The notes beneath the pieces were generated by a model, which worked only from the letters and a program-made list of their open reading frames with translations, was not told where the DNA came from and did not search any database. Both the position numbers and the translations under genes were made by a program. Positions 1 to 64,000 of a stretch of DNA of 64,000 nucleotides are shown here, one piece after another (position 1 is the first letter of the stretch; every line of letters starts with the position of its first letter). Where the stretch lies: the sequence record NZ_CP085281.1. One strand, written 5' to 3'. The stretch is from a plasmid.

Positions 1-158
1 CTCCGGGATGTTGAAGGTCATCGGTTGGCTCATGAAGGCCAGTTTATCTGCGCCGACACGCTCCAGAGGTGCTGCGGAGTCCCGGATCTATTCGCCCGCC
101 GGCGGATCCTTCTGCGATCGCACAACGGGGACGTGGCATTTGCCCTGGTGGTGGGCGG

Positions 159-413
159 TCAGGCTCGCACGCCTGAGCCGACCATGGGCCGTCCGAGCAG
201 CGCCAGCAGCGTCCAGCGCGCGTCGACGTCGGTGGGGTCGTCGTGCAGCTCGTCGCAGGCGATTCGGATCCTGCGGGCGATGTCGCGCTCGTCCGCCGGC
301 GGCGTGGAGCGCAGGAGCACGTCGCGGGCGTTGGCTTGAGCCACCGGATCTAGAGGTGCGCAGTAGAGGTCGTCGCAGGCCAGCTGAATGTGCTGGGCGA
401 GTGCATCCGCCAT
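159..413 (-). CDS. small hypothetical protein with duplicated 'IAC(D)ELHDDP' helix motif; paralog of 44064..44297
   Basis: ATG at 413 preceded by AAGGAG; 84 aa; shares IACDELHDDP(T/F)D..AR..LL motif with first gene of conjugation operon. Confidence 0.45.
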   Translation of the reverse strand: MADALAQHIQLACDDLYCAPLDPVAQANARDVLLRSTPPADERDIARRIRIACDELHDDPTDVDARWTLLALLGRPMVGSGVRA

Positions 414-555
414 CCCGGCTCCTTCAAGTCAATAACAAGTCGCATTGTCAGCGCTTATCAACTTCTCTTGTCACTATAGCGACGGCGAACTGGTATTCAA
501 GACCCGTTGTGCACGAATACTCAGCCGAGTTGAACTGACGCGTTAATCTGCCTGC

Positions 556-957
556 GTGGCATTCGACGACCTCAGCGCCGAGGACCTGGCGGCCGCCAGC
601 AGCCGCGTTGCCGAGGACGCCTTGCACTCAGCCAGACTGCTGGCCGCCGAGTACCTCGTTGCGGGCCCCGGATCGAGCGTCGGTGACGCAGCCACTGCCG
701 TGCGCGTCCTTCTCACCCAGGACCCCGGCGACACCCGCTACGAACTCCTTCAGGCGTTCGAGAAGCCCTGGGCGGCGCTGACCATCCGCATCTTGGCACC
801 AGTCGCCGACCCCACCCCGGCTATGCAAGATGCCCGCGATCGAGGTGTCACCGCGGGCAAGATCGCCGAAGCGCTGGGCGTCAGTCAGCAGGCCCTTTAT
901 CAGAATCCGCGGTACGCCGACATCGTGCGCCGGCCGCGAAGAAACTCTGAAACTTAG
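556..957 (+). CDS. hypothetical protein with C-terminal HTH-like segment (start uncertain, GTG)
   Basis: 133-aa ORF; C-terminal 'ITAGKIAEALGVSQQALYQN' resembles a helix-turn-helix. Confidence 0.3.
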   Translation: MAFDDLSAEDLAAASSRVAEDALHSARLLAAEYLVAGPGSSVGDAATAVRVLLTQDPGDTRYELLQAFEKPWAALTIRILAPVADPTPAMQDARDRGVTAGKIAEALGVSQQALYQNPRYADIVRRPRRNSET

Positions 958-1325
958 TTCCCGCGACTGGTTCCGCCCCGGCCGGCAGCTCTACTGCCGT
1001 GCGCCACCCCGCGTCGACGGGTGCATCGTGCGCGGGGACAGTGATGGTGCGCTCGCCGGCGAGGGTGCGGGAGATTCGGGTCGCTTCGGGGACGCGGTGG
1101 TGCGGAACGAGGTCGTGGCGGACGATGATCAGTCCGCGTTCTTCCAGGGAGCTGAAGGTGCGGCCCTGTTGGTTGTATGCGGCGTGTCCGTCGATCGGAA
1201 GAAACGTAGCGCGGCGGACCCCGGGTTTTAACCCTGGGGGTGAGCGCGTCGATGGTGTTCCTGTGGTGACTTGGGTCGGGTCCGGTGCGGCGCGTTGATC
1301 ACATTAGACAGGTGCAGGAAGTCTA

Positions 1326-1736
1326 ATGTTGTCGGTTGTGGGTGTTACGTTGCGGACGAACGCGAACATCGCTTTCCAGTGTGCGTATCACGTGGTGTGG
1401 TGCCCGAAGTACCGGCGCAGTGTGATCGGTGGCCGCATGGAGGCGCGGCTCAAAGAGATCATCGCCGAGGTGATCGCAGAGAAGGGGGCATGGATGATCG
1501 AACTCGAAACCATGCCCGACCATGTGCACCTGCTGGTGGAGGTGGATCCGCAGTACGGGGTGCACAAGCTGGTCAAGGCCATCAAGGGCCGCTCGTCACG
1601 TCTGCTGCGTGAGGAATTTCCGTGGTTGAAGTCGCGATTGCCGTCGCTGTGGACGAACTCGTATTTCGTCGCCACCATCGGGGGAGCCCCGTTGTCGGTG
1701 ATCAAACGGTACGTCGAGACGCAAAAGGACCGTTGA
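1326..1736 (+). CDS. tnpA: IS200/IS605 family transposase TnpA (Y1 HUH transposase)
   Basis: 136 aa; 'YHVVWCPKYRR' and 'HVHLLV' (HuH) motifs and C-terminal tyrosine region typical of IS200 TnpA. Confidence 0.9.
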   Translation: MLSVVGVTLRTNANIAFQCAYHVVWCPKYRRSVIGGRMEARLKEIIAEVIAEKGAWMIELETMPDHVHLLVEVDPQYGVHKLVKAIKGRSSRLLREEFPWLKSRLPSLWTNSYFVATIGGAPLSVIKRYVETQKDR

Positions 1737-1739
1737 TTC

Positions 1740-2993
1740 ATGTTGACGGGCAGGCGGTTTCGGGTCGAGTTCACCGGCGAGCAGGCTCAGTTCGCCGAAC
1801 AGATCGGCGCGGCCTGCCGGGCGGTGTGGAACACCGGCCTGGAGCAGCGCCGGGAGTACCGGCGCCGCGGCGCGTGGATGAACTACGGGCCCCAGGCCAA
1901 AGAACTGGCTGACGCTAAGACCGAGCATCCGTGGCTCAAAGACGTTCCGGGGCACTGCCTGCAGCAGACGTTGATGGATCTGGACAAGGCCTGCCGCGCG
2001 CACGGCACTTGGAAGGTGCATTGGCGCTCAGGCCGACGATGGGCGCCGTCGTTCCGGTTCCCCGAGGGCAACAAGATGGCGGTAGAGAAGCTCAACCGAC
2101 GCCATGGCCGGATCAAGTTGCCCAAGCTCGGCTGGGTGAAGTTCCGCCAGACGCGCAGTCTGGTTGGTGAAACCATCCGGTCGGCCACCTTGACTCGGGA
2201 AGGCGGCCGGCATTGGTTCCTGTCGCTGCTGGTCGACGATGGCGCCGGCAGTCCGGCCGCTCACACGATGCCGGGGACGGCTGTCGGGGTTGATCGTGGT
2301 GTCGCGGTGGCGATCGCGACCAGCGGCGGCGACCTGATCGACCGCGTGTTCCTCAGCGCCGCTGAGCGGCGTCGCGTCGCGACGTTGCAGCGCAAGCTGT
2401 CTCGGTGCGCGAAGGGATCGGCCAACCGCGCCAAGGCGCGGTCCGCGCTGGCACAGGTTCGGGCCCGGGAACGCCGCCGCCGCCAAGAATTTTGCGCCCA
2501 GACCGCTCACCGGCTCGCGGCCGCCCATGCGGTAGTGGTGCTGGAAGATTTGAAGACCCGCAACATGACCCGTACGGCGAAAGGAACCTTGGATCAGCCC
2601 GGCCTCAACGTGAAAGCCAAGTCCGGGCTCAACCGCGCCATCCTGGCCAAAGGATGGCATCAGTTCGCGTTGGCACTGTCCTCAGCGGCCCGGTACACCG
2701 GGACCGCTGTGGTGACGGTGCCGGCGCCGTACACGTCGCAACGCTGCTCGCAGTGTCAGCAGGTGGACCCGAAATCCCGCGAGAGCCAAGCGGTATTCCG
2801 GTGCACCCACTGCTCGCACCACGAGCATGCGGACGTCAACGCCGCCAAGAACATTTTGGCCGCAGGGCTTGCGGTCACCGCCTGCCAAGACCAACCCCGG
2901 CCCACGGGCAAGGAACGGTCGCCGAAGCAGGAACCAGCAGGAAACCGCGAGGAATTACTGCTCCAACACCCTCACCGCACACCCGCGGCGTGA
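1740..2993 (+). CDS. tnpB: IS605 OrfB / TnpB (RuvC-like, Zn-finger; RNA-guided nuclease family)
   Basis: 417 aa; C-terminal 'CSQCQQVD...CTHCSHHEHADVNAAKNI' zinc finger and RuvC-III motif typical of TnpB; immediately downstream of tnpA. Confidence 0.9.
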   Translation: MLTGRRFRVEFTGEQAQFAEQIGAACRAVWNTGLEQRREYRRRGAWMNYGPQAKELADAKTEHPWLKDVPGHCLQQTLMDLDKACRAHGTWKVHWRSGRRWAPSFRFPEGNKMAVEKLNRRHGRIKLPKLGWVKFRQTRSLVGETIRSATLTREGGRHWFLSLLVDDGAGSPAAHTMPGTAVGVDRGVAVAIATSGGDLIDRVFLSAAERRRVATLQRKLSRCAKGSANRAKARSALAQVRARERRRRQEFCAQTAHRLAAAHAVVVLEDLKTRNMTRTAKGTLDQPGLNVKAKSGLNRAILAKGWHQFALALSSAARYTGTAVVTVPAPYTSQRCSQCQQVDPKSRESQAVFRCTHCSHHEHADVNAAKNILAAGLAVTACQDQPRPTGKERSPKQEPAGNREELLLQHPHRTPAA

Positions 2994-3281
2994 CCACGTT
3001 GGAATCCCCCCGGCTTCAGCCGTGGGGAGGAAGTCAAGGCCAGTGCTGGTATCTGCACTGCAGGGGAGGCGGTGGCCGAGTGGATGTTGACGCCGCCGAC
3101 TATGGCGGTGGCGTGGAATGCCATGTACGAGCGGGCATATCCCGCTGCGCTGCAGTCGGTTACGGGTCTGGACGCGTCGACCTTGCTCGACGCGCAGCGG
3201 TGGGTCGGGGCACTTCTGGCGTAGCTGTCGGTGCCTGATCGGGTGTAGCACCGCCGTCCGTCCGGTGCTACACTTAGGTCT

Positions 3282-3545
3282 ATGCCAACGACCCGCCCGC
3301 GCCACTTCGTAACCGAGACAGACGACCTCGCGTCAGCCCTGGACCGGGCAGCCGAACGCTGGCCAGGAGTGAGCCGTCCCCAGCTCTTGGTGCGCCTGGC
3401 CATGGAAGGCGATCGCGCGGCCACCGCGGCGCGGGAGGACTTGCGGGCGCGGCGGCTGAGAGCAATTGAGGAGCTGAGCGGCGCACTGACTGGGATTTAT
3501 GAGCCCGGGTACTTGGAGGATCTGCGGGCGGATTGGCCGGCGTGA
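3282..3545 (+). CDS. vapB: antitoxin of VapBC-type TA pair (VapB-like)
   Basis: 87 aa; stop overlaps the downstream PIN gene start (GTGA at 3542..3545). Confidence 0.6.
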   Translation: MPTTRPRHFVTETDDLASALDRAAERWPGVSRPQLLVRLAMEGDRAATAAREDLRARRLRAIEELSGALTGIYEPGYLEDLRADWPA

Positions 3546-3943
3546 CTGTCGTCGTGGACACCTCGGTGCTGATTGCATTCTTCAACAGCAAGGATGCCCA
3601 TCATCAGTCGGCGAAGGACGTGCTGGCGCAGGTGGCCGATGAGGCTCTGGTGGCAAGTTCAATGACATGGGCCGAGGTGCTGGCCGGACCGGCACGCAGC
3701 GGTGAAGAGTCTGTTCAGACGGCGTTGTCTGCGTTGGCGCAACTCGAGATTTACGAGGAAGCCTTTCCTCGTGACGTGGCCGTGCGGCTGGCTTGGCTTC
3801 GAGCGGAAACGGGTTTGAAGATGCCCGATTGCTGCGTCCTGCTGGCAGCTGAGACCGCGCAGGCGGATTCGGTCGCAACCTTCGACGGTCAGCTCGCATC
3901 AGCGTCCATTCAGCGCGGCCTGACGGCGCGGACCGGCAAGTAA
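3542..3943 (+). CDS. vapC: PIN-domain ribonuclease toxin VapC
   Basis: N-terminal 'VVVDTSVLIAF' with conserved Asp, and the remaining acidic residues of the PIN fold; about 134 aa; GTG start overlapping antitoxin stop. Confidence 0.8.
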   Translation: MTVVVDTSVLIAFFNSKDAHHQSAKDVLAQVADEALVASSMTWAEVLAGPARSGEESVQTALSALAQLEIYEEAFPRDVAVRLAWLRAETGLKMPDCCVLLAAETAQADSVATFDGQLASASIQRGLTARTGK

Positions 3944-4031
3944 TCAGGCAGCGGTCTTGGACCGTGGTCTTCGGTCAGGCCGAAGTACGGACGGAATTGC
4001 GATGTTTCGCAAGGCCTGGTGGTCTGACGCG

Positions 4032-6011
4032 TTAAGCAGCGGCGGCGTGCTTGGGTGCGGAGTCGCTGGCTGCGGCGTGCCGCGGCGAGGTCGCCGAGGC
4101 GTGCTTGGGCGTCTTCGCGGTGGCGGCGGAGGTGCCGTCCGACGGTCCGTTGTTGGGTGACGTCGAGGCGGTCTTACCGGGTGCGCTGCCGCTGGTCTTG
4201 TCGCCGTTGGTGTTCTTGGTGCCGGAGGGGCGTGGTTTCTTCGGCGCGGTGACGTTGTCGGTCTTGTCCGGATTGGAGGCCCCGTTCGCGGCGCCGGCTG
4301 AGGTCGTGGTGTCGTCCTTGTCGGCGGTTGAGGTGGTGGTGCGGTCCTTGGTGCTCGCCGATGCGCCCTTGCTGTCGTCGGCTGCCTCGGTCTTGGCGTC
4401 GGTGGCCGTCGACGCTGCGGTGCTCGCGGTCGCATCGGTGGCAGCTGCTGCTTCGGCGGCGGGGGTGGGGTTCGGGCTCTCCTCGGTCGCCGGGTTCACC
4501 GTGGGCTCGGCTGCCTCGCTGGCGGTGTCCTCCGCCGGGTCGGTTGGCTCGGCGGCGTTGGCGGTCTTCGGTTCTGCCGCTGCTGTTTTCGGGCCGCGTC
4601 CGGTGGTGGTGTTCGCCGCGGTGGTGTCGGTGCTCGGCGTGGTGTCGGCGGTGAGGCTGAGGGTGACCGTTTTGTGGGTGGCCGCCGGGGCGGCGGTCGC
4701 GGTGAGGCTGCCGGTGATGGCCGAGCCGAAGTCCAGGGCCGCGGCGATGGTGCGCAGTCCTGCGGCGGTGGTGGTGGCGGCCGCTTTGACGAGGAGGTTG
4801 ACCGTGGTGGCCATCGCGTGCGGGATGCCTGTGACGAGGGATGGCAGCCCGGCGGCTTGGAGGATTCCGCTGGCGGCGGTGGCCAGGCCGCTGGTGAAGG
4901 CGGTGAAGACGTTGGCGGCGGCGACGGTGATGTCGGCGCCGGCGGTGAAGGGTACCGACGCCAGGGAGCCGACGGTGTGTGCGGCGGTGGTGAGGGTGGA
5001 GGTCCCGGCGCCGACGAGGACGGAGATGGCGTGTGCGTAGGTGGCGGGGCTCAGCGGCGCGGTGCCGATGGTGTTGATGACCTTCTGGATTGCGCCGGGG
5101 TCGGTTCCGTTGCCGATCCAGGTGGCGACCGCGTCTGAGGCGCCGTCGGTGACGCGGTCGAGGATCGTGGTGGCGGCGTTGGTGATCGTGGTGGAGGCTC
5201 CGTTGACGGCTGCGACGGCGGCGGCCACGGGTGCGGAGACGATGCCCTGGACGGCGGTGATGAGGCCGTTGACGAGGTCGATCCCGGTGAGTTTCTTGCT
5301 GGCGTCGAGCAGGCCGTTGAAGGTGTCGAGGGCGTTGGAGACCTGGCGGGTGACGCCGGTGACGACGGTGTTGGTGACGGTCAGGACGTTGGCGCCGAGG
5401 TGGTTGACGGTGCCGATGCCCTGGGTGAGGGCCAGTCCGGCGATGTCGATCGGGGCGTTGATGAGGCCGGTGTAGCTCGGGAGGGCGAGCGGGTTGTTGA
5501 TGACGGTGGCCACGGCGTTCAAGGCGGTGCCGAGGGAGCCGGTGAGTGTGGAGGTCAGCAGGTCGGCGAGCTGTCCGGTGGTCAGGACGATGGAGCCGTT
5601 GACGTCGTCGATGGACTTCGAGAGGTCTGAAAGTCCGTTTCCTGCTGACGCTTTGAGCGTTTTGAGGATGGCGGTGAGGGTCTTGTTGTCGGTGGCGGCG
5701 ATGAGACCGTTCCACAGGCTGTCGTTGAGGGTGACCGCCGAGGTCAGCGCCTGGGTCAGGGTTTGGCCTGGGGCGCCGACCAATCCGGTGACGGTCGTCG
5801 AGGCCGATGCCATCGCCGATTCGAGATTGTCGACGAGCTTGGCGATGTCGGCCGGGTTGATGACGGCGGTCAGCTGCAGTCGGGGGGTGGAGATGTGCGG
5901 GACGGTGAGGTCGCGGGCTGCCATCGGCAGCGGTGTCATGAAGGGGGTGAAGGCGAGGGCGGCGGCGGTGGTCAGCGCCAGGGCGGGGGTGGCGGTACGG
6001 GCGGCGGGCAT
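4032..6011 (-). CDS. secreted Ala/Thr-rich protein with low-complexity C-terminal tail
   Basis: 659 aa; N-terminal signal-peptide-like 'TPALALTTAAALAFTPFMTPLPMAA'; long structured Ala/Thr/Gly region then Thr/Ala/Pro/Lys low-complexity tail; overlapping Arg/His-rich frame judged spurious. Confidence 0.55.
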   Translation of the reverse strand: MPAARTATPALALTTAAALAFTPFMTPLPMAARDLTVPHISTPRLQLTAVINPADIAKLVDNLESAMASASTTVTGLVGAPGQTLTQALTSAVTLNDSLWNGLIAATDNKTLTAILKTLKASAGNGLSDLSKSIDDVNGSIVLTTGQLADLLTSTLTGSLGTALNAVATVINNPLALPSYTGLINAPIDIAGLALTQGIGTVNHLGANVLTVTNTVVTGVTRQVSNALDTFNGLLDASKKLTGIDLVNGLITAVQGIVSAPVAAAVAAVNGASTTITNAATTILDRVTDGASDAVATWIGNGTDPGAIQKVINTIGTAPLSPATYAHAISVLVGAGTSTLTTAAHTVGSLASVPFTAGADITVAAANVFTAFTSGLATAASGILQAAGLPSLVTGIPHAMATTVNLLVKAAATTTAAGLRTIAAALDFGSAITGSLTATAAPAATHKTVTLSLTADTTPSTDTTAANTTTGRGPKTAAAEPKTANAAEPTDPAEDTASEAAEPTVNPATEESPNPTPAAEAAAATDATASTAASTATDAKTEAADDSKGASASTKDRTTTSTADKDDTTTSAGAANGASNPDKTDNVTAPKKPRPSGTKNTNGDKTSGSAPGKTASTSPNNGPSDGTSAATAKTPKHASATSPRHAAASDSAPKHAAAA

Positions 6012-6081
6012 GGAGGCTCCTGCGATCAGGTCGTCCGGCCCTCACGGGCGGGAGTCACAAGCGGTGTTTACCTGTGAGGGG

Positions 6082-6124
6082 AAATTACCAGCTACGGCGA
6101 TGTTTCCGTGAGTGGTAATCCGCT
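6082..6124 (+). promoter_or_regulatory. motif AAATTACCA-N22-GTGGTAATCCGCT (split palindrome TTACCA/TGGTAA)
   Basis: 13-mer GTGGTAATCCGCT and upstream AAATT(T)ACCA recur at 45938..45964; AT-rich 13-mer unlikely by chance in this GC-rich window. Confidence 0.45.
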
Positions 6125-6245
6125 TGTGGTCTGAGGAGCTGGACGTGGGAGATCGGCCGCATGGCCGGGGGCCATGCCGTCGTCGCAGCTCAGGCCCGGT
6201 GTCGTGGGTTGCCGGCGCCGGCCTCGGGTCACGACTCTTCGTGTG

Positions 6246-6275
6246 GGGGACGTGCTATCGGCGCTGGTCGGTGGC
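6246..6275 (+). repeat. 28-bp repeat copy a (GGGGGACGTGCTATCGGCGCTGGTCGGTGG), intergenic
   Basis: member of the 10-copy family, consensus GGGGGACGTGTCATTGCCGCTGGTCACAGG. Confidence 0.6.
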
Positions 6276-6419
6276 GCTACGAGGGATCAGGATCGGTTGA
6301 GCGCCACCAGAGCCACTGATCCTGCGGCTGAGGCTGCTGGGTGACCATCTGCTGCAGCTGGTGTGGCAGCTGGTCGCATAGCTGCTCCGCCGGCTGAGCC
6401 TTCGGCCTGCCTTCGCCGC

Positions 6420-6875
6420 TCACGACGGCCACGGCAGATTCTCGTGCTGGTGCTTCCGCGTGGTCCGGACGGCGCGAAGTTCGCGTCGCTGGTCTTGGGC
6501 GTAGCGGCGGGCCAGCACCAGGTCTTGCCACCAGGGGGTGCGCTCGACGTGGCCGGCCAAGGTGTCGATCTGCAGATCGGTCAGGCCGGCCAGGGCGCCG
6601 GCGGCATCGTGTGCGGCCAGGACGACGATACCGCGCATCAGGGGCACGTTGCTGGGCGTGAAACCTGTTGTGGCGAGGTAGATCTCGGTGGCGTTGCGGT
6701 TGACGCGGCGGTGCGAAGATCGGGTCGACGGCGTGAACCAGAAGTCGATGGTCCCGTCGCTGCTGGTGAGCGTCTCCAGGTCGCATTCGCGGATGAGGTC
6801 GGCGATGTCGTCGACGCAGCGGACACGACGCTTGTACAGCTGGCCGTTGTGGCTGGCGACAAGTACTTGGAACAT
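6420..6875 (-). CDS. hypothetical protein; paralog of 62037..62465
   Basis: ATG at 6875 preceded by GAGGAGG; shares FWF, VNR.AT, VPL(M/L)RG, 'AGLTD.QI..L......P.WW' blocks with 62037..62465. Confidence 0.55.
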   Translation of the reverse strand: MFQVLVASHNGQLYKRRVRCVDDIADLIRECDLETLTSSDGTIDFWFTPSTRSSHRRVNRNATEIYLATTGFTPSNVPLMRGIVVLAAHDAAGALAGLTDLQIDTLAGHVERTPWWQDLVLARRYAQDQRRELRAVRTTRKHQHENLPWPS

Positions 6876-7030
6876 GTGGTCCTCCTCGGCGCGTCGTTGC
6901 TGTGAAAGGTAGCCCGTCGGCGCCCCCACGGCGGCCCGCCGCGTCGGGGGACCTGCCATTTGCCGTGGTCAAGCGGCGTGCCTAGCGGTTCCGATAAGGA
7001 GGCTTATCAGTTCGAGATTGGCGGTAGTGC

Positions 7031-7351
7031 TTGCGAATGAGGTGTGCTGGGACGGTGGATGACGACGTGTTGGAGCGGGTTCGCCAAGCGGTAGCCGGGC
7101 TGGATGGCCGGTGGTTCGCCGACTTCGAGGAGGTCTGCTCCTTGGCGGAGGTTCTCGTCGAGATGGACGTCCTGACCGCGCGGCGCGACGTCGTCGACTT
7201 CTTCCGCCGGCCGTGGCGCTTCACCGCCGAGCACGACGTGTGGGTGCGGTGCGGGCGGCCGGTGGACGTGCGCGGGTCCGCCGGCGCGGCGCTGGAGAAC
7301 TTGGTGGACGCTGCCGGCCGCGGCGATACGCCGCTGACACTGACCCGATAG
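7031..7351 (+). CDS. hypothetical protein
   Basis: 106-aa ORF with acidic helical composition; no recognisable motifs. Confidence 0.3.
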   Translation: MRMRCAGTVDDDVLERVRQAVAGLDGRWFADFEEVCSLAEVLVEMDVLTARRDVVDFFRRPWRFTAEHDVWVRCGRPVDVRGSAGAALENLVDAAGRGDTPLTLTR

Positions 7352-7361
7352 CGCGTGTGAC

Positions 7362-7392
7362 CTCGGGCGATAGCACGTCCCCGACTGGGGGT
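7362..7392 (-). repeat. 28-bp repeat copy b (reads GCGATAGCACGTCCCCGACTGGGGGTC on + strand), intergenic
   Basis: inverted copy; flanking genes on + strand. Confidence 0.55.
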
Positions 7393-8111
7393 CAGCCGCT
7401 GGCTGCTCCTTGAGCGCCGTCTTGCGCGGTGCCCTCCTGGGGCCAGGATCCTGGAGTCGGGTTATCGCCGGGGACATGTCATCGCCGCTGGTCAGCACGC
7501 TGCCGCGCCTGTGGCAGCGGCGGCATCGACGATCTTCGGACCCGGGCGCGAGTCAACGTTCTGCCAGAAACGCTGACGGTCCTCGGGTGCTGAGCCGGCC
7601 GTAGGTCTCCTGAGTGGCCAGCTGCAACGCAGTGTCGCCGCGGCCGCGGTACGCCGGGCTGCGGAGATCGTCGATGCCGCCGGGAGGGTGGTCGCCTCCT
7701 CCATCTGGTTTTTGGTCGTCTACTCAAGAAGTACCTGCGCCGACCGGTGTTTCCGTCAATTCGATGTGGGCGAATTTCACCGGTGGCGAGTCGGCAGGGG
7801 TGTCGTTGCGCGCTGCTAGCGTGGATTTCGACGTCCTCCTCCCCCCGAGGACGTTCCCCGCGCCCCGGTCGCCCTCCCCCCTGGCGGCCGGGGCGCATCA
7901 CGTTTCAGCCCGGTCGGCGAGGCCTTCAGACGGTTCCGCGTGCTTACACTGGGCCCATCGCCACGCACGGCGGCGTGAATCCCGGCATCGACTGCAGCCG
8001 CCCACATCGGCCAGTCACGTCAGACCGGGACAAGACCCACCGGGTTCCGTGTCACTACCCAGCAAAGAGACTTCCGCGCAGATGTGGGGCGACGCGGAGG
8101 ATTTACTTTGG

Positions 8112-8930
8112 ATGGGAGCAATCATCATGTCTCGCAACGAATCGCGCGAACGCGCCGCCCGTGAGTTCCAGGCGGCCAATCCGGGGACGTCCTACACCCG
8201 CGCTCTTCGGCAGGTCAGCCGCGGCGGTCAGCGGCGCCCGCTGTTGGCGGTCCTCGGCACCGGTTCTGACGGTGCCAGCGTGTCGGTGAATCTGGAGTGG
8301 GAGAGCGAGGGCGGGTCCGGGCCCCACTGCTTGATCGCCGGCGCCGAAGTGCCGGCCCTGCTGGCCGTCCTTGCCGCCGGGCTCGCGTCAGGGCAGCGGG
8401 CAGGGGATCTCGAGTTGGTGCTCTGCGCGGGTGAGGCCACGCAGTTGACGGTGGAGCACCGGCGGGTCGGTGCCGACGAGCTGGTCGGGCATGTCGACGA
8501 TGTCTTGAGGTCCCGTCATGAGTTCCTGCGCTCGGTGGAGGCGCGCGATGTTGTGCAGGCCCGTGAGCGCGGGCACCAGGTGCCCACCACAGTGGTGCTC
8601 ATCGAGGACCTGGACGGGCAGTGGGGCGCGTCTGCGGCCGTGGGTCGCTGGCTGCGGATTGGACGATCGTCCGGGGTGAACGTGGTCCTGGGCGCCCCTG
8701 CCGCGTCGCCGTCGATCTGGGCTGACGACATGTCCCCGGCGCACGTGGTCGATCGCTTGGCGCGGGCCGCGTTGGCTGGTGATGCCGCGTTCATGAATGC
8801 GACGACCGCCGCGATTTTCGGCCTCGGAGATGGCCGTGCGACGCTGCGTACGCTCGGGCGATGGAACCCCGTCCGCCGGGTTCGAGAAGCTGACACGCTG
8901 TCCGATTTCACCTTCGCTGCACCTCAGTAG
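8112..8930 (+). CDS. hypothetical protein (start uncertain: ATG 8112 or 8127)
   Basis: long ORF 7614..8930; N-terminal 160 aa is Pro/Arg-rich and implausible; MGAIIMSRNESRER preceded by GGATGGGAG. Confidence 0.4.
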   Translation: MGAIIMSRNESRERAAREFQAANPGTSYTRALRQVSRGGQRRPLLAVLGTGSDGASVSVNLEWESEGGSGPHCLIAGAEVPALLAVLAAGLASGQRAGDLELVLCAGEATQLTVEHRRVGADELVGHVDDVLRSRHEFLRSVEARDVVQARERGHQVPTTVVLIEDLDGQWGASAAVGRWLRIGRSSGVNVVLGAPAASPSIWADDMSPAHVVDRLARAALAGDAAFMNATTAAIFGLGDGRATLRTLGRWNPVRRVREADTLSDFTFAAPQ

Positions 8931-8948
8931 GCTGGCACTGAAACAGCA

Positions 8949-9206
8949 TCAGTAGTGGTAGCGAGCCTTGAGGATCTTCACCTCGTCGTTGTCGGCGCGG
9001 TAGACCAGCCGATGCTCATCGTCTATCCGCCGCGACCAGTAGCCCGACAGGTCACCCTTCAACGGCTCCGGCTTCCCGATGCCATCGAACGGATCCCGCT
9101 GAATCTCGTTGATCAGGCGCACGATTCGGCGTGCCATCTTGCGATCTGCGGCCAGCCAGTACTGGAAATCCTCCCAACCGTCCGGGTCGAAGTGAATGCT
9201 TCTCAC
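8949..9206 (-). CDS. yoeB: YoeB/Txe-family toxin (RelE/ParE superfamily)
   Basis: 85 aa; 'W.DYLYW...[23 protein letters not shown]...Y.Y' matches the YoeB signature; overlaps upstream antitoxin by ATGA. Confidence 0.85.
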
Positions 9207-9496
9207 TCCTGGCCGCCGGCCAGCTTCCGAATCTCTTCGATCGTCGTGGCATGCACACCGGAGTCTGAACCTCGCGCCCTATCTCGCGCGACAGCATCCA
9301 TCAAGCGGCGTGCGTTCTCGGGGGACCGGAGCAGGTAGACCGTCTCTTGCCAGGAGTCGTAGTCGTCGGCGGACATGAGCACCGCGTCACCAGCCTTGGA
9401 GGTGATGCGGACCGGTTCGTGATCCGTGTTGACCTGCTCCAACAGTGGAAACAGGCGCTGACGTGCTTCACTGGCGCTGATCGACACCTTCCTCAC
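9203..9496 (-). CDS. yefM: YefM/Phd-family antitoxin
   Basis: 97 aa; GTG start at 9496 with GGAG RBS; '[18 protein letters not shown]...[16 protein letters not shown]' Phd/YefM fold signature. Confidence 0.8.
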
Positions 9497-9562
9497 CTCA
9501 CTCCGTCTCGTACGGCTTTCCTGTACCAGTACAGTACGGCATTCTGGCCTGAGAGGCTGGCT

Positions 9563-10618
9563 ATGTTCTCGTCGGTTTCGCGCCTGGCGCGCATGGTCTG
9601 TTCGAAGGATCCGCGGGCGATGCCGTGGTCCTGCGGGAATGGGTACCGTCGATCGGTGGCGGCTGCGCGTTCGGTGGTGCGCCGGCGGTCGACGCCGGGG
9701 CCGATGTTGGCGACCTTGGGTCCGCCGCCGTTGGGTGACCGGTGGTCGGTGGAGTGGAAGTTTGATGGCCAGCGGGCCTCGGTGATCGTCACGGGTGACG
9801 AGGTGATTGTGTTCTCCCGCAACGGTTCTGACGTGTCTGGCACGTTCCCGGAGCTTTCTGCAGTCGGGGCGGCGGTCGGCGGGCGGTCCGTGGTGTTGGA
9901 CGGTGAAATCGTGGCGCTCGACGGGGACGGTCGGCCGTCGTTCACGCGGTTGCAGCGACGCTGGCCTCAGCAGCGTCGGCCGCGCGCGGAGCTGTTGCGG
10001 GCGGTTCCGGTGCGGTTGATGGCGTTCGACGTGTTGAGCGTCGATGGGCGTGACCTGACCGATGAGCCTCTTGAGCGGCGCCGTGAGGTGCTGGAGTCGT
10101 TGGTGGTCGAGGGGTCGTCGGTGTTGACGGTGCCGAAGGCGTTCGTCGGGGTGCCGGCGCCGGACATGCTGGCGGTAGCGGAAGAACACCTGATGGAGGG
10201 CATCGTCGCAAAGGCCCTGGACTCGCCGTACCGGGAAGGGCGCTCACCGTGGTGGGTGAAGAGCCCGGTCCGCCAGACCGCCGAGCTGGTGGTCGTCGCC
10301 TACGCCGGCCCACCCGGACAGGTCCGCGCATTGCTGTTAGCCGGGCACAACGAGGCCGGGTTCCTGGAGGTGGCCGGCCAAGTGGGCACCGGGTTCAGTG
10401 CAGCGATGCGCCGGCACCTGGGTGGGCTGTTGGCGCCAATTGAGCGTGACTCCCCCAGTGTGGCCAATGATGTTGGCGCGCAGGGATGGCGGTGGGTGGA
10501 GCCGCTGTACGTTGGGGAGGTCGCGTTTCGCGAATACGCTCCCGGGAGAGGTCTGCGGCACGCTTCGTGGAAGGGCTTGCGGGATGCGGATCCGATGACC
10601 GCGGCGCTCCCGACGTAG
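9563..10618 (+). CDS. ATP-dependent DNA ligase (LigC / LigD ligase-domain type)
   Basis: adenylation motif I 'KFDGQR', 'FDVL..DG.DL', C-terminal 'EGIVAK...SPY.EGRS..WVK'; ATG 9563 with GAGAGG RBS gives about 351 aa; the 5' ORF extension to 9347 overlaps yefM on the other strand and is rejected. Confidence 0.75.
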   Translation: MFSSVSRLARMVCSKDPRAMPWSCGNGYRRSVAAARSVVRRRSTPGPMLATLGPPPLGDRWSVEWKFDGQRASVIVTGDEVIVFSRNGSDVSGTFPELSAVGAAVGGRSVVLDGEIVALDGDGRPSFTRLQRRWPQQRRPRAELLRAVPVRLMAFDVLSVDGRDLTDEPLERRREVLESLVVEGSSVLTVPKAFVGVPAPDMLAVAEEHLMEGIVAKALDSPYREGRSPWWVKSPVRQTAELVVVAYAGPPGQVRALLLAGHNEAGFLEVAGQVGTGFSAAMRRHLGGLLAPIERDSPSVANDVGAQGWRWVEPLYVGEVAFREYAPGRGLRHASWKGLRDADPMTAALPT

Positions 10619-10668
10619 GTTGTGCGACGTGTCGTTAGATCGTAATTCCGTTGTCCTCGAACGTGTCT

Positions 10669-11355
10669 CTACGCTCGGCGTGAGTGGCCGAACTCTTCGA
10701 TGAGGTGGTCGACGAACAGTGGCACTTCTTGGGTGGCTGGGGCCTGCCAGACTTGGTCGAAGGGTCCGTTACCGGGTTCGATGTTGATTTCGATGGTGAC
10801 CGCGCCCGCGGATTTGGCGATCGCCGCGAATTGGTTCGCTGGGTACACCGTTCCGGAAGTGCCGACGGCGACGAAAATGTCGGCTGCGCTGAGCTTCTCG
10901 GTGACGTGATCGAGGCCGATCGTGCGTTCCCCGAACCACACGACGTGGGGGCGCCAGTGCCGGTCTGTCTCGGCGACGTCATGGCGCCAGTCAAGTATTT
11001 CACCTGTGTCGACATGGCGGATCTTTGACAGTTCACCGTGCATTGCAGTGATGCGAAGGCTCCCGGCGCGCTGATGCAAGTCGTCGATGTTCTGCGTGAC
11101 GAGATGGATCTGGTCTCCCAGCGCGCGTTCGAGCCGTGCCAGTGCGTGATGAGCTGCGTTGGGTTGGGCCTGGGCCATCTGTCGGCGCAGGCGGTTGTAG
11201 AAACGCTGCACCAGCTCCGGGTTGGCGGCGAACCCCTCGGGAGTGGCTACATCTTGGACTCGGTGGCCCTCCCACATGCCGGTCGGGCCGCGGAACGTCG
11301 GCAGTCCTGATTCGGCGCTGATGCCCGCGCCGGTCAGCACCACAATGCGGGGCAC
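10669..11355 (-). CDS. Sir2-family NAD-dependent protein deacylase-like (no Zn-ribbon cysteines)
   Basis: 228 aa; 'GAGISAESGLPTFRG', 'QNIDDLH', catalytic 'HG', 'VVWFGE' and 'VGTSG.VYP' motifs; no CxxC...CxxC zinc module seen. Confidence 0.8.
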   Translation of the reverse strand: MPRIVVLTGAGISAESGLPTFRGPTGMWEGHRVQDVATPEGFAANPELVQRFYNRLRRQMAQAQPNAAHHALARLERALGDQIHLVTQNIDDLHQRAGSLRITAMHGELSKIRHVDTGEILDWRHDVAETDRHWRPHVVWFGERTIGLDHVTEKLSAADIFVAVGTSGTVYPANQFAAIAKSAGAVTIEINIEPGNGPFDQVWQAPATQEVPLFVDHLIEEFGHSRRA

Positions 11356-11367
11356 GTGCGGATCGGT

Positions 11368-11745
11368 TCAGTTCTCGGTGGCCGTTGGGCGCAGTGGGCC
11401 GCGGACCGGCATCGCCATCATTAAGAGTCGCGTGACCGTGACCGCGAATAAGGTTTGGAGGGCCGCGCCGGCGATGACGATGATTACTTGGGCGCCGTAG
11501 GGGAAGTCGTTCAGTGATCCGGTGTTGGTACTGGTCGCTCCACCATTTGTCAGCTCGGTGACCGTGGTTGAAAGGTACGGGACTGCGATGGTGACGAAGC
11601 CGAAGGCCAAGAGGCCGGCGACCGCACCGATTACAGCTGCTAGGGGCACGGTACCCAGGTCGAGAAGCGCGGCGAGGAACTTCTCCCTAGGTGTGGCCCA
11701 GCGGTAGCCCGGCCCGGGATCGGGCAGATCCTGCTGTTTTCTCAT
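11368..11745 (-). CDS. small membrane protein
   Basis: 125 aa with 2-3 hydrophobic segments; ATG overlaps stop of upstream gene. Confidence 0.45.
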   Translation of the reverse strand: MRKQQDLPDPGPGYRWATPREKFLAALLDLGTVPLAAVIGAVAGLLAFGFVTIAVPYLSTTVTELTNGGATSTNTGSLNDFPYGAQVIIVIAGAALQTLFAVTVTRLLMMAMPVRGPLRPTATEN

Positions 11746-12038
11746 TGGTTCACCGTATCGCCGGCTGCCGCCGTTTCGCGGTCCGCGGGCACTGCATTTT
11801 CCCCGGTGCCTGGGGCTCTGCCATCGGCCTGGATATCGCGGTCGCGCGGGGCGTTGAGTTCGCGGACTTTGTCGCGGGCCGCTTGGTAGCCGTAGCGGAT
11901 GATCCGCCCGTTCGGGGCGTAATTCGTGGGCGCTGACCGGTGGTACTCGGTGATACCGCCGTCAATTCGCCAGACCACGAACGGGCGTGAGCTGGTTGGG
12001 TTGACGCACTGGGTGCGCCATCGGCCGTCACCGTTCAC
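11742..12038 (-). CDS. hypothetical protein
   Basis: 98 aa; GTG start preceded by strong AAGGAGGAG RBS. Confidence 0.45.
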   Translation of the reverse strand: MNGDGRWRTQCVNPTSSRPFVVWRIDGGITEYHRSAPTNYAPNGRIIRYGYQAARDKVRELNAPRDRDIQADGRAPGTGENAVPADRETAAAGDTVNQ

Positions 12039-12055
12039 TGTGCTCCTCCTTGGCT

Positions 12056-12934
12056 TCAGGCGGGGATTCCGTTGTCGCGGATCCAGGTTTGCAGGCCGGG
12101 CAGCAGGTAGTCGACGTTGATTTCGCCTCGCTGCTTGAGTTCACGCAGGGTCTTGCGGGCGGTGGCGGCGAACTTCTTGTCGGCCCGGGCGCGGTAGTCG
12201 ACCAGGGCGGCGTCCTTGTCGATGCCCTGCTTGGCGGCCAGGGCGGTGACCGCGGCGTCGACGGTGTGCTGCCATTCGGCGGCGGCGGGGTGATCCTCGC
12301 CGTACCAGTGCAGGTTTCCCAGGGCGGTGGCGATCGCGTTGGATGCGGCGCGTTCGGTCTTGTAGAGCGTCTTGCCGGTGTGGGGGTCGAGGACGGCGGC
12401 CGCGGCGCGTTGCGCGTTCTTGGCGGCCTTGTCGGCCGCGCGCTGTTGGCGTTCGATGTCGCTCGGCCGGCGGATCTCTCCGACTCGGCTGAGCACCTCA
12501 ACTGGCGCACTCGGATAGCAAGTGGTGCAGGCGATTTCACCGGCTGCGTAGACGATGTGTTCTTCGTCTTTGCCGCTGTAGTCGGTCAGCCATGCGTAGC
12601 GAGTGGTGGGATAGCAGGTGGAGCAGTTCGTGCTGCTGTGGACGTGGCCGCCCGCGTTTTGGACGAGGAAGGCCCGGGTCCAGCCGCCGCGGCGGTTGAA
12701 CTCGTCGTTGTAGGGCTTGATCTGGTCGGCGATCGCAGCGATCTGTGGGGTGTATTCGTCGGCTCGGGCTTCGAAGCTGGCAGCGCGGGCCTCGTCGGGG
12801 AATCGGCCGGTGCGGGCGTGATGCGCTGCGGTGCGCAGGCTTTCGGCGCGGGTGATGAGTGTGGCGCGCTGGATGCTGAGGTCGTTGAGGATGGCGTCGA
12901 TTTCGGGTGGGGTCATGGTGGTGAGGTCGGTCAT
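12056..12934 (-). CDS. hypothetical Cys-cluster protein
   Basis: 292 aa starting MTDLTTMTPPEID (TGATG overlap with upstream gene); 'HVHSSTNCSTCYP...ACTTCYP' paired-Cys motifs suggest a metal-binding domain. Confidence 0.5.
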   Translation of the reverse strand: MTDLTTMTPPEIDAILNDLSIQRATLITRAESLRTAAHHARTGRFPDEARAASFEARADEYTPQIAAIADQIKPYNDEFNRRGGWTRAFLVQNAGGHVHSSTNCSTCYPTTRYAWLTDYSGKDEEHIVYAAGEIACTTCYPSAPVEVLSRVGEIRRPSDIERQQRAADKAAKNAQRAAAAVLDPHTGKTLYKTERAASNAIATALGNLHWYGEDHPAAAEWQHTVDAAVTALAAKQGIDKDAALVDYRARADKKFAATARKTLRELKQRGEINVDYLLPGLQTWIRDNGIPA

Positions 12935-13173
12935 CAGAAGGTTTCTCCGTAGGTGTTGCCTTGGAGGGCGTTGGCGATGGCGCTGGAGATGACGGCGACT
13001 TGGTGGCAGGTGATGGTGCCGGCTTGCAGGTCGATGAGTTCGATGATGGCGTTGCGGGCGACGATCTTGGCGGTGTCGTCGAAGGCGTCGAGGCGGCTGG
13101 TGGCGTCCTCGATTGCTTCGCCGGCGTAGAGGTAGTCCCCGGCTTTGAAGGGGACGGAAGGCGTTCTGGGCAT
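12934..13173 (-). CDS. small hypothetical protein
   Basis: 79-aa ORF tightly packed between flanking minus-strand genes. Confidence 0.4.
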   Translation of the reverse strand: MPRTPSVPFKAGDYLYAGEAIEDATSRLDAFDDTAKIVARNAIIELIDLQAGTITCHQVAVISSAIANALQGNTYGETF

Positions 13174-13191
13174 GGGGGCTTTCTCCTTGGG

Positions 13192-13587
13192 TTAGGCGGC
13201 GTCGGGTTCGGCGTCGGCGGGTGGGTAGTCGCCGTAGATGCCGCGTTCGTCTCCTTCGGCGGCGAGGGCGTTTTCTCGGTCGGCGTTGGCGGCGAGGCGG
13301 GCGTTGCGGCGGTGGATCCAGCGGATGCCCCAGGCGGTTGCGGCGGCCAGGGCCAGGGTGGGGGCCAGCCATTCCCACTGCCAGATCATGCAGGCGATCC
13401 AGAACACGATGAGGGTGGTCCAGGCGGGGTGGCGCTGTGCCCAGTCCTTGGCGGGTGGGGCGGCTACGGGGACTGCGATGACGGTGGGTGCGGCCAGCGC
13501 GTCGGTCCATTCGTGGCCGTCCCAATAGCGTTGCTGCGCTGCGCCGGTGGGGTCGGGGTACCAGCCTGCGGGTGGGTGGGTGGTCAT
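13192..13587 (-). CDS. DUF2510-like membrane protein
   Basis: N-terminal 'GWYPDPTG...QRYWDG.EWT' motif followed by two TM segments; first gene of six-gene minus-strand operon. Confidence 0.55.
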   Translation of the reverse strand: MTTHPPAGWYPDPTGAAQQRYWDGHEWTDALAAPTVIAVPVAAPPAKDWAQRHPAWTTLIVFWIACMIWQWEWLAPTLALAAATAWGIRWIHRRNARLAANADRENALAAEGDERGIYGDYPPADAEPDAA

Positions 13588-13631
13588 GGTGTTCTCCTCC
13601 CGTTGGGTCGTGCGACCGTCTCTGCGTCTGA

Positions 13632-13664
13632 GTGTATACGAGTATGCCGTTTTTTGGTATAGTC
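13632..13664 (+). promoter_or_regulatory. promoter/operator-like motif GTGTATACGAGTATGCCGTTTTTTGGTATAGTC
   Basis: palindromic TGTATACA-like half plus TATAGT -10 hexamer; near-identical copy at 20913..20946; lies in divergent intergenic region upstream of 13773 (+). Confidence 0.45.
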
Positions 13665-13772
13665 ATATCTACACGGAGGTTGTCGCGGCAGCGCATGACA
13701 CTGTGATGCAGCGTGCAGACCCGTGCGCAGCTCGCGCGCATCCGCGTGCGGAACGGATGAAGGAGACAAGGC

Positions 13773-14156
13773 GTGAGGGTGATTCTTCGGACGCCGGCCG
13801 AACTGGTCGCCGAGTACGACCTTCCCGACGTGGACAGCGGGGCGAGCGACGAGGAGATCCTGGCGGCCGCGGCCGCGGCCGAGCCGATTCGGCGATCCGA
13901 GCCCGAGGTCGTCGGTGAGACCTATGTCTACGCCCGCGGGTTGGATGACTTGGCGCAGCAGGGACGGCGCCTGATTCAGGCTGACTCGCGGCTCGACAGC
14001 GAGAAGAAGGCCGCCCAGCAGCTGGCGCGGCGGTACCTGGCGCAGGGCCGCAGCAAGCGCGACATCGCCCAGACACTGCACATCACGCGCAAGACGTTGG
14101 ACGCCTGGTTGGGCGACACTGAACCGCGCGAGCCCGCGCGAAGTGATGAATCATGA
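13773..14156 (+). CDS. hypothetical protein with C-terminal HTH
   Basis: 127 aa; 'RSKRDIAQTLHITRKTLDAWL' HTH-like. Confidence 0.45.
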   Translation: MRVILRTPAELVAEYDLPDVDSGASDEEILAAAAAAEPIRRSEPEVVGETYVYARGLDDLAQQGRRLIQADSRLDSEKKAAQQLARRYLAQGRSKRDIAQTLHITRKTLDAWLGDTEPREPARSDES

Positions 14157-14230
14157 CCGGGCCGTGGCAGCACCGATACCACCGGTTGAGCTGGACCAAT
14201 CGCACGTCCCCGCGTTGCTACTATCGCTGC

Positions 14231-14896
14231 ATGGCCGACGGGCAGGTGTGGGGCCGGCTGCGTGAGGTGGCTGCCGGCCAATTCGGCCTGTTCACCGCAG
14301 CCCAGGCCCGCCAGCATGGAGTGGCCCGCTACGAGCTGACCCGCCGGATCGACTCCGGGGAGCTGTTTCGGGCCCACCACGGTGTGTACGGGTTCACCGC
14401 GGACTCCGCGACGATGTTCGCGTTCGAGGACTGGGCTGCGCAGTGGCTGGCCTTGCGTCCGGAGGCGGACATCGAGCAGCGGCGAGCCGATCCGGATTGC
14501 GTCATCAGTCACGACAGCGCGGCGGTGATCCAGGAGTTGGGCACGATCGTGGCCCGGGGCTTGTTCTTGACCGGGCCGCGGCGCATCAACGCCCGCTCGG
14601 CGCGGGTGCACGCCTATCGCCGCGATATCGGTGAGCGTGGTGTCGACTGGGACGTAGTGAAGGGTCTTCCGGTGTCCACTCCGGGGCGGATCATCGCCGA
14701 CCTGGCCCGTGATGATCTCGATGGTGCCCATCAGGGTGCGGTGATCGCCGACGTTCTCGACGAGGGCCTGCTGACCCTGGACGAGGTGGGTGCTCGCCTG
14801 GATCCGTTCGCGCACCGGTGGGGTGAGTCCGGCGGGGCGGAGTTGGCGCGGCGTTTCCTGGCTGACGCTGGGCGTGCGCTGCCGCTGTCGGTATAG
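14231..14896 (+). CDS. abiEi: AbiEi-like antitoxin / transcriptional regulator (type IV TA)
   Basis: N-terminal 'GLFTAAQARQHGVARYELTRRIDSGELFRAHHGVYGF' winged-helix typical of AbiEi; immediately upstream of a nucleotidyltransferase gene. Confidence 0.7.
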   Translation: MADGQVWGRLREVAAGQFGLFTAAQARQHGVARYELTRRIDSGELFRAHHGVYGFTADSATMFAFEDWAAQWLALRPEADIEQRRADPDCVISHDSAAVIQELGTIVARGLFLTGPRRINARSARVHAYRRDIGERGVDWDVVKGLPVSTPGRIIADLARDDLDGAHQGAVIADVLDEGLLTLDEVGARLDPFAHRWGESGGAELARRFLADAGRALPLSV

Positions 14897-14905
14897 CGCA
14901 GGAGC

Positions 14906-15934
14906 ATGTGCAAGGCCAGCAATGAGCCCGGTGGGCCGAAGCGATGCTCGGCCGACATGCGGGCGCGGGCGCAGGAGTCCCACGACCGGGTCGCGGCGTT
15001 GGAGCAGCGGCAGCGTGAGATCGAGGAGATGCTCGATGCGCGCCGCACCTACGGTTCGGAGGGGGCGTTTCGGGCGGCGCTCAATGCGCGGATCCGCGAT
15101 ATCGCGCGGCGCAGCGGCAGTGATTCTGCTGAGATTGCGCGGCGGTTTGCGTTGCAGCAGTTCGTGTCCCGGCTTTTCGATCGTGATCCGGAGTCGTGGT
15201 TGGTGACCGGCGGGACGGCATTGCAGTTTCGGACGACGGAGGCGCGGGCGACCGCGGACCTGGATCTGGCGGTGACCCGCGGGGTGGAGGACTTGACGGA
15301 GGCACTGACTGCGGCGGCGAGCCGGCGGGCTGGGGAGCACGGTGAGTTCGTGGTGGCGGTGAGTCCCGGTAGTGGTCCTGGTGCGTTCACCGGGAAGATC
15401 ACCTACATGCTGGGGGGCTCGCGGTTCGCGGTGGCCAAGTTGGATGTTGCTGCGGGGCGGGCGTTTCCGTTCGAGCCGGACACGTTGGTTCCTGATCCGG
15501 TTGTGCCGATCGATGATGTGCGGCCGATGTCGAGAGTCCGTACGTATGCGGTGGCCTCGCACCTGGCCGACAAGGTCGCCGCGATGTATGAGGTGCATGG
15601 CAGCAGCGGTGCGTCCCCGTCGACGCGTTCGCATGACCTGGCCGACATCGTGATCCTGTCGCGGTGTGCGCGGGTCGACGCCGAGGAGTTGCGGGGTGCG
15701 GTGCGCCAGCAGGAGCAGCGCCGTGGGGTCATGGTGCCCACTCCCCTGACGCTGCCTTCTGAGCAGTGGCGGCGCAGCTATCCGTCTCGGGTGGCTGATG
15801 CGGGGTTGCCGGCCGAGCTGCGCGACGCTGATGCGGCGCTGGCTGAGGCCGACCGGTTCGTCGGCGCGGTCCTCGATGGCCGGATTTCATCGGGCACGTG
15901 GGATCCCGATCGCCGATCCTGGACACCGAAATAG
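14906..15934 (+). CDS. abiEii: AbiEii/AbiGii-family nucleotidyltransferase toxin (DUF1814)
   Basis: 342 aa; 'LVTGGTALQF...ATADLDLAV' NTase-fold motif (G[GS]x9-13DxD) and C-terminal 'HDLADIV' typical of AbiEii. Confidence 0.8.
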   Translation: MCKASNEPGGPKRCSADMRARAQESHDRVAALEQRQREIEEMLDARRTYGSEGAFRAALNARIRDIARRSGSDSAEIARRFALQQFVSRLFDRDPESWLVTGGTALQFRTTEARATADLDLAVTRGVEDLTEALTAAASRRAGEHGEFVVAVSPGSGPGAFTGKITYMLGGSRFAVAKLDVAAGRAFPFEPDTLVPDPVVPIDDVRPMSRVRTYAVASHLADKVAAMYEVHGSSGASPSTRSHDLADIVILSRCARVDAEELRGAVRQQEQRRGVMVPTPLTLPSEQWRRSYPSRVADAGLPAELRDADAALAEADRFVGAVLDGRISSGTWDPDRRSWTPK

Positions 15935-15942
15935 CCGCTCAC

Positions 15943-15970
15943 CTCGGCCAATGACACGTCCCCGCAGGCG
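15943..15970 (-). repeat. 28-bp repeat copy c (reads GGCCAATGACACGTCCCCGCAGG on + strand), 3' of abiEii
   Basis: inverted copy 9 nt after abiEii stop. Confidence 0.55.
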
Positions 15971-16048
15971 CCGTCCGTCCGTCCGCCGCGCCGGCCCGGG
16001 GGCGGGGTCGGCAATATTGCAGCGGTTTTCCTACACCGGCGGTGTGGG

Positions 16049-16795
16049 TCAGAGGAAGTCGCCGCCGTCGCGGATCCGCTGGCGCAGCGGGTCCAGCGCC
16101 ACCTCGATGACGTAGTCGTCGTCGCCGAAGAAGCGCTGGCGATAGTTCTGCAGCGCCGTTTCCAGGGCGTGGCGGTTGGCGTGCTGGCCGAGGAACTGCG
16201 GACGCGCCGTGAGCGGCACCAGCCCGGTGGTCAGCCAGTACTTGTTGAGGCGTTCGACGGACTCCAGCTGCTCGACCGACGGGGCGAGATCGGCTTCGGC
16301 GTCCCAGTGCGGATGCATGAGGATCAGCCCGTTGGTGGTCGGGATCATGGTGTCGATGCACTGACATAGTGCCCACGCGCCGATTCGGTGGCCTTGGAGT
16401 GCGGGGTCGACGTCGAGCCACAGCGGCAGCATGACGACTTCTACGCAGTCGGAGAACTGTTGTGCCAGTTCAGGTCCGATGCGGTGATCGTCGAAGAGTG
16501 GGGCGAAACGGTCGGTGCGCAGGTTGTGGTACTGCTCGCGGTTGAGCAGCTCCTGGGCCAGGCCGTCGACGCCGGTGCGGACCATCACGAAGTGCAGGCG
16601 GCCGACGAGGACGTTGGGGTCGCCGAGCCGGGATTCGAGATGGGTCATCAGGATGTCGGCGCGCCAGAGCACTGTTGCGTGGCTGTCGTACACGGTGTCG
16701 GCGGTTTCCAGGTGCAGTGACGGCGCGAACATGCCGATGGTGGGCAGGTCGGGGGCGAGGGACTTCACGAACTCGTCGAGGGCGATTATCGCCAT
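16049..16795 (-). CDS. hypothetical protein
   Basis: 248-aa ORF with balanced composition; convergent with abiEii. Confidence 0.45.
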   Translation of the reverse strand: MAIIALDEFVKSLAPDLPTIGMFAPSLHLETADTVYDSHATVLWRADILMTHLESRLGDPNVLVGRLHFVMVRTGVDGLAQELLNREQYHNLRTDRFAPLFDDHRIGPELAQQFSDCVEVVMLPLWLDVDPALQGHRIGAWALCQCIDTMIPTTNGLILMHPHWDAEADLAPSVEQLESVERLNKYWLTTGLVPLTARPQFLGQHANRHALETALQNYRQRFFGDDDYVIEVALDPLRQRIRDGGDFL

Positions 16796-16872
16796 GGGTG
16801 TCTCCCTCTACGTGACTGTGGCGCCGGCACGGTCTCGCGTGGGGACCTAAGTGTGCTTGTCCATGACATTGG

Positions 16873-17871
16873 TTATGCAAGGTCGGTGCGCGCGCCTTGC
16901 CGGCGTTGCACCTGTTGCACTTTGGCGGCGGGGTACCCGCTGATGCGGGTGATGCCGCGGTCGGCCATGATGGCGCGGGCTCGGGATTGGCTGCAGCCAA
17001 GGAACTCGGCGACTTTCTCGATGGGCCACACCTCATCCATGCGGATGGCCATGTCGCTGTTGCCGTTATGTGCAGCCTGGCGCCAGGTACGGCGCAGTGT
17101 TCGCATACGACCTCGATTCGATCTGACTTCGTCGACGTCGGAGTAGGCCGTCGGGAGAAATGGTGTGTCGCCGAGGGACCATGCGTGCAAGCGTCGGCCG
17201 CGGCCGTGTAGACCTTGCACGGAGCTATGCCCGGGCAGCAGCCGCGTGGTGCGTTCGTCGGTGTCCTGAAGGAATTCTGCGGACGTCGACGGTGGCAGGA
17301 ACAGCGCGAGCTGCGATGAGCCGAAGAGTGGCGGAAGTTCGTCTCGGCGGAATGGAATGGTCGCGAGCCAGCAGCGGTAGTGCAACGGATAAAGCGCCGC
17401 TGTGCGGTCGTATTCACCGAATTCGCTTTCCCCGAACGAGCGCTCCGATACGTAAGCTGAGCGGCCCGCGTCCCGTTCCCAACGGTCCAGCCAGAGCGTG
17501 TAGAAGTCCACGGGTACCCGAACTGCTCCGATCGAGGCGAGGAACACGGCCCGAAGTGTGTTGAGCCTGTTCATCAGTTCAAAGTCCCGATCGCGGTTGG
17601 GGCCAGGCGCACGGCGTAGTTGCTCGATCGTGGCGGAGTCTTCGATGATGCGGAGACGCTCGGTGCGTAGCTGAGCAGGATCGGCGGCGCTCACAACCTG
17701 GGCGATCTGTTCTGGGCTGTTCTGGCGGGGATCGAGGCTGCCGCAGGAGGTGCAGGTTCCCTCAGGCAGGTCCGTCTGAACCGGCACGTGGTCTGCGGGT
17801 AACACAGTTCCGCAGACCACGCACAACCGCCTCACTGCGTCGAGCGTGAGCATGGTCAACGCGCTTGTCAT
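16873..17871 (-). CDS. hypothetical protein with N-terminal zinc-ribbon and C-terminal HTH
   Basis: 'CVVCGT...CTSCGS' N-terminal and 'VAEFLGCSQSRARAIMADRGITRI' C-terminal. Confidence 0.45.
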   Translation of the reverse strand: MTSALTMLTLDAVRRLCVVCGTVLPADHVPVQTDLPEGTCTSCGSLDPRQNSPEQIAQVVSAADPAQLRTERLRIIEDSATIEQLRRAPGPNRDRDFELMNRLNTLRAVFLASIGAVRVPVDFYTLWLDRWERDAGRSAYVSERSFGESEFGEYDRTAALYPLHYRCWLATIPFRRDELPPLFGSSQLALFLPPSTSAEFLQDTDERTTRLLPGHSSVQGLHGRGRRLHAWSLGDTPFLPTAYSDVDEVRSNRGRMRTLRRTWRQAAHNGNSDMAIRMDEVWPIEKVAEFLGCSQSRARAIMADRGITRISGYPAAKVQQVQRRQGARTDLA

Positions 17872-17924
17872 GCTCCCGACACTAGCCGACTTACGAGCGT
17901 TTTGCTCGTATGTTGTGGGTTGGA

Positions 17925-18863
17925 TCAGCTGAGGCTACGCAGGAGCTGGCCCAGGCGTACGAGTCGTTGGCCGGTCGCCAGGCATTTGGGGGCCAGGTGG
18001 GCGCCGCGGCCGTCGGAGAGTTGCTCGGCGAGCGTCGTGGGTTCGCCGGCGGCCAGGACTGCGGTGATCGCCGCCTCCAGATCCAGGAGTACCTGCGCCG
18101 CGGCGCCGGAGCTTGGGGACGTGTCCTCGTCGCTGGTCCGGGTGTTTTTGACGGGATCGCCGGCGGGCGTGGCCGGTGCGGCCGCCGCTGTGGCGCCGAC
18201 CGCTGGGGATGTGTCATCAGGGCTGGTAGGGGTGTTTTCGTCGTCGCCCCATGGCGGGGCGCTGGATGTGGATTCCTGGCCGCCGCCGGTGGTGATGTCG
18301 AACGGTGGCGCGTCGACGTCGACGTCGTCGGGGATCTCCGCGGGGACCAGGGCGCCCAGTGGGGATGCCGGCGGGGTCGATGATTCGTGCAGGGGGCCGA
18401 AGCCTGGGGCGGTGGAGCGCTGGGTGACGGTGTCGATGAGGTCGCGCAGGGCGTCGGTTTGGGCGTCGGGGTCGGTGAGTCCCTCCAGCACCGCGGGGGC
18501 TTGTTCGATGACGACGCGGGCGCCGGTGACCCCGAGGCGGGCGACGTCGGAGGAGGTGACCGGGATGCGGGTTCCGGGGGCGGTTAGTTCCTGCAGGGGC
18601 AGGATCAGGCCGACGATGCCCTGCTGGTAGCGGCGGGCGTTGGAGGCTGCGCATCCGAGTTGGTCTTGGACGAAGGCGGTGAAGCCGGTGTAGGGGCGGC
18701 CGGCGCCGTCGTTGATGTAGCGCCAGTCCTCGTCGCGGTAGATCTCGGCGAGGACCTCGAACGCCGTCTGGAAGGCGTTGTGTAGCAGCTGGGCTCGGCG
18801 CAGGGCGCGTTCTTGGCGGGTTTCGATGACGCCGGCTTCTTGGAAGGCGAGGTCGGTGCTCAT
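17925..18863 (-). CDS. acidic hypothetical protein (ParB-like?); contains two copies of the 28-bp repeat
   Basis: start MSTDLAF at 18863 (ATGA overlap with upstream gene); N-terminal helical DNA-binding-like region; Asp/Pro/Thr-rich tail. Confidence 0.45.
   Translation of the reverse strand: MSTDLAFQEAGVIETRQERALRRAQLLHNAFQTAFEVLAEIYRDEDWRYINDGAGRPYTGFTAFVQDQLGCAASNARRYQQGIVGLILPLQELTAPGTRIPVTSSDVARLGVTGARVVIEQAPAVLEGLTDPDAQTDALRDLIDTVTQRSTAPGFGPLHESSTPPASPLGALVPAEIPDDVDVDAPPFDITTGGGQESTSSAPPWGDDENTPTSPDDTSPAVGATAAAAPATPAGDPVKNTRTSDEDTSPSSGAAAQVLLDLEAAITAVLAAGEPTTLAEQLSDGRGAHLAPKCLATGQRLVRLGQLLRSLS
18116..18145 (+). repeat. 28-bp repeat copy d (GGGGACGTGTCCTCGTCGCTGGTCCGGGTG), intragenic
   Basis: inside 17925..18863 (-); encodes ...TSDEDTSP. 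Confidence 0.5.
18205..18234 (+). repeat. 28-bp repeat copy e (GGGGATGTGTCATCAGGGCTGGTAGGGGTG), intragenic
   Basis: inside 17925..18863 (-); encodes ...TSPDDTSP. Confidence 0.5.
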
Positions 18864-19564
18864 CGTGGGGTCCGCTGCTGGATCGCGGCGTCGATGGGTT
18901 CGGCGGCGTCGTCGAGGAAGCTGCGCAGACGCTTCTGGGTGGCCGGGTCGGCCCATGCGGTGGCGATGACGTCGGCCAGGTCGTCGGCTAGGACGCCGAG
19001 TTCGGCGGTGACGTCCAGGCGGAGCCGCTTGCGCGTTTGCAGGTCGGGCATGAGCCGCAGCAGCGTGATGGTGACGGTGTTGGTGTCGGTCGAGGCCGGG
19101 CTGTTGCGGAAGGTGGCCATGATGCGCTGTTCGACGAGCGTTTTGGCCAGGGGGTCGCGGAAGGAGCCGACGGGGATGACGGCCAGGGGGCCGTCGGTGT
19201 CGCCGGCGTTGCCGCGGGAGAGTCGCTCTTCGTACTCCTCGACGGCCATGGCCAGCCCGGACAGGTAGATGGTCTTGAGGGCTTTGCGTTCGTGCTCGTC
19301 GCGGGTGAGTTCGAAGCGGCGGAACGTTTCGGCGGCGCCGTCGGGAGTGGAGGCGTAGGCGATCGCGTCGGCGTCGCGGCGGCGGCGGGCTTTGTCCAGT
19401 TTGGCCTGCACCTTGTCGAGTTCGCGCAGGAGTTCTTCGCGGGTCGGTTCCTGGGTCATGGTGTCAGTCATTGTCTCGCTCCTGGGCTTCGTCGACGCCG
19501 AAGAACTGCTCGGCGGCTGCGGTGGCGGCTGCTTCGGTGTCGCCGGTGAAGGTGTGTCGTTCAC
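18860..19564 (-). CDS. hypothetical protein (start uncertain, possibly 19471)
   Basis: 234-aa ORF; Pro/Ser-rich N-terminus probably untranslated; helical Arg/Glu-rich body. Confidence 0.4.
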   Translation of the reverse strand: MNDTPSPATPKQPPPQPPSSSSASTKPRSETMTDTMTQEPTREELLRELDKVQAKLDKARRRRDADAIAYASTPDGAAETFRRFELTRDEHERKALKTIYLSGLAMAVEEYEERLSRGNAGDTDGPLAVIPVGSFRDPLAKTLVEQRIMATFRNSPASTDTNTVTITLLRLMPDLQTRKRLRLDVTAELGVLADDLADVIATAWADPATQKRLRSFLDDAAEPIDAAIQQRTPR

Positions 19565-19634
19565 CGGTGTCGGGGTCTTCGATCTCGATCTCGACGGCGG
19601 CTGGTTGACCGGGGGTGTTCATTGGTGTGCCCTT

Positions 19635-20738
19635 CTATGGCATGACGGCCGGGGCGGCCTGTGGGAGTGCGCCGATGATGGACTTGCAGGCCTTGTTGAC
19701 CCGGTCGGCGGTCTGCTGCACCTTCTTGGGGTCCCCCTTGGCCCAGCCGTCGATGTAGGCGAATGCGCTGCCTCCGGGGGTGAGGCCGTAGTGGCGGCCG
19801 ATGACGTAGGCGACGCTTTCGGCCTCGACCTCCATCGTGGGGCGCTGGCCGCCGGGGCCGTTGTGGTAGTCGTGGTGGCGTTCCATGTGGCCCATCTCGA
19901 TGTGCGCCAATTCGTGGGCGAGCACCATGGCTTGGTGGGCGTCGGAGTAGCGGGTGCTGACGACGACCTTCTTGGTGGGCTTGTCCTGGGTGTAGCCCTC
20001 GGGTCCGTTCTCGGGTAGCTCGACCCGTTCGACGGTGTAGCCGTGGGCGGTGATCTGGTTCTCGAGTTCGGTGTGCATCTCAGGTGGTGCGACGCCGGTT
20101 TCGCGGGTGTAGGTGACCTCGGGGCGCTGCGGCAGCGGCGGGCCGGTGGTGTCGGATACGTCGTAGACCGGGACGCTGAGCCAGCCGGTCATGACGTCTT
20201 CCTCGGTGCCGTCGTCCTTCTTGCGCTTCTTGATCTGGGGTGCGCGGATCCAGATCGCCTTCGAGCCGGCGATCAGGTCGCGGTTGAACTTCTTGTTCCA
20301 CACCTTCTTCAGGCCGCCGACGAAGGTCGCATCGGGGCGCTGCATGCGCACCAGCAGCTGGTTCTGCAGCGAGTAGTGGTGGAACTGGCTGGCGTAGTGC
20401 AGCCAGTCCTGCCACTGCTCGGCGGTGTTGAGGTTGGCGATCGCGTCGTCGATCTCGCGGCGGATGTCCTCGATGCGGGTCGTCTTGTCGGCGAAGCTGA
20501 CCTTCTTGGACCGCGGCGCGGGCGCCGGCGCTTCTGCTGGTGTCGCGTCGGCGACTGCCGGTGCTGGCGCGGGATGGCCCGCATCGGCCAGAGCTGCCAT
20601 CAGAACGGACTCGGCTTCTTCGAGGACCTCGACGGCGTGGGCTGAGTGACTGTAGGCGATGCGGGTGTCCCCGGAGCAGCGGCGTGGCCCTCCTGGGTCG
20701 GTCGTGGCGCGACACACGATGAAGTACCTCCTCGGCAT
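19635..20738 (-). CDS. ardC: ArdC-like anti-restriction protein (ssDNA-binding N-domain + zincin metalloprotease domain); start uncertain
   Basis: 'AEQWQDWLHYASQFHHYSLQNQLLVRMQRPDATFVGGLKKVW' ArdC-N domain; 'HELAHIEMGH' HExxH motif. Confidence 0.7.
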   Translation of the reverse strand: MPRRYFIVCRATTDPGGPRRCSGDTRIAYSHSAHAVEVLEEAESVLMAALADAGHPAPAPAVADATPAEAPAPAPRSKKVSFADKTTRIEDIRREIDDAIANLNTAEQWQDWLHYASQFHHYSLQNQLLVRMQRPDATFVGGLKKVWNKKFNRDLIAGSKAIWIRAPQIKKRKKDDGTEEDVMTGWLSVPVYDVSDTTGPPLPQRPEVTYTRETGVAPPEMHTELENQITAHGYTVERVELPENGPEGYTQDKPTKKVVVSTRYSDAHQAMVLAHELAHIEMGHMERHHDYHNGPGGQRPTMEVEAESVAYVIGRHYGLTPGGSAFAYIDGWAKGDPKKVQQTADRVNKACKSIIGALPQAAPAVMP

Positions 20739-20815
20739 GGGACGCGGGGACCGCTACCGAAATAGCGCCAGCCCGGCAAAGGAGAGCTGGTGTGCGTTCC
20801 TACTTCTTGAAGTAC

Positions 20816-20850
20816 CGGCGGGGACCCCGTTTTCCGTCGCTCCTGGACCG
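20816..20850 (+). promoter_or_regulatory. conserved motif CTTGAAGTACCGGCGGGGACCCCGTTTTCCGTCGC
   Basis: about 80% identical copy at 44348..44382; partial third copy (GAAGTACC..GGGGACC) at 20721..20760; both full copies lie just upstream of minus-strand operon starts. Confidence 0.45.
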
Positions 20851-20912
20851 AACTTTTTCCGCCTCGACGCGCCCTCCCCCATCACCGCTGCATCGGCCGC
20901 GCTTCAACGCTG

Positions 20913-20946
20913 TGTATACCGATATGCCATTTTTGTGTATAGTGGT
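20913..20946 (+). promoter_or_regulatory. promoter/operator-like motif GTGTATACCGATATGCCATTTTTGTGTATAGTGG
   Basis: second copy of the 13632 motif; 25 nt upstream of the ADP-ribosylglycohydrolase start; TATAGT -10-like hexamer. Confidence 0.45.
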
Positions 20947-20970
20947 GCCCATAAGAAAGGTTGGTGCATC

Positions 20971-22047
20971 ATGACGAGACGAACTGCTACCCAGGCTCGC
21001 TACCGCAACGCCCTCATCGGGTTGGCCGCCGGCGACGCGTGGGGCTACCAGGTCGAATTCCGTAAGTACGCCTGCATGCCCGCCTACCCGGTGCCCGCAC
21101 CCAAGAAGATCTGGCGGATCTCCGACGACACCCAGATGACGCTTGCCCTGCACGACGCCCTCGTCGACGTCGCCGGCCAGCTCGACGACATCGACGCGGT
21201 AACCAAGGCCATCACCGAGCGCTTCCTCGAATGGCAGGTCGACCGCGACAACAACCGTGCGCCGGGGGCCACGTGCATGGGGTCCCTTACACGTCTGCGG
21301 CGCGGCATTCAGTGGCACGAAGAGGCTGGCGCGCTGGCCCGGCCTGGCTGCGGGGCCGTGATGCGGCTCGCGCCGGCGGCCCTGTGCCCGGAGCCGGTGT
21401 GGCGGGGCATCACTGCGTTGCAGGCGGTGCTGACCCACAAGCATCCGCGGGCGATCGCGTCCGCCCTGGTGCTCAGTGACGCCATCCGGTCTGCGACCAC
21501 GGTGCGTGGGCATTTTCTCGAACATGCCATCAGCGCGGCGATGTCGGTCGTTTCGGGTGAAAGCCCGTGGCTGCGTGACGATTACCTGCTGCGGGTACTT
21601 TCACCGATGACCTCGGACATTTCCGGCCTGCTGGCCGCGGGCGTCAAGGACGTCCTGCTCGATGCGCTCCTGGACGCCTACGCCGTCAAGCAGGAGCTGA
21701 CCACGCTGACCCCAGCGGAGTACGGCGACCCCTGCGTGGGAATCGGTGAGGGCTGGGAGTCGGGCACGGCGACCGCCCTCGGGCTGCTGGTGGCCGACAT
21801 GGCCACCGCGCCCGGGCGGCGTCGGGCTCCCCTCAACGGGCGCGAGGCGCTGGCGTGGGCGGCAACGAGCAATGGCGACTCCGACTCGATCGCCAGCATC
21901 GCCGGCGCGGTCATCGGCGCCGCGCACACCGGGTCGAGCTATTGGGCCGGGGTGAAGATGGCCCCCCGGTTCGAGCCGCGGTACGCCAAGGCGCTGAGGG
22001 CGGCTCCTGCTGCAGCTGTTGGCTTTCTCGCGGCGAGCGCGGGGTGA
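20971..22047 (+). CDS. ADP-ribosylglycohydrolase family protein (DraG/ARH-like)
   Basis: 358 aa; 'GLAAGDAWG', 'SDDTQMTLAL', 'SNGDSDSIASIAGAVIGAAHTG' diagnostic of the ADP-ribosylglycohydrolase fold. Confidence 0.8.
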   Translation: MTRRTATQARYRNALIGLAAGDAWGYQVEFRKYACMPAYPVPAPKKIWRISDDTQMTLALHDALVDVAGQLDDIDAVTKAITERFLEWQVDRDNNRAPGATCMGSLTRLRRGIQWHEEAGALARPGCGAVMRLAPAALCPEPVWRGITALQAVLTHKHPRAIASALVLSDAIRSATTVRGHFLEHAISAAMSVVSGESPWLRDDYLLRVLSPMTSDISGLLAAGVKDVLLDALLDAYAVKQELTTLTPAEYGDPCVGIGEGWESGTATALGLLVADMATAPGRRRAPLNGREALAWAATSNGDSDSIASIAGAVIGAAHTGSSYWAGVKMAPRFEPRYAKALRAAPAAAVGFLAASAG

Positions 22048-22661
22048 GTCTGGTGCGACCAGGTGCATCGGTGGGCAAGTCCGCGAAGATCCGGGACGCT
22101 GCGCTTGCGGAGTTCGCGGCGCGTGGTGTTGAAGCCACCTCGTTGCGGCAGGTGGCGGCTAGGGGTGGTGTCTCAATCGGGTTGGTCCAGCATCACTTTG
22201 GTAGCAAAGCCGGTCTCGTCGAGGCTGTCGATGCGCACGTGGCCGACGTGGTTGGCGAGGTGCTGGTCTCTGCTCCTGAAGCGGTGACGGTCGAAGCGTT
22301 TGGTGATCAGTTGATGGCGCTGCTGACGCAACACAGCGTGGTCGCGGAGTACCTCGCTCGGGCGATGGCGGACAAGACGCCCTTCGGGTCAATGATTTTC
22401 GATCGGTTGATCGCGATGGGCGTTGCGCGGTGGAAGTGCCGCAGCGGCGCCGGCCGAACCTGTGCCGATGTGGACACCGTGTGGGCGGTGATGAATGTGG
22501 TGGTGCTCTTCATTGGCACCATCTTGTTGCGACCTCACGTTGAGCGCCAGCTGTCCGCACCGTTGTTATCGCCTGACCAGGTGGTCCGGTGGAGGTCCGC
22601 CGTCGCCGCATTGACAGCCAAAGGGGTATCTCTGACACGCATGCCGCGCGGCGCGGAATAG
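22044..22661 (+). CDS. TetR-family transcriptional regulator
   Basis: GTG start overlapping upstream stop (GTGA); N-terminal 'RDAALAEFAARGVEATSLRQVAARGGVSIGLVQHHFGSK' TetR HTH. Confidence 0.75.
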   Translation: MSLVRPGASVGKSAKIRDAALAEFAARGVEATSLRQVAARGGVSIGLVQHHFGSKAGLVEAVDAHVADVVGEVLVSAPEAVTVEAFGDQLMALLTQHSVVAEYLARAMADKTPFGSMIFDRLIAMGVARWKCRSGAGRTCADVDTVWAVMNVVVLFIGTILLRPHVERQLSAPLLSPDQVVRWRSAVAALTAKGVSLTRMPRGAE

Positions 22662-22912
22662 TTTCCCTTACGTCCCTGAGCCGTGCCTTCATCGGGCGCT
22701 CAGTCATTGCGGGCAAGGCCGCGGCTTAGGCTGCGCGGCGAGCCAGGTCTTCGCGGATCCGCCAGTCCTGACCGTTGATGGCCCAGCGGTCGTGTCGGGT
22801 GCGTCGCTTGTTGGCGCTGGCATGCTTGGTGCTGCATGGCCCGCACAGACACCAGGCTTGGGCGCCGTTGTGGGCGCGGAAGACGATTTCGCCGGCGTCG
22901 CGGGCTTGCGTT

Positions 22913-23269
22913 TCAGTGGTGTAGCTCATGTCGTCGTTCCCTCGTTCGCGTAGAAGGTCCTGGGTCCGATTGCACCCGTGTCCAGGGTTGCGTCGGTGCC
23001 GATCGCCAGGCGTACCAGCCGGTGGGTAGGTCGGCCAATTGCGACACGGCGGGCTCGTTGGCCACCACGCAAGCCAGGCAGGCCACGCGTCCGTCCTCGC
23101 GTTGCACCGTTGTGCCGCAGAGGAACTGCCAATCACCATCGACGTCGTGGTGCACCTCGATGATTGGATGTCCCTCGATGACCGGCCGAGTGGTGATCAC
23201 TGCCCTGTTCGGTGGGTCGTCGAACAGCCACGAATCGATCCCGTGGTCGTGCCCGGCGATGCGCCTCAT
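22913..23269 (-). CDS. hypothetical protein
   Basis: 118-aa ORF; overlaps other frames so uncertain. Confidence 0.3.
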   Translation of the reverse strand: MRRIAGHDHGIDSWLFDDPPNRAVITTRPVIEGHPIIEVHHDVDGDWQFLCGTTVQREDGRVACLACVVANEPAVSQLADLPTGWYAWRSAPTQPWTRVQSDPGPSTRTRERRHELHH

Positions 23270-23381
23270 CGCCGACGTCGAGACGTCAGTCGGTCAGCTG
23301 GACGGCCGAGGAATCTCCCGGACTCGAATGTCTCCGCCGCGTCCATCAGCTCTTCACCACCATCATCAATCATCACCGTTG

Positions 23382-24020
23382 TTAGTCCATATCCCAACCG
23401 GTGCCCCAGGTTTGGGAGAGGAAGTTGCGGATGGCGCCGATGGTGGTGCAGTAAATGACGCCGGGGCGGCGCGGGTCTTCGGAGATGACGGTGCCGACGA
23501 CGTGCACCCCCTTGCTGGTGGGGTCGAGTCGTTCGTAGATGGGGGCGCCGCTGTCTCCGTGGTCGGCCGGCATTTGGACGGCGAACTTGGTGTCGTCGAC
23601 CGAAAGTACTGTGCCGCATGTCTCCTGGGTGGTCGCACCGTATTTGCAGACCGTGGATCCCTTGTTGGGCACCCAGGGGTCCAGGAGCGGTTCGCGCGAC
23701 ATGAGGCTGTACTCACTGGGAATGTTCGAATACAGCCGGATGGCAATCAGATCTGTTGTGGGGTCGTGTATTTCGGGAATGAAGCGGCCGATCTGGATGT
23801 TGCCGAGGCTGACTTCGGTGATGCCGTCCTGGTAGCAGTGCCCGGCGGTGTAGACGATGTTGGGCATCTTGGGGTCGGGGAAGCTGACCGTGCACCAGCG
23901 GCCTCCGCTGGTGATCATGAAGCCGGCGGTGATTGCGAGGGCGTTGGCGGGGCTTGCGGTGGTCAGTGCGGCGACGGCGGCAATGAGCATGGCGGCCAGC
24001 GCGGTGAGTAGGCGCTTCAT
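23382..24020 (-). CDS. secreted trypsin/chymotrypsin-family (S1) serine protease
   Basis: signal peptide; catalytic triad motifs 'TAGHC', 'DLIAIRL', 'GDSGAP'. Confidence 0.8.
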   Translation of the reverse strand: MKRLLTALAAMLIAAVAALTTASPANALAITAGFMITSGGRWCTVSFPDPKMPNIVYTAGHCYQDGITEVSLGNIQIGRFIPEIHDPTTDLIAIRLYSNIPSEYSLMSREPLLDPWVPNKGSTVCKYGATTQETCGTVLSVDDTKFAVQMPADHGDSGAPIYERLDPTSKGVHVVGTVISEDPRRPGVIYCTTIGAIRNFLSQTWGTGWDMD

Positions 24021-24021
24021 G

Positions 24022-24357
24022 TCAGTACCGCAGGGTTTCGCGTTTGAACTGTTCGTACTGCTCAGCGGTGGGGGCGTCGGGCAGTACGTCGTACGTCGAG
24101 GGGGGGACGGTGGTGCCGTTGGCGGCCGCCTCGGCTTCCATGCGTTCGCGCACCGCCAGGCGTCCGCGCATGGAGGCCACGCTGGCCACGGCGAGGATCT
24201 CGCGCGCCAGGGCGCGCTCGTTGAGCTTGCGGACGCTTTCGTTCAGGTGGAAGCCGTTGACGGCGCCGCCGGCGGCAGCCGAGACGCCGATGGTGCGGGT
24301 GCGGTTGAAGACGTCGTAGCGGTCGGGCTGCTGGGGGTTCGAGTCGGCTGATGTCAT
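24022..24357 (-). CDS. hypothetical protein
   Basis: 111-aa ORF, 1-nt gap to downstream gene. Confidence 0.4.
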   Translation of the reverse strand: MTSADSNPQQPDRYDVFNRTRTIGVSAAAGGAVNGFHLNESVRKLNERALAREILAVASVASMRGRLAVRERMEAEAAANGTTVPPSTYDVLPDAPTAEQYEQFKRETLRY

Positions 24358-24368
24358 TGGCTTCTCCT

Positions 24369-26354
24369 TCAGGATGCGCGCGATGCCGCGAGCAGCTGGC
24401 GCAGCTCGGGATGGGTGGGTACGGGAATGGCCTGTTTGAGGTCCCAGATGAGGGCCCTGCGGTCGTCGTCGGCGACGGAGTTGGCGGCCACCAGCCAGAG
24501 GTCCTCGCGCTGGGCGTAGACGGTGAGGCCGAGCCGGGCGGTGCGGTAGGCCGCTTCGTGGGCGCCGGCGGCTTGCTGGCGTTGGGCCAGCTCGGCGGCG
24601 GCGGTGCTGCAGCGGTCGATGAGTTCGTCTTTGAGCAGCTGCACCGAGCGCCAGGCGTACTCCTCGTCGGGGACGTCTTCGAACGGGGCGCCGCGGATGA
24701 GTTGTACTGCGGCGGTGAGTGCTTCGGTGGTGGCGCTTTCGGGGGTGTGGCCGATGAGGCGGTTGAATTCCTTCCAGTCGCAGAACATGTCGACGACGAG
24801 GAGGCCGCGGGCGTCATTGCGGATGGGGTCGTTGCCGCCCATCATCTTGCGGATCTGGGTACGCAGTTGGCGCCGGTTCTGTGGGGTGACCTGGAGGATC
24901 TTTTCCTCCCACTCGGTGGAGGTGACTCCGTTGGAGGTGGCAAGGGCCATCAGGGCCTTGACGGGCTTGCGGACTCCTTGGCGGGTCACCGCGGAGTGTT
25001 TGACCGGTTCCTTCGTTTCGGGGTCGAGTCCGAGCGCGTACACCTGTCCGAGCACGTAGAGGCCCGGTTCGGTGGGTTCCTCTGCGGGGCGGCCAGGAAG
25101 AAGCGGGGTGAGGTCGCCGGCGCCGGCGGCGGCGTCGTGGTCGCCGGCGGCGTCGGCGTCGGCGAAGGGGGCGGGGATGTCGGGGGTGAGTATCGGCGGT
25201 GGGCCGAGGGGCTGGTCGTCGGCCGGGGCAGGCTTCGGGGACGTGTCGTTTGCGCTGCTGGGTAGGGGTTTGGGTTCGGGGGTGGTCGCCGGTTGCTGGT
25301 TGGCCGTCGGCAGCGGATGGGGGGCCTCGGGCGTCGCGGCGGGGGTGAGCGCTTCGTCGACGGTGGGGGTCTCCTCGACGACGGCCGCTGACCCGGGGGA
25401 CGTGTCATTGCCGCTGGTCACAGGCATGGGAACGGAGGCTCGGGGTTCAACCGCCGGTGACGGAGCCTGACCGGGGGACGTGTCATTACCCGAGGTCGTG
25501 GGGCCTGTGTGCGTGATTGCGGTGACTGGACGCTCGAGATGGTCGGGGGCGACGACTTGCGCGGCCGCGGCCGCGGGCCCGGCGGCGGGCGCCGGCGCGA
25601 GGACCTCCTTGAGCTGAGCCCACTGCGGGTCGGCGACCTCCATGCGTCGCCAGATCGGCCAGTAGCGGTTGGCCAGGTAGATGCCGGCGACGGCCTCGTT
25701 GCACAACACGACGTTGGCGGCGCCGGCGGCTTGTGAGGACACCAGGATGGGATGGTCCTGGCCGTTGGCTGGTGCGCTGGTGTGGGAGGTGGTGAGGATC
25801 AGGGACACCTGAGGCGGGGCGGCCGCGGGGTTGTCGATGAGGAGCAGTCGCTCGGCGCCGGCGATCGCCAGCGCGGGGTCGGTGACGGCGAGGAGAGCTT
25901 CCGGAGTCTTCGACAGGGTCTGCATGAGCCAGGACCGCATCATCAGGACCGCGTTGCCGCCTTCGATCCCGAGGTAGCCGGCGGCGGCGAGGTTGACCAC
26001 CAGCACCTCGTTGCGGGAGGTGATGCCTGCGACGACATGGTGGTGGGCTGAGGTGCTGCGCGGCAGCAGTTGGGAGTGCAGCGGGTGTGCCCACCCATGG
26101 GCGGCTGGTGTCCATTCCTGACCCGCCGGCTCGGTGGTGGGGTCGACTGGATAGGCGGTGATCGTCGCGGCGTCGATGGTCGCGGCGACAGCGCCGGCGG
26201 GCCCGAACGCATCGGTCAGTAGCTGCGCGACGTTCTTCAGCGCCCCGTTCCCAGCAAGCAGCCACCGTGTCAGCTTGGCGGCCTGCTCATTCACACGGGT
26301 GAGTCTATCGAGGCTGGGGGCCTGTTTCGGGGTCCGCGCCGGCGTTGTTTTCAT
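24369..26354 (-). CDS. large hypothetical conjugation-operon protein with central Pro/Thr linker containing three 28-bp repeat copies
   Basis: 661 aa; structured N-domain, central linker encoding VTSGNDTSP x2 and SSANDTSP, structured C-domain; no motif recognised. Confidence 0.5.
   Translation of the reverse strand: MKTTPARTPKQAPSLDRLTRVNEQAAKLTRWLLAGNGALKNVAQLLTDAFGPAGAVAATIDAATITAYPVDPTTEPAGQEWTPAAHGWAHPLHSQLLPRSTSAHHHVVAGITSRNEVLVVNLAAAGYLGIEGGNAVLMMRSWLMQTLSKTPEALLAVTDPALAIAGAERLLLIDNPAAAPPQVSLILTTSHTSAPANGQDHPILVSSQAAGAANVVLCNEAVAGIYLANRYWPIWRRMEVADPQWAQLKEVLAPAPAAGPAAAAAQVVAPDHLERPVTAITHTGPTTSGNDTSPGQAPSPAVEPRASVPMPVTSGNDTSPGSAAVVEETPTVDEALTPAATPEAPHPLPTANQQPATTPEPKPLPSSANDTSPKPAPADDQPLGPPPILTPDIPAPFADADAAGDHDAAAGAGDLTPLLPGRPAEEPTEPGLYVLGQVYALGLDPETKEPVKHSAVTRQGVRKPVKALMALATSNGVTSTEWEEKILQVTPQNRRQLRTQIRKMMGGNDPIRNDARGLLVVDMFCDWKEFNRLIGHTPESATTEALTAAVQLIRGAPFEDVPDEEYAWRSVQLLKDELIDRCSTAAAELAQRQQAAGAHEAAYRTARLGLTVYAQREDLWLVAANSVADDDRRALIWDLKQAIPVPTHPELRQLLAASRAS
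25237..25267 (+). repeat. 28-bp repeat copy f (GGGGACGTGTCGTTTGCGCTGCTGGGTAGG), intragenic
   Basis: inside 24369..26354 (-); encodes SSANDTSP. Confidence 0.55.
25395..25424 (+). repeat. 28-bp repeat copy g (GGGGGACGTGTCATTGCCGCTGGTCACAGG), intragenic
   Basis: inside 24369..26354 (-); encodes PVTSGNDTSP. Confidence 0.6.
25473..25503 (+). repeat. 28-bp repeat copy h (GGGGGACGTGTCATTACCCGAGGTCGTGGGG), intragenic
   Basis: inside 24369..26354 (-); encodes TTSGNDTSP. Confidence 0.55.
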
Positions 26355-26682
26355 GCTCGGCGATCACGGTGTCGAAGTCGGGCAGGTCGTGTGCGGCCTG
26401 GAAGAGGGCCGACATCTGCTCTGCAGTCTCTTGTCCGGCGGTCATCACGAGTCGGGTGATTTCCTTGGCGATCTCGGCGGCGGGCTTGCGGTCCAGAATG
26501 CCCGGCTTGAGCCAGAGGTCGACGAGCTGGCCGTACATGTCGACTTTGACGGCGATGTCCTTGTCTTCGGAAAGCCGTTCGCCCAGAACGCTTCTCATCT
26601 TCTCGATGTAGCCCATTTGGTGGTCGTACACCGCATCGGCGTACAGCAGCGTGTTTTTCACGTCGGGATGAATGACGGACAT
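26305..26682 (-). CDS. YbaB/EbfC-family (EspL-like) small nucleoid-associated-type protein
   Basis: 125 aa; 'IAVKVDMYGQLVDLWLKPGILDRKPAAEIAKEITRLVMTAGQE' resembles YbaB/EbfC core; 50-nt overlap with downstream ORF start is uncertain. Confidence 0.5.
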   Translation of the reverse strand: MSVIHPDVKNTLLYADAVYDHQMGYIEKMRSVLGERLSEDKDIAVKVDMYGQLVDLWLKPGILDRKPAAEIAKEITRLVMTAGQETAEQMSALFQAAHDLPDFDTVIAEHENNAGADPETGPQPR

Positions 26683-26691
26683 GGTTGATTC

Positions 26692-44297: not shown

Positions 44298-44347
44298 GGT
44301 GGTGAGTCCTTCTCGGGGAGGGGGCGGCCTGAGTGCCGCCTCTATCC

Positions 44348-44382
44348 CTTGAAGTACCGGCCGCAAGCCCCGTTTCCGTCGC
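44348..44382 (+). promoter_or_regulatory. conserved motif CTTGAAGTACCGGCCGCAAGCCCCGTTTCCGTCGC (copy 2)
   Basis: about 50 nt upstream of conjugation-operon first gene; homologous to 20816..20850. Confidence 0.45.
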
Positions 44383-44620
44383 CCGTGCGCCGACGAATTT
44401 TGCGGTGGGCGGTTGGGCAGCTAACCGCTATCGGCAATAGCGCGTCCCTTGACAGCTGTCCAGACACATTTCTGATTTGCTTCTACCCCCTTGACAGGGG
44501 GGTGTACGCTGGCCGTGCAGCGGAGCGATAAGGTCAGCGTAAATCTCCCGAGGGACCTTCGCGAGCGCTATTTTCGCAGGTCAACCGTGTGAATGTGACC
44601 TCACAATCCTCGCCAATAGC

Positions 44621-44812
44621 GTCTGCGCAGGTTGCGCACATCAAATGTGCGCACGCGCTCACGGCCCGCGCACAGGGCGCGTGATCAGCTATCGGCGGGG
44701 GCGCGCACGCTCCGCGCACATCCCGCGCACGCCCTGGCGCACATCGAGCGCCGGCAGCCGCGCACATCCCGCGCACACGCCTCATCAGTGTGCTGTGCGC
44801 GTGAGAGGTGGG
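44621..44812 (+). repeat. iteron-like array of GCGCACA(T)-containing repeats
   Basis: inverted repeat TGCGCACATCAAATGTGCGCA (44622..44642); 18-bp direct repeat CGCGCACATCCCGCGCAC at 44714 and 44759; further CGCGCACAG, GCGCACATCGAGCGCC, and GCGTGAGAGGTGG twice (44797, 44924). Confidence 0.6.
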
Positions 44813-45057
44813 CCGTTGTTTTTCCGTCGCGTGAAAACCCAACCTGGTGGTTGCGCACCCCTCAGGCAACGCTTGCGCGCTGGTCACAGCCGTGTGACAA
44901 CTCATAATGTGGCGCAGATCACACGCGTGAGAGGTGGTTGCCGGGCCCTCTCACGGGGTCTGTCACGTCGTCGCTGACGGTTAGCTCACAACCCGTTCCG
45001 AGGCTGAGGTCATCAGCTGCGCCGCACTGGCGCCCACGACTCCTCCAGGAGACGGCC

Positions 45058-45912
45058 ATGACCACTCAGCCCCTATCCCTCCCCCGCCCCGCTGGTGCGC
45101 ATCAGTACTCGCCATCCGACATCCACTCCGACTTCCGGCACCCCGCCGTCGCGCTCCGCGACTACGCGCTGCGCTGCGCGGCCATGCGTTCACACCGCGC
45201 GCAGATCTCCGCGTGGCTCTGCGCCACGAACACCGCCACCGTTGAGCAACTCTTCGGAGCGCTCGCGGGCCGTAACGCCGAATCGACCGCTCTGCTGCTG
45301 AGTGAGTACCGCCGTGGTGTCGCCCTGGCCTCCACGCTGCTCCTCGGCGCCAAGACGGTGATGCTGACATCGGTCGCCCGTCACGCCCCAGGTGACACTG
45401 CCGAGGAGAAGTTTCAGACCACCGTTGACGCGTTCCTGGCTCACGCCTTGCCGGCAGTGAAACCGAGCCACGAGTACGCCGACGCGCAGTTGTACTGGGA
45501 GACCTTGCGGACAGTCACCAAACTCCACGAAGCTCCGCTCTGCGACACGGAGGAGGCATCCTTCGACGACGTCGCCGGCGCTGACGTACACGCCGATGCC
45601 GACAGTTACGTGACCGCCGATGCAGTGATGAATTGGGCCCTGGAACGCGGCGTGCTCGCCGAGCAGGATCACCGCGCATTGGTCCTTCGCTACGGCGGCA
45701 GCAGCGCCCGCCCGGTACGCGAAGTGGCGGCCATCATGGGTGTCAGCGAGAACAAACTCGAGTCCCGCCTTCGACGCGCAATGGCGCGACTCCGGGACGC
45801 TGTCGCCTCTGATTCCGAAGACCTTTACCGCGCCTGCGTTGATGCGCGGTGGGCACATCACGACGGCGCCCGTCGTACCGCAGCTGTCGGCAAGAATGGT
45901 GCCGCCGCGTGA
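45058..45912 (+). CDS. sigma-70 region-4-like regulatory protein (ECF-sigma-like C-terminus)
   Basis: ATG 45058 after GGAGACGG; C-terminal 'ARPVREVAAIMGVSENKLESRLRRAMARLRDAV' typical of sigma-70 region 4.2 HTH. Confidence 0.5.
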   Translation: MTTQPLSLPRPAGAHQYSPSDIHSDFRHPAVALRDYALRCAAMRSHRAQISAWLCATNTATVEQLFGALAGRNAESTALLLSEYRRGVALASTLLLGAKTVMLTSVARHAPGDTAEEKFQTTVDAFLAHALPAVKPSHEYADAQLYWETLRTVTKLHEAPLCDTEEASFDDVAGADVHADADSYVTADAVMNWALERGVLAEQDHRALVLRYGGSSARPVREVAAIMGVSENKLESRLRRAMARLRDAVASDSEDLYRACVDARWAHHDGARRTAAVGKNGAAA

Positions 45913-47162
45913 GCGCCTCCGCCGACGCAGACGGGATAAAATTTACCAATAGTGGTAATCCGCTCGACCCTGAGCGGCACCCGATGCCCCCCTCGGAAAG
46001 TGATGTCGACGTGTCCGATGTGTACCACCAACATGCCGATGCGATCGCCGACGGCTTGATGGCTGACCCCGATCTCTTCGAGCCCGTGAGTGCCGAGTTC
46101 GCGTCGAATTCTGACGATGGATACGGCGAGTGGATGCCCAGCGGTGACGACGGCGACGCGGCTGCCGAGTTCGACGGAACCGTCTACTCCTATGACCCAG
46201 TCGACCGCAGTGATCGCACTCTGACCGACGAAGAGCGCGCAGACCTCGACGAGCTGGGCCGTGTGATGAACGGCCCGCCAGATCATGCTCTGCTCTCCGG
46301 TACTGGCCGCGGCGCATACGTACACCGCGATGAGGACGACCTCATCGATCCCGGCACCGCCGACGATCACGATGCCGATGCCGTCGATGATTTGGGCACG
46401 CGCAGCAGCGGCCCGTGGTGGCGTCTCGGGTGGTTCGACGGCCGGCGACGCTCGCACCGCGTGGGCGCGATCGCAGCTGCCGTCGTGATTGTTCTCGTCG
46501 TCGTCGTCCTGGTCCTGCCCGGCGGCGACGACAAGTCATCGTCGACAGCTGCCACCACGCCGGCCTACACGGTGCCCACGATGACCCAATCGCCACCGCC
46601 CTCTCCTACTCCGGGAAGCCCTGCCGCCGGCGCTGTAGCCGACGGCCCCATCGGCATCAAGCGCGCGGACAGCCGTTGCACGGCTGGGTCGACTGACCCC
46701 ATGCAAGCGTTCGACAACGACGTCAACACCGCGTGGATGTGCGTGCCGGCCTACGGCGTTCCGGGCACGGTTCTGCGTGTCGAATTCGACAACTGGTACG
46801 TCGTCACCGGCGTCTCGATCGTGCCCGGATGGAATCGGGTGAACCCGGATGGGTCCGATGAATGGCTCAAGCACAAGACAGCCGCGACCGTCGAGTATCA
46901 GTTCAACGATCCCGATGAGACGCGCCTGACCCAGCAGACGAACAACATCCGCGATGAGGTGGTCACCCCGGTGCAGCCGCCCGTCTTGGCCTCCGCGATG
47001 ACCATCACGATCACCGAGTTCGGCACCCCCACCGGTCCGGTAGCTGACACTCGCGACGTTCCGGGACAAGGCGGTGTCATCGTCTCGGACACACCGAAGA
47101 CGGGCGATCTCAAGGACTTCGCGGTGTCGTCGATCAGCATCATCGGGCACCGTGCTGCGTGA
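45909..47162 (+). CDS. putative anti-sigma-like membrane protein with discoidin-like C-terminal domain
   Basis: GTGA overlap with sigma-like gene; acidic N-domain, single TM 'AIAAAVVIVLVVVVLVLP', C-terminal beta-rich domain with 'NDVNTAWM' motif. Confidence 0.4.
   Translation: MSASADADGIKFTNSGNPLDPERHPMPPSESDVDVSDVYHQHADAIADGLMADPDLFEPVSAEFASNSDDGYGEWMPSGDDGDAAAEFDGTVYSYDPVDRSDRTLTDEERADLDELGRVMNGPPDHALLSGTGRGAYVHRDEDDLIDPGTADDHDADAVDDLGTRSSGPWWRLGWFDGRRRSHRVGAIAAAVVIVLVVVVLVLPGGDDKSSSTAATTPAYTVPTMTQSPPPSPTPGSPAAGAVADGPIGIKRADSRCTAGSTDPMQAFDNDVNTAWMCVPAYGVPGTVLRVEFDNWYVVTGVSIVPGWNRVNPDGSDEWLKHKTAATVEYQFNDPDETRLTQQTNNIRDEVVTPVQPPVLASAMTITITEFGTPTGPVADTRDVPGQGGVIVSDTPKTGDLKDFAVSSISIIGHRAA
45938..45964 (+). 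promoter_or_regulatory. motif AAAATTTACCAATAGTGGTAATCCGCT (perfect palindrome TTACCA-ATAG-TGGTAA)
   Basis: second copy of the 6082 motif, same orientation, at the junction of the sigma-like and anti-sigma-like genes. Confidence 0.45.
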
Positions 47163-47911
47163 TGAGCAAGGCGGCCATGTCCTCGCGAACCGTCCGACGA
47201 GGCCGTGACGGGCGTACACCCGTCACCGTCTCGGCGCGAGCGGTGGTGGCCGTAGCGCTGTGCGTCGCGACGGTGTCATGTTCGACGACCACTAGCGGCC
47301 ATGTCGTCGGCGCCCCCAACCTGGGGCATGCTCCGCGCCCGGTAGCCACCGCGGCGTTGTCGGGCCTGTTGCTGAGCACCAGCGAGGCAGGCGACATCAT
47401 GGGCGCTCGCCTTGCGGTCGCCGACTCCAGCCAAGGGCTCTACGAGAACCAACCACTCGACGACGGCTGCCTGGTGTGGGCAGAGGCCCAGCGACACACC
47501 TACCAGGACAGTGGATGGACCGCCGTGCGGGTGCAGGAATTGCGCGACCGGCCGGACGCCAACGCCGACCACATCGTCTACCAATCGGTTGTCGCGTTCC
47601 CCGACGCGGCGGGTGCACACGCGTTCTACGAAGGCCAGCAAGGTGAGTGGAGGCGGTGCGACGACCGGCGCGTGGACTTGCGCGATCCGGGCGATCCAGA
47701 CGCGCACTACTGGTCTCTCAACACAGCGACCGAGGACGACGGCGTCCTGACGATCACCAGATCCGAGCAAGATCTCCCTGGCTGGTCTTGCCAGCGGGCG
47801 ATGACCGCGAAGAACAATGTGATCGTCGACCTGTCGGCTTGTGCGATGGACGTGGACGACCGCGGTGCCCGGCTGACTGAGCGGATCGCCGCGAAAATCG
47901 ACGATCAGTAA
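47159..47911 (+). CDS. lipoprotein with PknH-like extracellular sensor-type domain
   Basis: signal peptide plus lipobox-like 'VATVSCS'; paired Cys and Trp-rich domain resembling mycobacterial 'sensor domain-containing' lipoproteins. Confidence 0.5.
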   Translation: MMSKAAMSSRTVRRGRDGRTPVTVSARAVVAVALCVATVSCSTTTSGHVVGAPNLGHAPRPVATAALSGLLLSTSEAGDIMGARLAVADSSQGLYENQPLDDGCLVWAEAQRHTYQDSGWTAVRVQELRDRPDANADHIVYQSVVAFPDAAGAHAFYEGQQGEWRRCDDRRVDLRDPGDPDAHYWSLNTATEDDGVLTITRSEQDLPGWSCQRAMTAKNNVIVDLSACAMDVDDRGARLTERIAAKIDDQ

Positions 47912-48042
47912 CACCCCCAAGCAAGACCATCACCGGCGTGCCCACAAGGTCGTCGTAGTCGCCAGCGCGGCGGTCTCCTTGGCCGTTGGGGTCAGCTTCC
48001 TGAGCCCACGCTCCCCCTGCGCGGCCGCGGCTTTCGAGTCGG

Positions 48043-48840
48043 CTATCCCACCGTTCTGCAGCCGGTTGTGGCCGTCGGCGTCGGCGGTGACGTGCCGTCG
48101 TTCTTGGTGAGGAACACGTCGACAGCGACGCATCCTGCTTCTGAGTTTGCGATGAGGATCTTGCTGATCGGGTACCAGACCGGCTGCCCTGAGGCGGGCT
48201 CCGTGGCGTCCAAGCGTGTGTTGGTCTTGTCGCGTCGAGCGACGACGTGCATGGTCCAGCCATCGGGGACGGGCTGCTTTTGCGCCGGGTCTCCGCCCCA
48301 CGGCACCCATGCCCACACAGCTGGAGGGCAACCGGGCTTGGAGAAGGTGTGTAGCTGCACGCGGGCGATCGCAACACCGTCTGGACCGAGCACGTCGGGT
48401 TGAGTACCAGGCAGGACCACACTCGCCAGCTCGTCGCAATTGTCGACGTCCTTGGCGAAGTGGCCGTCCCATCGCTGCATGAGTTCTTGCGTGGCACTAC
48501 GTTTCGTCAGCGTGAACGTCGTCGCGCTGGCGATCGCCACGACCACCAGGAGGCCGGCGCCGATCCACTGCTTACGCGACGGGCGCGACATCATGGTGGG
48601 CCCGCTGACGAGGATGCCGACTGCCAGGATGATCGCCCAGCCGGCGAGGAGTAGCTCGCCGCCGCGGAGCGCGCCGAATTTGTCGATCAGGTAGCCGGCG
48701 CTGGCCACGAATCCCACGACGCCGACGAAGACTCGGCCGATCTTCACCAGAGATTGGGAGGGGCGGTAGCGGTGGCGGCCTGGCGATGCGGTCATCGTTC
48801 CGTCTCTGTCGGCGCTAGGGATCGTCGATGCTCGATCCAT
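48043..48840 (-). CDS. membrane protein, hypothetical
   Basis: 265-aa ORF with 3 N-terminal TM segments and Cys-containing extracytoplasmic domain. Confidence 0.4.
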   Translation of the reverse strand: MDRASTIPSADRDGTMTASPGRHRYRPSQSLVKIGRVFVGVVGFVASAGYLIDKFGALRGGELLLAGWAIILAVGILVSGPTMMSRPSRKQWIGAGLLVVVAIASATTFTLTKRSATQELMQRWDGHFAKDVDNCDELASVVLPGTQPDVLGPDGVAIARVQLHTFSKPGCPPAVWAWVPWGGDPAQKQPVPDGWTMHVVARRDKTNTRLDATEPASGQPVWYPISKILIANSEAGCVAVDVFLTKNDGTSPPTPTATTGCRTVG

Positions 48841-49703
48841 TGTTCAGTGTGGCAGGCCAATCAGTGGCCTGGCCGGGCTCGCGCGACGCCCCCTCAGGTG
48901 AATCTTGAGGTTCGGACATTGGTGCGCCGGGAGACGGCGGTCAGCGGCCGGCGTCGAGATCGGTGGTGATGGCATCCGGTTCCAGCCAGAGGCTCATGGT
49001 CAACTCGGTGTGCCCGTTGGCGCTGGCGGCTGTGCACTGCAAGACCGCCAGCCATCCTCCGTCGCTGCGGCGGACCCAGGCGGTCTGACGGGCGGGCATC
49101 CACGGATCCAGGCGCAGTCCGAAGGCACGCACCCACAGCGGCAGCTCGTCTTGGCGGCGGGCGCGCCCCAGGCCTGGGAAGACGCGGGCCATGTTGACCA
49201 TGACTGGCCGGTCGAGGTGAATCACGACAGGATGTTCGGCCGGCGGCCAGTTGTTAGCCACCGCCGGTTCCTGGCCGGTTGTCGAGAGCGCGCAGGTCGC
49301 ATTGGTCGGTTCGGGGCGGTGTGTAGCTGGTGGACCAGCATGAAGTGCAGGTGTGCGTCCTGTGCGACGTCGGGCATGCCGCGCATTGCGCCGTGCCCAC
49401 CAACACGCGGCTGGGCCCGAGAGCGGCTCCACAGGCTTCGCAGTGGGTGGGCTGGGGTTCGGCCCAGCCGTGGTGGGTCCGCCGCAGCTCCACGGTCGTA
49501 TCGTACATGTGTTCGAATGCGGGCATGGAGCGCTCGGCGGTTCACCACCAGTGGGGAGTCCGCGTCGCCGACGGAGCCGACACCCCGGCGGCCCAAGCTC
49601 GCGCGGCCACGACGTGAGTGGCGCGGGTAGTTCGACGCGTGCGCACCAAAAAGGCCGCGGCGAGAAAGTTTCGCCGCGGCCCGATGGTGGATGGTTCGCC
49701 TGG

Positions 49704-50216
49704 TTAGGCGCCGATGAGCTGGTGGGTGGCCGGTGTAGCGATGGGTAGCAGCTCGTACGGTCGAGCCACCGGGCGGCGACGGTTCGTCTGCGACCGCCGA
49801 ACAGCCTTTGCTAGCTGCTCCTCATCGAGGTTGAGGTGCTCCTTGAGCTTGTCGCGCACCTGTGGGGGGATGGAGCTGCGCCCAGCCTCCATACGACCCA
49901 GGTGCACGGGGCTCGTCCCAATCAGTGGCGCCAGCTGGGCGAGGCTATAGCCCGCCAGAACGCGGTAGTAGGCAAGGTTGCGGGCGGTCTCCGTGACGAC
50001 GTACAGCTCGCTGGGATCGACTCCGAGCACCTTGGCCAGACGCGCGATGAACCTTGGAGAGGGCGCAGCCTCGCCCTTTGCCCAGCGAGTGACAGTGCCC
50101 TGGTTGACGTTCACCGCCGCAGCGAGGGAACGGTTACTCAGATTCTGCTTCTTCGCGAGGTCCAACATCCTGCGGTACTTGAAGACCCCGGGCATGGCTG
50201 CCGGCGTGGAACGCAT
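49704..50216 (-). CDS. XRE-family transcriptional regulator with two HTH domains
   Basis: 'LSNRSLAAAVNVNQGTVTRWAKGEAAPS' and 'LAGYSLAQLAPLIGTSPVHLGRMEAGRS' Cro/C1-type HTH repeats. Confidence 0.65.
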   Translation of the reverse strand: MRSTPAAMPGVFKYRRMLDLAKKQNLSNRSLAAAVNVNQGTVTRWAKGEAAPSPRFIARLAKVLGVDPSELYVVTETARNLAYYRVLAGYSLAQLAPLIGTSPVHLGRMEAGRSSIPPQVRDKLKEHLNLDEEQLAKAVRRSQTNRRRPVARPYELLPIATPATHQLIGA

Positions 50217-50567
50217 GAGTGCGTCTCCCTTCCTTGACCCGATGATCTCAGCAATGGCCCTTGAACTATAACCGCCCAAATGTTTCCCGCACAGGAGCCG
50301 GCGTGGCGCAACACGCCGATGCAGGGCAATTTCACTCCTGTCACAGCAGTAAAAAAGGCCAGGTCAGGCACATCAGATTTGGTCGCACACGGAGGTTCGT
50401 GGCGGCAGTGTTGCATACACGAACATTGCCTGTGGCGGTAAGTCGTGGCACGATCTGCGTTCATCGGACACCTGGCAGTGTCCGGGGAACTGAATAGAAC
50501 ACCCAGAAAACCAAAAACCGGCTGGTAGCTGGCACTACCAACCGGCGGGCCCCCCGAAGGGAAGCGG

Positions 50568-51737
50568 ATGTCTTGGAGACACCGCCATTTTAGCGTGCGA
50601 CCAGCACGTTTGGCAAACGTTCCGTGCGACGAAATCGTGTCTGCGCAGTCACGGGAACGTCACGACTCAAGCTTCGCCACGCTCCCCCACGGCCTCTCCT
50701 CGACCCGGGTCGCCGAGGCCAATTACCGGCTCCAGCGTCGGCAGTGGATCATCACCGCAGGTGCGGTCCCTGCCACCACCCCGATGTGGACTTCACGCAC
50801 GTCCTGGGTCTGCGAAGTCGCAACCTGGGCCGCCGGCGAAGCAGGCCAGCACGCGCTCCACCGGGCGCACTTGACCCAGCGCATGTTCACCCGAGTCAGC
50901 GCAGCCCTCGCCCGCTTCGCCGATGGAGCCAGCGGACGCCACTGCGCCGTCACCAATGCACGCGTCGCTCTGTCCGCCAGCTGCAGCCCACGCACCGTCA
51001 CCACCGTCCGAGCCGTCCTGGCGGAAGCCGCGTTCGCCGTCGAGGTGCGCCGCGGCACGGGATCGTCGACCACGCCCGTCTACCAGCGTCGACCCTCCGT
51101 CTGGCACTTGACGTCACGCCGACGGCCTGTGGATAAGTCCCCATTTTGCGACCTACCCCGTTCCCGGAGGGTATCGGGGTCTGTCCCTATGGGTTCAACT
51201 CCACCAAGCGAGGCGCAAAGCGCCCCGCCGAGAAATCCATCCACCAAAAAACGCCATCAGAGGCGGCCCGCAGCCACCCCCACTGCGCCACGCCCCCTGC
51301 ACACACAGCGGCTCGCTGGCTGGTTGGCGTCGACATCCACCGGGCTCGGCATCCGCTCGGGCCATCACGTTGTCGGCCAGATTTGCAATGCGCTGGATGC
51401 GAGCCACCTGGACCTGCCTGCCTGGACCGGCCCCCAGCTGGTCGCAGCACTCAACGCCGACATGCGGCAGCGCGGATTCACCTGGCCCGACCAGATCACC
51501 AGCCCGGGGCCCTTCCTGGCTCAACGCCTCCGCCATCTGCCCGCGCGCCCTTCGCCAGCCCAACCCGGTACCGCCCCCTCCCCCACTTCGCGTGGTGTAG
51601 ACCGCCAAGAGCCAGCACCAGCAGTTCCGTCGGTAACGCCCACGGCAGAGCCCTCGGCGGTCCGGTTGGCGGCCCAGCGCAAGATCCGCGAGATCCTGGC
51701 GCGCCGGCAGAGCGCCACGACGCATTCGTTGCGCTGA
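50568..51737 (+). CDS. Rep/replication-relaxation-like HTH protein, paralog 1 (start uncertain)
   Basis: 'GRHCAVTNARVALSASCSPRTVTTVRAVLAEAAFAVEVRRGTGS' winged-HTH and C-terminal 'NADMRQRGFTWPDQITSPGPFLAQRLRHLP' shared with 56055..57248. Confidence 0.45.
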   Translation: MSWRHRHFSVRPARLANVPCDEIVSAQSRERHDSSFATLPHGLSSTRVAEANYRLQRRQWIITAGAVPATTPMWTSRTSWVCEVATWAAGEAGQHALHRAHLTQRMFTRVSAALARFADGASGRHCAVTNARVALSASCSPRTVTTVRAVLAEAAFAVEVRRGTGSSTTPVYQRRPSVWHLTSRRRPVDKSPFCDLPRSRRVSGSVPMGSTPPSEAQSAPPRNPSTKKRHQRRPAATPTAPRPLHTQRLAGWLASTSTGLGIRSGHHVVGQICNALDASHLDLPAWTGPQLVAALNADMRQRGFTWPDQITSPGPFLAQRLRHLPARPSPAQPGTAPSPTSRGVDRQEPAPAVPSVTPTAEPSAVRLAAQRKIREILARRQSATTHSLR

Positions 51738-52353
51738 CATCAGTGCAGGTCAGACCAATGTCTATCGGCTTGGTAGGGCACCCGGCGCCGTCTACGCTCG
51801 GACAAACTCCAGGAAGAATCCTCCAGCGCCGAGAAGAGGCGCAAGCCCTCAGAGCCTCGTAGAGGCACGAAATAGGCCTCCGGCAGGTAACCACACCCCC
51901 GAAGGGTCGACAGCGGCTCAGCGACGCGTCTAGACACCGGTACGGGCCATGTAGATCTTCGGCAGCTAACAGCTGCCCGTCTTATCGCCGCAGGTCAGAG
52001 TGGGTAACAAGCTGCTCACAGCACATGATCAACGTGCGCAGATTGTGAGGACAACTCATAGGCGACCTGCGGATAATTCATCGGCAACGTGACAGAGCGC
52101 GTCGCAGGGCTGATAACGGGGGCACGTGAGTCTCATATGAAGCGTGCGGTGATTGTGGACGCCTCGTGAATCACTTATCAGAGAGTGCCAGGCCAGCGGC
52201 TCGCTCAGACCTGGCCTGCCTCGGGCGCCGTGTGGGGAATGACGCCCCGCCGACGACGTATTACGCCTGCGTGGGTCGCCTCGGAGCCGAGCCCTGCCTC
52301 CTCCTGTCCCCTTTCGTCACAGTGACAGGGCACGATGGTTGCACGTGCTGTGT

Positions 52354-52362
52354 GTGCAGATA
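52354..52362 (+). repeat. target-site duplication GTGCAGATA (left) of IS256 copy 1
   Basis: identical 9-mer at 53778..53786 immediately outside the IS ends. Confidence 0.75.
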
Positions 52363-53777
52363 GGGAGCGTCCCGGGGAGTGGTGTAAGTGATGGCGGCGT
52401 GTCGGTCCCTGACGTAAGAGGGCCATCGCGTGAGTCTCTGTGGTGAAACGACCAAGAATCACTACCGAGAGGAACATCGCGATGGCCCTGGACCAGTCTG
52501 CCTTGCTGGAGGTGCTCGACGCACTGCGCACCGCCGATGCCGGTGAGCGGATCACTCAAGCCGCCGAAACGATCTACCAAGCCTTGATCGACGCGGAGTT
52601 GACCGCGTTCATCGGGGCTTCTCCCCATGAGCGCACCGAGACCCGCTCCAATCAGCGCAACGGCTCGCGTCCGCGCACGCTGTCCACGGTCGCAGGGGAC
52701 CTGGAACTGCGGATTCCCAAGCTGCGCACCGGGTCATTTTTCCCGGCGTTGTTGGAGCGGCGTCGCCGGGTCGATCAGTGCTTGTTCGCGGTGGTGATGG
52801 AGGCCTACCTGCACGGCACCTCCACCCGCAAGGTCGACGATCTGGTCAAGGCACTGGGTACCGATACCGGGATCTCCAAAAGCGAGGTCAGCCGGATCTG
52901 CAAAGACCTCGACACCGAGGTCGCGGCCTTCCGGGACCGGCCGTTGGGTGATCAGCGCTTTCCGTATGTCTTCCTCGACGCCACCTACTGCAAGGCCCGG
53001 GTGAATCATCGGGTGGTGTCGCAGGCGGTGGTCATCGCCACCGGGGTGGCCGCTGACGGGCGCCGCGAGGTACTGGGCTTTGAGGTCGGAGACTCCGAGG
53101 ACGGGGCGTTCTGGACCGCGTTTTTGCGGTCGTTGAAATCCCGCGGTCTGGCCGGAGTCCAACTGGTCATCTCCGATGCCCATGCCGGACTGCGCAGTGC
53201 CATTGACGCCGTGCTGATCGGGGCCGCCTGGCAGCGGTGTCGAGTGCACTTCCTGCGCAACGTGCTCGCCCAAGTGCCCAAGGGCTCCGCAGAGATGGTC
53301 GCCGCCGCGATCCGCACCGTCTTCGCCCAGCCAGACGCCGAGCACGTGCGCGAACAACTCGACACCATCGCCGGCATGCTCGGCCGCCAGTTCCCCAAGG
53401 TCGAAACCATGTTGCGCGAGGCCGCCGCCGACATCACCGCCTTCGCCGACTTCCCGGTGGCCCACTGGAAAAAGATCTGGTCAACCAACCCACTGGAGCG
53501 ATTGAACAAGGAAATCAAACGCCGCACCGACGTCGTCGGCGTGTTCCCCAACCCCGCCGCGCTGTTACGGCTGGCCGGCTCGGTACTCGTTGAGGCCCAC
53601 GACGAATGGCAGGTCGCCGACAAGCGCTACCTCTCCGAGACCAGCCTCGCTCTGCTCGACGTCAGTGACCAAAGTGCCGAAACCATTGCCCCCACAGCCG
53701 CTCTCACGGCATAGTGGCTACCACAGAGCCACACGCGGACACGCGACCGCTCTTACACCACTCCACGGGACGTGACC
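52363..53777 (+). mobile_element. IS256-family insertion sequence, copy 1 (1415 bp)
   Basis: imperfect terminal IRs GGGAGCGTCCCGGGGAGTGGTGTAAG / revcomp GGTCACGTCCCGTGGAGTGGTGTAAG; mutator-type transposase; flanked by 9-bp direct repeat; identical to copy 2. Confidence 0.9.
52440..53714 (+). CDS. IS256-family (mutator-type) transposase
   Basis: 424 aa; 'FLDATYCKARVNHRVVSQAVVIATGVAADGRREVLGF', 'LVISDAHAGL', 'WQRCRVHFLRNVL', 'NPLERLNKEIKRRT' conserved IS256 transposase blocks. Confidence 0.9.
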   Translation: MVKRPRITTERNIAMALDQSALLEVLDALRTADAGERITQAAETIYQALIDAELTAFIGASPHERTETRSNQRNGSRPRTLSTVAGDLELRIPKLRTGSFFPALLERRRRVDQCLFAVVMEAYLHGTSTRKVDDLVKALGTDTGISKSEVSRICKDLDTEVAAFRDRPLGDQRFPYVFLDATYCKARVNHRVVSQAVVIATGVAADGRREVLGFEVGDSEDGAFWTAFLRSLKSRGLAGVQLVISDAHAGLRSAIDAVLIGAAWQRCRVHFLRNVLAQVPKGSAEMVAAAIRTVFAQPDAEHVREQLDTIAGMLGRQFPKVETMLREAAADITAFADFPVAHWKKIWSTNPLERLNKEIKRRTDVVGVFPNPAALLRLAGSVLVEAHDEWQVADKRYLSETSLALLDVSDQSAETIAPTAALTA

Positions 53778-53786
53778 GTGCAGATA
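53778..53786 (+). repeat. target-site duplication GTGCAGATA (right) of IS256 copy 1
   Basis: matches 52354..52362. Confidence 0.75.
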
Positions 53787-54146
53787 TGACGTGAATGTGA
53801 GACCGGCACAACGTCGGGCATATATCAGGCTCACGTCATATCGCTATGAGCCAATGAACGAAAGATCATCGCGGCAATGTAACTGTCGCGTAGCACTCAT
53901 GATGACTGCTTGAAGCCCAGATATTAACGTCGCGTAGCACTCATGTGTGCGGAATGTTCTTTCGATGTACTCAACACAATGTCCGAACGTAAGACCAACA
54001 TGTGCCGCACATTTTTACATCAACACAACATCAATCAGTTCATGCCAAGAAAACGTTCGTCCTGCGCAACCGCGACATTAGGCACACAAAGGGCTCGCGT
54101 GATCCACACGATCATGCGATAACGATCAGTTGTGATCCACATGTGA
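53787..54146 (+). promoter_or_regulatory. AT-rich non-coding island with direct repeats (candidate origin/promoter region)
   Basis: GC content far below window average; direct repeats (A)ACTGTCGCGTAGCACTCATG / AACGTCGCGTAGCACTCATG and GATCCACACG / GATCCACATG. Confidence 0.45.
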
Positions 54147-55139
54147 GTGTCATATGACAGTTACGCCGACTTCTTCGTCAGACCATTCACAATGTTTGTG
54201 AATGCATTGTGCACGCACGTCTGTGCAGGTTGTAGGTCCGCGGACGCCGATTTGCCTTTCCGGCACGGCAAGATGAGCGGCATGGGCCCCACGTTACAGC
54301 TGAACCTCGCCGCCGTACGGGACATCGCGTCCCGCGTCGCTGACGCTGCCGCGGCCATCTCCGCCGAGGGTTACCGGCTCCGCATCTCCCTCGGCTCACC
54401 AGCGGCAGACACCACCACCTTGGTGCTCACCCGCCAGCTATATAACGCCGCACGGCAACTCTCCTACGTCGCAGAGGGCGCCGCGGACGAACTCGCGCGC
54501 GCCAACGAGGCAATCATCGAATACGCGAACAACGCCGCAGCCTTAGCGCGCCGGACCGAACTTGCCGTCCTCATGGGCCTCGATGTCGAGGACCTCGTCA
54601 CGGGATTCAGTGTCAGCGCCGCTCGCAGCGCGCGCCAGGCCGAGGACACGTCGGGCCTAACTCTGCCGGCGCTCGACTCTGATCATCGCGCACTCGGAGA
54701 GGCAGTTCTGCTCTCGTCGGGGATTGGACACGTCGCACACCCCTCCGTCGATACCGCGCACTTGCGCGCAGCTGCCTCGATGCTGCACCAATGCGCGCGC
54801 GAGCTGCGCACGGCGATCGGAAGCGGGGAACGACCCGCGGCAACCCTCGATCGGTTCGGTTCCTGGGTCGAAGACCACTTCATCCCTGCCCTGGTCTCCC
54901 ATGCCGACGACCACGCGCGATGGGCCGCTACGTACAGTGCCGCGCGGGAGCAGGTCCATGAATCCGTCAGCTCGTATCGGCGTTGGCTCGCGGCTGCGGC
55001 TGCGGGTGGCTCCGAGACCGACGTGCCGTTATCGGAGATGGCCGCGCACGTGCGCGCGGTGCTGCGCAGCTACGCGGCGGCGCCGATCGGAGGCAGCGAG
55101 TTGAGCCCCCATCCTCGGCTCGGTGAGGGACCGGAATAG
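54147..55139 (+). CDS. hypothetical helical protein (GTG start at 54147; alternative ATG at 54273)
   Basis: 330-aa ORF, Ala/Leu-rich helical composition. Confidence 0.4.
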   Translation: MSYDSYADFFVRPFTMFVNALCTHVCAGCRSADADLPFRHGKMSGMGPTLQLNLAAVRDIASRVADAAAAISAEGYRLRISLGSPAADTTTLVLTRQLYNAARQLSYVAEGAADELARANEAIIEYANNAAALARRTELAVLMGLDVEDLVTGFSVSAARSARQAEDTSGLTLPALDSDHRALGEAVLLSSGIGHVAHPSVDTAHLRAAASMLHQCARELRTAIGSGERPAATLDRFGSWVEDHFIPALVSHADDHARWAATYSAAREQVHESVSSYRRWLAAAAAGGSETDVPLSEMAAHVRAVLRSYAAAPIGGSELSPHPRLGEGPE

Positions 55140-55487
55140 GGGAGGGTGCGCGCTGAGTGCGCGCGGCTACTTTTCTCTGGCTCGCACACGTGACGGAATC
55201 GGGCCGATCGGGCGGTACTTCATAGTCGTACGCCAACCAACCGTTTCCTTGGCGTGTTGTCGACGGAAGGGGTGCCGCGATGATCCATCGCAGTTCATCC
55301 GGGGGAGGGCGCCCGCTCAGCTGCGGGTGTCGTGCCCGAACGGGGATTTCCCGTGAGAGGGCACTGAACCTATCGATTGTGCAGGAAGGCGCACCGGAGG
55401 CCGGTGCGATGCGATGTTACGGATTGCAGCGCTCCTCCTCGGCGTGTCCGAATCAGATTTTGCCCGTGGAGTGGGAGGGTGAACGCC

Positions 55488-55907
55488 ATGGCTGGCCGTC
55501 CACATAAAGGAGACCGGGCGCTCATTCAAGCCCGCCCGTTCGACGAGGTGCTCCATCTCGTCATTGGTCGGCAGCACGCTGCCGGCATCAAGGAACTGAG
55601 TCCGTACCTCGCTGACGTCCTGGCGATCCATGTGGGCCGTGAGGACCTGGTGACAGAACTCGGACACAGGCAATCGCTGCCACTGGACGAGGGCACGGTG
55701 GATCACCCGGGCTGCTTCCCTGGCCGGCGCACTCTGGTGCAGACACGGCCTCACCGCGAGGTATGGAGTGCGGTGCACGAACGGCAGAAGGCTGCCGGGG
55801 TGTCCTCGGTCAGCCAGTACGTGGCCGACGTGCTCGCGATGCACGTCGGGCGTGAGGACCTGGTGGTTGAACTCGGACGCAAGGAGGGCTTGCCGCTGGC
55901 GATGTAG
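55488..55907 (+). CDS. tandem-duplicated small-domain protein (possible RHH-type antitoxin-like)
   Basis: ATG 55488 after GGGAGGG; two about 60-aa repeats 'RP(F/H)(D/R)EV....(I/H).RQ(H/K)AAG(I/V)..(L/V)S.Y(L/V)ADVLA(I/M)HVGREDLV.ELG'. Confidence 0.4.
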   Translation: MAGRPHKGDRALIQARPFDEVLHLVIGRQHAAGIKELSPYLADVLAIHVGREDLVTELGHRQSLPLDEGTVDHPGCFPGRRTLVQTRPHREVWSAVHERQKAAGVSSVSQYVADVLAMHVGREDLVVELGRKEGLPLAM

Positions 55908-56054
55908 ATGTGGCGCCCCTACTGGCATAGGGGGCTGATTCGAACATCTGAATAACGCGGCGCAGGGCCCACATGCCTTTAGGGGTCTGAACAACGATCG
56001 AAGCCCTCAGCCTGGCGGGGCTAAGGGCTTCGATTCTGAAGTTTTCGAGGCGAG

Positions 56055-57248
56055 GTGCGAACTCGTCTCGTGGGCTTGCGCCCTTCCCCGGAGGGACTTG
56101 TCTTGCTGGACAGGTGCCACGGTAGCGCACGCTCAATTTCAGGGCTACAGGACGCGCTATTCCGTGATGCAAATTGTGATATTCCGCGGGCTCAGAGCCT
56201 GCGTGCGGTGCGCGCGCAGCAGCGCCGTGCACGTCGTCGGTGGATCGTCGAGGCCGGCCAATCGCCGGCTGCGACGCCCGCGTGGATTAGTCGCGACGGC
56301 TGGCTTAGTGAACTCGAGCGTTGGTTAGGCACCGACGAGGGCCGCACGGCGCGGATGCGGGTTCACCTGAGGTCGTCACTGCTCATGAGAGTGGCCGTGG
56401 TCCTTGCGGCTCACGCTGACCACGCCAACGGCCGACACTGTGCCGTCACGAACGCCGCCGCCGCTGCGGCGGCCGGCTGCTCGCCGCGCACGGTGACCAC
56501 GGTGCGCCGGCTGCTCGCCGAGGCAGGCCTGGCGGTCGAGGTCCACCGCGGAACCGGTTCGGCGCACGCACCAGCCGGTCTGCGCAGACCGTCGATCTGG
56601 CATCTGGTCAGCCGCAAGGAGCCTGTGGATAACCGCGGCGTTTTCCACCTACCGCCATCCCGAAGGGATAGGCGGGTAACTCCCGTTGGTAAGAACTCAC
56701 CAAGCGGCCGCACGCGGCCGCCGCGGAGATCTCAAAATCGACGCCCACCCAGAACGGCGCCTCGGCCGCTTCGCGTCCAGAGGCTCGCCGCGGAAGTCAT
56801 TGCCCGTAGCGTCGGCCTCGACACGGTACATCCCGGCCACATCTGCGATGCGCTCACCAGATCCGGCCTTGACCTCGACCAATGGTCGGCCAAGCAGATC
56901 ACCACCGCACTCAACGCCGACATGCGCACGCGAGGATGGTCCTGGCCCAACAGGATCGATCGACCAGGGGCGTTCCTGGCAGCCCGCCTTCGCCACCTGC
57001 CTCAGCGGCCCGTTGCCCAGCCAGCTGCACCCGCGTCGAAGACGTCGACGACCGCGGATGATCCCGAGGCCGATCGCACGGTTCCTGCCAGTGCAGCGGC
57101 CCGGGCGGCTGCCCGCGCGTACTTCCAGCAGAATCGGGGGAGAAGCACCGACACTAGTCATGGGAGCCACAAACCTGTACAGTGGTATACACACCAGCCG
57201 GCCGGACGTGCGCGTCAGGTCACCCAATTCCCCAGGGGGAAAGCATGA
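56055..57248 (+). CDS. Rep/replication-relaxation-like HTH protein, paralog 2 (start uncertain)
   Basis: 'GRHCAVTNAAAAAAAGCSPRTVTTVRRLLAEAGLAVEVHRGTGS'; C-terminal block as in paralog 1. Confidence 0.45.
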   Translation: MRTRLVGLRPSPEGLVLLDRCHGSARSISGLQDALFRDANCDIPRAQSLRAVRAQQRRARRRWIVEAGQSPAATPAWISRDGWLSELERWLGTDEGRTARMRVHLRSSLLMRVAVVLAAHADHANGRHCAVTNAAAAAAAGCSPRTVTTVRRLLAEAGLAVEVHRGTGSAHAPAGLRRPSIWHLVSRKEPVDNRGVFHLPPSRRDRRVTPVGKNSPSGRTRPPRRSQNRRPPRTAPRPLRVQRLAAEVIARSVGLDTVHPGHICDALTRSGLDLDQWSAKQITTALNADMRTRGWSWPNRIDRPGAFLAARLRHLPQRPVAQPAAPASKTSTTADDPEADRTVPASAAARAAARAYFQQNRGRSTDTSHGSHKPVQWYTHQPAGRARQVTQFPRGKA

Positions 57249-58516
57249 TTGCCATGAGCCTGCAGACCGTCGAGACCCATGAATGGGAGATCCCGTCCTA
57301 CAAGCTCGCCGCGTTCCAGGCAAAGATCGCCCAAGCCAACAAGCGGCTAGCCAAGTCGGGTCTCGATGCTCGGTTCGAGGTCTCCTACGAAGACTTCGAA
57401 GTGAAGAAGAACGTTGCCCGCGTCGACCACGCAGTCGTCAGCAACCACGCGCCGGTCTACGTCTACGAGCCGTGGGTGCGTGCGACGCTGACGGGCCCGC
57501 TGACCTTGCGGCACGGGCATTTCACCTTCGTGGCCCGCCTCGTGCCCGAGGAAGCCGGTATTACCGTGCATTCCGCCCCAGGGCAGGAACTCGGCGGCTA
57601 CAGCCCTCGCGGTGACAACTCCTGCGATCACTGCCAGGTCGAGCGCAGCCGGATGCGGTTGTACTTGGTGCGTGACGATCGAGACGGCTCGATCATCCAG
57701 CTGGGCCACTCCTGCATCGAGCTGTACACCGGAGTGAGCCCAAAAGGGTTGTGGTCATTGACGTTTGACGAGGAGCTGGCGGAATTCACTAGCAATGACG
57801 TCGACGGCGGGTTCGGTCCGAAGCACTACGGCGCATCAGTAGACCTGGTGTTGGCGTACGCATTCGCCCATTCCGATCGGGGCCGCTCCTACATCCCGTC
57901 AGGCATGTACTCCGAAACCTCCACCGTCAGCATGGTGCGCACCAGCTTGTTCTTCGACATCGACAAACTCAAGGAAGTCGACCGGCAGTATTACCGCGCC
58001 AAGGCAGTCGAAGCGGCCGGCCACCTCGCCGACACCGAGCTGCTCACCGCCATCAAGGCCTCTGTGACCGCGACTGCCGAAGACAGCGACTACGGCCGCA
58101 ACCTACGCGTCCTGCTCGCCGGCGAGAGCGTCAGCGGCAAGAACGTCGGCATCCTCGGTTCGCTGGTCAAGGTGTATGCCCGCCAGCAGCAGATCGAGGT
58201 CGAGCGCACGGCCCACCCCGTGGTCGCCGGGTTCCTCGGCGACGTCGGCGAGCGCATCAAGAACATCAGCGCCACCGCAAAGACCGTCGTCTACCAGGAC
58301 GGCGACTGGGGCACCACCACCTTCCTCGTCGCGATCGCCGACGACGGCCACACCCTTGTGTGGAAGGCGCACCGTGCGCTCGACGTCGAGGCCGGCCAGC
58401 GCTTCACCATCGGTGCGGCCACCATCAAGGCCCACGAGACCTACCGCGACGTCGACCAGACGGTGATCACACGGGCCGCAAAGTTCGAAGTCATCGACGC
58501 AACGGATGGTGCATGA
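57245..58516 (+). CDS. hypothetical protein
   Basis: 424 aa from ATG 57245 (ATGA overlap); contains 'CDHCQ...C' Cys pair. Confidence 0.45.
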   Translation: MIAMSLQTVETHEWEIPSYKLAAFQAKIAQANKRLAKSGLDARFEVSYEDFEVKKNVARVDHAVVSNHAPVYVYEPWVRATLTGPLTLRHGHFTFVARLVPEEAGITVHSAPGQELGGYSPRGDNSCDHCQVERSRMRLYLVRDDRDGSIIQLGHSCIELYTGVSPKGLWSLTFDEELAEFTSNDVDGGFGPKHYGASVDLVLAYAFAHSDRGRSYIPSGMYSETSTVSMVRTSLFFDIDKLKEVDRQYYRAKAVEAAGHLADTELLTAIKASVTATAEDSDYGRNLRVLLAGESVSGKNVGILGSLVKVYARQQQIEVERTAHPVVAGFLGDVGERIKNISATAKTVVYQDGDWGTTTFLVAIADDGHTLVWKAHRALDVEAGQRFTIGAATIKAHETYRDVDQTVITRAAKFEVIDATDGA

Positions 58517-58764
58517 CCACCCGCTACGTCGTCACCCAGACGACCACCACGATCCGCACCGTCAGCTACACCGAGGCGGAGGTGCGTGCGCTGATCGGTG
58601 CCCTGCATGGTCCGCACTGGAGCTGCTCCGATGAGGACCTCGGCACCGAGTTGCACGCGGCGGTACTCGATGCCACCGACATCACCGATCGGGTCGTCGC
58701 CGACCTGCACACCGTCAGCGAAACATCCGAATATGAAATTCACACCTCCAAGACCGTCAGCTGA
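58513..58764 (+). CDS. small hypothetical protein
   Basis: 83 aa; ATGA overlap with upstream gene. Confidence 0.4.
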   Translation: MTTRYVVTQTTTTIRTVSYTEAEVRALIGALHGPHWSCSDEDLGTELHAAVLDATDITDRVVADLHTVSETSEYEIHTSKTVS

Positions 58765-58778
58765 GATCAGGAGTCGAG

Positions 58779-59075
58779 ATGACGCAGAGTTACCCGGATG
58801 TGGTCAACATGTGGACATTGGTCCTGCAGGGAACGACCGCAAAGACGAACGAACTCTTGCTGTACGCGCTGGCCGACAACTCCGCTGAAGGCGCAAAAAA
58901 GGCCGAGGCCGATCTGAAGGCTGCCCGGCCAGGAGAGTTCGTCGAGGTCGCCGTCCGCTTCGCGAACATGCTGGATAGCTCCACCGTGCACGTACAGCCG
59001 CACCTGTGGGGACTGTGGTGCGTGATGGAACGCACCGTTCCAGCGTCCGAATTCTTCGGCGCCCAACCCCGCTAG
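58779..59075 (+). CDS. small hypothetical protein
   Basis: 98 aa; AGGAG RBS 6 nt upstream of ATG. Confidence 0.45.
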   Translation: MTQSYPDVVNMWTLVLQGTTAKTNELLLYALADNSAEGAKKAEADLKAARPGEFVEVAVRFANMLDSSTVHVQPHLWGLWCVMERTVPASEFFGAQPR

Positions 59076-59348
59076 GACCACGACGAAAGGCGTTAGTTTG
59101 TGAACGAAACTGAGCGCTGCCCGGTGTGTGGCCATGATGTTGAGGTCACAGAAGAAGCCGACGGTACAGCGCACTACCTTTGCCCGGACCTGGACTGTCG
59201 CAACGAGTGGTACGTCGAGGATCCCACCTGAAGCGCACATCAACGATCTCGGCGGCCCACATGAATCGCATGACCGTTCCAGCCTCCGAGTTCGTCCGCG
59301 CGGAGAACGGTCAGGCGGCGTAAGCAACTATCTGGAGCGGGGAAGTCG

Positions 59349-59717
59349 ATGTCCTTCGATGATCAGCCGGCGTCCGGTGAACCACTGCACCTGATCCTGG
59401 CAGCCGCGGCGTTCGATCACGCCGCGCAGAACGCGGAAGCCTGGGCAGGGCCCCACGACCGTGCGGCAGCGACGATGTTCTCCAACTGGGCCGAACTCTT
59501 TCGACTCGAACTTTCAGATCCCGCATGGTCGACCCGTCAGGCGACATTGGAAGCCATCTCTCTGTTGGCGGATGCCTACGCAGCAGCTGCTGACACCGTT
59601 CGTCGCGCTGGCGCCCGCACCGAACTCGGCCACGGCGAACTCCCGCAGCAGGGCTGCACCTACGCGGCTGAGTGGCTGCAGGCGCAAGCTGAGGTCACGT
59701 CCCGTGGAGTGGTGTAA
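59349..59717 (+). pseudogene. hypothetical gene whose 3' end is replaced by IS256 copy 2
   Basis: GGAG RBS plus ATG 59349; reading frame runs 344 nt then enters the IS (IS starts 59693) and terminates 8 codons inside it. Confidence 0.4.
59685..59692 (+). repeat. target-site duplication CAAGCTGA (left) of IS256 copy 2
   Basis: identical 8-mer at 61108..61115. Confidence 0.75.
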
Positions 59718-61107
59718 GAGCGGTCGCGTGTCCGCGTGTGGCTCTGTGGTAGCCACTATGCCGTGAGAGCGGCTGTGGGGGCAATGGTTTCGGCACTTTG
59801 GTCACTGACGTCGAGCAGAGCGAGGCTGGTCTCGGAGAGGTAGCGCTTGTCGGCGACCTGCCATTCGTCGTGGGCCTCAACGAGTACCGAGCCGGCCAGC
59901 CGTAACAGCGCGGCGGGGTTGGGGAACACGCCGACGACGTCGGTGCGGCGTTTGATTTCCTTGTTCAATCGCTCCAGTGGGTTGGTTGACCAGATCTTTT
60001 TCCAGTGGGCCACCGGGAAGTCGGCGAAGGCGGTGATGTCGGCGGCGGCCTCGCGCAACATGGTTTCGACCTTGGGGAACTGGCGGCCGAGCATGCCGGC
60101 GATGGTGTCGAGTTGTTCGCGCACGTGCTCGGCGTCTGGCTGGGCGAAGACGGTGCGGATCGCGGCGGCGACCATCTCTGCGGAGCCCTTGGGCACTTGG
60201 GCGAGCACGTTGCGCAGGAAGTGCACTCGACACCGCTGCCAGGCGGCCCCGATCAGCACGGCGTCAATGGCACTGCGCAGTCCGGCATGGGCATCGGAGA
60301 TGACCAGTTGGACTCCGGCCAGACCGCGGGATTTCAACGACCGCAAAAACGCGGTCCAGAACGCCCCGTCCTCGGAGTCTCCGACCTCAAAGCCCAGTAC
60401 CTCGCGGCGCCCGTCAGCGGCCACCCCGGTGGCGATGACCACCGCCTGCGACACCACCCGATGATTCACCCGGGCCTTGCAGTAGGTGGCGTCGAGGAAG
60501 ACATACGGAAAGCGCTGATCACCCAACGGCCGGTCCCGGAAGGCCGCGACCTCGGTGTCGAGGTCTTTGCAGATCCGGCTGACCTCGCTTTTGGAGATCC
60601 CGGTATCGGTACCCAGTGCCTTGACCAGATCGTCGACCTTGCGGGTGGAGGTGCCGTGCAGGTAGGCCTCCATCACCACCGCGAACAAGCACTGATCGAC
60701 CCGGCGACGCCGCTCCAACAACGCCGGGAAAAATGACCCGGTGCGCAGCTTGGGAATCCGCAGTTCCAGGTCCCCTGCGACCGTGGACAGCGTGCGCGGA
60801 CGCGAGCCGTTGCGCTGATTGGAGCGGGTCTCGGTGCGCTCATGGGGAGAAGCCCCGATGAACGCGGTCAACTCCGCGTCGATCAAGGCTTGGTAGATCG
60901 TTTCGGCGGCTTGAGTGATCCGCTCACCGGCATCGGCGGTGCGCAGTGCGTCGAGCACCTCCAGCAAGGCAGACTGGTCCAGGGCCATCGCGATGTTCCT
61001 CTCGGTAGTGATTCTTGGTCGTTTCACCACAGAGACTCACGCGATGGCCCTCTTACGTCAGGGACCGACACGCCGCCATCACTTACACCACTCCCCGGGA
61101 CGCTCCC
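59693..61107 (-). mobile_element. IS256-family insertion sequence, copy 2 (inverted relative to copy 1)
   Basis: 1415 bp identical to copy 1 by eye; own 8-bp TSD. Confidence 0.9.
59756..61030 (-). CDS. IS256-family transposase (copy 2)
   Basis: protein identical to 52440..53714 product. Confidence 0.9.
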   Translation of the reverse strand: MVKRPRITTERNIAMALDQSALLEVLDALRTADAGERITQAAETIYQALIDAELTAFIGASPHERTETRSNQRNGSRPRTLSTVAGDLELRIPKLRTGSFFPALLERRRRVDQCLFAVVMEAYLHGTSTRKVDDLVKALGTDTGISKSEVSRICKDLDTEVAAFRDRPLGDQRFPYVFLDATYCKARVNHRVVSQAVVIATGVAADGRREVLGFEVGDSEDGAFWTAFLRSLKSRGLAGVQLVISDAHAGLRSAIDAVLIGAAWQRCRVHFLRNVLAQVPKGSAEMVAAAIRTVFAQPDAEHVREQLDTIAGMLGRQFPKVETMLREAAADITAFADFPVAHWKKIWSTNPLERLNKEIKRRTDVVGVFPNPAALLRLAGSVLVEAHDEWQVADKRYLSETSLALLDVSDQSAETIAPTAALTA

Positions 61108-61115
61108 CAAGCTGA
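61108..61115 (+). repeat. target-site duplication CAAGCTGA (right) of IS256 copy 2
   Basis: matches 59685..59692. Confidence 0.75.
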
Positions 61116-61711
61116 CACGCTCACGATTCTCGGCGCCCAGATCGGGGAGCGGTTGCCCGATGGGCCGCACCAAGGGCAAGTGACGTTCGTGCCCGCTGGC
61201 GGCAGCGGTGAATCTCCCGTCGTGCAGTTCGCCACCCTGGCCGTTTTGCATGACGACCAGATCGACATCACCGTCCACAAGGACCAGACGGCCGCCGATG
61301 CCTACTTCCACGAGCACTTCCCGGAGTTGGACGCGGCGGGCCGGCGCATCGACACTCACACGATCAACGTGGAGGATGGCGATGATCCGCTTTGGCATCG
61401 TGGCGCGGAAGTCGAGTTCGCCTCGCTCGTTGTCGTGCACGATGGCCAGATCGACGTCACCGTCCATCAAAACGACGCATCGGCTCGCGTGGAGCTGCTC
61501 GACCGGTTCCCAATAGTCCGCGATCGGATACGTGTGCGACATCGAATCGAATCCCATCGGCCCAGAGTCCGACTGTAGGCCACACGCGGAGATCCATCAG
61601 ACCAGATCGCCGCACTTCAGGGCCTCGATGCAGCCGATCGTGCACCCCCGTTTCCTACCCTAGGACCAATCCGGGACACCCGGCCGAGGAACCGATGAGA
61701 GGACCTGCCCC

Positions 61712-62026
61712 ATGACTGCCATCACTACGAACACCACGACGTTGTTCGTGTTCAACCACCCGGCGCCCGAGGCCCTGGAAGAGATGCCCCTGGACTACTA
61801 CGGCGAATGCCAGATCGCCGGCGCCGGCAGCGTCGAGATCCAGCTGGACGCTGACCACACTGAAATCATCTCCGCCACCCGTTACGTGCCGGTCGGTGTC
61901 GGTGTCGCTGCTGCGGTCGTCGAGGGCGTTCTGCAGGTCTTCTGCACTGTCGCCGGCCGCGAGCCGATCCTCCTGCGCGAGTTCGCCGACTGGTCCAGCT
62001 ACACCGTGCGGCGGCCGAACCGGTGA
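61712..62026 (+). CDS. small hypothetical protein
   Basis: 104-aa ORF upstream of paralog gene. Confidence 0.4.
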   Translation: MTAITTNTTTLFVFNHPAPEALEEMPLDYYGECQIAGAGSVEIQLDADHTEIISATRYVPVGVGVAAAVVEGVLQVFCTVAGREPILLREFADWSSYTVRRPNR

Positions 62027-62036
62027 GGGCCGCTGC

Positions 62037-62465
62037 GTGAGTGACCTCAGCCCCGAGGACATCGCACTTCTGGAAGCCCAAGTCCCAGTCGGTCTGCTGA
62101 TGCCGACCGACGAGACCATGCGCCTGGTCCACATCACCGGTGATGTCGTGGAGGTACACGTCGGAGCCGCGGCGGAGTCAGTGACCACCGCTGATGGGCT
62201 TGTGTTCTGGTTCGACGCTGGTTCCGGCAGCCTCGCGGTGAATCGAATGGCCACGCTGAACCTGCTGGCGGTGTCGCGCTTTTCTGCTCGCACCGTTCCA
62301 CTCCTGCGCGGTGCTGTCCTGGTCACCGGCCAGCACGCCGGTGACCCGGCCGGCCTGACCGACGACCAGATCGAGGCGCTCGGACGAGAGCCTGGGCCCG
62401 TGTGGTGGGTGAACTCGGTACTGCGGATGCGCGTCGGACGCGATGGCCGCCGCCCCCGGGCCTAA
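62037..62465 (+). CDS. hypothetical protein; paralog of 6420..6875
   Basis: GTG 62037 after GAGGG; conserved blocks FWF / VNR.AT / VPLLRG / 'AGLTDDQIEALGREPGPVWW'. Confidence 0.5.
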   Translation: MSDLSPEDIALLEAQVPVGLLMPTDETMRLVHITGDVVEVHVGAAAESVTTADGLVFWFDAGSGSLAVNRMATLNLLAVSRFSARTVPLLRGAVLVTGQHAGDPAGLTDDQIEALGREPGPVWWVNSVLRMRVGRDGRRPRA

Positions 62466-62501
62466 AACCCCGGCGGTCCGGCGGGCGGCGGCAGGCCCTC
62501 G

Positions 62502-62672
62502 CTAGCTGTCCCCACCCCTGGAGAACAACGCAGTGATGATCTGCGCTGCTCCCCGAGCGAGGTCACCGATGCCGGCAGTCGACCCAGTCCGCGCGACGAT
62601 GAACGCAGCGGTCATGTAGTAGCCGACGATGGCTACAACGCCGACAATGGCGATGGTGGTCCAGATGTTCAT
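62502..62672 (-). CDS. very small membrane protein (56 aa)
   Basis: 'MNIWTTIAIVGVVAIVGYYMTAAFIVA' single TM; low confidence. Confidence 0.25.
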   Translation of the reverse strand: MNIWTTIAIVGVVAIVGYYMTAAFIVARTGSTAGIGDLARGAAQIITALFSRGGDS

Positions 62673-63016
62673 GATGACGCTCCAGCCGGGGCAGTGCCCC
62701 GGAGAGCACTGACCACGCGGCCCCGCTGGACGGAATGTGTGGTCCAACTGTTCTGGGCTGACAGGCGGCAACGCACAGGTTCCGGCCCGGAAGTGGATTT
62801 TTCCTATAGGGCGACCTCACGCCTGATCAGCGATTTGGGGCCCAGACCCCGGTCGCCAACACCGGCGCACCCGGGGGAGTGAGGCTCAATAGGGTCGCTA
62901 CCCGAGTTGCCCACCTAGATGTGCTACCTCATGAGGTTGGTTACACGGGTCGACGCACTTGTGACACGCTAGCGTGTTATATTGGTCCGAACGTGACTGG
63001 AAGGGGCTGCCACACC

Positions 63017-63490
63017 ATGGACCGCGATGCCATCACCGATGACTCGTCGGGCAACCTCGACAACTCGGTGCGCGAACGAATTCCCCTCGTCACCGACCCT
63101 GCTCAAGCAGAGGCCTTGCTGCGAGCCTTGACGGAAGTATTAGCGAGCAACCGCAACGTGCAGGCGGAGTTTCGAGCTGGCGCCGTCTGGGAGCGCAAGG
63201 GACGCGACGATGGGGGCGACTTTTCACCACTGGTGTCCCCGTCGCAGTACCGCGATAGCGCGGGCAACGACGAAGTGTATCTGTCGGTCTCCGTGCGCAT
63301 CGGCCAATTCGACACGTCGCCCGAACTGAAGGACTTCGTGGAGCGCCAACGCGCACAGTCAGAGCGGGACAGTCTCGCGCAACTGGAATCACAGGTGGCG
63401 CAGCGCCGACATGCGCTCGACATCGACCAGTCGGCGATAGTCGACCTTGAGGCGCGCGTTGCCCAGCTGCGCGCCGCAACCGGCCCGTGA
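63017..63490 (+). CDS. hypothetical coiled-coil protein
   Basis: 157 aa from ATG 63017; helical Arg/Glu/Gln-rich C-terminus. Confidence 0.45.
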   Translation: MDRDAITDDSSGNLDNSVRERIPLVTDPAQAEALLRALTEVLASNRNVQAEFRAGAVWERKGRDDGGDFSPLVSPSQYRDSAGNDEVYLSVSVRIGQFDTSPELKDFVERQRAQSERDSLAQLESQVAQRRHALDIDQSAIVDLEARVAQLRAATGP

Positions 63491-63894
63491 GCGGCGAGTT
63501 GTGGACGACCGCCGAGGCCGCCGCGGCGGCGGGCGTACGCCCTGACTCGTTCCGCGGCCTCATGCGTAAGGCTCGCCTTGACGGCATCGACCTCCGCGCA
63601 GATCGCGCCCTGTGGCCCGATCACCGCACGCCGATGTACGACGCGCAGCGGGTGCGTCGCTGGCTCGACACACGACCGCGCGTCGTCTCCAGTGCTCACC
63701 GAGAGGAACCCGCTGCGGCCTCCCGACCGCCAGCCGAGATCGCCGCGCTTATTGCCGTAGTTTCGCACCCTGATCGGTTCGACACCGACGCTCTGCGTGA
63801 TGCCCTCGACCATTCTGGTTACCGCGTGGGCGAACTATCCGTCGTCGCCACCGATGCCCACGGAAACGGCCGTCCCGCACGGCACACCGTGTAA
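63487..63894 (+). CDS. HTH DNA-binding protein (excisionase/MerR-like N-terminus?)
   Basis: GTGA overlap; N-terminal 'LWTTAEAAAAAGVRPDSFRGLMRKA' resembles excisionase-type HTH. Confidence 0.4.
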   Translation: MSGELWTTAEAAAAAGVRPDSFRGLMRKARLDGIDLRADRALWPDHRTPMYDAQRVRRWLDTRPRVVSSAHREEPAAASRPPAEIAALIAVVSHPDRFDTDALRDALDHSGYRVGELSVVATDAHGNGRPARHTV

Positions 63895-64000
63895 CCAGCC
63901 TCATGAACCAGCACACCTAGACGGCGGCCAGTTGTCCGACTGCTGCAGGGGGTTAGTGGTCGTCGTTGGGGGGCTGTTTGCTTTCGGAGGCGAGGGCGTC

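Follow-up and report, generated by a model that had tools for sequence, protein, structure and literature searches.

Organization of the locus

The window, a 64-kb stretch of plasmid DNA (64,000 nucleotides), holds an ArdC-like gene and a gene for a DraG-like ADP-ribosylhydrolase (ARH), which are divergently oriented and separated by 253 bp, the latter being followed by a gene for a TetR-family regulator:

19635-20717, minus strand: ArdC-like gene, 360 aa (start taken from homologue N-termini and gene calls)
20971-22047, plus strand: ARH gene (ATG to TGA), 358 aa, PF03747
22044-22661, plus strand: TetR-family regulator gene, 205 aa (PF00440 at residues 16-62, 5e-14)

All three genes had been named in the initial annotation and are confirmed at these positions, and the placing of two further genes in the same arm as the ArdC-like and ARH genes was also borne out:

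9347-10618: ATP-dependent ligase gene
10669-11355: Sir2 (sirtuin) gene

The element had also been described as an ICE. That a mobile element was involved is upheld, but the ICE assignment is refuted: the element is a Mycobacterium conjugative plasmid, with M. avium plasmid p1-JPH1 as its top match (87% identity, 68% query coverage), and neither an integrase nor other ICE features were seen in the window. The conjugative plasmid context is reflected by VirB4-, VirD4/FtsK- and TcpC-like genes, with T4SS-like and T7SS-associated genes beginning immediately downstream of the region. Neither a relaxase nor an oriT was found within the 64-kb window.

The ArdC-like protein and its operon

The longest open reading frame of the ArdC-like gene spans 19635-20738 on the minus strand (367 aa), and the start in homologues and gene calls is the GTG at 20717, from which the protein begins MCRATTDPGGPRRCS. 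Its parts follow one another as a lineage-specific N-terminal MC..GGPRRC tag, a helix, a disordered linker, an ArdC-N-like ssDNA-binding domain and an HExxH metalloprotease domain, whose subtype is IrrE/M78-like and not PF18818. The protease motif reads AHELAHIEMGH, matches to Pfam Peptidase_M78 (1.6e-6) and to a PHROG metalloprotease (6e-10) were obtained, and the zincin ligands H267-E268-x-x-H271 and downstream E295/E297 (A2 numbering) are invariant in the family. The window protein alone does not reach the Pfam threshold for ArdC-N (PF08401); this domain is assigned because (i) a profile of the family hits ArdC (6i89) at E=1.2e-8, in an alignment starting at residue 75, (ii) the AF2 model (pLDDT 82) has ArdC 6i89 as its top Foldseek match (E=1.4e-7) and sole significant PDB match, and (iii) homologues at 40-60% identity carry PF08401 together with PF06114. 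Thus, the initial call of an ArdC-type protein, with an ssDNA-binding N-domain and an HExxH metalloprotease, is upheld by sequence profile and fold, and the product of this gene is genuinely related to ArdC. By analogy with ArdC of R388, its product would most likely shield incoming plasmid DNA from the recipient's restriction.

The gene is preceded by a conserved leader and followed by three conserved genes:

20718-20845, minus strand: highly conserved 5' leader/promoter region of the ArdC-like gene (alignment of 14 loci)
17925-19622, minus strand: one operon-like block of the three genes 3' of the ArdC-like gene
19464-19622, minus strand: 52-aa gene of this block
18860-19471, minus strand: 203-aa gene of this block
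17925-18863, minus strand: 312-aa gene of this block

A consensus fold of the leader displays two hairpins and an anti-SD:SD pairing of GGTACTTC with GGAGGTACC. In this fold 93% of the cells are paired, compared with 35-48% for slid partners, with only three pairs varying on both sides; the folding energy is ordinary (z = -0.13), and no Rfam match was obtained for the leader. The 52-, 203- and 312-aa genes accompany the ArdC-like gene in every mycobacterial locus as well as in its ESX-embedded versions, and show no match in Pfam, PHROG or PADLOC.

The ADP-ribosylhydrolase and its TetR neighbour

The ARH protein matches PF03747 at 4.2e-38 (132 bits against a cut-off of 26) and contains the AAGDAWG and SNGDSDSIASIAG motifs. 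The catalytic motifs pointed out initially are intact, the metal-site residues S51-D52-D53-T54 and D303-S304-D305-S306 being invariant across 17 family members. Its AF2 model (pLDDT 94) displays an all-alpha fold, with a Foldseek probability of 1.0 to ARH1, ARH3 and DraG, while at profile level its nearest solved relatives are arginine-specific ARH1 (1e-15), DraG (2e-14) and Tri1 (1e-8). Since these nearest solved sequence neighbours are arginine-specific, the enzyme would be a metal-dependent hydrolase of mono-ADP-ribose attached, most likely, to arginine residues, although ARH3 (serine/PAR) structures rank as high as ARH1 in Foldseek. A dN/dS of 0.11-0.14 (about 0.13) indicates purifying selection on the gene.

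Upstream of the ARH gene lies the following region:

20911-20970, plus strand: ARH promoter-proximal region, with TGTGTATA direct repeats at 20911 and 20934

It includes an extended -10-like TGTGTATAGT at 20934-20943 and a Shine-Dalgarno sequence, GAAAGG, at 20955-20960, 10 nt 5' of the start. A consensus scan of this region gave no full sigma-70 match, so the promoter is only a putative one. In relatives this region has a different element, the palindrome ATGTAAAGnnCTTTACAT.

The start of the TetR gene (GTG, 22044-22046) overlaps the stop of the ARH gene (TGA, 22045-22047) in the junction GTGA, as previously noted. The regulator passes no equivalog model. It is present in none of the orthologous genome loci (0/32) nor in the close relatives L055-L061, being restricted to the identical plasmid copies L050 and L051, and in the closest relatives the slot 3' of ARH is filled by other genes. 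The nearest plasmid TetR, from Mycobacterium sp. JS623, is 63% identical and lies in an unrelated context. A recurrent association of ARH-TetR, as a unit, with ArdC in other elements had been envisaged; it is confined to the identical plasmid copies. The TetR gene appears to have entered this variable slot recently and in the present lineage alone; it is translationally coupled to the ARH gene and may autoregulate the resulting two-gene unit.

An ADP-ribosyltransferase as the recurring partner of ARH

The recurring partner of ARH is an R-S-ExE ADP-ribosyltransferase (ART) with conserved R, S-x-S/T and E-x-E motifs. It is also present in 36 of the 39 ARH-bearing PLSDB plasmids, where its end usually lies ~300 bp upstream of ARH on the same strand (annotated examples being pVAPN1571 and pNSL1), and it adjoins ARH in 14/20 non-mycobacterial genome loci. 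In Nocardiaceae loci, large proteins immediately upstream of ARH bear PF03496/PF01129. ART and ARH are operonic in Rhodococcus, Prescottella and Dietzia plasmids; in mycobacterial plasmids ART lies 10-13 kb from ARH, in the same arm and not operonic, and both are found on a single replicon in M. avium p1-JPH1, M. rhodesiae JS60 and Mycobacterium sp. NPDC006124.

In the plasmid under study, the ART gene has been deleted to a remnant:

7511-7694, minus strand: ART remnant (pseudogene fragment, ~185 bp), 13 kb from the ARH gene

This fragment is 85% identical by blastn to M. avium ART codons (L001 2749-2934), gives 66% over 41 aa by tblastn, and occupies the syntenic place relative to related plasmids. 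The ART HMM matches the remnant alone, and the 64-kb window contains no ART catalytic domain; the plasmid extends past the window, and another ART copy may lie there.

The two genes are also separable elsewhere. Five PLSDB ART plasmids have no ARH at E<=1e-30, and an ART-bearing plasmid of M. frederiksbergense has none within 10 kb; therefore, ART is not obligatorily neutralised by ARH. Conversely, in M. marinum ARH stays beside the ArdC-like operon although the ART arm has been replaced, an arrangement that also fits an ART-independent role of ARH.

A shared N-terminal tag

An unannotated N-terminal MC..GGPRRC tag is common to the ArdC-like protein, AbiEii and ART, the corresponding features in the window being:

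20589-20717, minus strand: tag region of the ArdC-like gene (MCRATTDPGGPRRCSGDTR, then a helix)
14906-15934, plus strand: tagged AbiEii-type nucleotidyltransferase gene (Pfam AbiEii, 8e-22)
14906-15034, plus strand: tag region of AbiEii
14153-14896: AbiEi partner gene

The tag extends over ~45 residues, reading M-C-x-[AS]-x3-P-G-G-P-[RKQ]-R-C-S-G-D-x-R and then a helix. With an HMM of the module, two copies and no more were detected in the window; in related plasmids, ART starts with the same tag. The alignment of AbiEii to its PADLOC models does not begin before residue 47. The tag is found at residue 1 in ~55 cluster representatives with varied C-terminal domains; in Mycobacteriales plasmids its carriers also include PD-(D/E)XK nucleases, kinase-like and exonuclease-like proteins, metallopeptidases and many uncharacterised proteins.

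Proposed role of the ARH

The overall explanation towards which we lean, with modest confidence, is that the locus combines an ArdC relative, an orphan-antidote ARH whose writer ART has been deleted, and a recently inserted TetR gene. Retained next to the ArdC-like operon, the ARH would serve as an orphan antidote conferring enzymatic immunity, like the erasers of Tre1-Tri1 or DraT-DraG, and would reverse ADP-ribosylation by the ARTs of related plasmids, either co-resident or entering by conjugation. Considering that the gene (i) is intact, (ii) has its own upstream region, and (iii) is under purifying selection, an orphan antidote is its most likely nature. ARH domains were described in 2012 as enzymatic immunity to R-S-E ARTs; they are the only class of immunity proteins known to act enzymatically, and their association with such toxins is strict (PMC3482391). 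Tre1-Tri1 and DraT-DraG are established writer-eraser pairs (PMC8120803), and an eraser without a coupled writer is predicted to target modifications that were introduced by an extrinsic enzyme (PMC9503650). With ART as the normal partner of ARH and deleted here, the locus thus points to a pairing of the known toxin/antidote type and not to a new anti-defence invention. The novelty initially attributed to the ARH function does not stand either, since immunity to R-S-E ARTs was already known (PMC3482391) and has been demonstrated for Tre1-Tri1 (PMC8120803).

It seems unlikely that the ARH is instead an anti-defence or establishment effector, expressed early in the recipient together with ArdC and erasing ADP-ribosylation introduced by host defences (DarT-like modification of DNA, mRNA-modifying ARTs or Arg-ART toxins). 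Its adjacency to the ArdC-like operon is kept in ~20 mycobacterial loci in two different orientations, it is under purifying selection despite the loss of ART, homologues stand alone, without ART, in Gordonia, Mycobacterium and Rhodococcus phages, a related plasmid arm has an AcrVA2-like gene, and the logic of orphan erasers is already published (PMC9503650), all of which would be consistent with such an effector. On the contrary, the strongest statistical association of ARH is with the plasmid-encoded ART and with no host system, it has neither a PADLOC match nor a known defence ART as target, and ArdC-like genes occur in >1000 plasmids, almost none of them with an ARH of this kind, the ArdC-like operon being found without ARH inside ESX loci. 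The likely source of ADP-ribosylation is an ART of the same plasmid family and not the host defences proposed initially. Among the activities then suggested to be countered, Arg-ART toxins fit the data, whereas DarT does not, as its known erasers are macrodomain or NADAR enzymes (family knowledge; PMC8120803) and not proteins of the DraG fold; a role of the ARH against DarT is thus unlikely.

A tentative idea, to which we also give little probability, is that the N-terminal tag serves as a recognition or translocation signal for donor-to-recipient delivery of "unbundled polyvalent" effectors through the T4SS/T7SS, with ART as a delivered host-modifier and ARH as the resident eraser providing plasmid-plasmid exclusion or immunity. 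The ARH would then protect donors and immunise cells already holding a related plasmid.

Quite doubtful is a DraT-DraG-type regulatory switch, in which ART and ARH would tune conjugation, T7SS activity or transcription without being toxin and antidote, and a lone ARH would trim background or host ADP-ribosylation. ART sometimes occurs without ARH, suggesting that it is not lethal to its carrier; a small HTH-like ORF lies between both genes in the Rhodococcus operon; ART shows a weak similarity to RNAP-modifying ARTs of the Alt-like type (PHROG 802, E=3e-4); and the pVAPN pair is placed within the conjugation backbone, adjoining the MobF relaxase. Nonetheless, where an R-S-E ART and an ARH are paired in conflict systems, they typically represent toxin and immunity (PMC3482391), no target of such a switch is known, and retention of the eraser without its writer is hard to reconcile with a dedicated switch.

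Finally, ARH-TetR is very improbably an ordinary metabolic or housekeeping pair landed on a plasmid, acting in sirtuin-linked turnover of O-acetyl-ADP-ribose or free ADP-ribose or in DraG-like nitrogen regulation: despite a Sir2 gene 10 kb off and distant family members (44-49% identity) in ordinary chromosomal contexts of Tsukamurella, this reading is largely refuted by distribution data, as close ARH orthologues are all plasmid- or phage-borne and the ARH-TetR pair is found nowhere else, which excludes the conserved chromosomal metabolic pair raised initially as a counter-scenario. The scores of the ARH with the DraG and Tri1 equivalog models are far under the cut-offs, and the Sir2 block is an insertion that the M. 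avium relative lacks. Sirtuin-linked erasers are, moreover, usually macrodomains.

With the orphan antidote as the preferred reading, the presumed novel anti-defence ARH is re-filed as part of an already known conflict module composed of a writer (ART) and an eraser (ARH). This module recurs in the backbone of conjugative plasmids of Mycobacteriales, among them the virulence plasmid pVAPN of Prescottella equi. The eraser can persist, orphaned, after its writer is lost, and mycobacterial T4SS/T7SS plasmids keep it beside the ArdC-like establishment operon. If such an orphan protects against the ARTs of incoming plasmids, it would represent a simple and testable enzymatic inter-plasmid immunity. 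The N-terminal tag may even outweigh this finding, as it could reveal which proteins are moved by mycobacterial conjugation systems, and it bears on plasmids that require both type IV and type VII secretion.

Comparison with known systems

ArdC of the IncW plasmid R388/pSa (PDB 6I89, 6SNA) shares with the ArdC-like protein the order of an ssDNA-binding N-domain and an HExxH metalloprotease, as well as its location on a conjugative plasmid, and is its best sequence-profile and fold match, yet at ~17% identity. They differ in that the protease of the ArdC-like protein is placed by Pfam in M78/IrrE and not in MPTase-PolyVal, in its additional N-terminal tag and linker (~75 aa), and in that its gene is the first of a four-gene operon, located inside an ESX locus in some plasmids. 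Polyvalent proteins of phages and conjugative elements, and T4 Alt, have an effector repertoire in common with these plasmids, namely ART, ArdC-N with a metallopeptidase, Pol-beta-type NTase and nucleases (PMC5512222), whereas here the domains are in separate proteins, each headed by the same short N-terminal tag, instead of in one giant polypeptide.

DarT-DarG likewise couples an ADP-ribosylation toxin with an enzymatic antitoxin. However, DarG is a macrodomain acting on thymidine-ADPr in ssDNA, while ARH adopts the DraG fold, which is unrelated, and is partnered by an R-S-E protein ART; assignment as a DarG-type antitoxin was rejected given the DraG-like all-alpha fold and the lack of a macrodomain match in Pfam. 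DraT-DraG, which regulates nitrogenase, is an Arg-specific writer-eraser pair, and DraG is among the best solved matches of ARH (2e-14). Identity as a DraG equivalog was rejected (TIGR02662, 38 bits against a cut-off of 337), neither nif nor draT genes occur in the window or in related loci, and, differently from DraT-DraG, the context of ARH is a mobile element.

Tre1-Tri1, the T6SS ART toxin of Serratia proteamaculans with its ARH immunity protein, and Imm-ARG, a class of immunity proteins against polymorphic toxins, share with the present family a DraG-fold hydrolase genetically coupled to an R-S-E (ExE) ART. There the ARH is an enzymatic eraser that protects its carrier, the same role being proposed here. 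Tri1 has an N-terminal extension that occludes the Tre1 active site and is absent from the plasmid ARH, whose conserved core begins at residue 9-12; the alignment of Tri1 (6dre) starts no earlier than Tri1 residue 72. The present family also differs from both systems in that the ART is plasmid-borne and lacks any recognised domain for toxin delivery by T6SS or T7SS, and in that the window ARH sits by the ArdC-like gene and is not adjacent to an ART, as its orthologues commonly are. Because only the ART remnant remains here, the ARH would be an orphan member of the Imm-ARG/Tri1 type by descent and not by its present context.

The ADP-ribosylhydrolase gene and its upstream region

The three genes that the initial annotation had combined into candidate anti-defence cargo are real, and the features it named are all present: the motifs GDAWG and SNGDSDSIASIAG in the ADP-ribosylhydrolase (ARH), HExxH in the ArdC-like protein, and an overlap of the ARH stop with the TetR gene, which reads GTGA.

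19635-20717, minus strand: ArdC-like gene
20971-22047, plus strand: ARH gene, DraG-type
22044-22661, plus strand: TetR gene

The ARH gene runs from an ATG at 20971, with GAAAGG just before it, to a TGA at 22047, and its product matches PF03747 at 4e-38. It belongs to a family of ~210 members, nearly restricted to Mycobacteriales, whose metal-site motifs are invariant. Among solved proteins the family profile comes closest to ARH1, DraG and Tri1, all arginine-specific hydrolases, while Foldseek on the ARH model returns the DraG fold, a match that does not separate ARH1-like from ARH3-like enzymes. The gene is intact, with dN/dS values of 0.11-0.14 relative to seven relatives. PADLOC models matched none of the ArdC-like, ARH and TetR proteins, nor the ADP-ribosyltransferase (ART) considered below.

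An orthologue scan covering one genome per species yielded 32 ARH loci. At all 12 loci from Mycobacteriaceae the ARH adjoins the ArdC-like operon, divergently in most; at three of the compared loci (L010, L012 and L013) it follows the operon genes in the same direction, as the last of the row. In M. avium plasmid p1-JPH1 (locus L001) the ArdC-like gene and the ARH have an IS200/IS605-type element (13883-15441) inserted precisely between them. Most relatives (L002, L003, L005, L006, L008 and L011) display a perfect palindrome, ATGTAAAGnnCTTTACAT, ~20-40 nt ahead of the ARH start (columns ~225-245 of alignment A3), which is probably an operator. In its place the window, L004, L009 and L055 show a TATAGT box and direct repeats of TGTGTATA, and no palindromic or inverted-repeat operator was found upstream of the window ARH. 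A 60-aa ORF (20792-20974) reaching the ARH start through an ATGA was dropped, its frame and length varying among relatives; nor is it related to the HTH-like small ORF found in the Rhodococcus operon.

The ArdC-like gene and its leader

The longest ORF for the ArdC-like protein spans 19635-20738 on the minus strand, but homologue N-termini and independent gene calls place the start at GTG 20717, the protein thus beginning M-C-R-A-T-T-D-P-G-G-P-R-R-C-S. Pfam detects in it an IrrE/M78-type protease alone, and searching PDB sequences with this one protein gave no match. Homologues of 40-60% identity nevertheless bear PF08401 (ArdC-N) together with PF06114, a 20-sequence profile matches R388 ArdC (6i89/6sna) across both domains (E=1.2e-8), and the AF2 model (pLDDT 82) finds ArdC as its sole significant PDB matches (E=1.4e-7). 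These results support the ArdC-type identity originally assigned, and the label stands because HExxH and the downstream glutamates show no variation across the family alignment. Proteins combining ArdC-N with M78 are very common, occurring on >1000 PLSDB plasmids that span Firmicutes, Actinobacteria and haloarchaea. In plasmids of M. alvei (L062 5055-7856) and Mycobacterium sp. THAF192 (L063 4998-7662), a four-gene operon whose ArdC-like protein bears the N-terminal tag described below is embedded in an ESX (type VII) locus, flanked by eccD on one side and PE/PPE-esxBA on the other, and no ARH is present at these operons.

The ArdC-like start is preceded by ~125 nt (20718-20845, minus strand) that are nearly invariant among plasmids otherwise 15-40% divergent. 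This leader can be folded into two hairpins framed by base pairing of GGTACTTC with the Shine-Dalgarno sequence, a possible anti-SD:SD helix for which covariation is weak. An Rfam scan of the intergenic region and leader matched no family, and a z of -0.13 does not support a thermodynamically exceptional structure.

The TetR gene occupies a variable slot

The TetR gene (PF00440 at 5e-14) starts at a GTG at 22044. It was found at 0 of the 32 orthologous ARH loci, and the exact protein is confined to contigs that are copies of the window plasmid. The closest relatives, such as L055, whose ARH is 93% identical, carry an unrelated 225-aa gene in its slot, M. marinum plasmids an 86-aa ORF and M. 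avium small hypothetical genes, while the nearest plasmid TetR, 63% identical, sits in an unrelated neighbourhood beside DprA and a C40 peptidase. The stretch from the ARH to an Rv1815-like serine protease gene is a variable cargo site, filled here by the TetR and a 118-aa ORF (22050-22733, 22913-23269). The TetR is therefore ruled out as a conserved ARH partner, and the proposed ARH-TetR unit dissolves; because the TetR is limited to copies of this plasmid, the slot differs in relatives and no operator is seen, the pairing is a recent local event. The GTGA coupling suggests co-expression of the two genes, nothing beyond.

A plasmid rather than an ICE

The window, with a G+C content of 64-70%, has p1-JPH1 as its closest annotated relative (87% identity across 68% of a 4.5-kb query). 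From ~23.4 kb, downstream of the ARH, T7SS-associated and T4SS-like genes follow (FtsK/VirD4-like, VirB4-like AAA_10, TcpC and SLT), a type of backbone known from mycobacterial plasmids that depend on type VII as well as type IV secretion (PMC4173767). The element, first taken for an ICE, is a plasmid; nothing recognisable as a relaxase or oriT was found in the window. Other features are as follows.

1326-2993: IS200/IS605 tnpA-tnpB, at the left end
3282-3943: VapBC-like pair, an addiction-type module in the same arm as the ARH
8949-9206: YoeB-family toxin (Pfam 1e-40) with an antitoxin-like ORF upstream, addiction-type, same arm
9347-10618: ligase gene, same arm
10669-11355: Sir2 gene, same arm
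10594-11848: insertion relative to the M. avium plasmid, comprising the Sir2 gene and two small ORFs
14153-15934: AbiEi/AbiEii, same arm
52440-53714, plus strand, and 59756-61030, minus strand: two inverted 424-aa ORFs with identical N-terminal sequences

The paired 424-aa ORFs look like two copies of one IS flanking ~6 kb in a composite-transposon-like arrangement. In a related Mycobacterium plasmid (L049 14169-16052), an AcrVA2-like (PF26125) protein is encoded ~2.5 kb from the ART gene, which hints that the arm gathers counter-defence genes.

The ADP-ribosyltransferase partner and its loss

In 14 of 20 loci from Nocardiaceae, Dietzia and others, the gene directly upstream of the ARH encodes a 700-800-aa protein with a C-terminal ADP-ribosyltransferase exoenzyme domain (PF03496/PF01129). 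Of the 39 ARH plasmids in PLSDB, 36 also encode this ART, whose gene typically stops ~300 bp short of the ARH; the gap holds a small HTH-like ORF. The operon ART, small HTH-like ORF, ARH is conserved in Rhodococcus and Prescottella plasmids (L046 11257-14837; L047 11524-14859), and in the P. equi virulence plasmid pVAPN1571 the ART-ARH operon stands immediately upstream of the MobF relaxase and downstream of a conserved cutinase-family gene. The ART retains the motifs R, S-x-S/T and E-x-E, typical of arginine-directed R-S-E enzymes. Mycobacterial plasmids, among them those of M. avium, M. rhodesiae JS60 and Mycobacterium sp. NPDC006124, carry a 570-aa version on the same replicon as the ARH, 10-13 kb apart.

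The ART gene is deleted in the window plasmid. Its syntenic position retains only a 185-bp remnant (7511-7694, minus strand), 85% identical to M. avium, with the 5' end and the entire catalytic domain gone, while p1-JPH1 keeps the gene intact (L001 1746-3455). Neither tblastn nor a six-frame ART HMM found another ART in the 64-kb window. The Sir2 gene is ruled out as the writer partner of the ARH, being part of an insertion missing in M. avium, lacking a PADLOC match and encoding an ordinary short sirtuin.

Proposed role of the ARH

ARH domains have been described as the sole enzymatic immunity proteins, strictly associated with R-S-E toxin ARTs (PMC3482391), with Tre1-Tri1 and DraT-DraG as worked examples of the pairing (PMC8120803); novelty of principle, as initially claimed, is thus not upheld. 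Since genetic linkage of an ARH with an R-S-E ART has precedents, the window ARH is best read as an eraser that once partnered a plasmid-family ART and was orphaned through loss of this writer. For erasers without a coupled writer, the predicted targets are modifications that an extrinsic enzyme has introduced (PMC9503650), and the ART of related plasmids would be the obvious candidate source. The informative twist is that the orphan eraser is retained beside the ArdC-like operon.

An anti-defence role for the ARH, as originally put forward, is unlikely. It would accord with the gene staying beside an establishment-type ArdC-like operon even with the ART arm replaced, and with actinophage homologues (34-46% identity; L053 4995-6005, L054 3809-5002) that stand alone, among others in phages of Gordonia and of Mycobacterium and in cluster MabR prophages; with the ART as query, phages gave no match. 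However, no host defence ART is implicated, and the suggested reversal of DarT-type DNA modification finds no support, such marks being removed by macrodomain or NADAR enzymes rather than by the DraG fold. What survives of the earlier interpretation is a mobile, conflict-related, ADP-ribose-erasing gene, without the TetR unit, the DarT activity or the novelty. A regulatory writer-eraser relationship between ART and ARH, as opposed to strict toxin and antidote, appears improbable, yet it is kept alive, and the strict model weakened, because the two genes do not form an operon in Mycobacterium, a stretch of 10 kb around the ART is free of any ARH in one plasmid, and five PLSDB ART plasmids have none. 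The orphaned-eraser reading is the one preferred here.

A shared N-terminal tag

A by-product of potentially greater interest is an N-terminal tag, MC[KRL][AS]xxx-P-GGP[RKQ]RC[SA]GDxR, followed by a helix and a Pro/Ala-rich linker. It opens the ArdC-like protein and AbiEii (14906), and likewise the ARTs encoded by plasmids of M. avium, M. rhodesiae and Dietzia.

Window 20589-20717, minus strand: tag of the ArdC-like gene
Window 14906-15034, plus strand: tag of AbiEii
L001 3327-3455, minus strand: tag copy in p1-JPH1
L048 and L049, from 10001: tag copies at two further compared loci
L031, from 5517: tag copy at another compared locus

No Pfam model covers the tag region, the PADLOC AbiEii models align from residue 47 onward only, and a literature search on the motif returned nothing relevant. 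A library-wide search, with a profile spanning all 569 columns and tag matches chosen by query and target coordinates, found another ~55 cluster representatives, on Mycobacteriales plasmids, in which the tag begins at residue 1. These include PD-(D/E)XK nucleases, kinase-like proteins, a DUF6782 metallopeptidase, a DnaQ-like exonuclease, a membrane protein of 733 aa and many unknowns; named bearers are encoded on plasmids of Mycobacterium, Mycolicibacterium and Rhodococcus, and these plasmids often carry the ART or ArdC-like gene too. The tagged set mirrors the domain repertoire of the "polyvalent proteins", a class believed to enter the cell together with invading DNA (PMC5512222).
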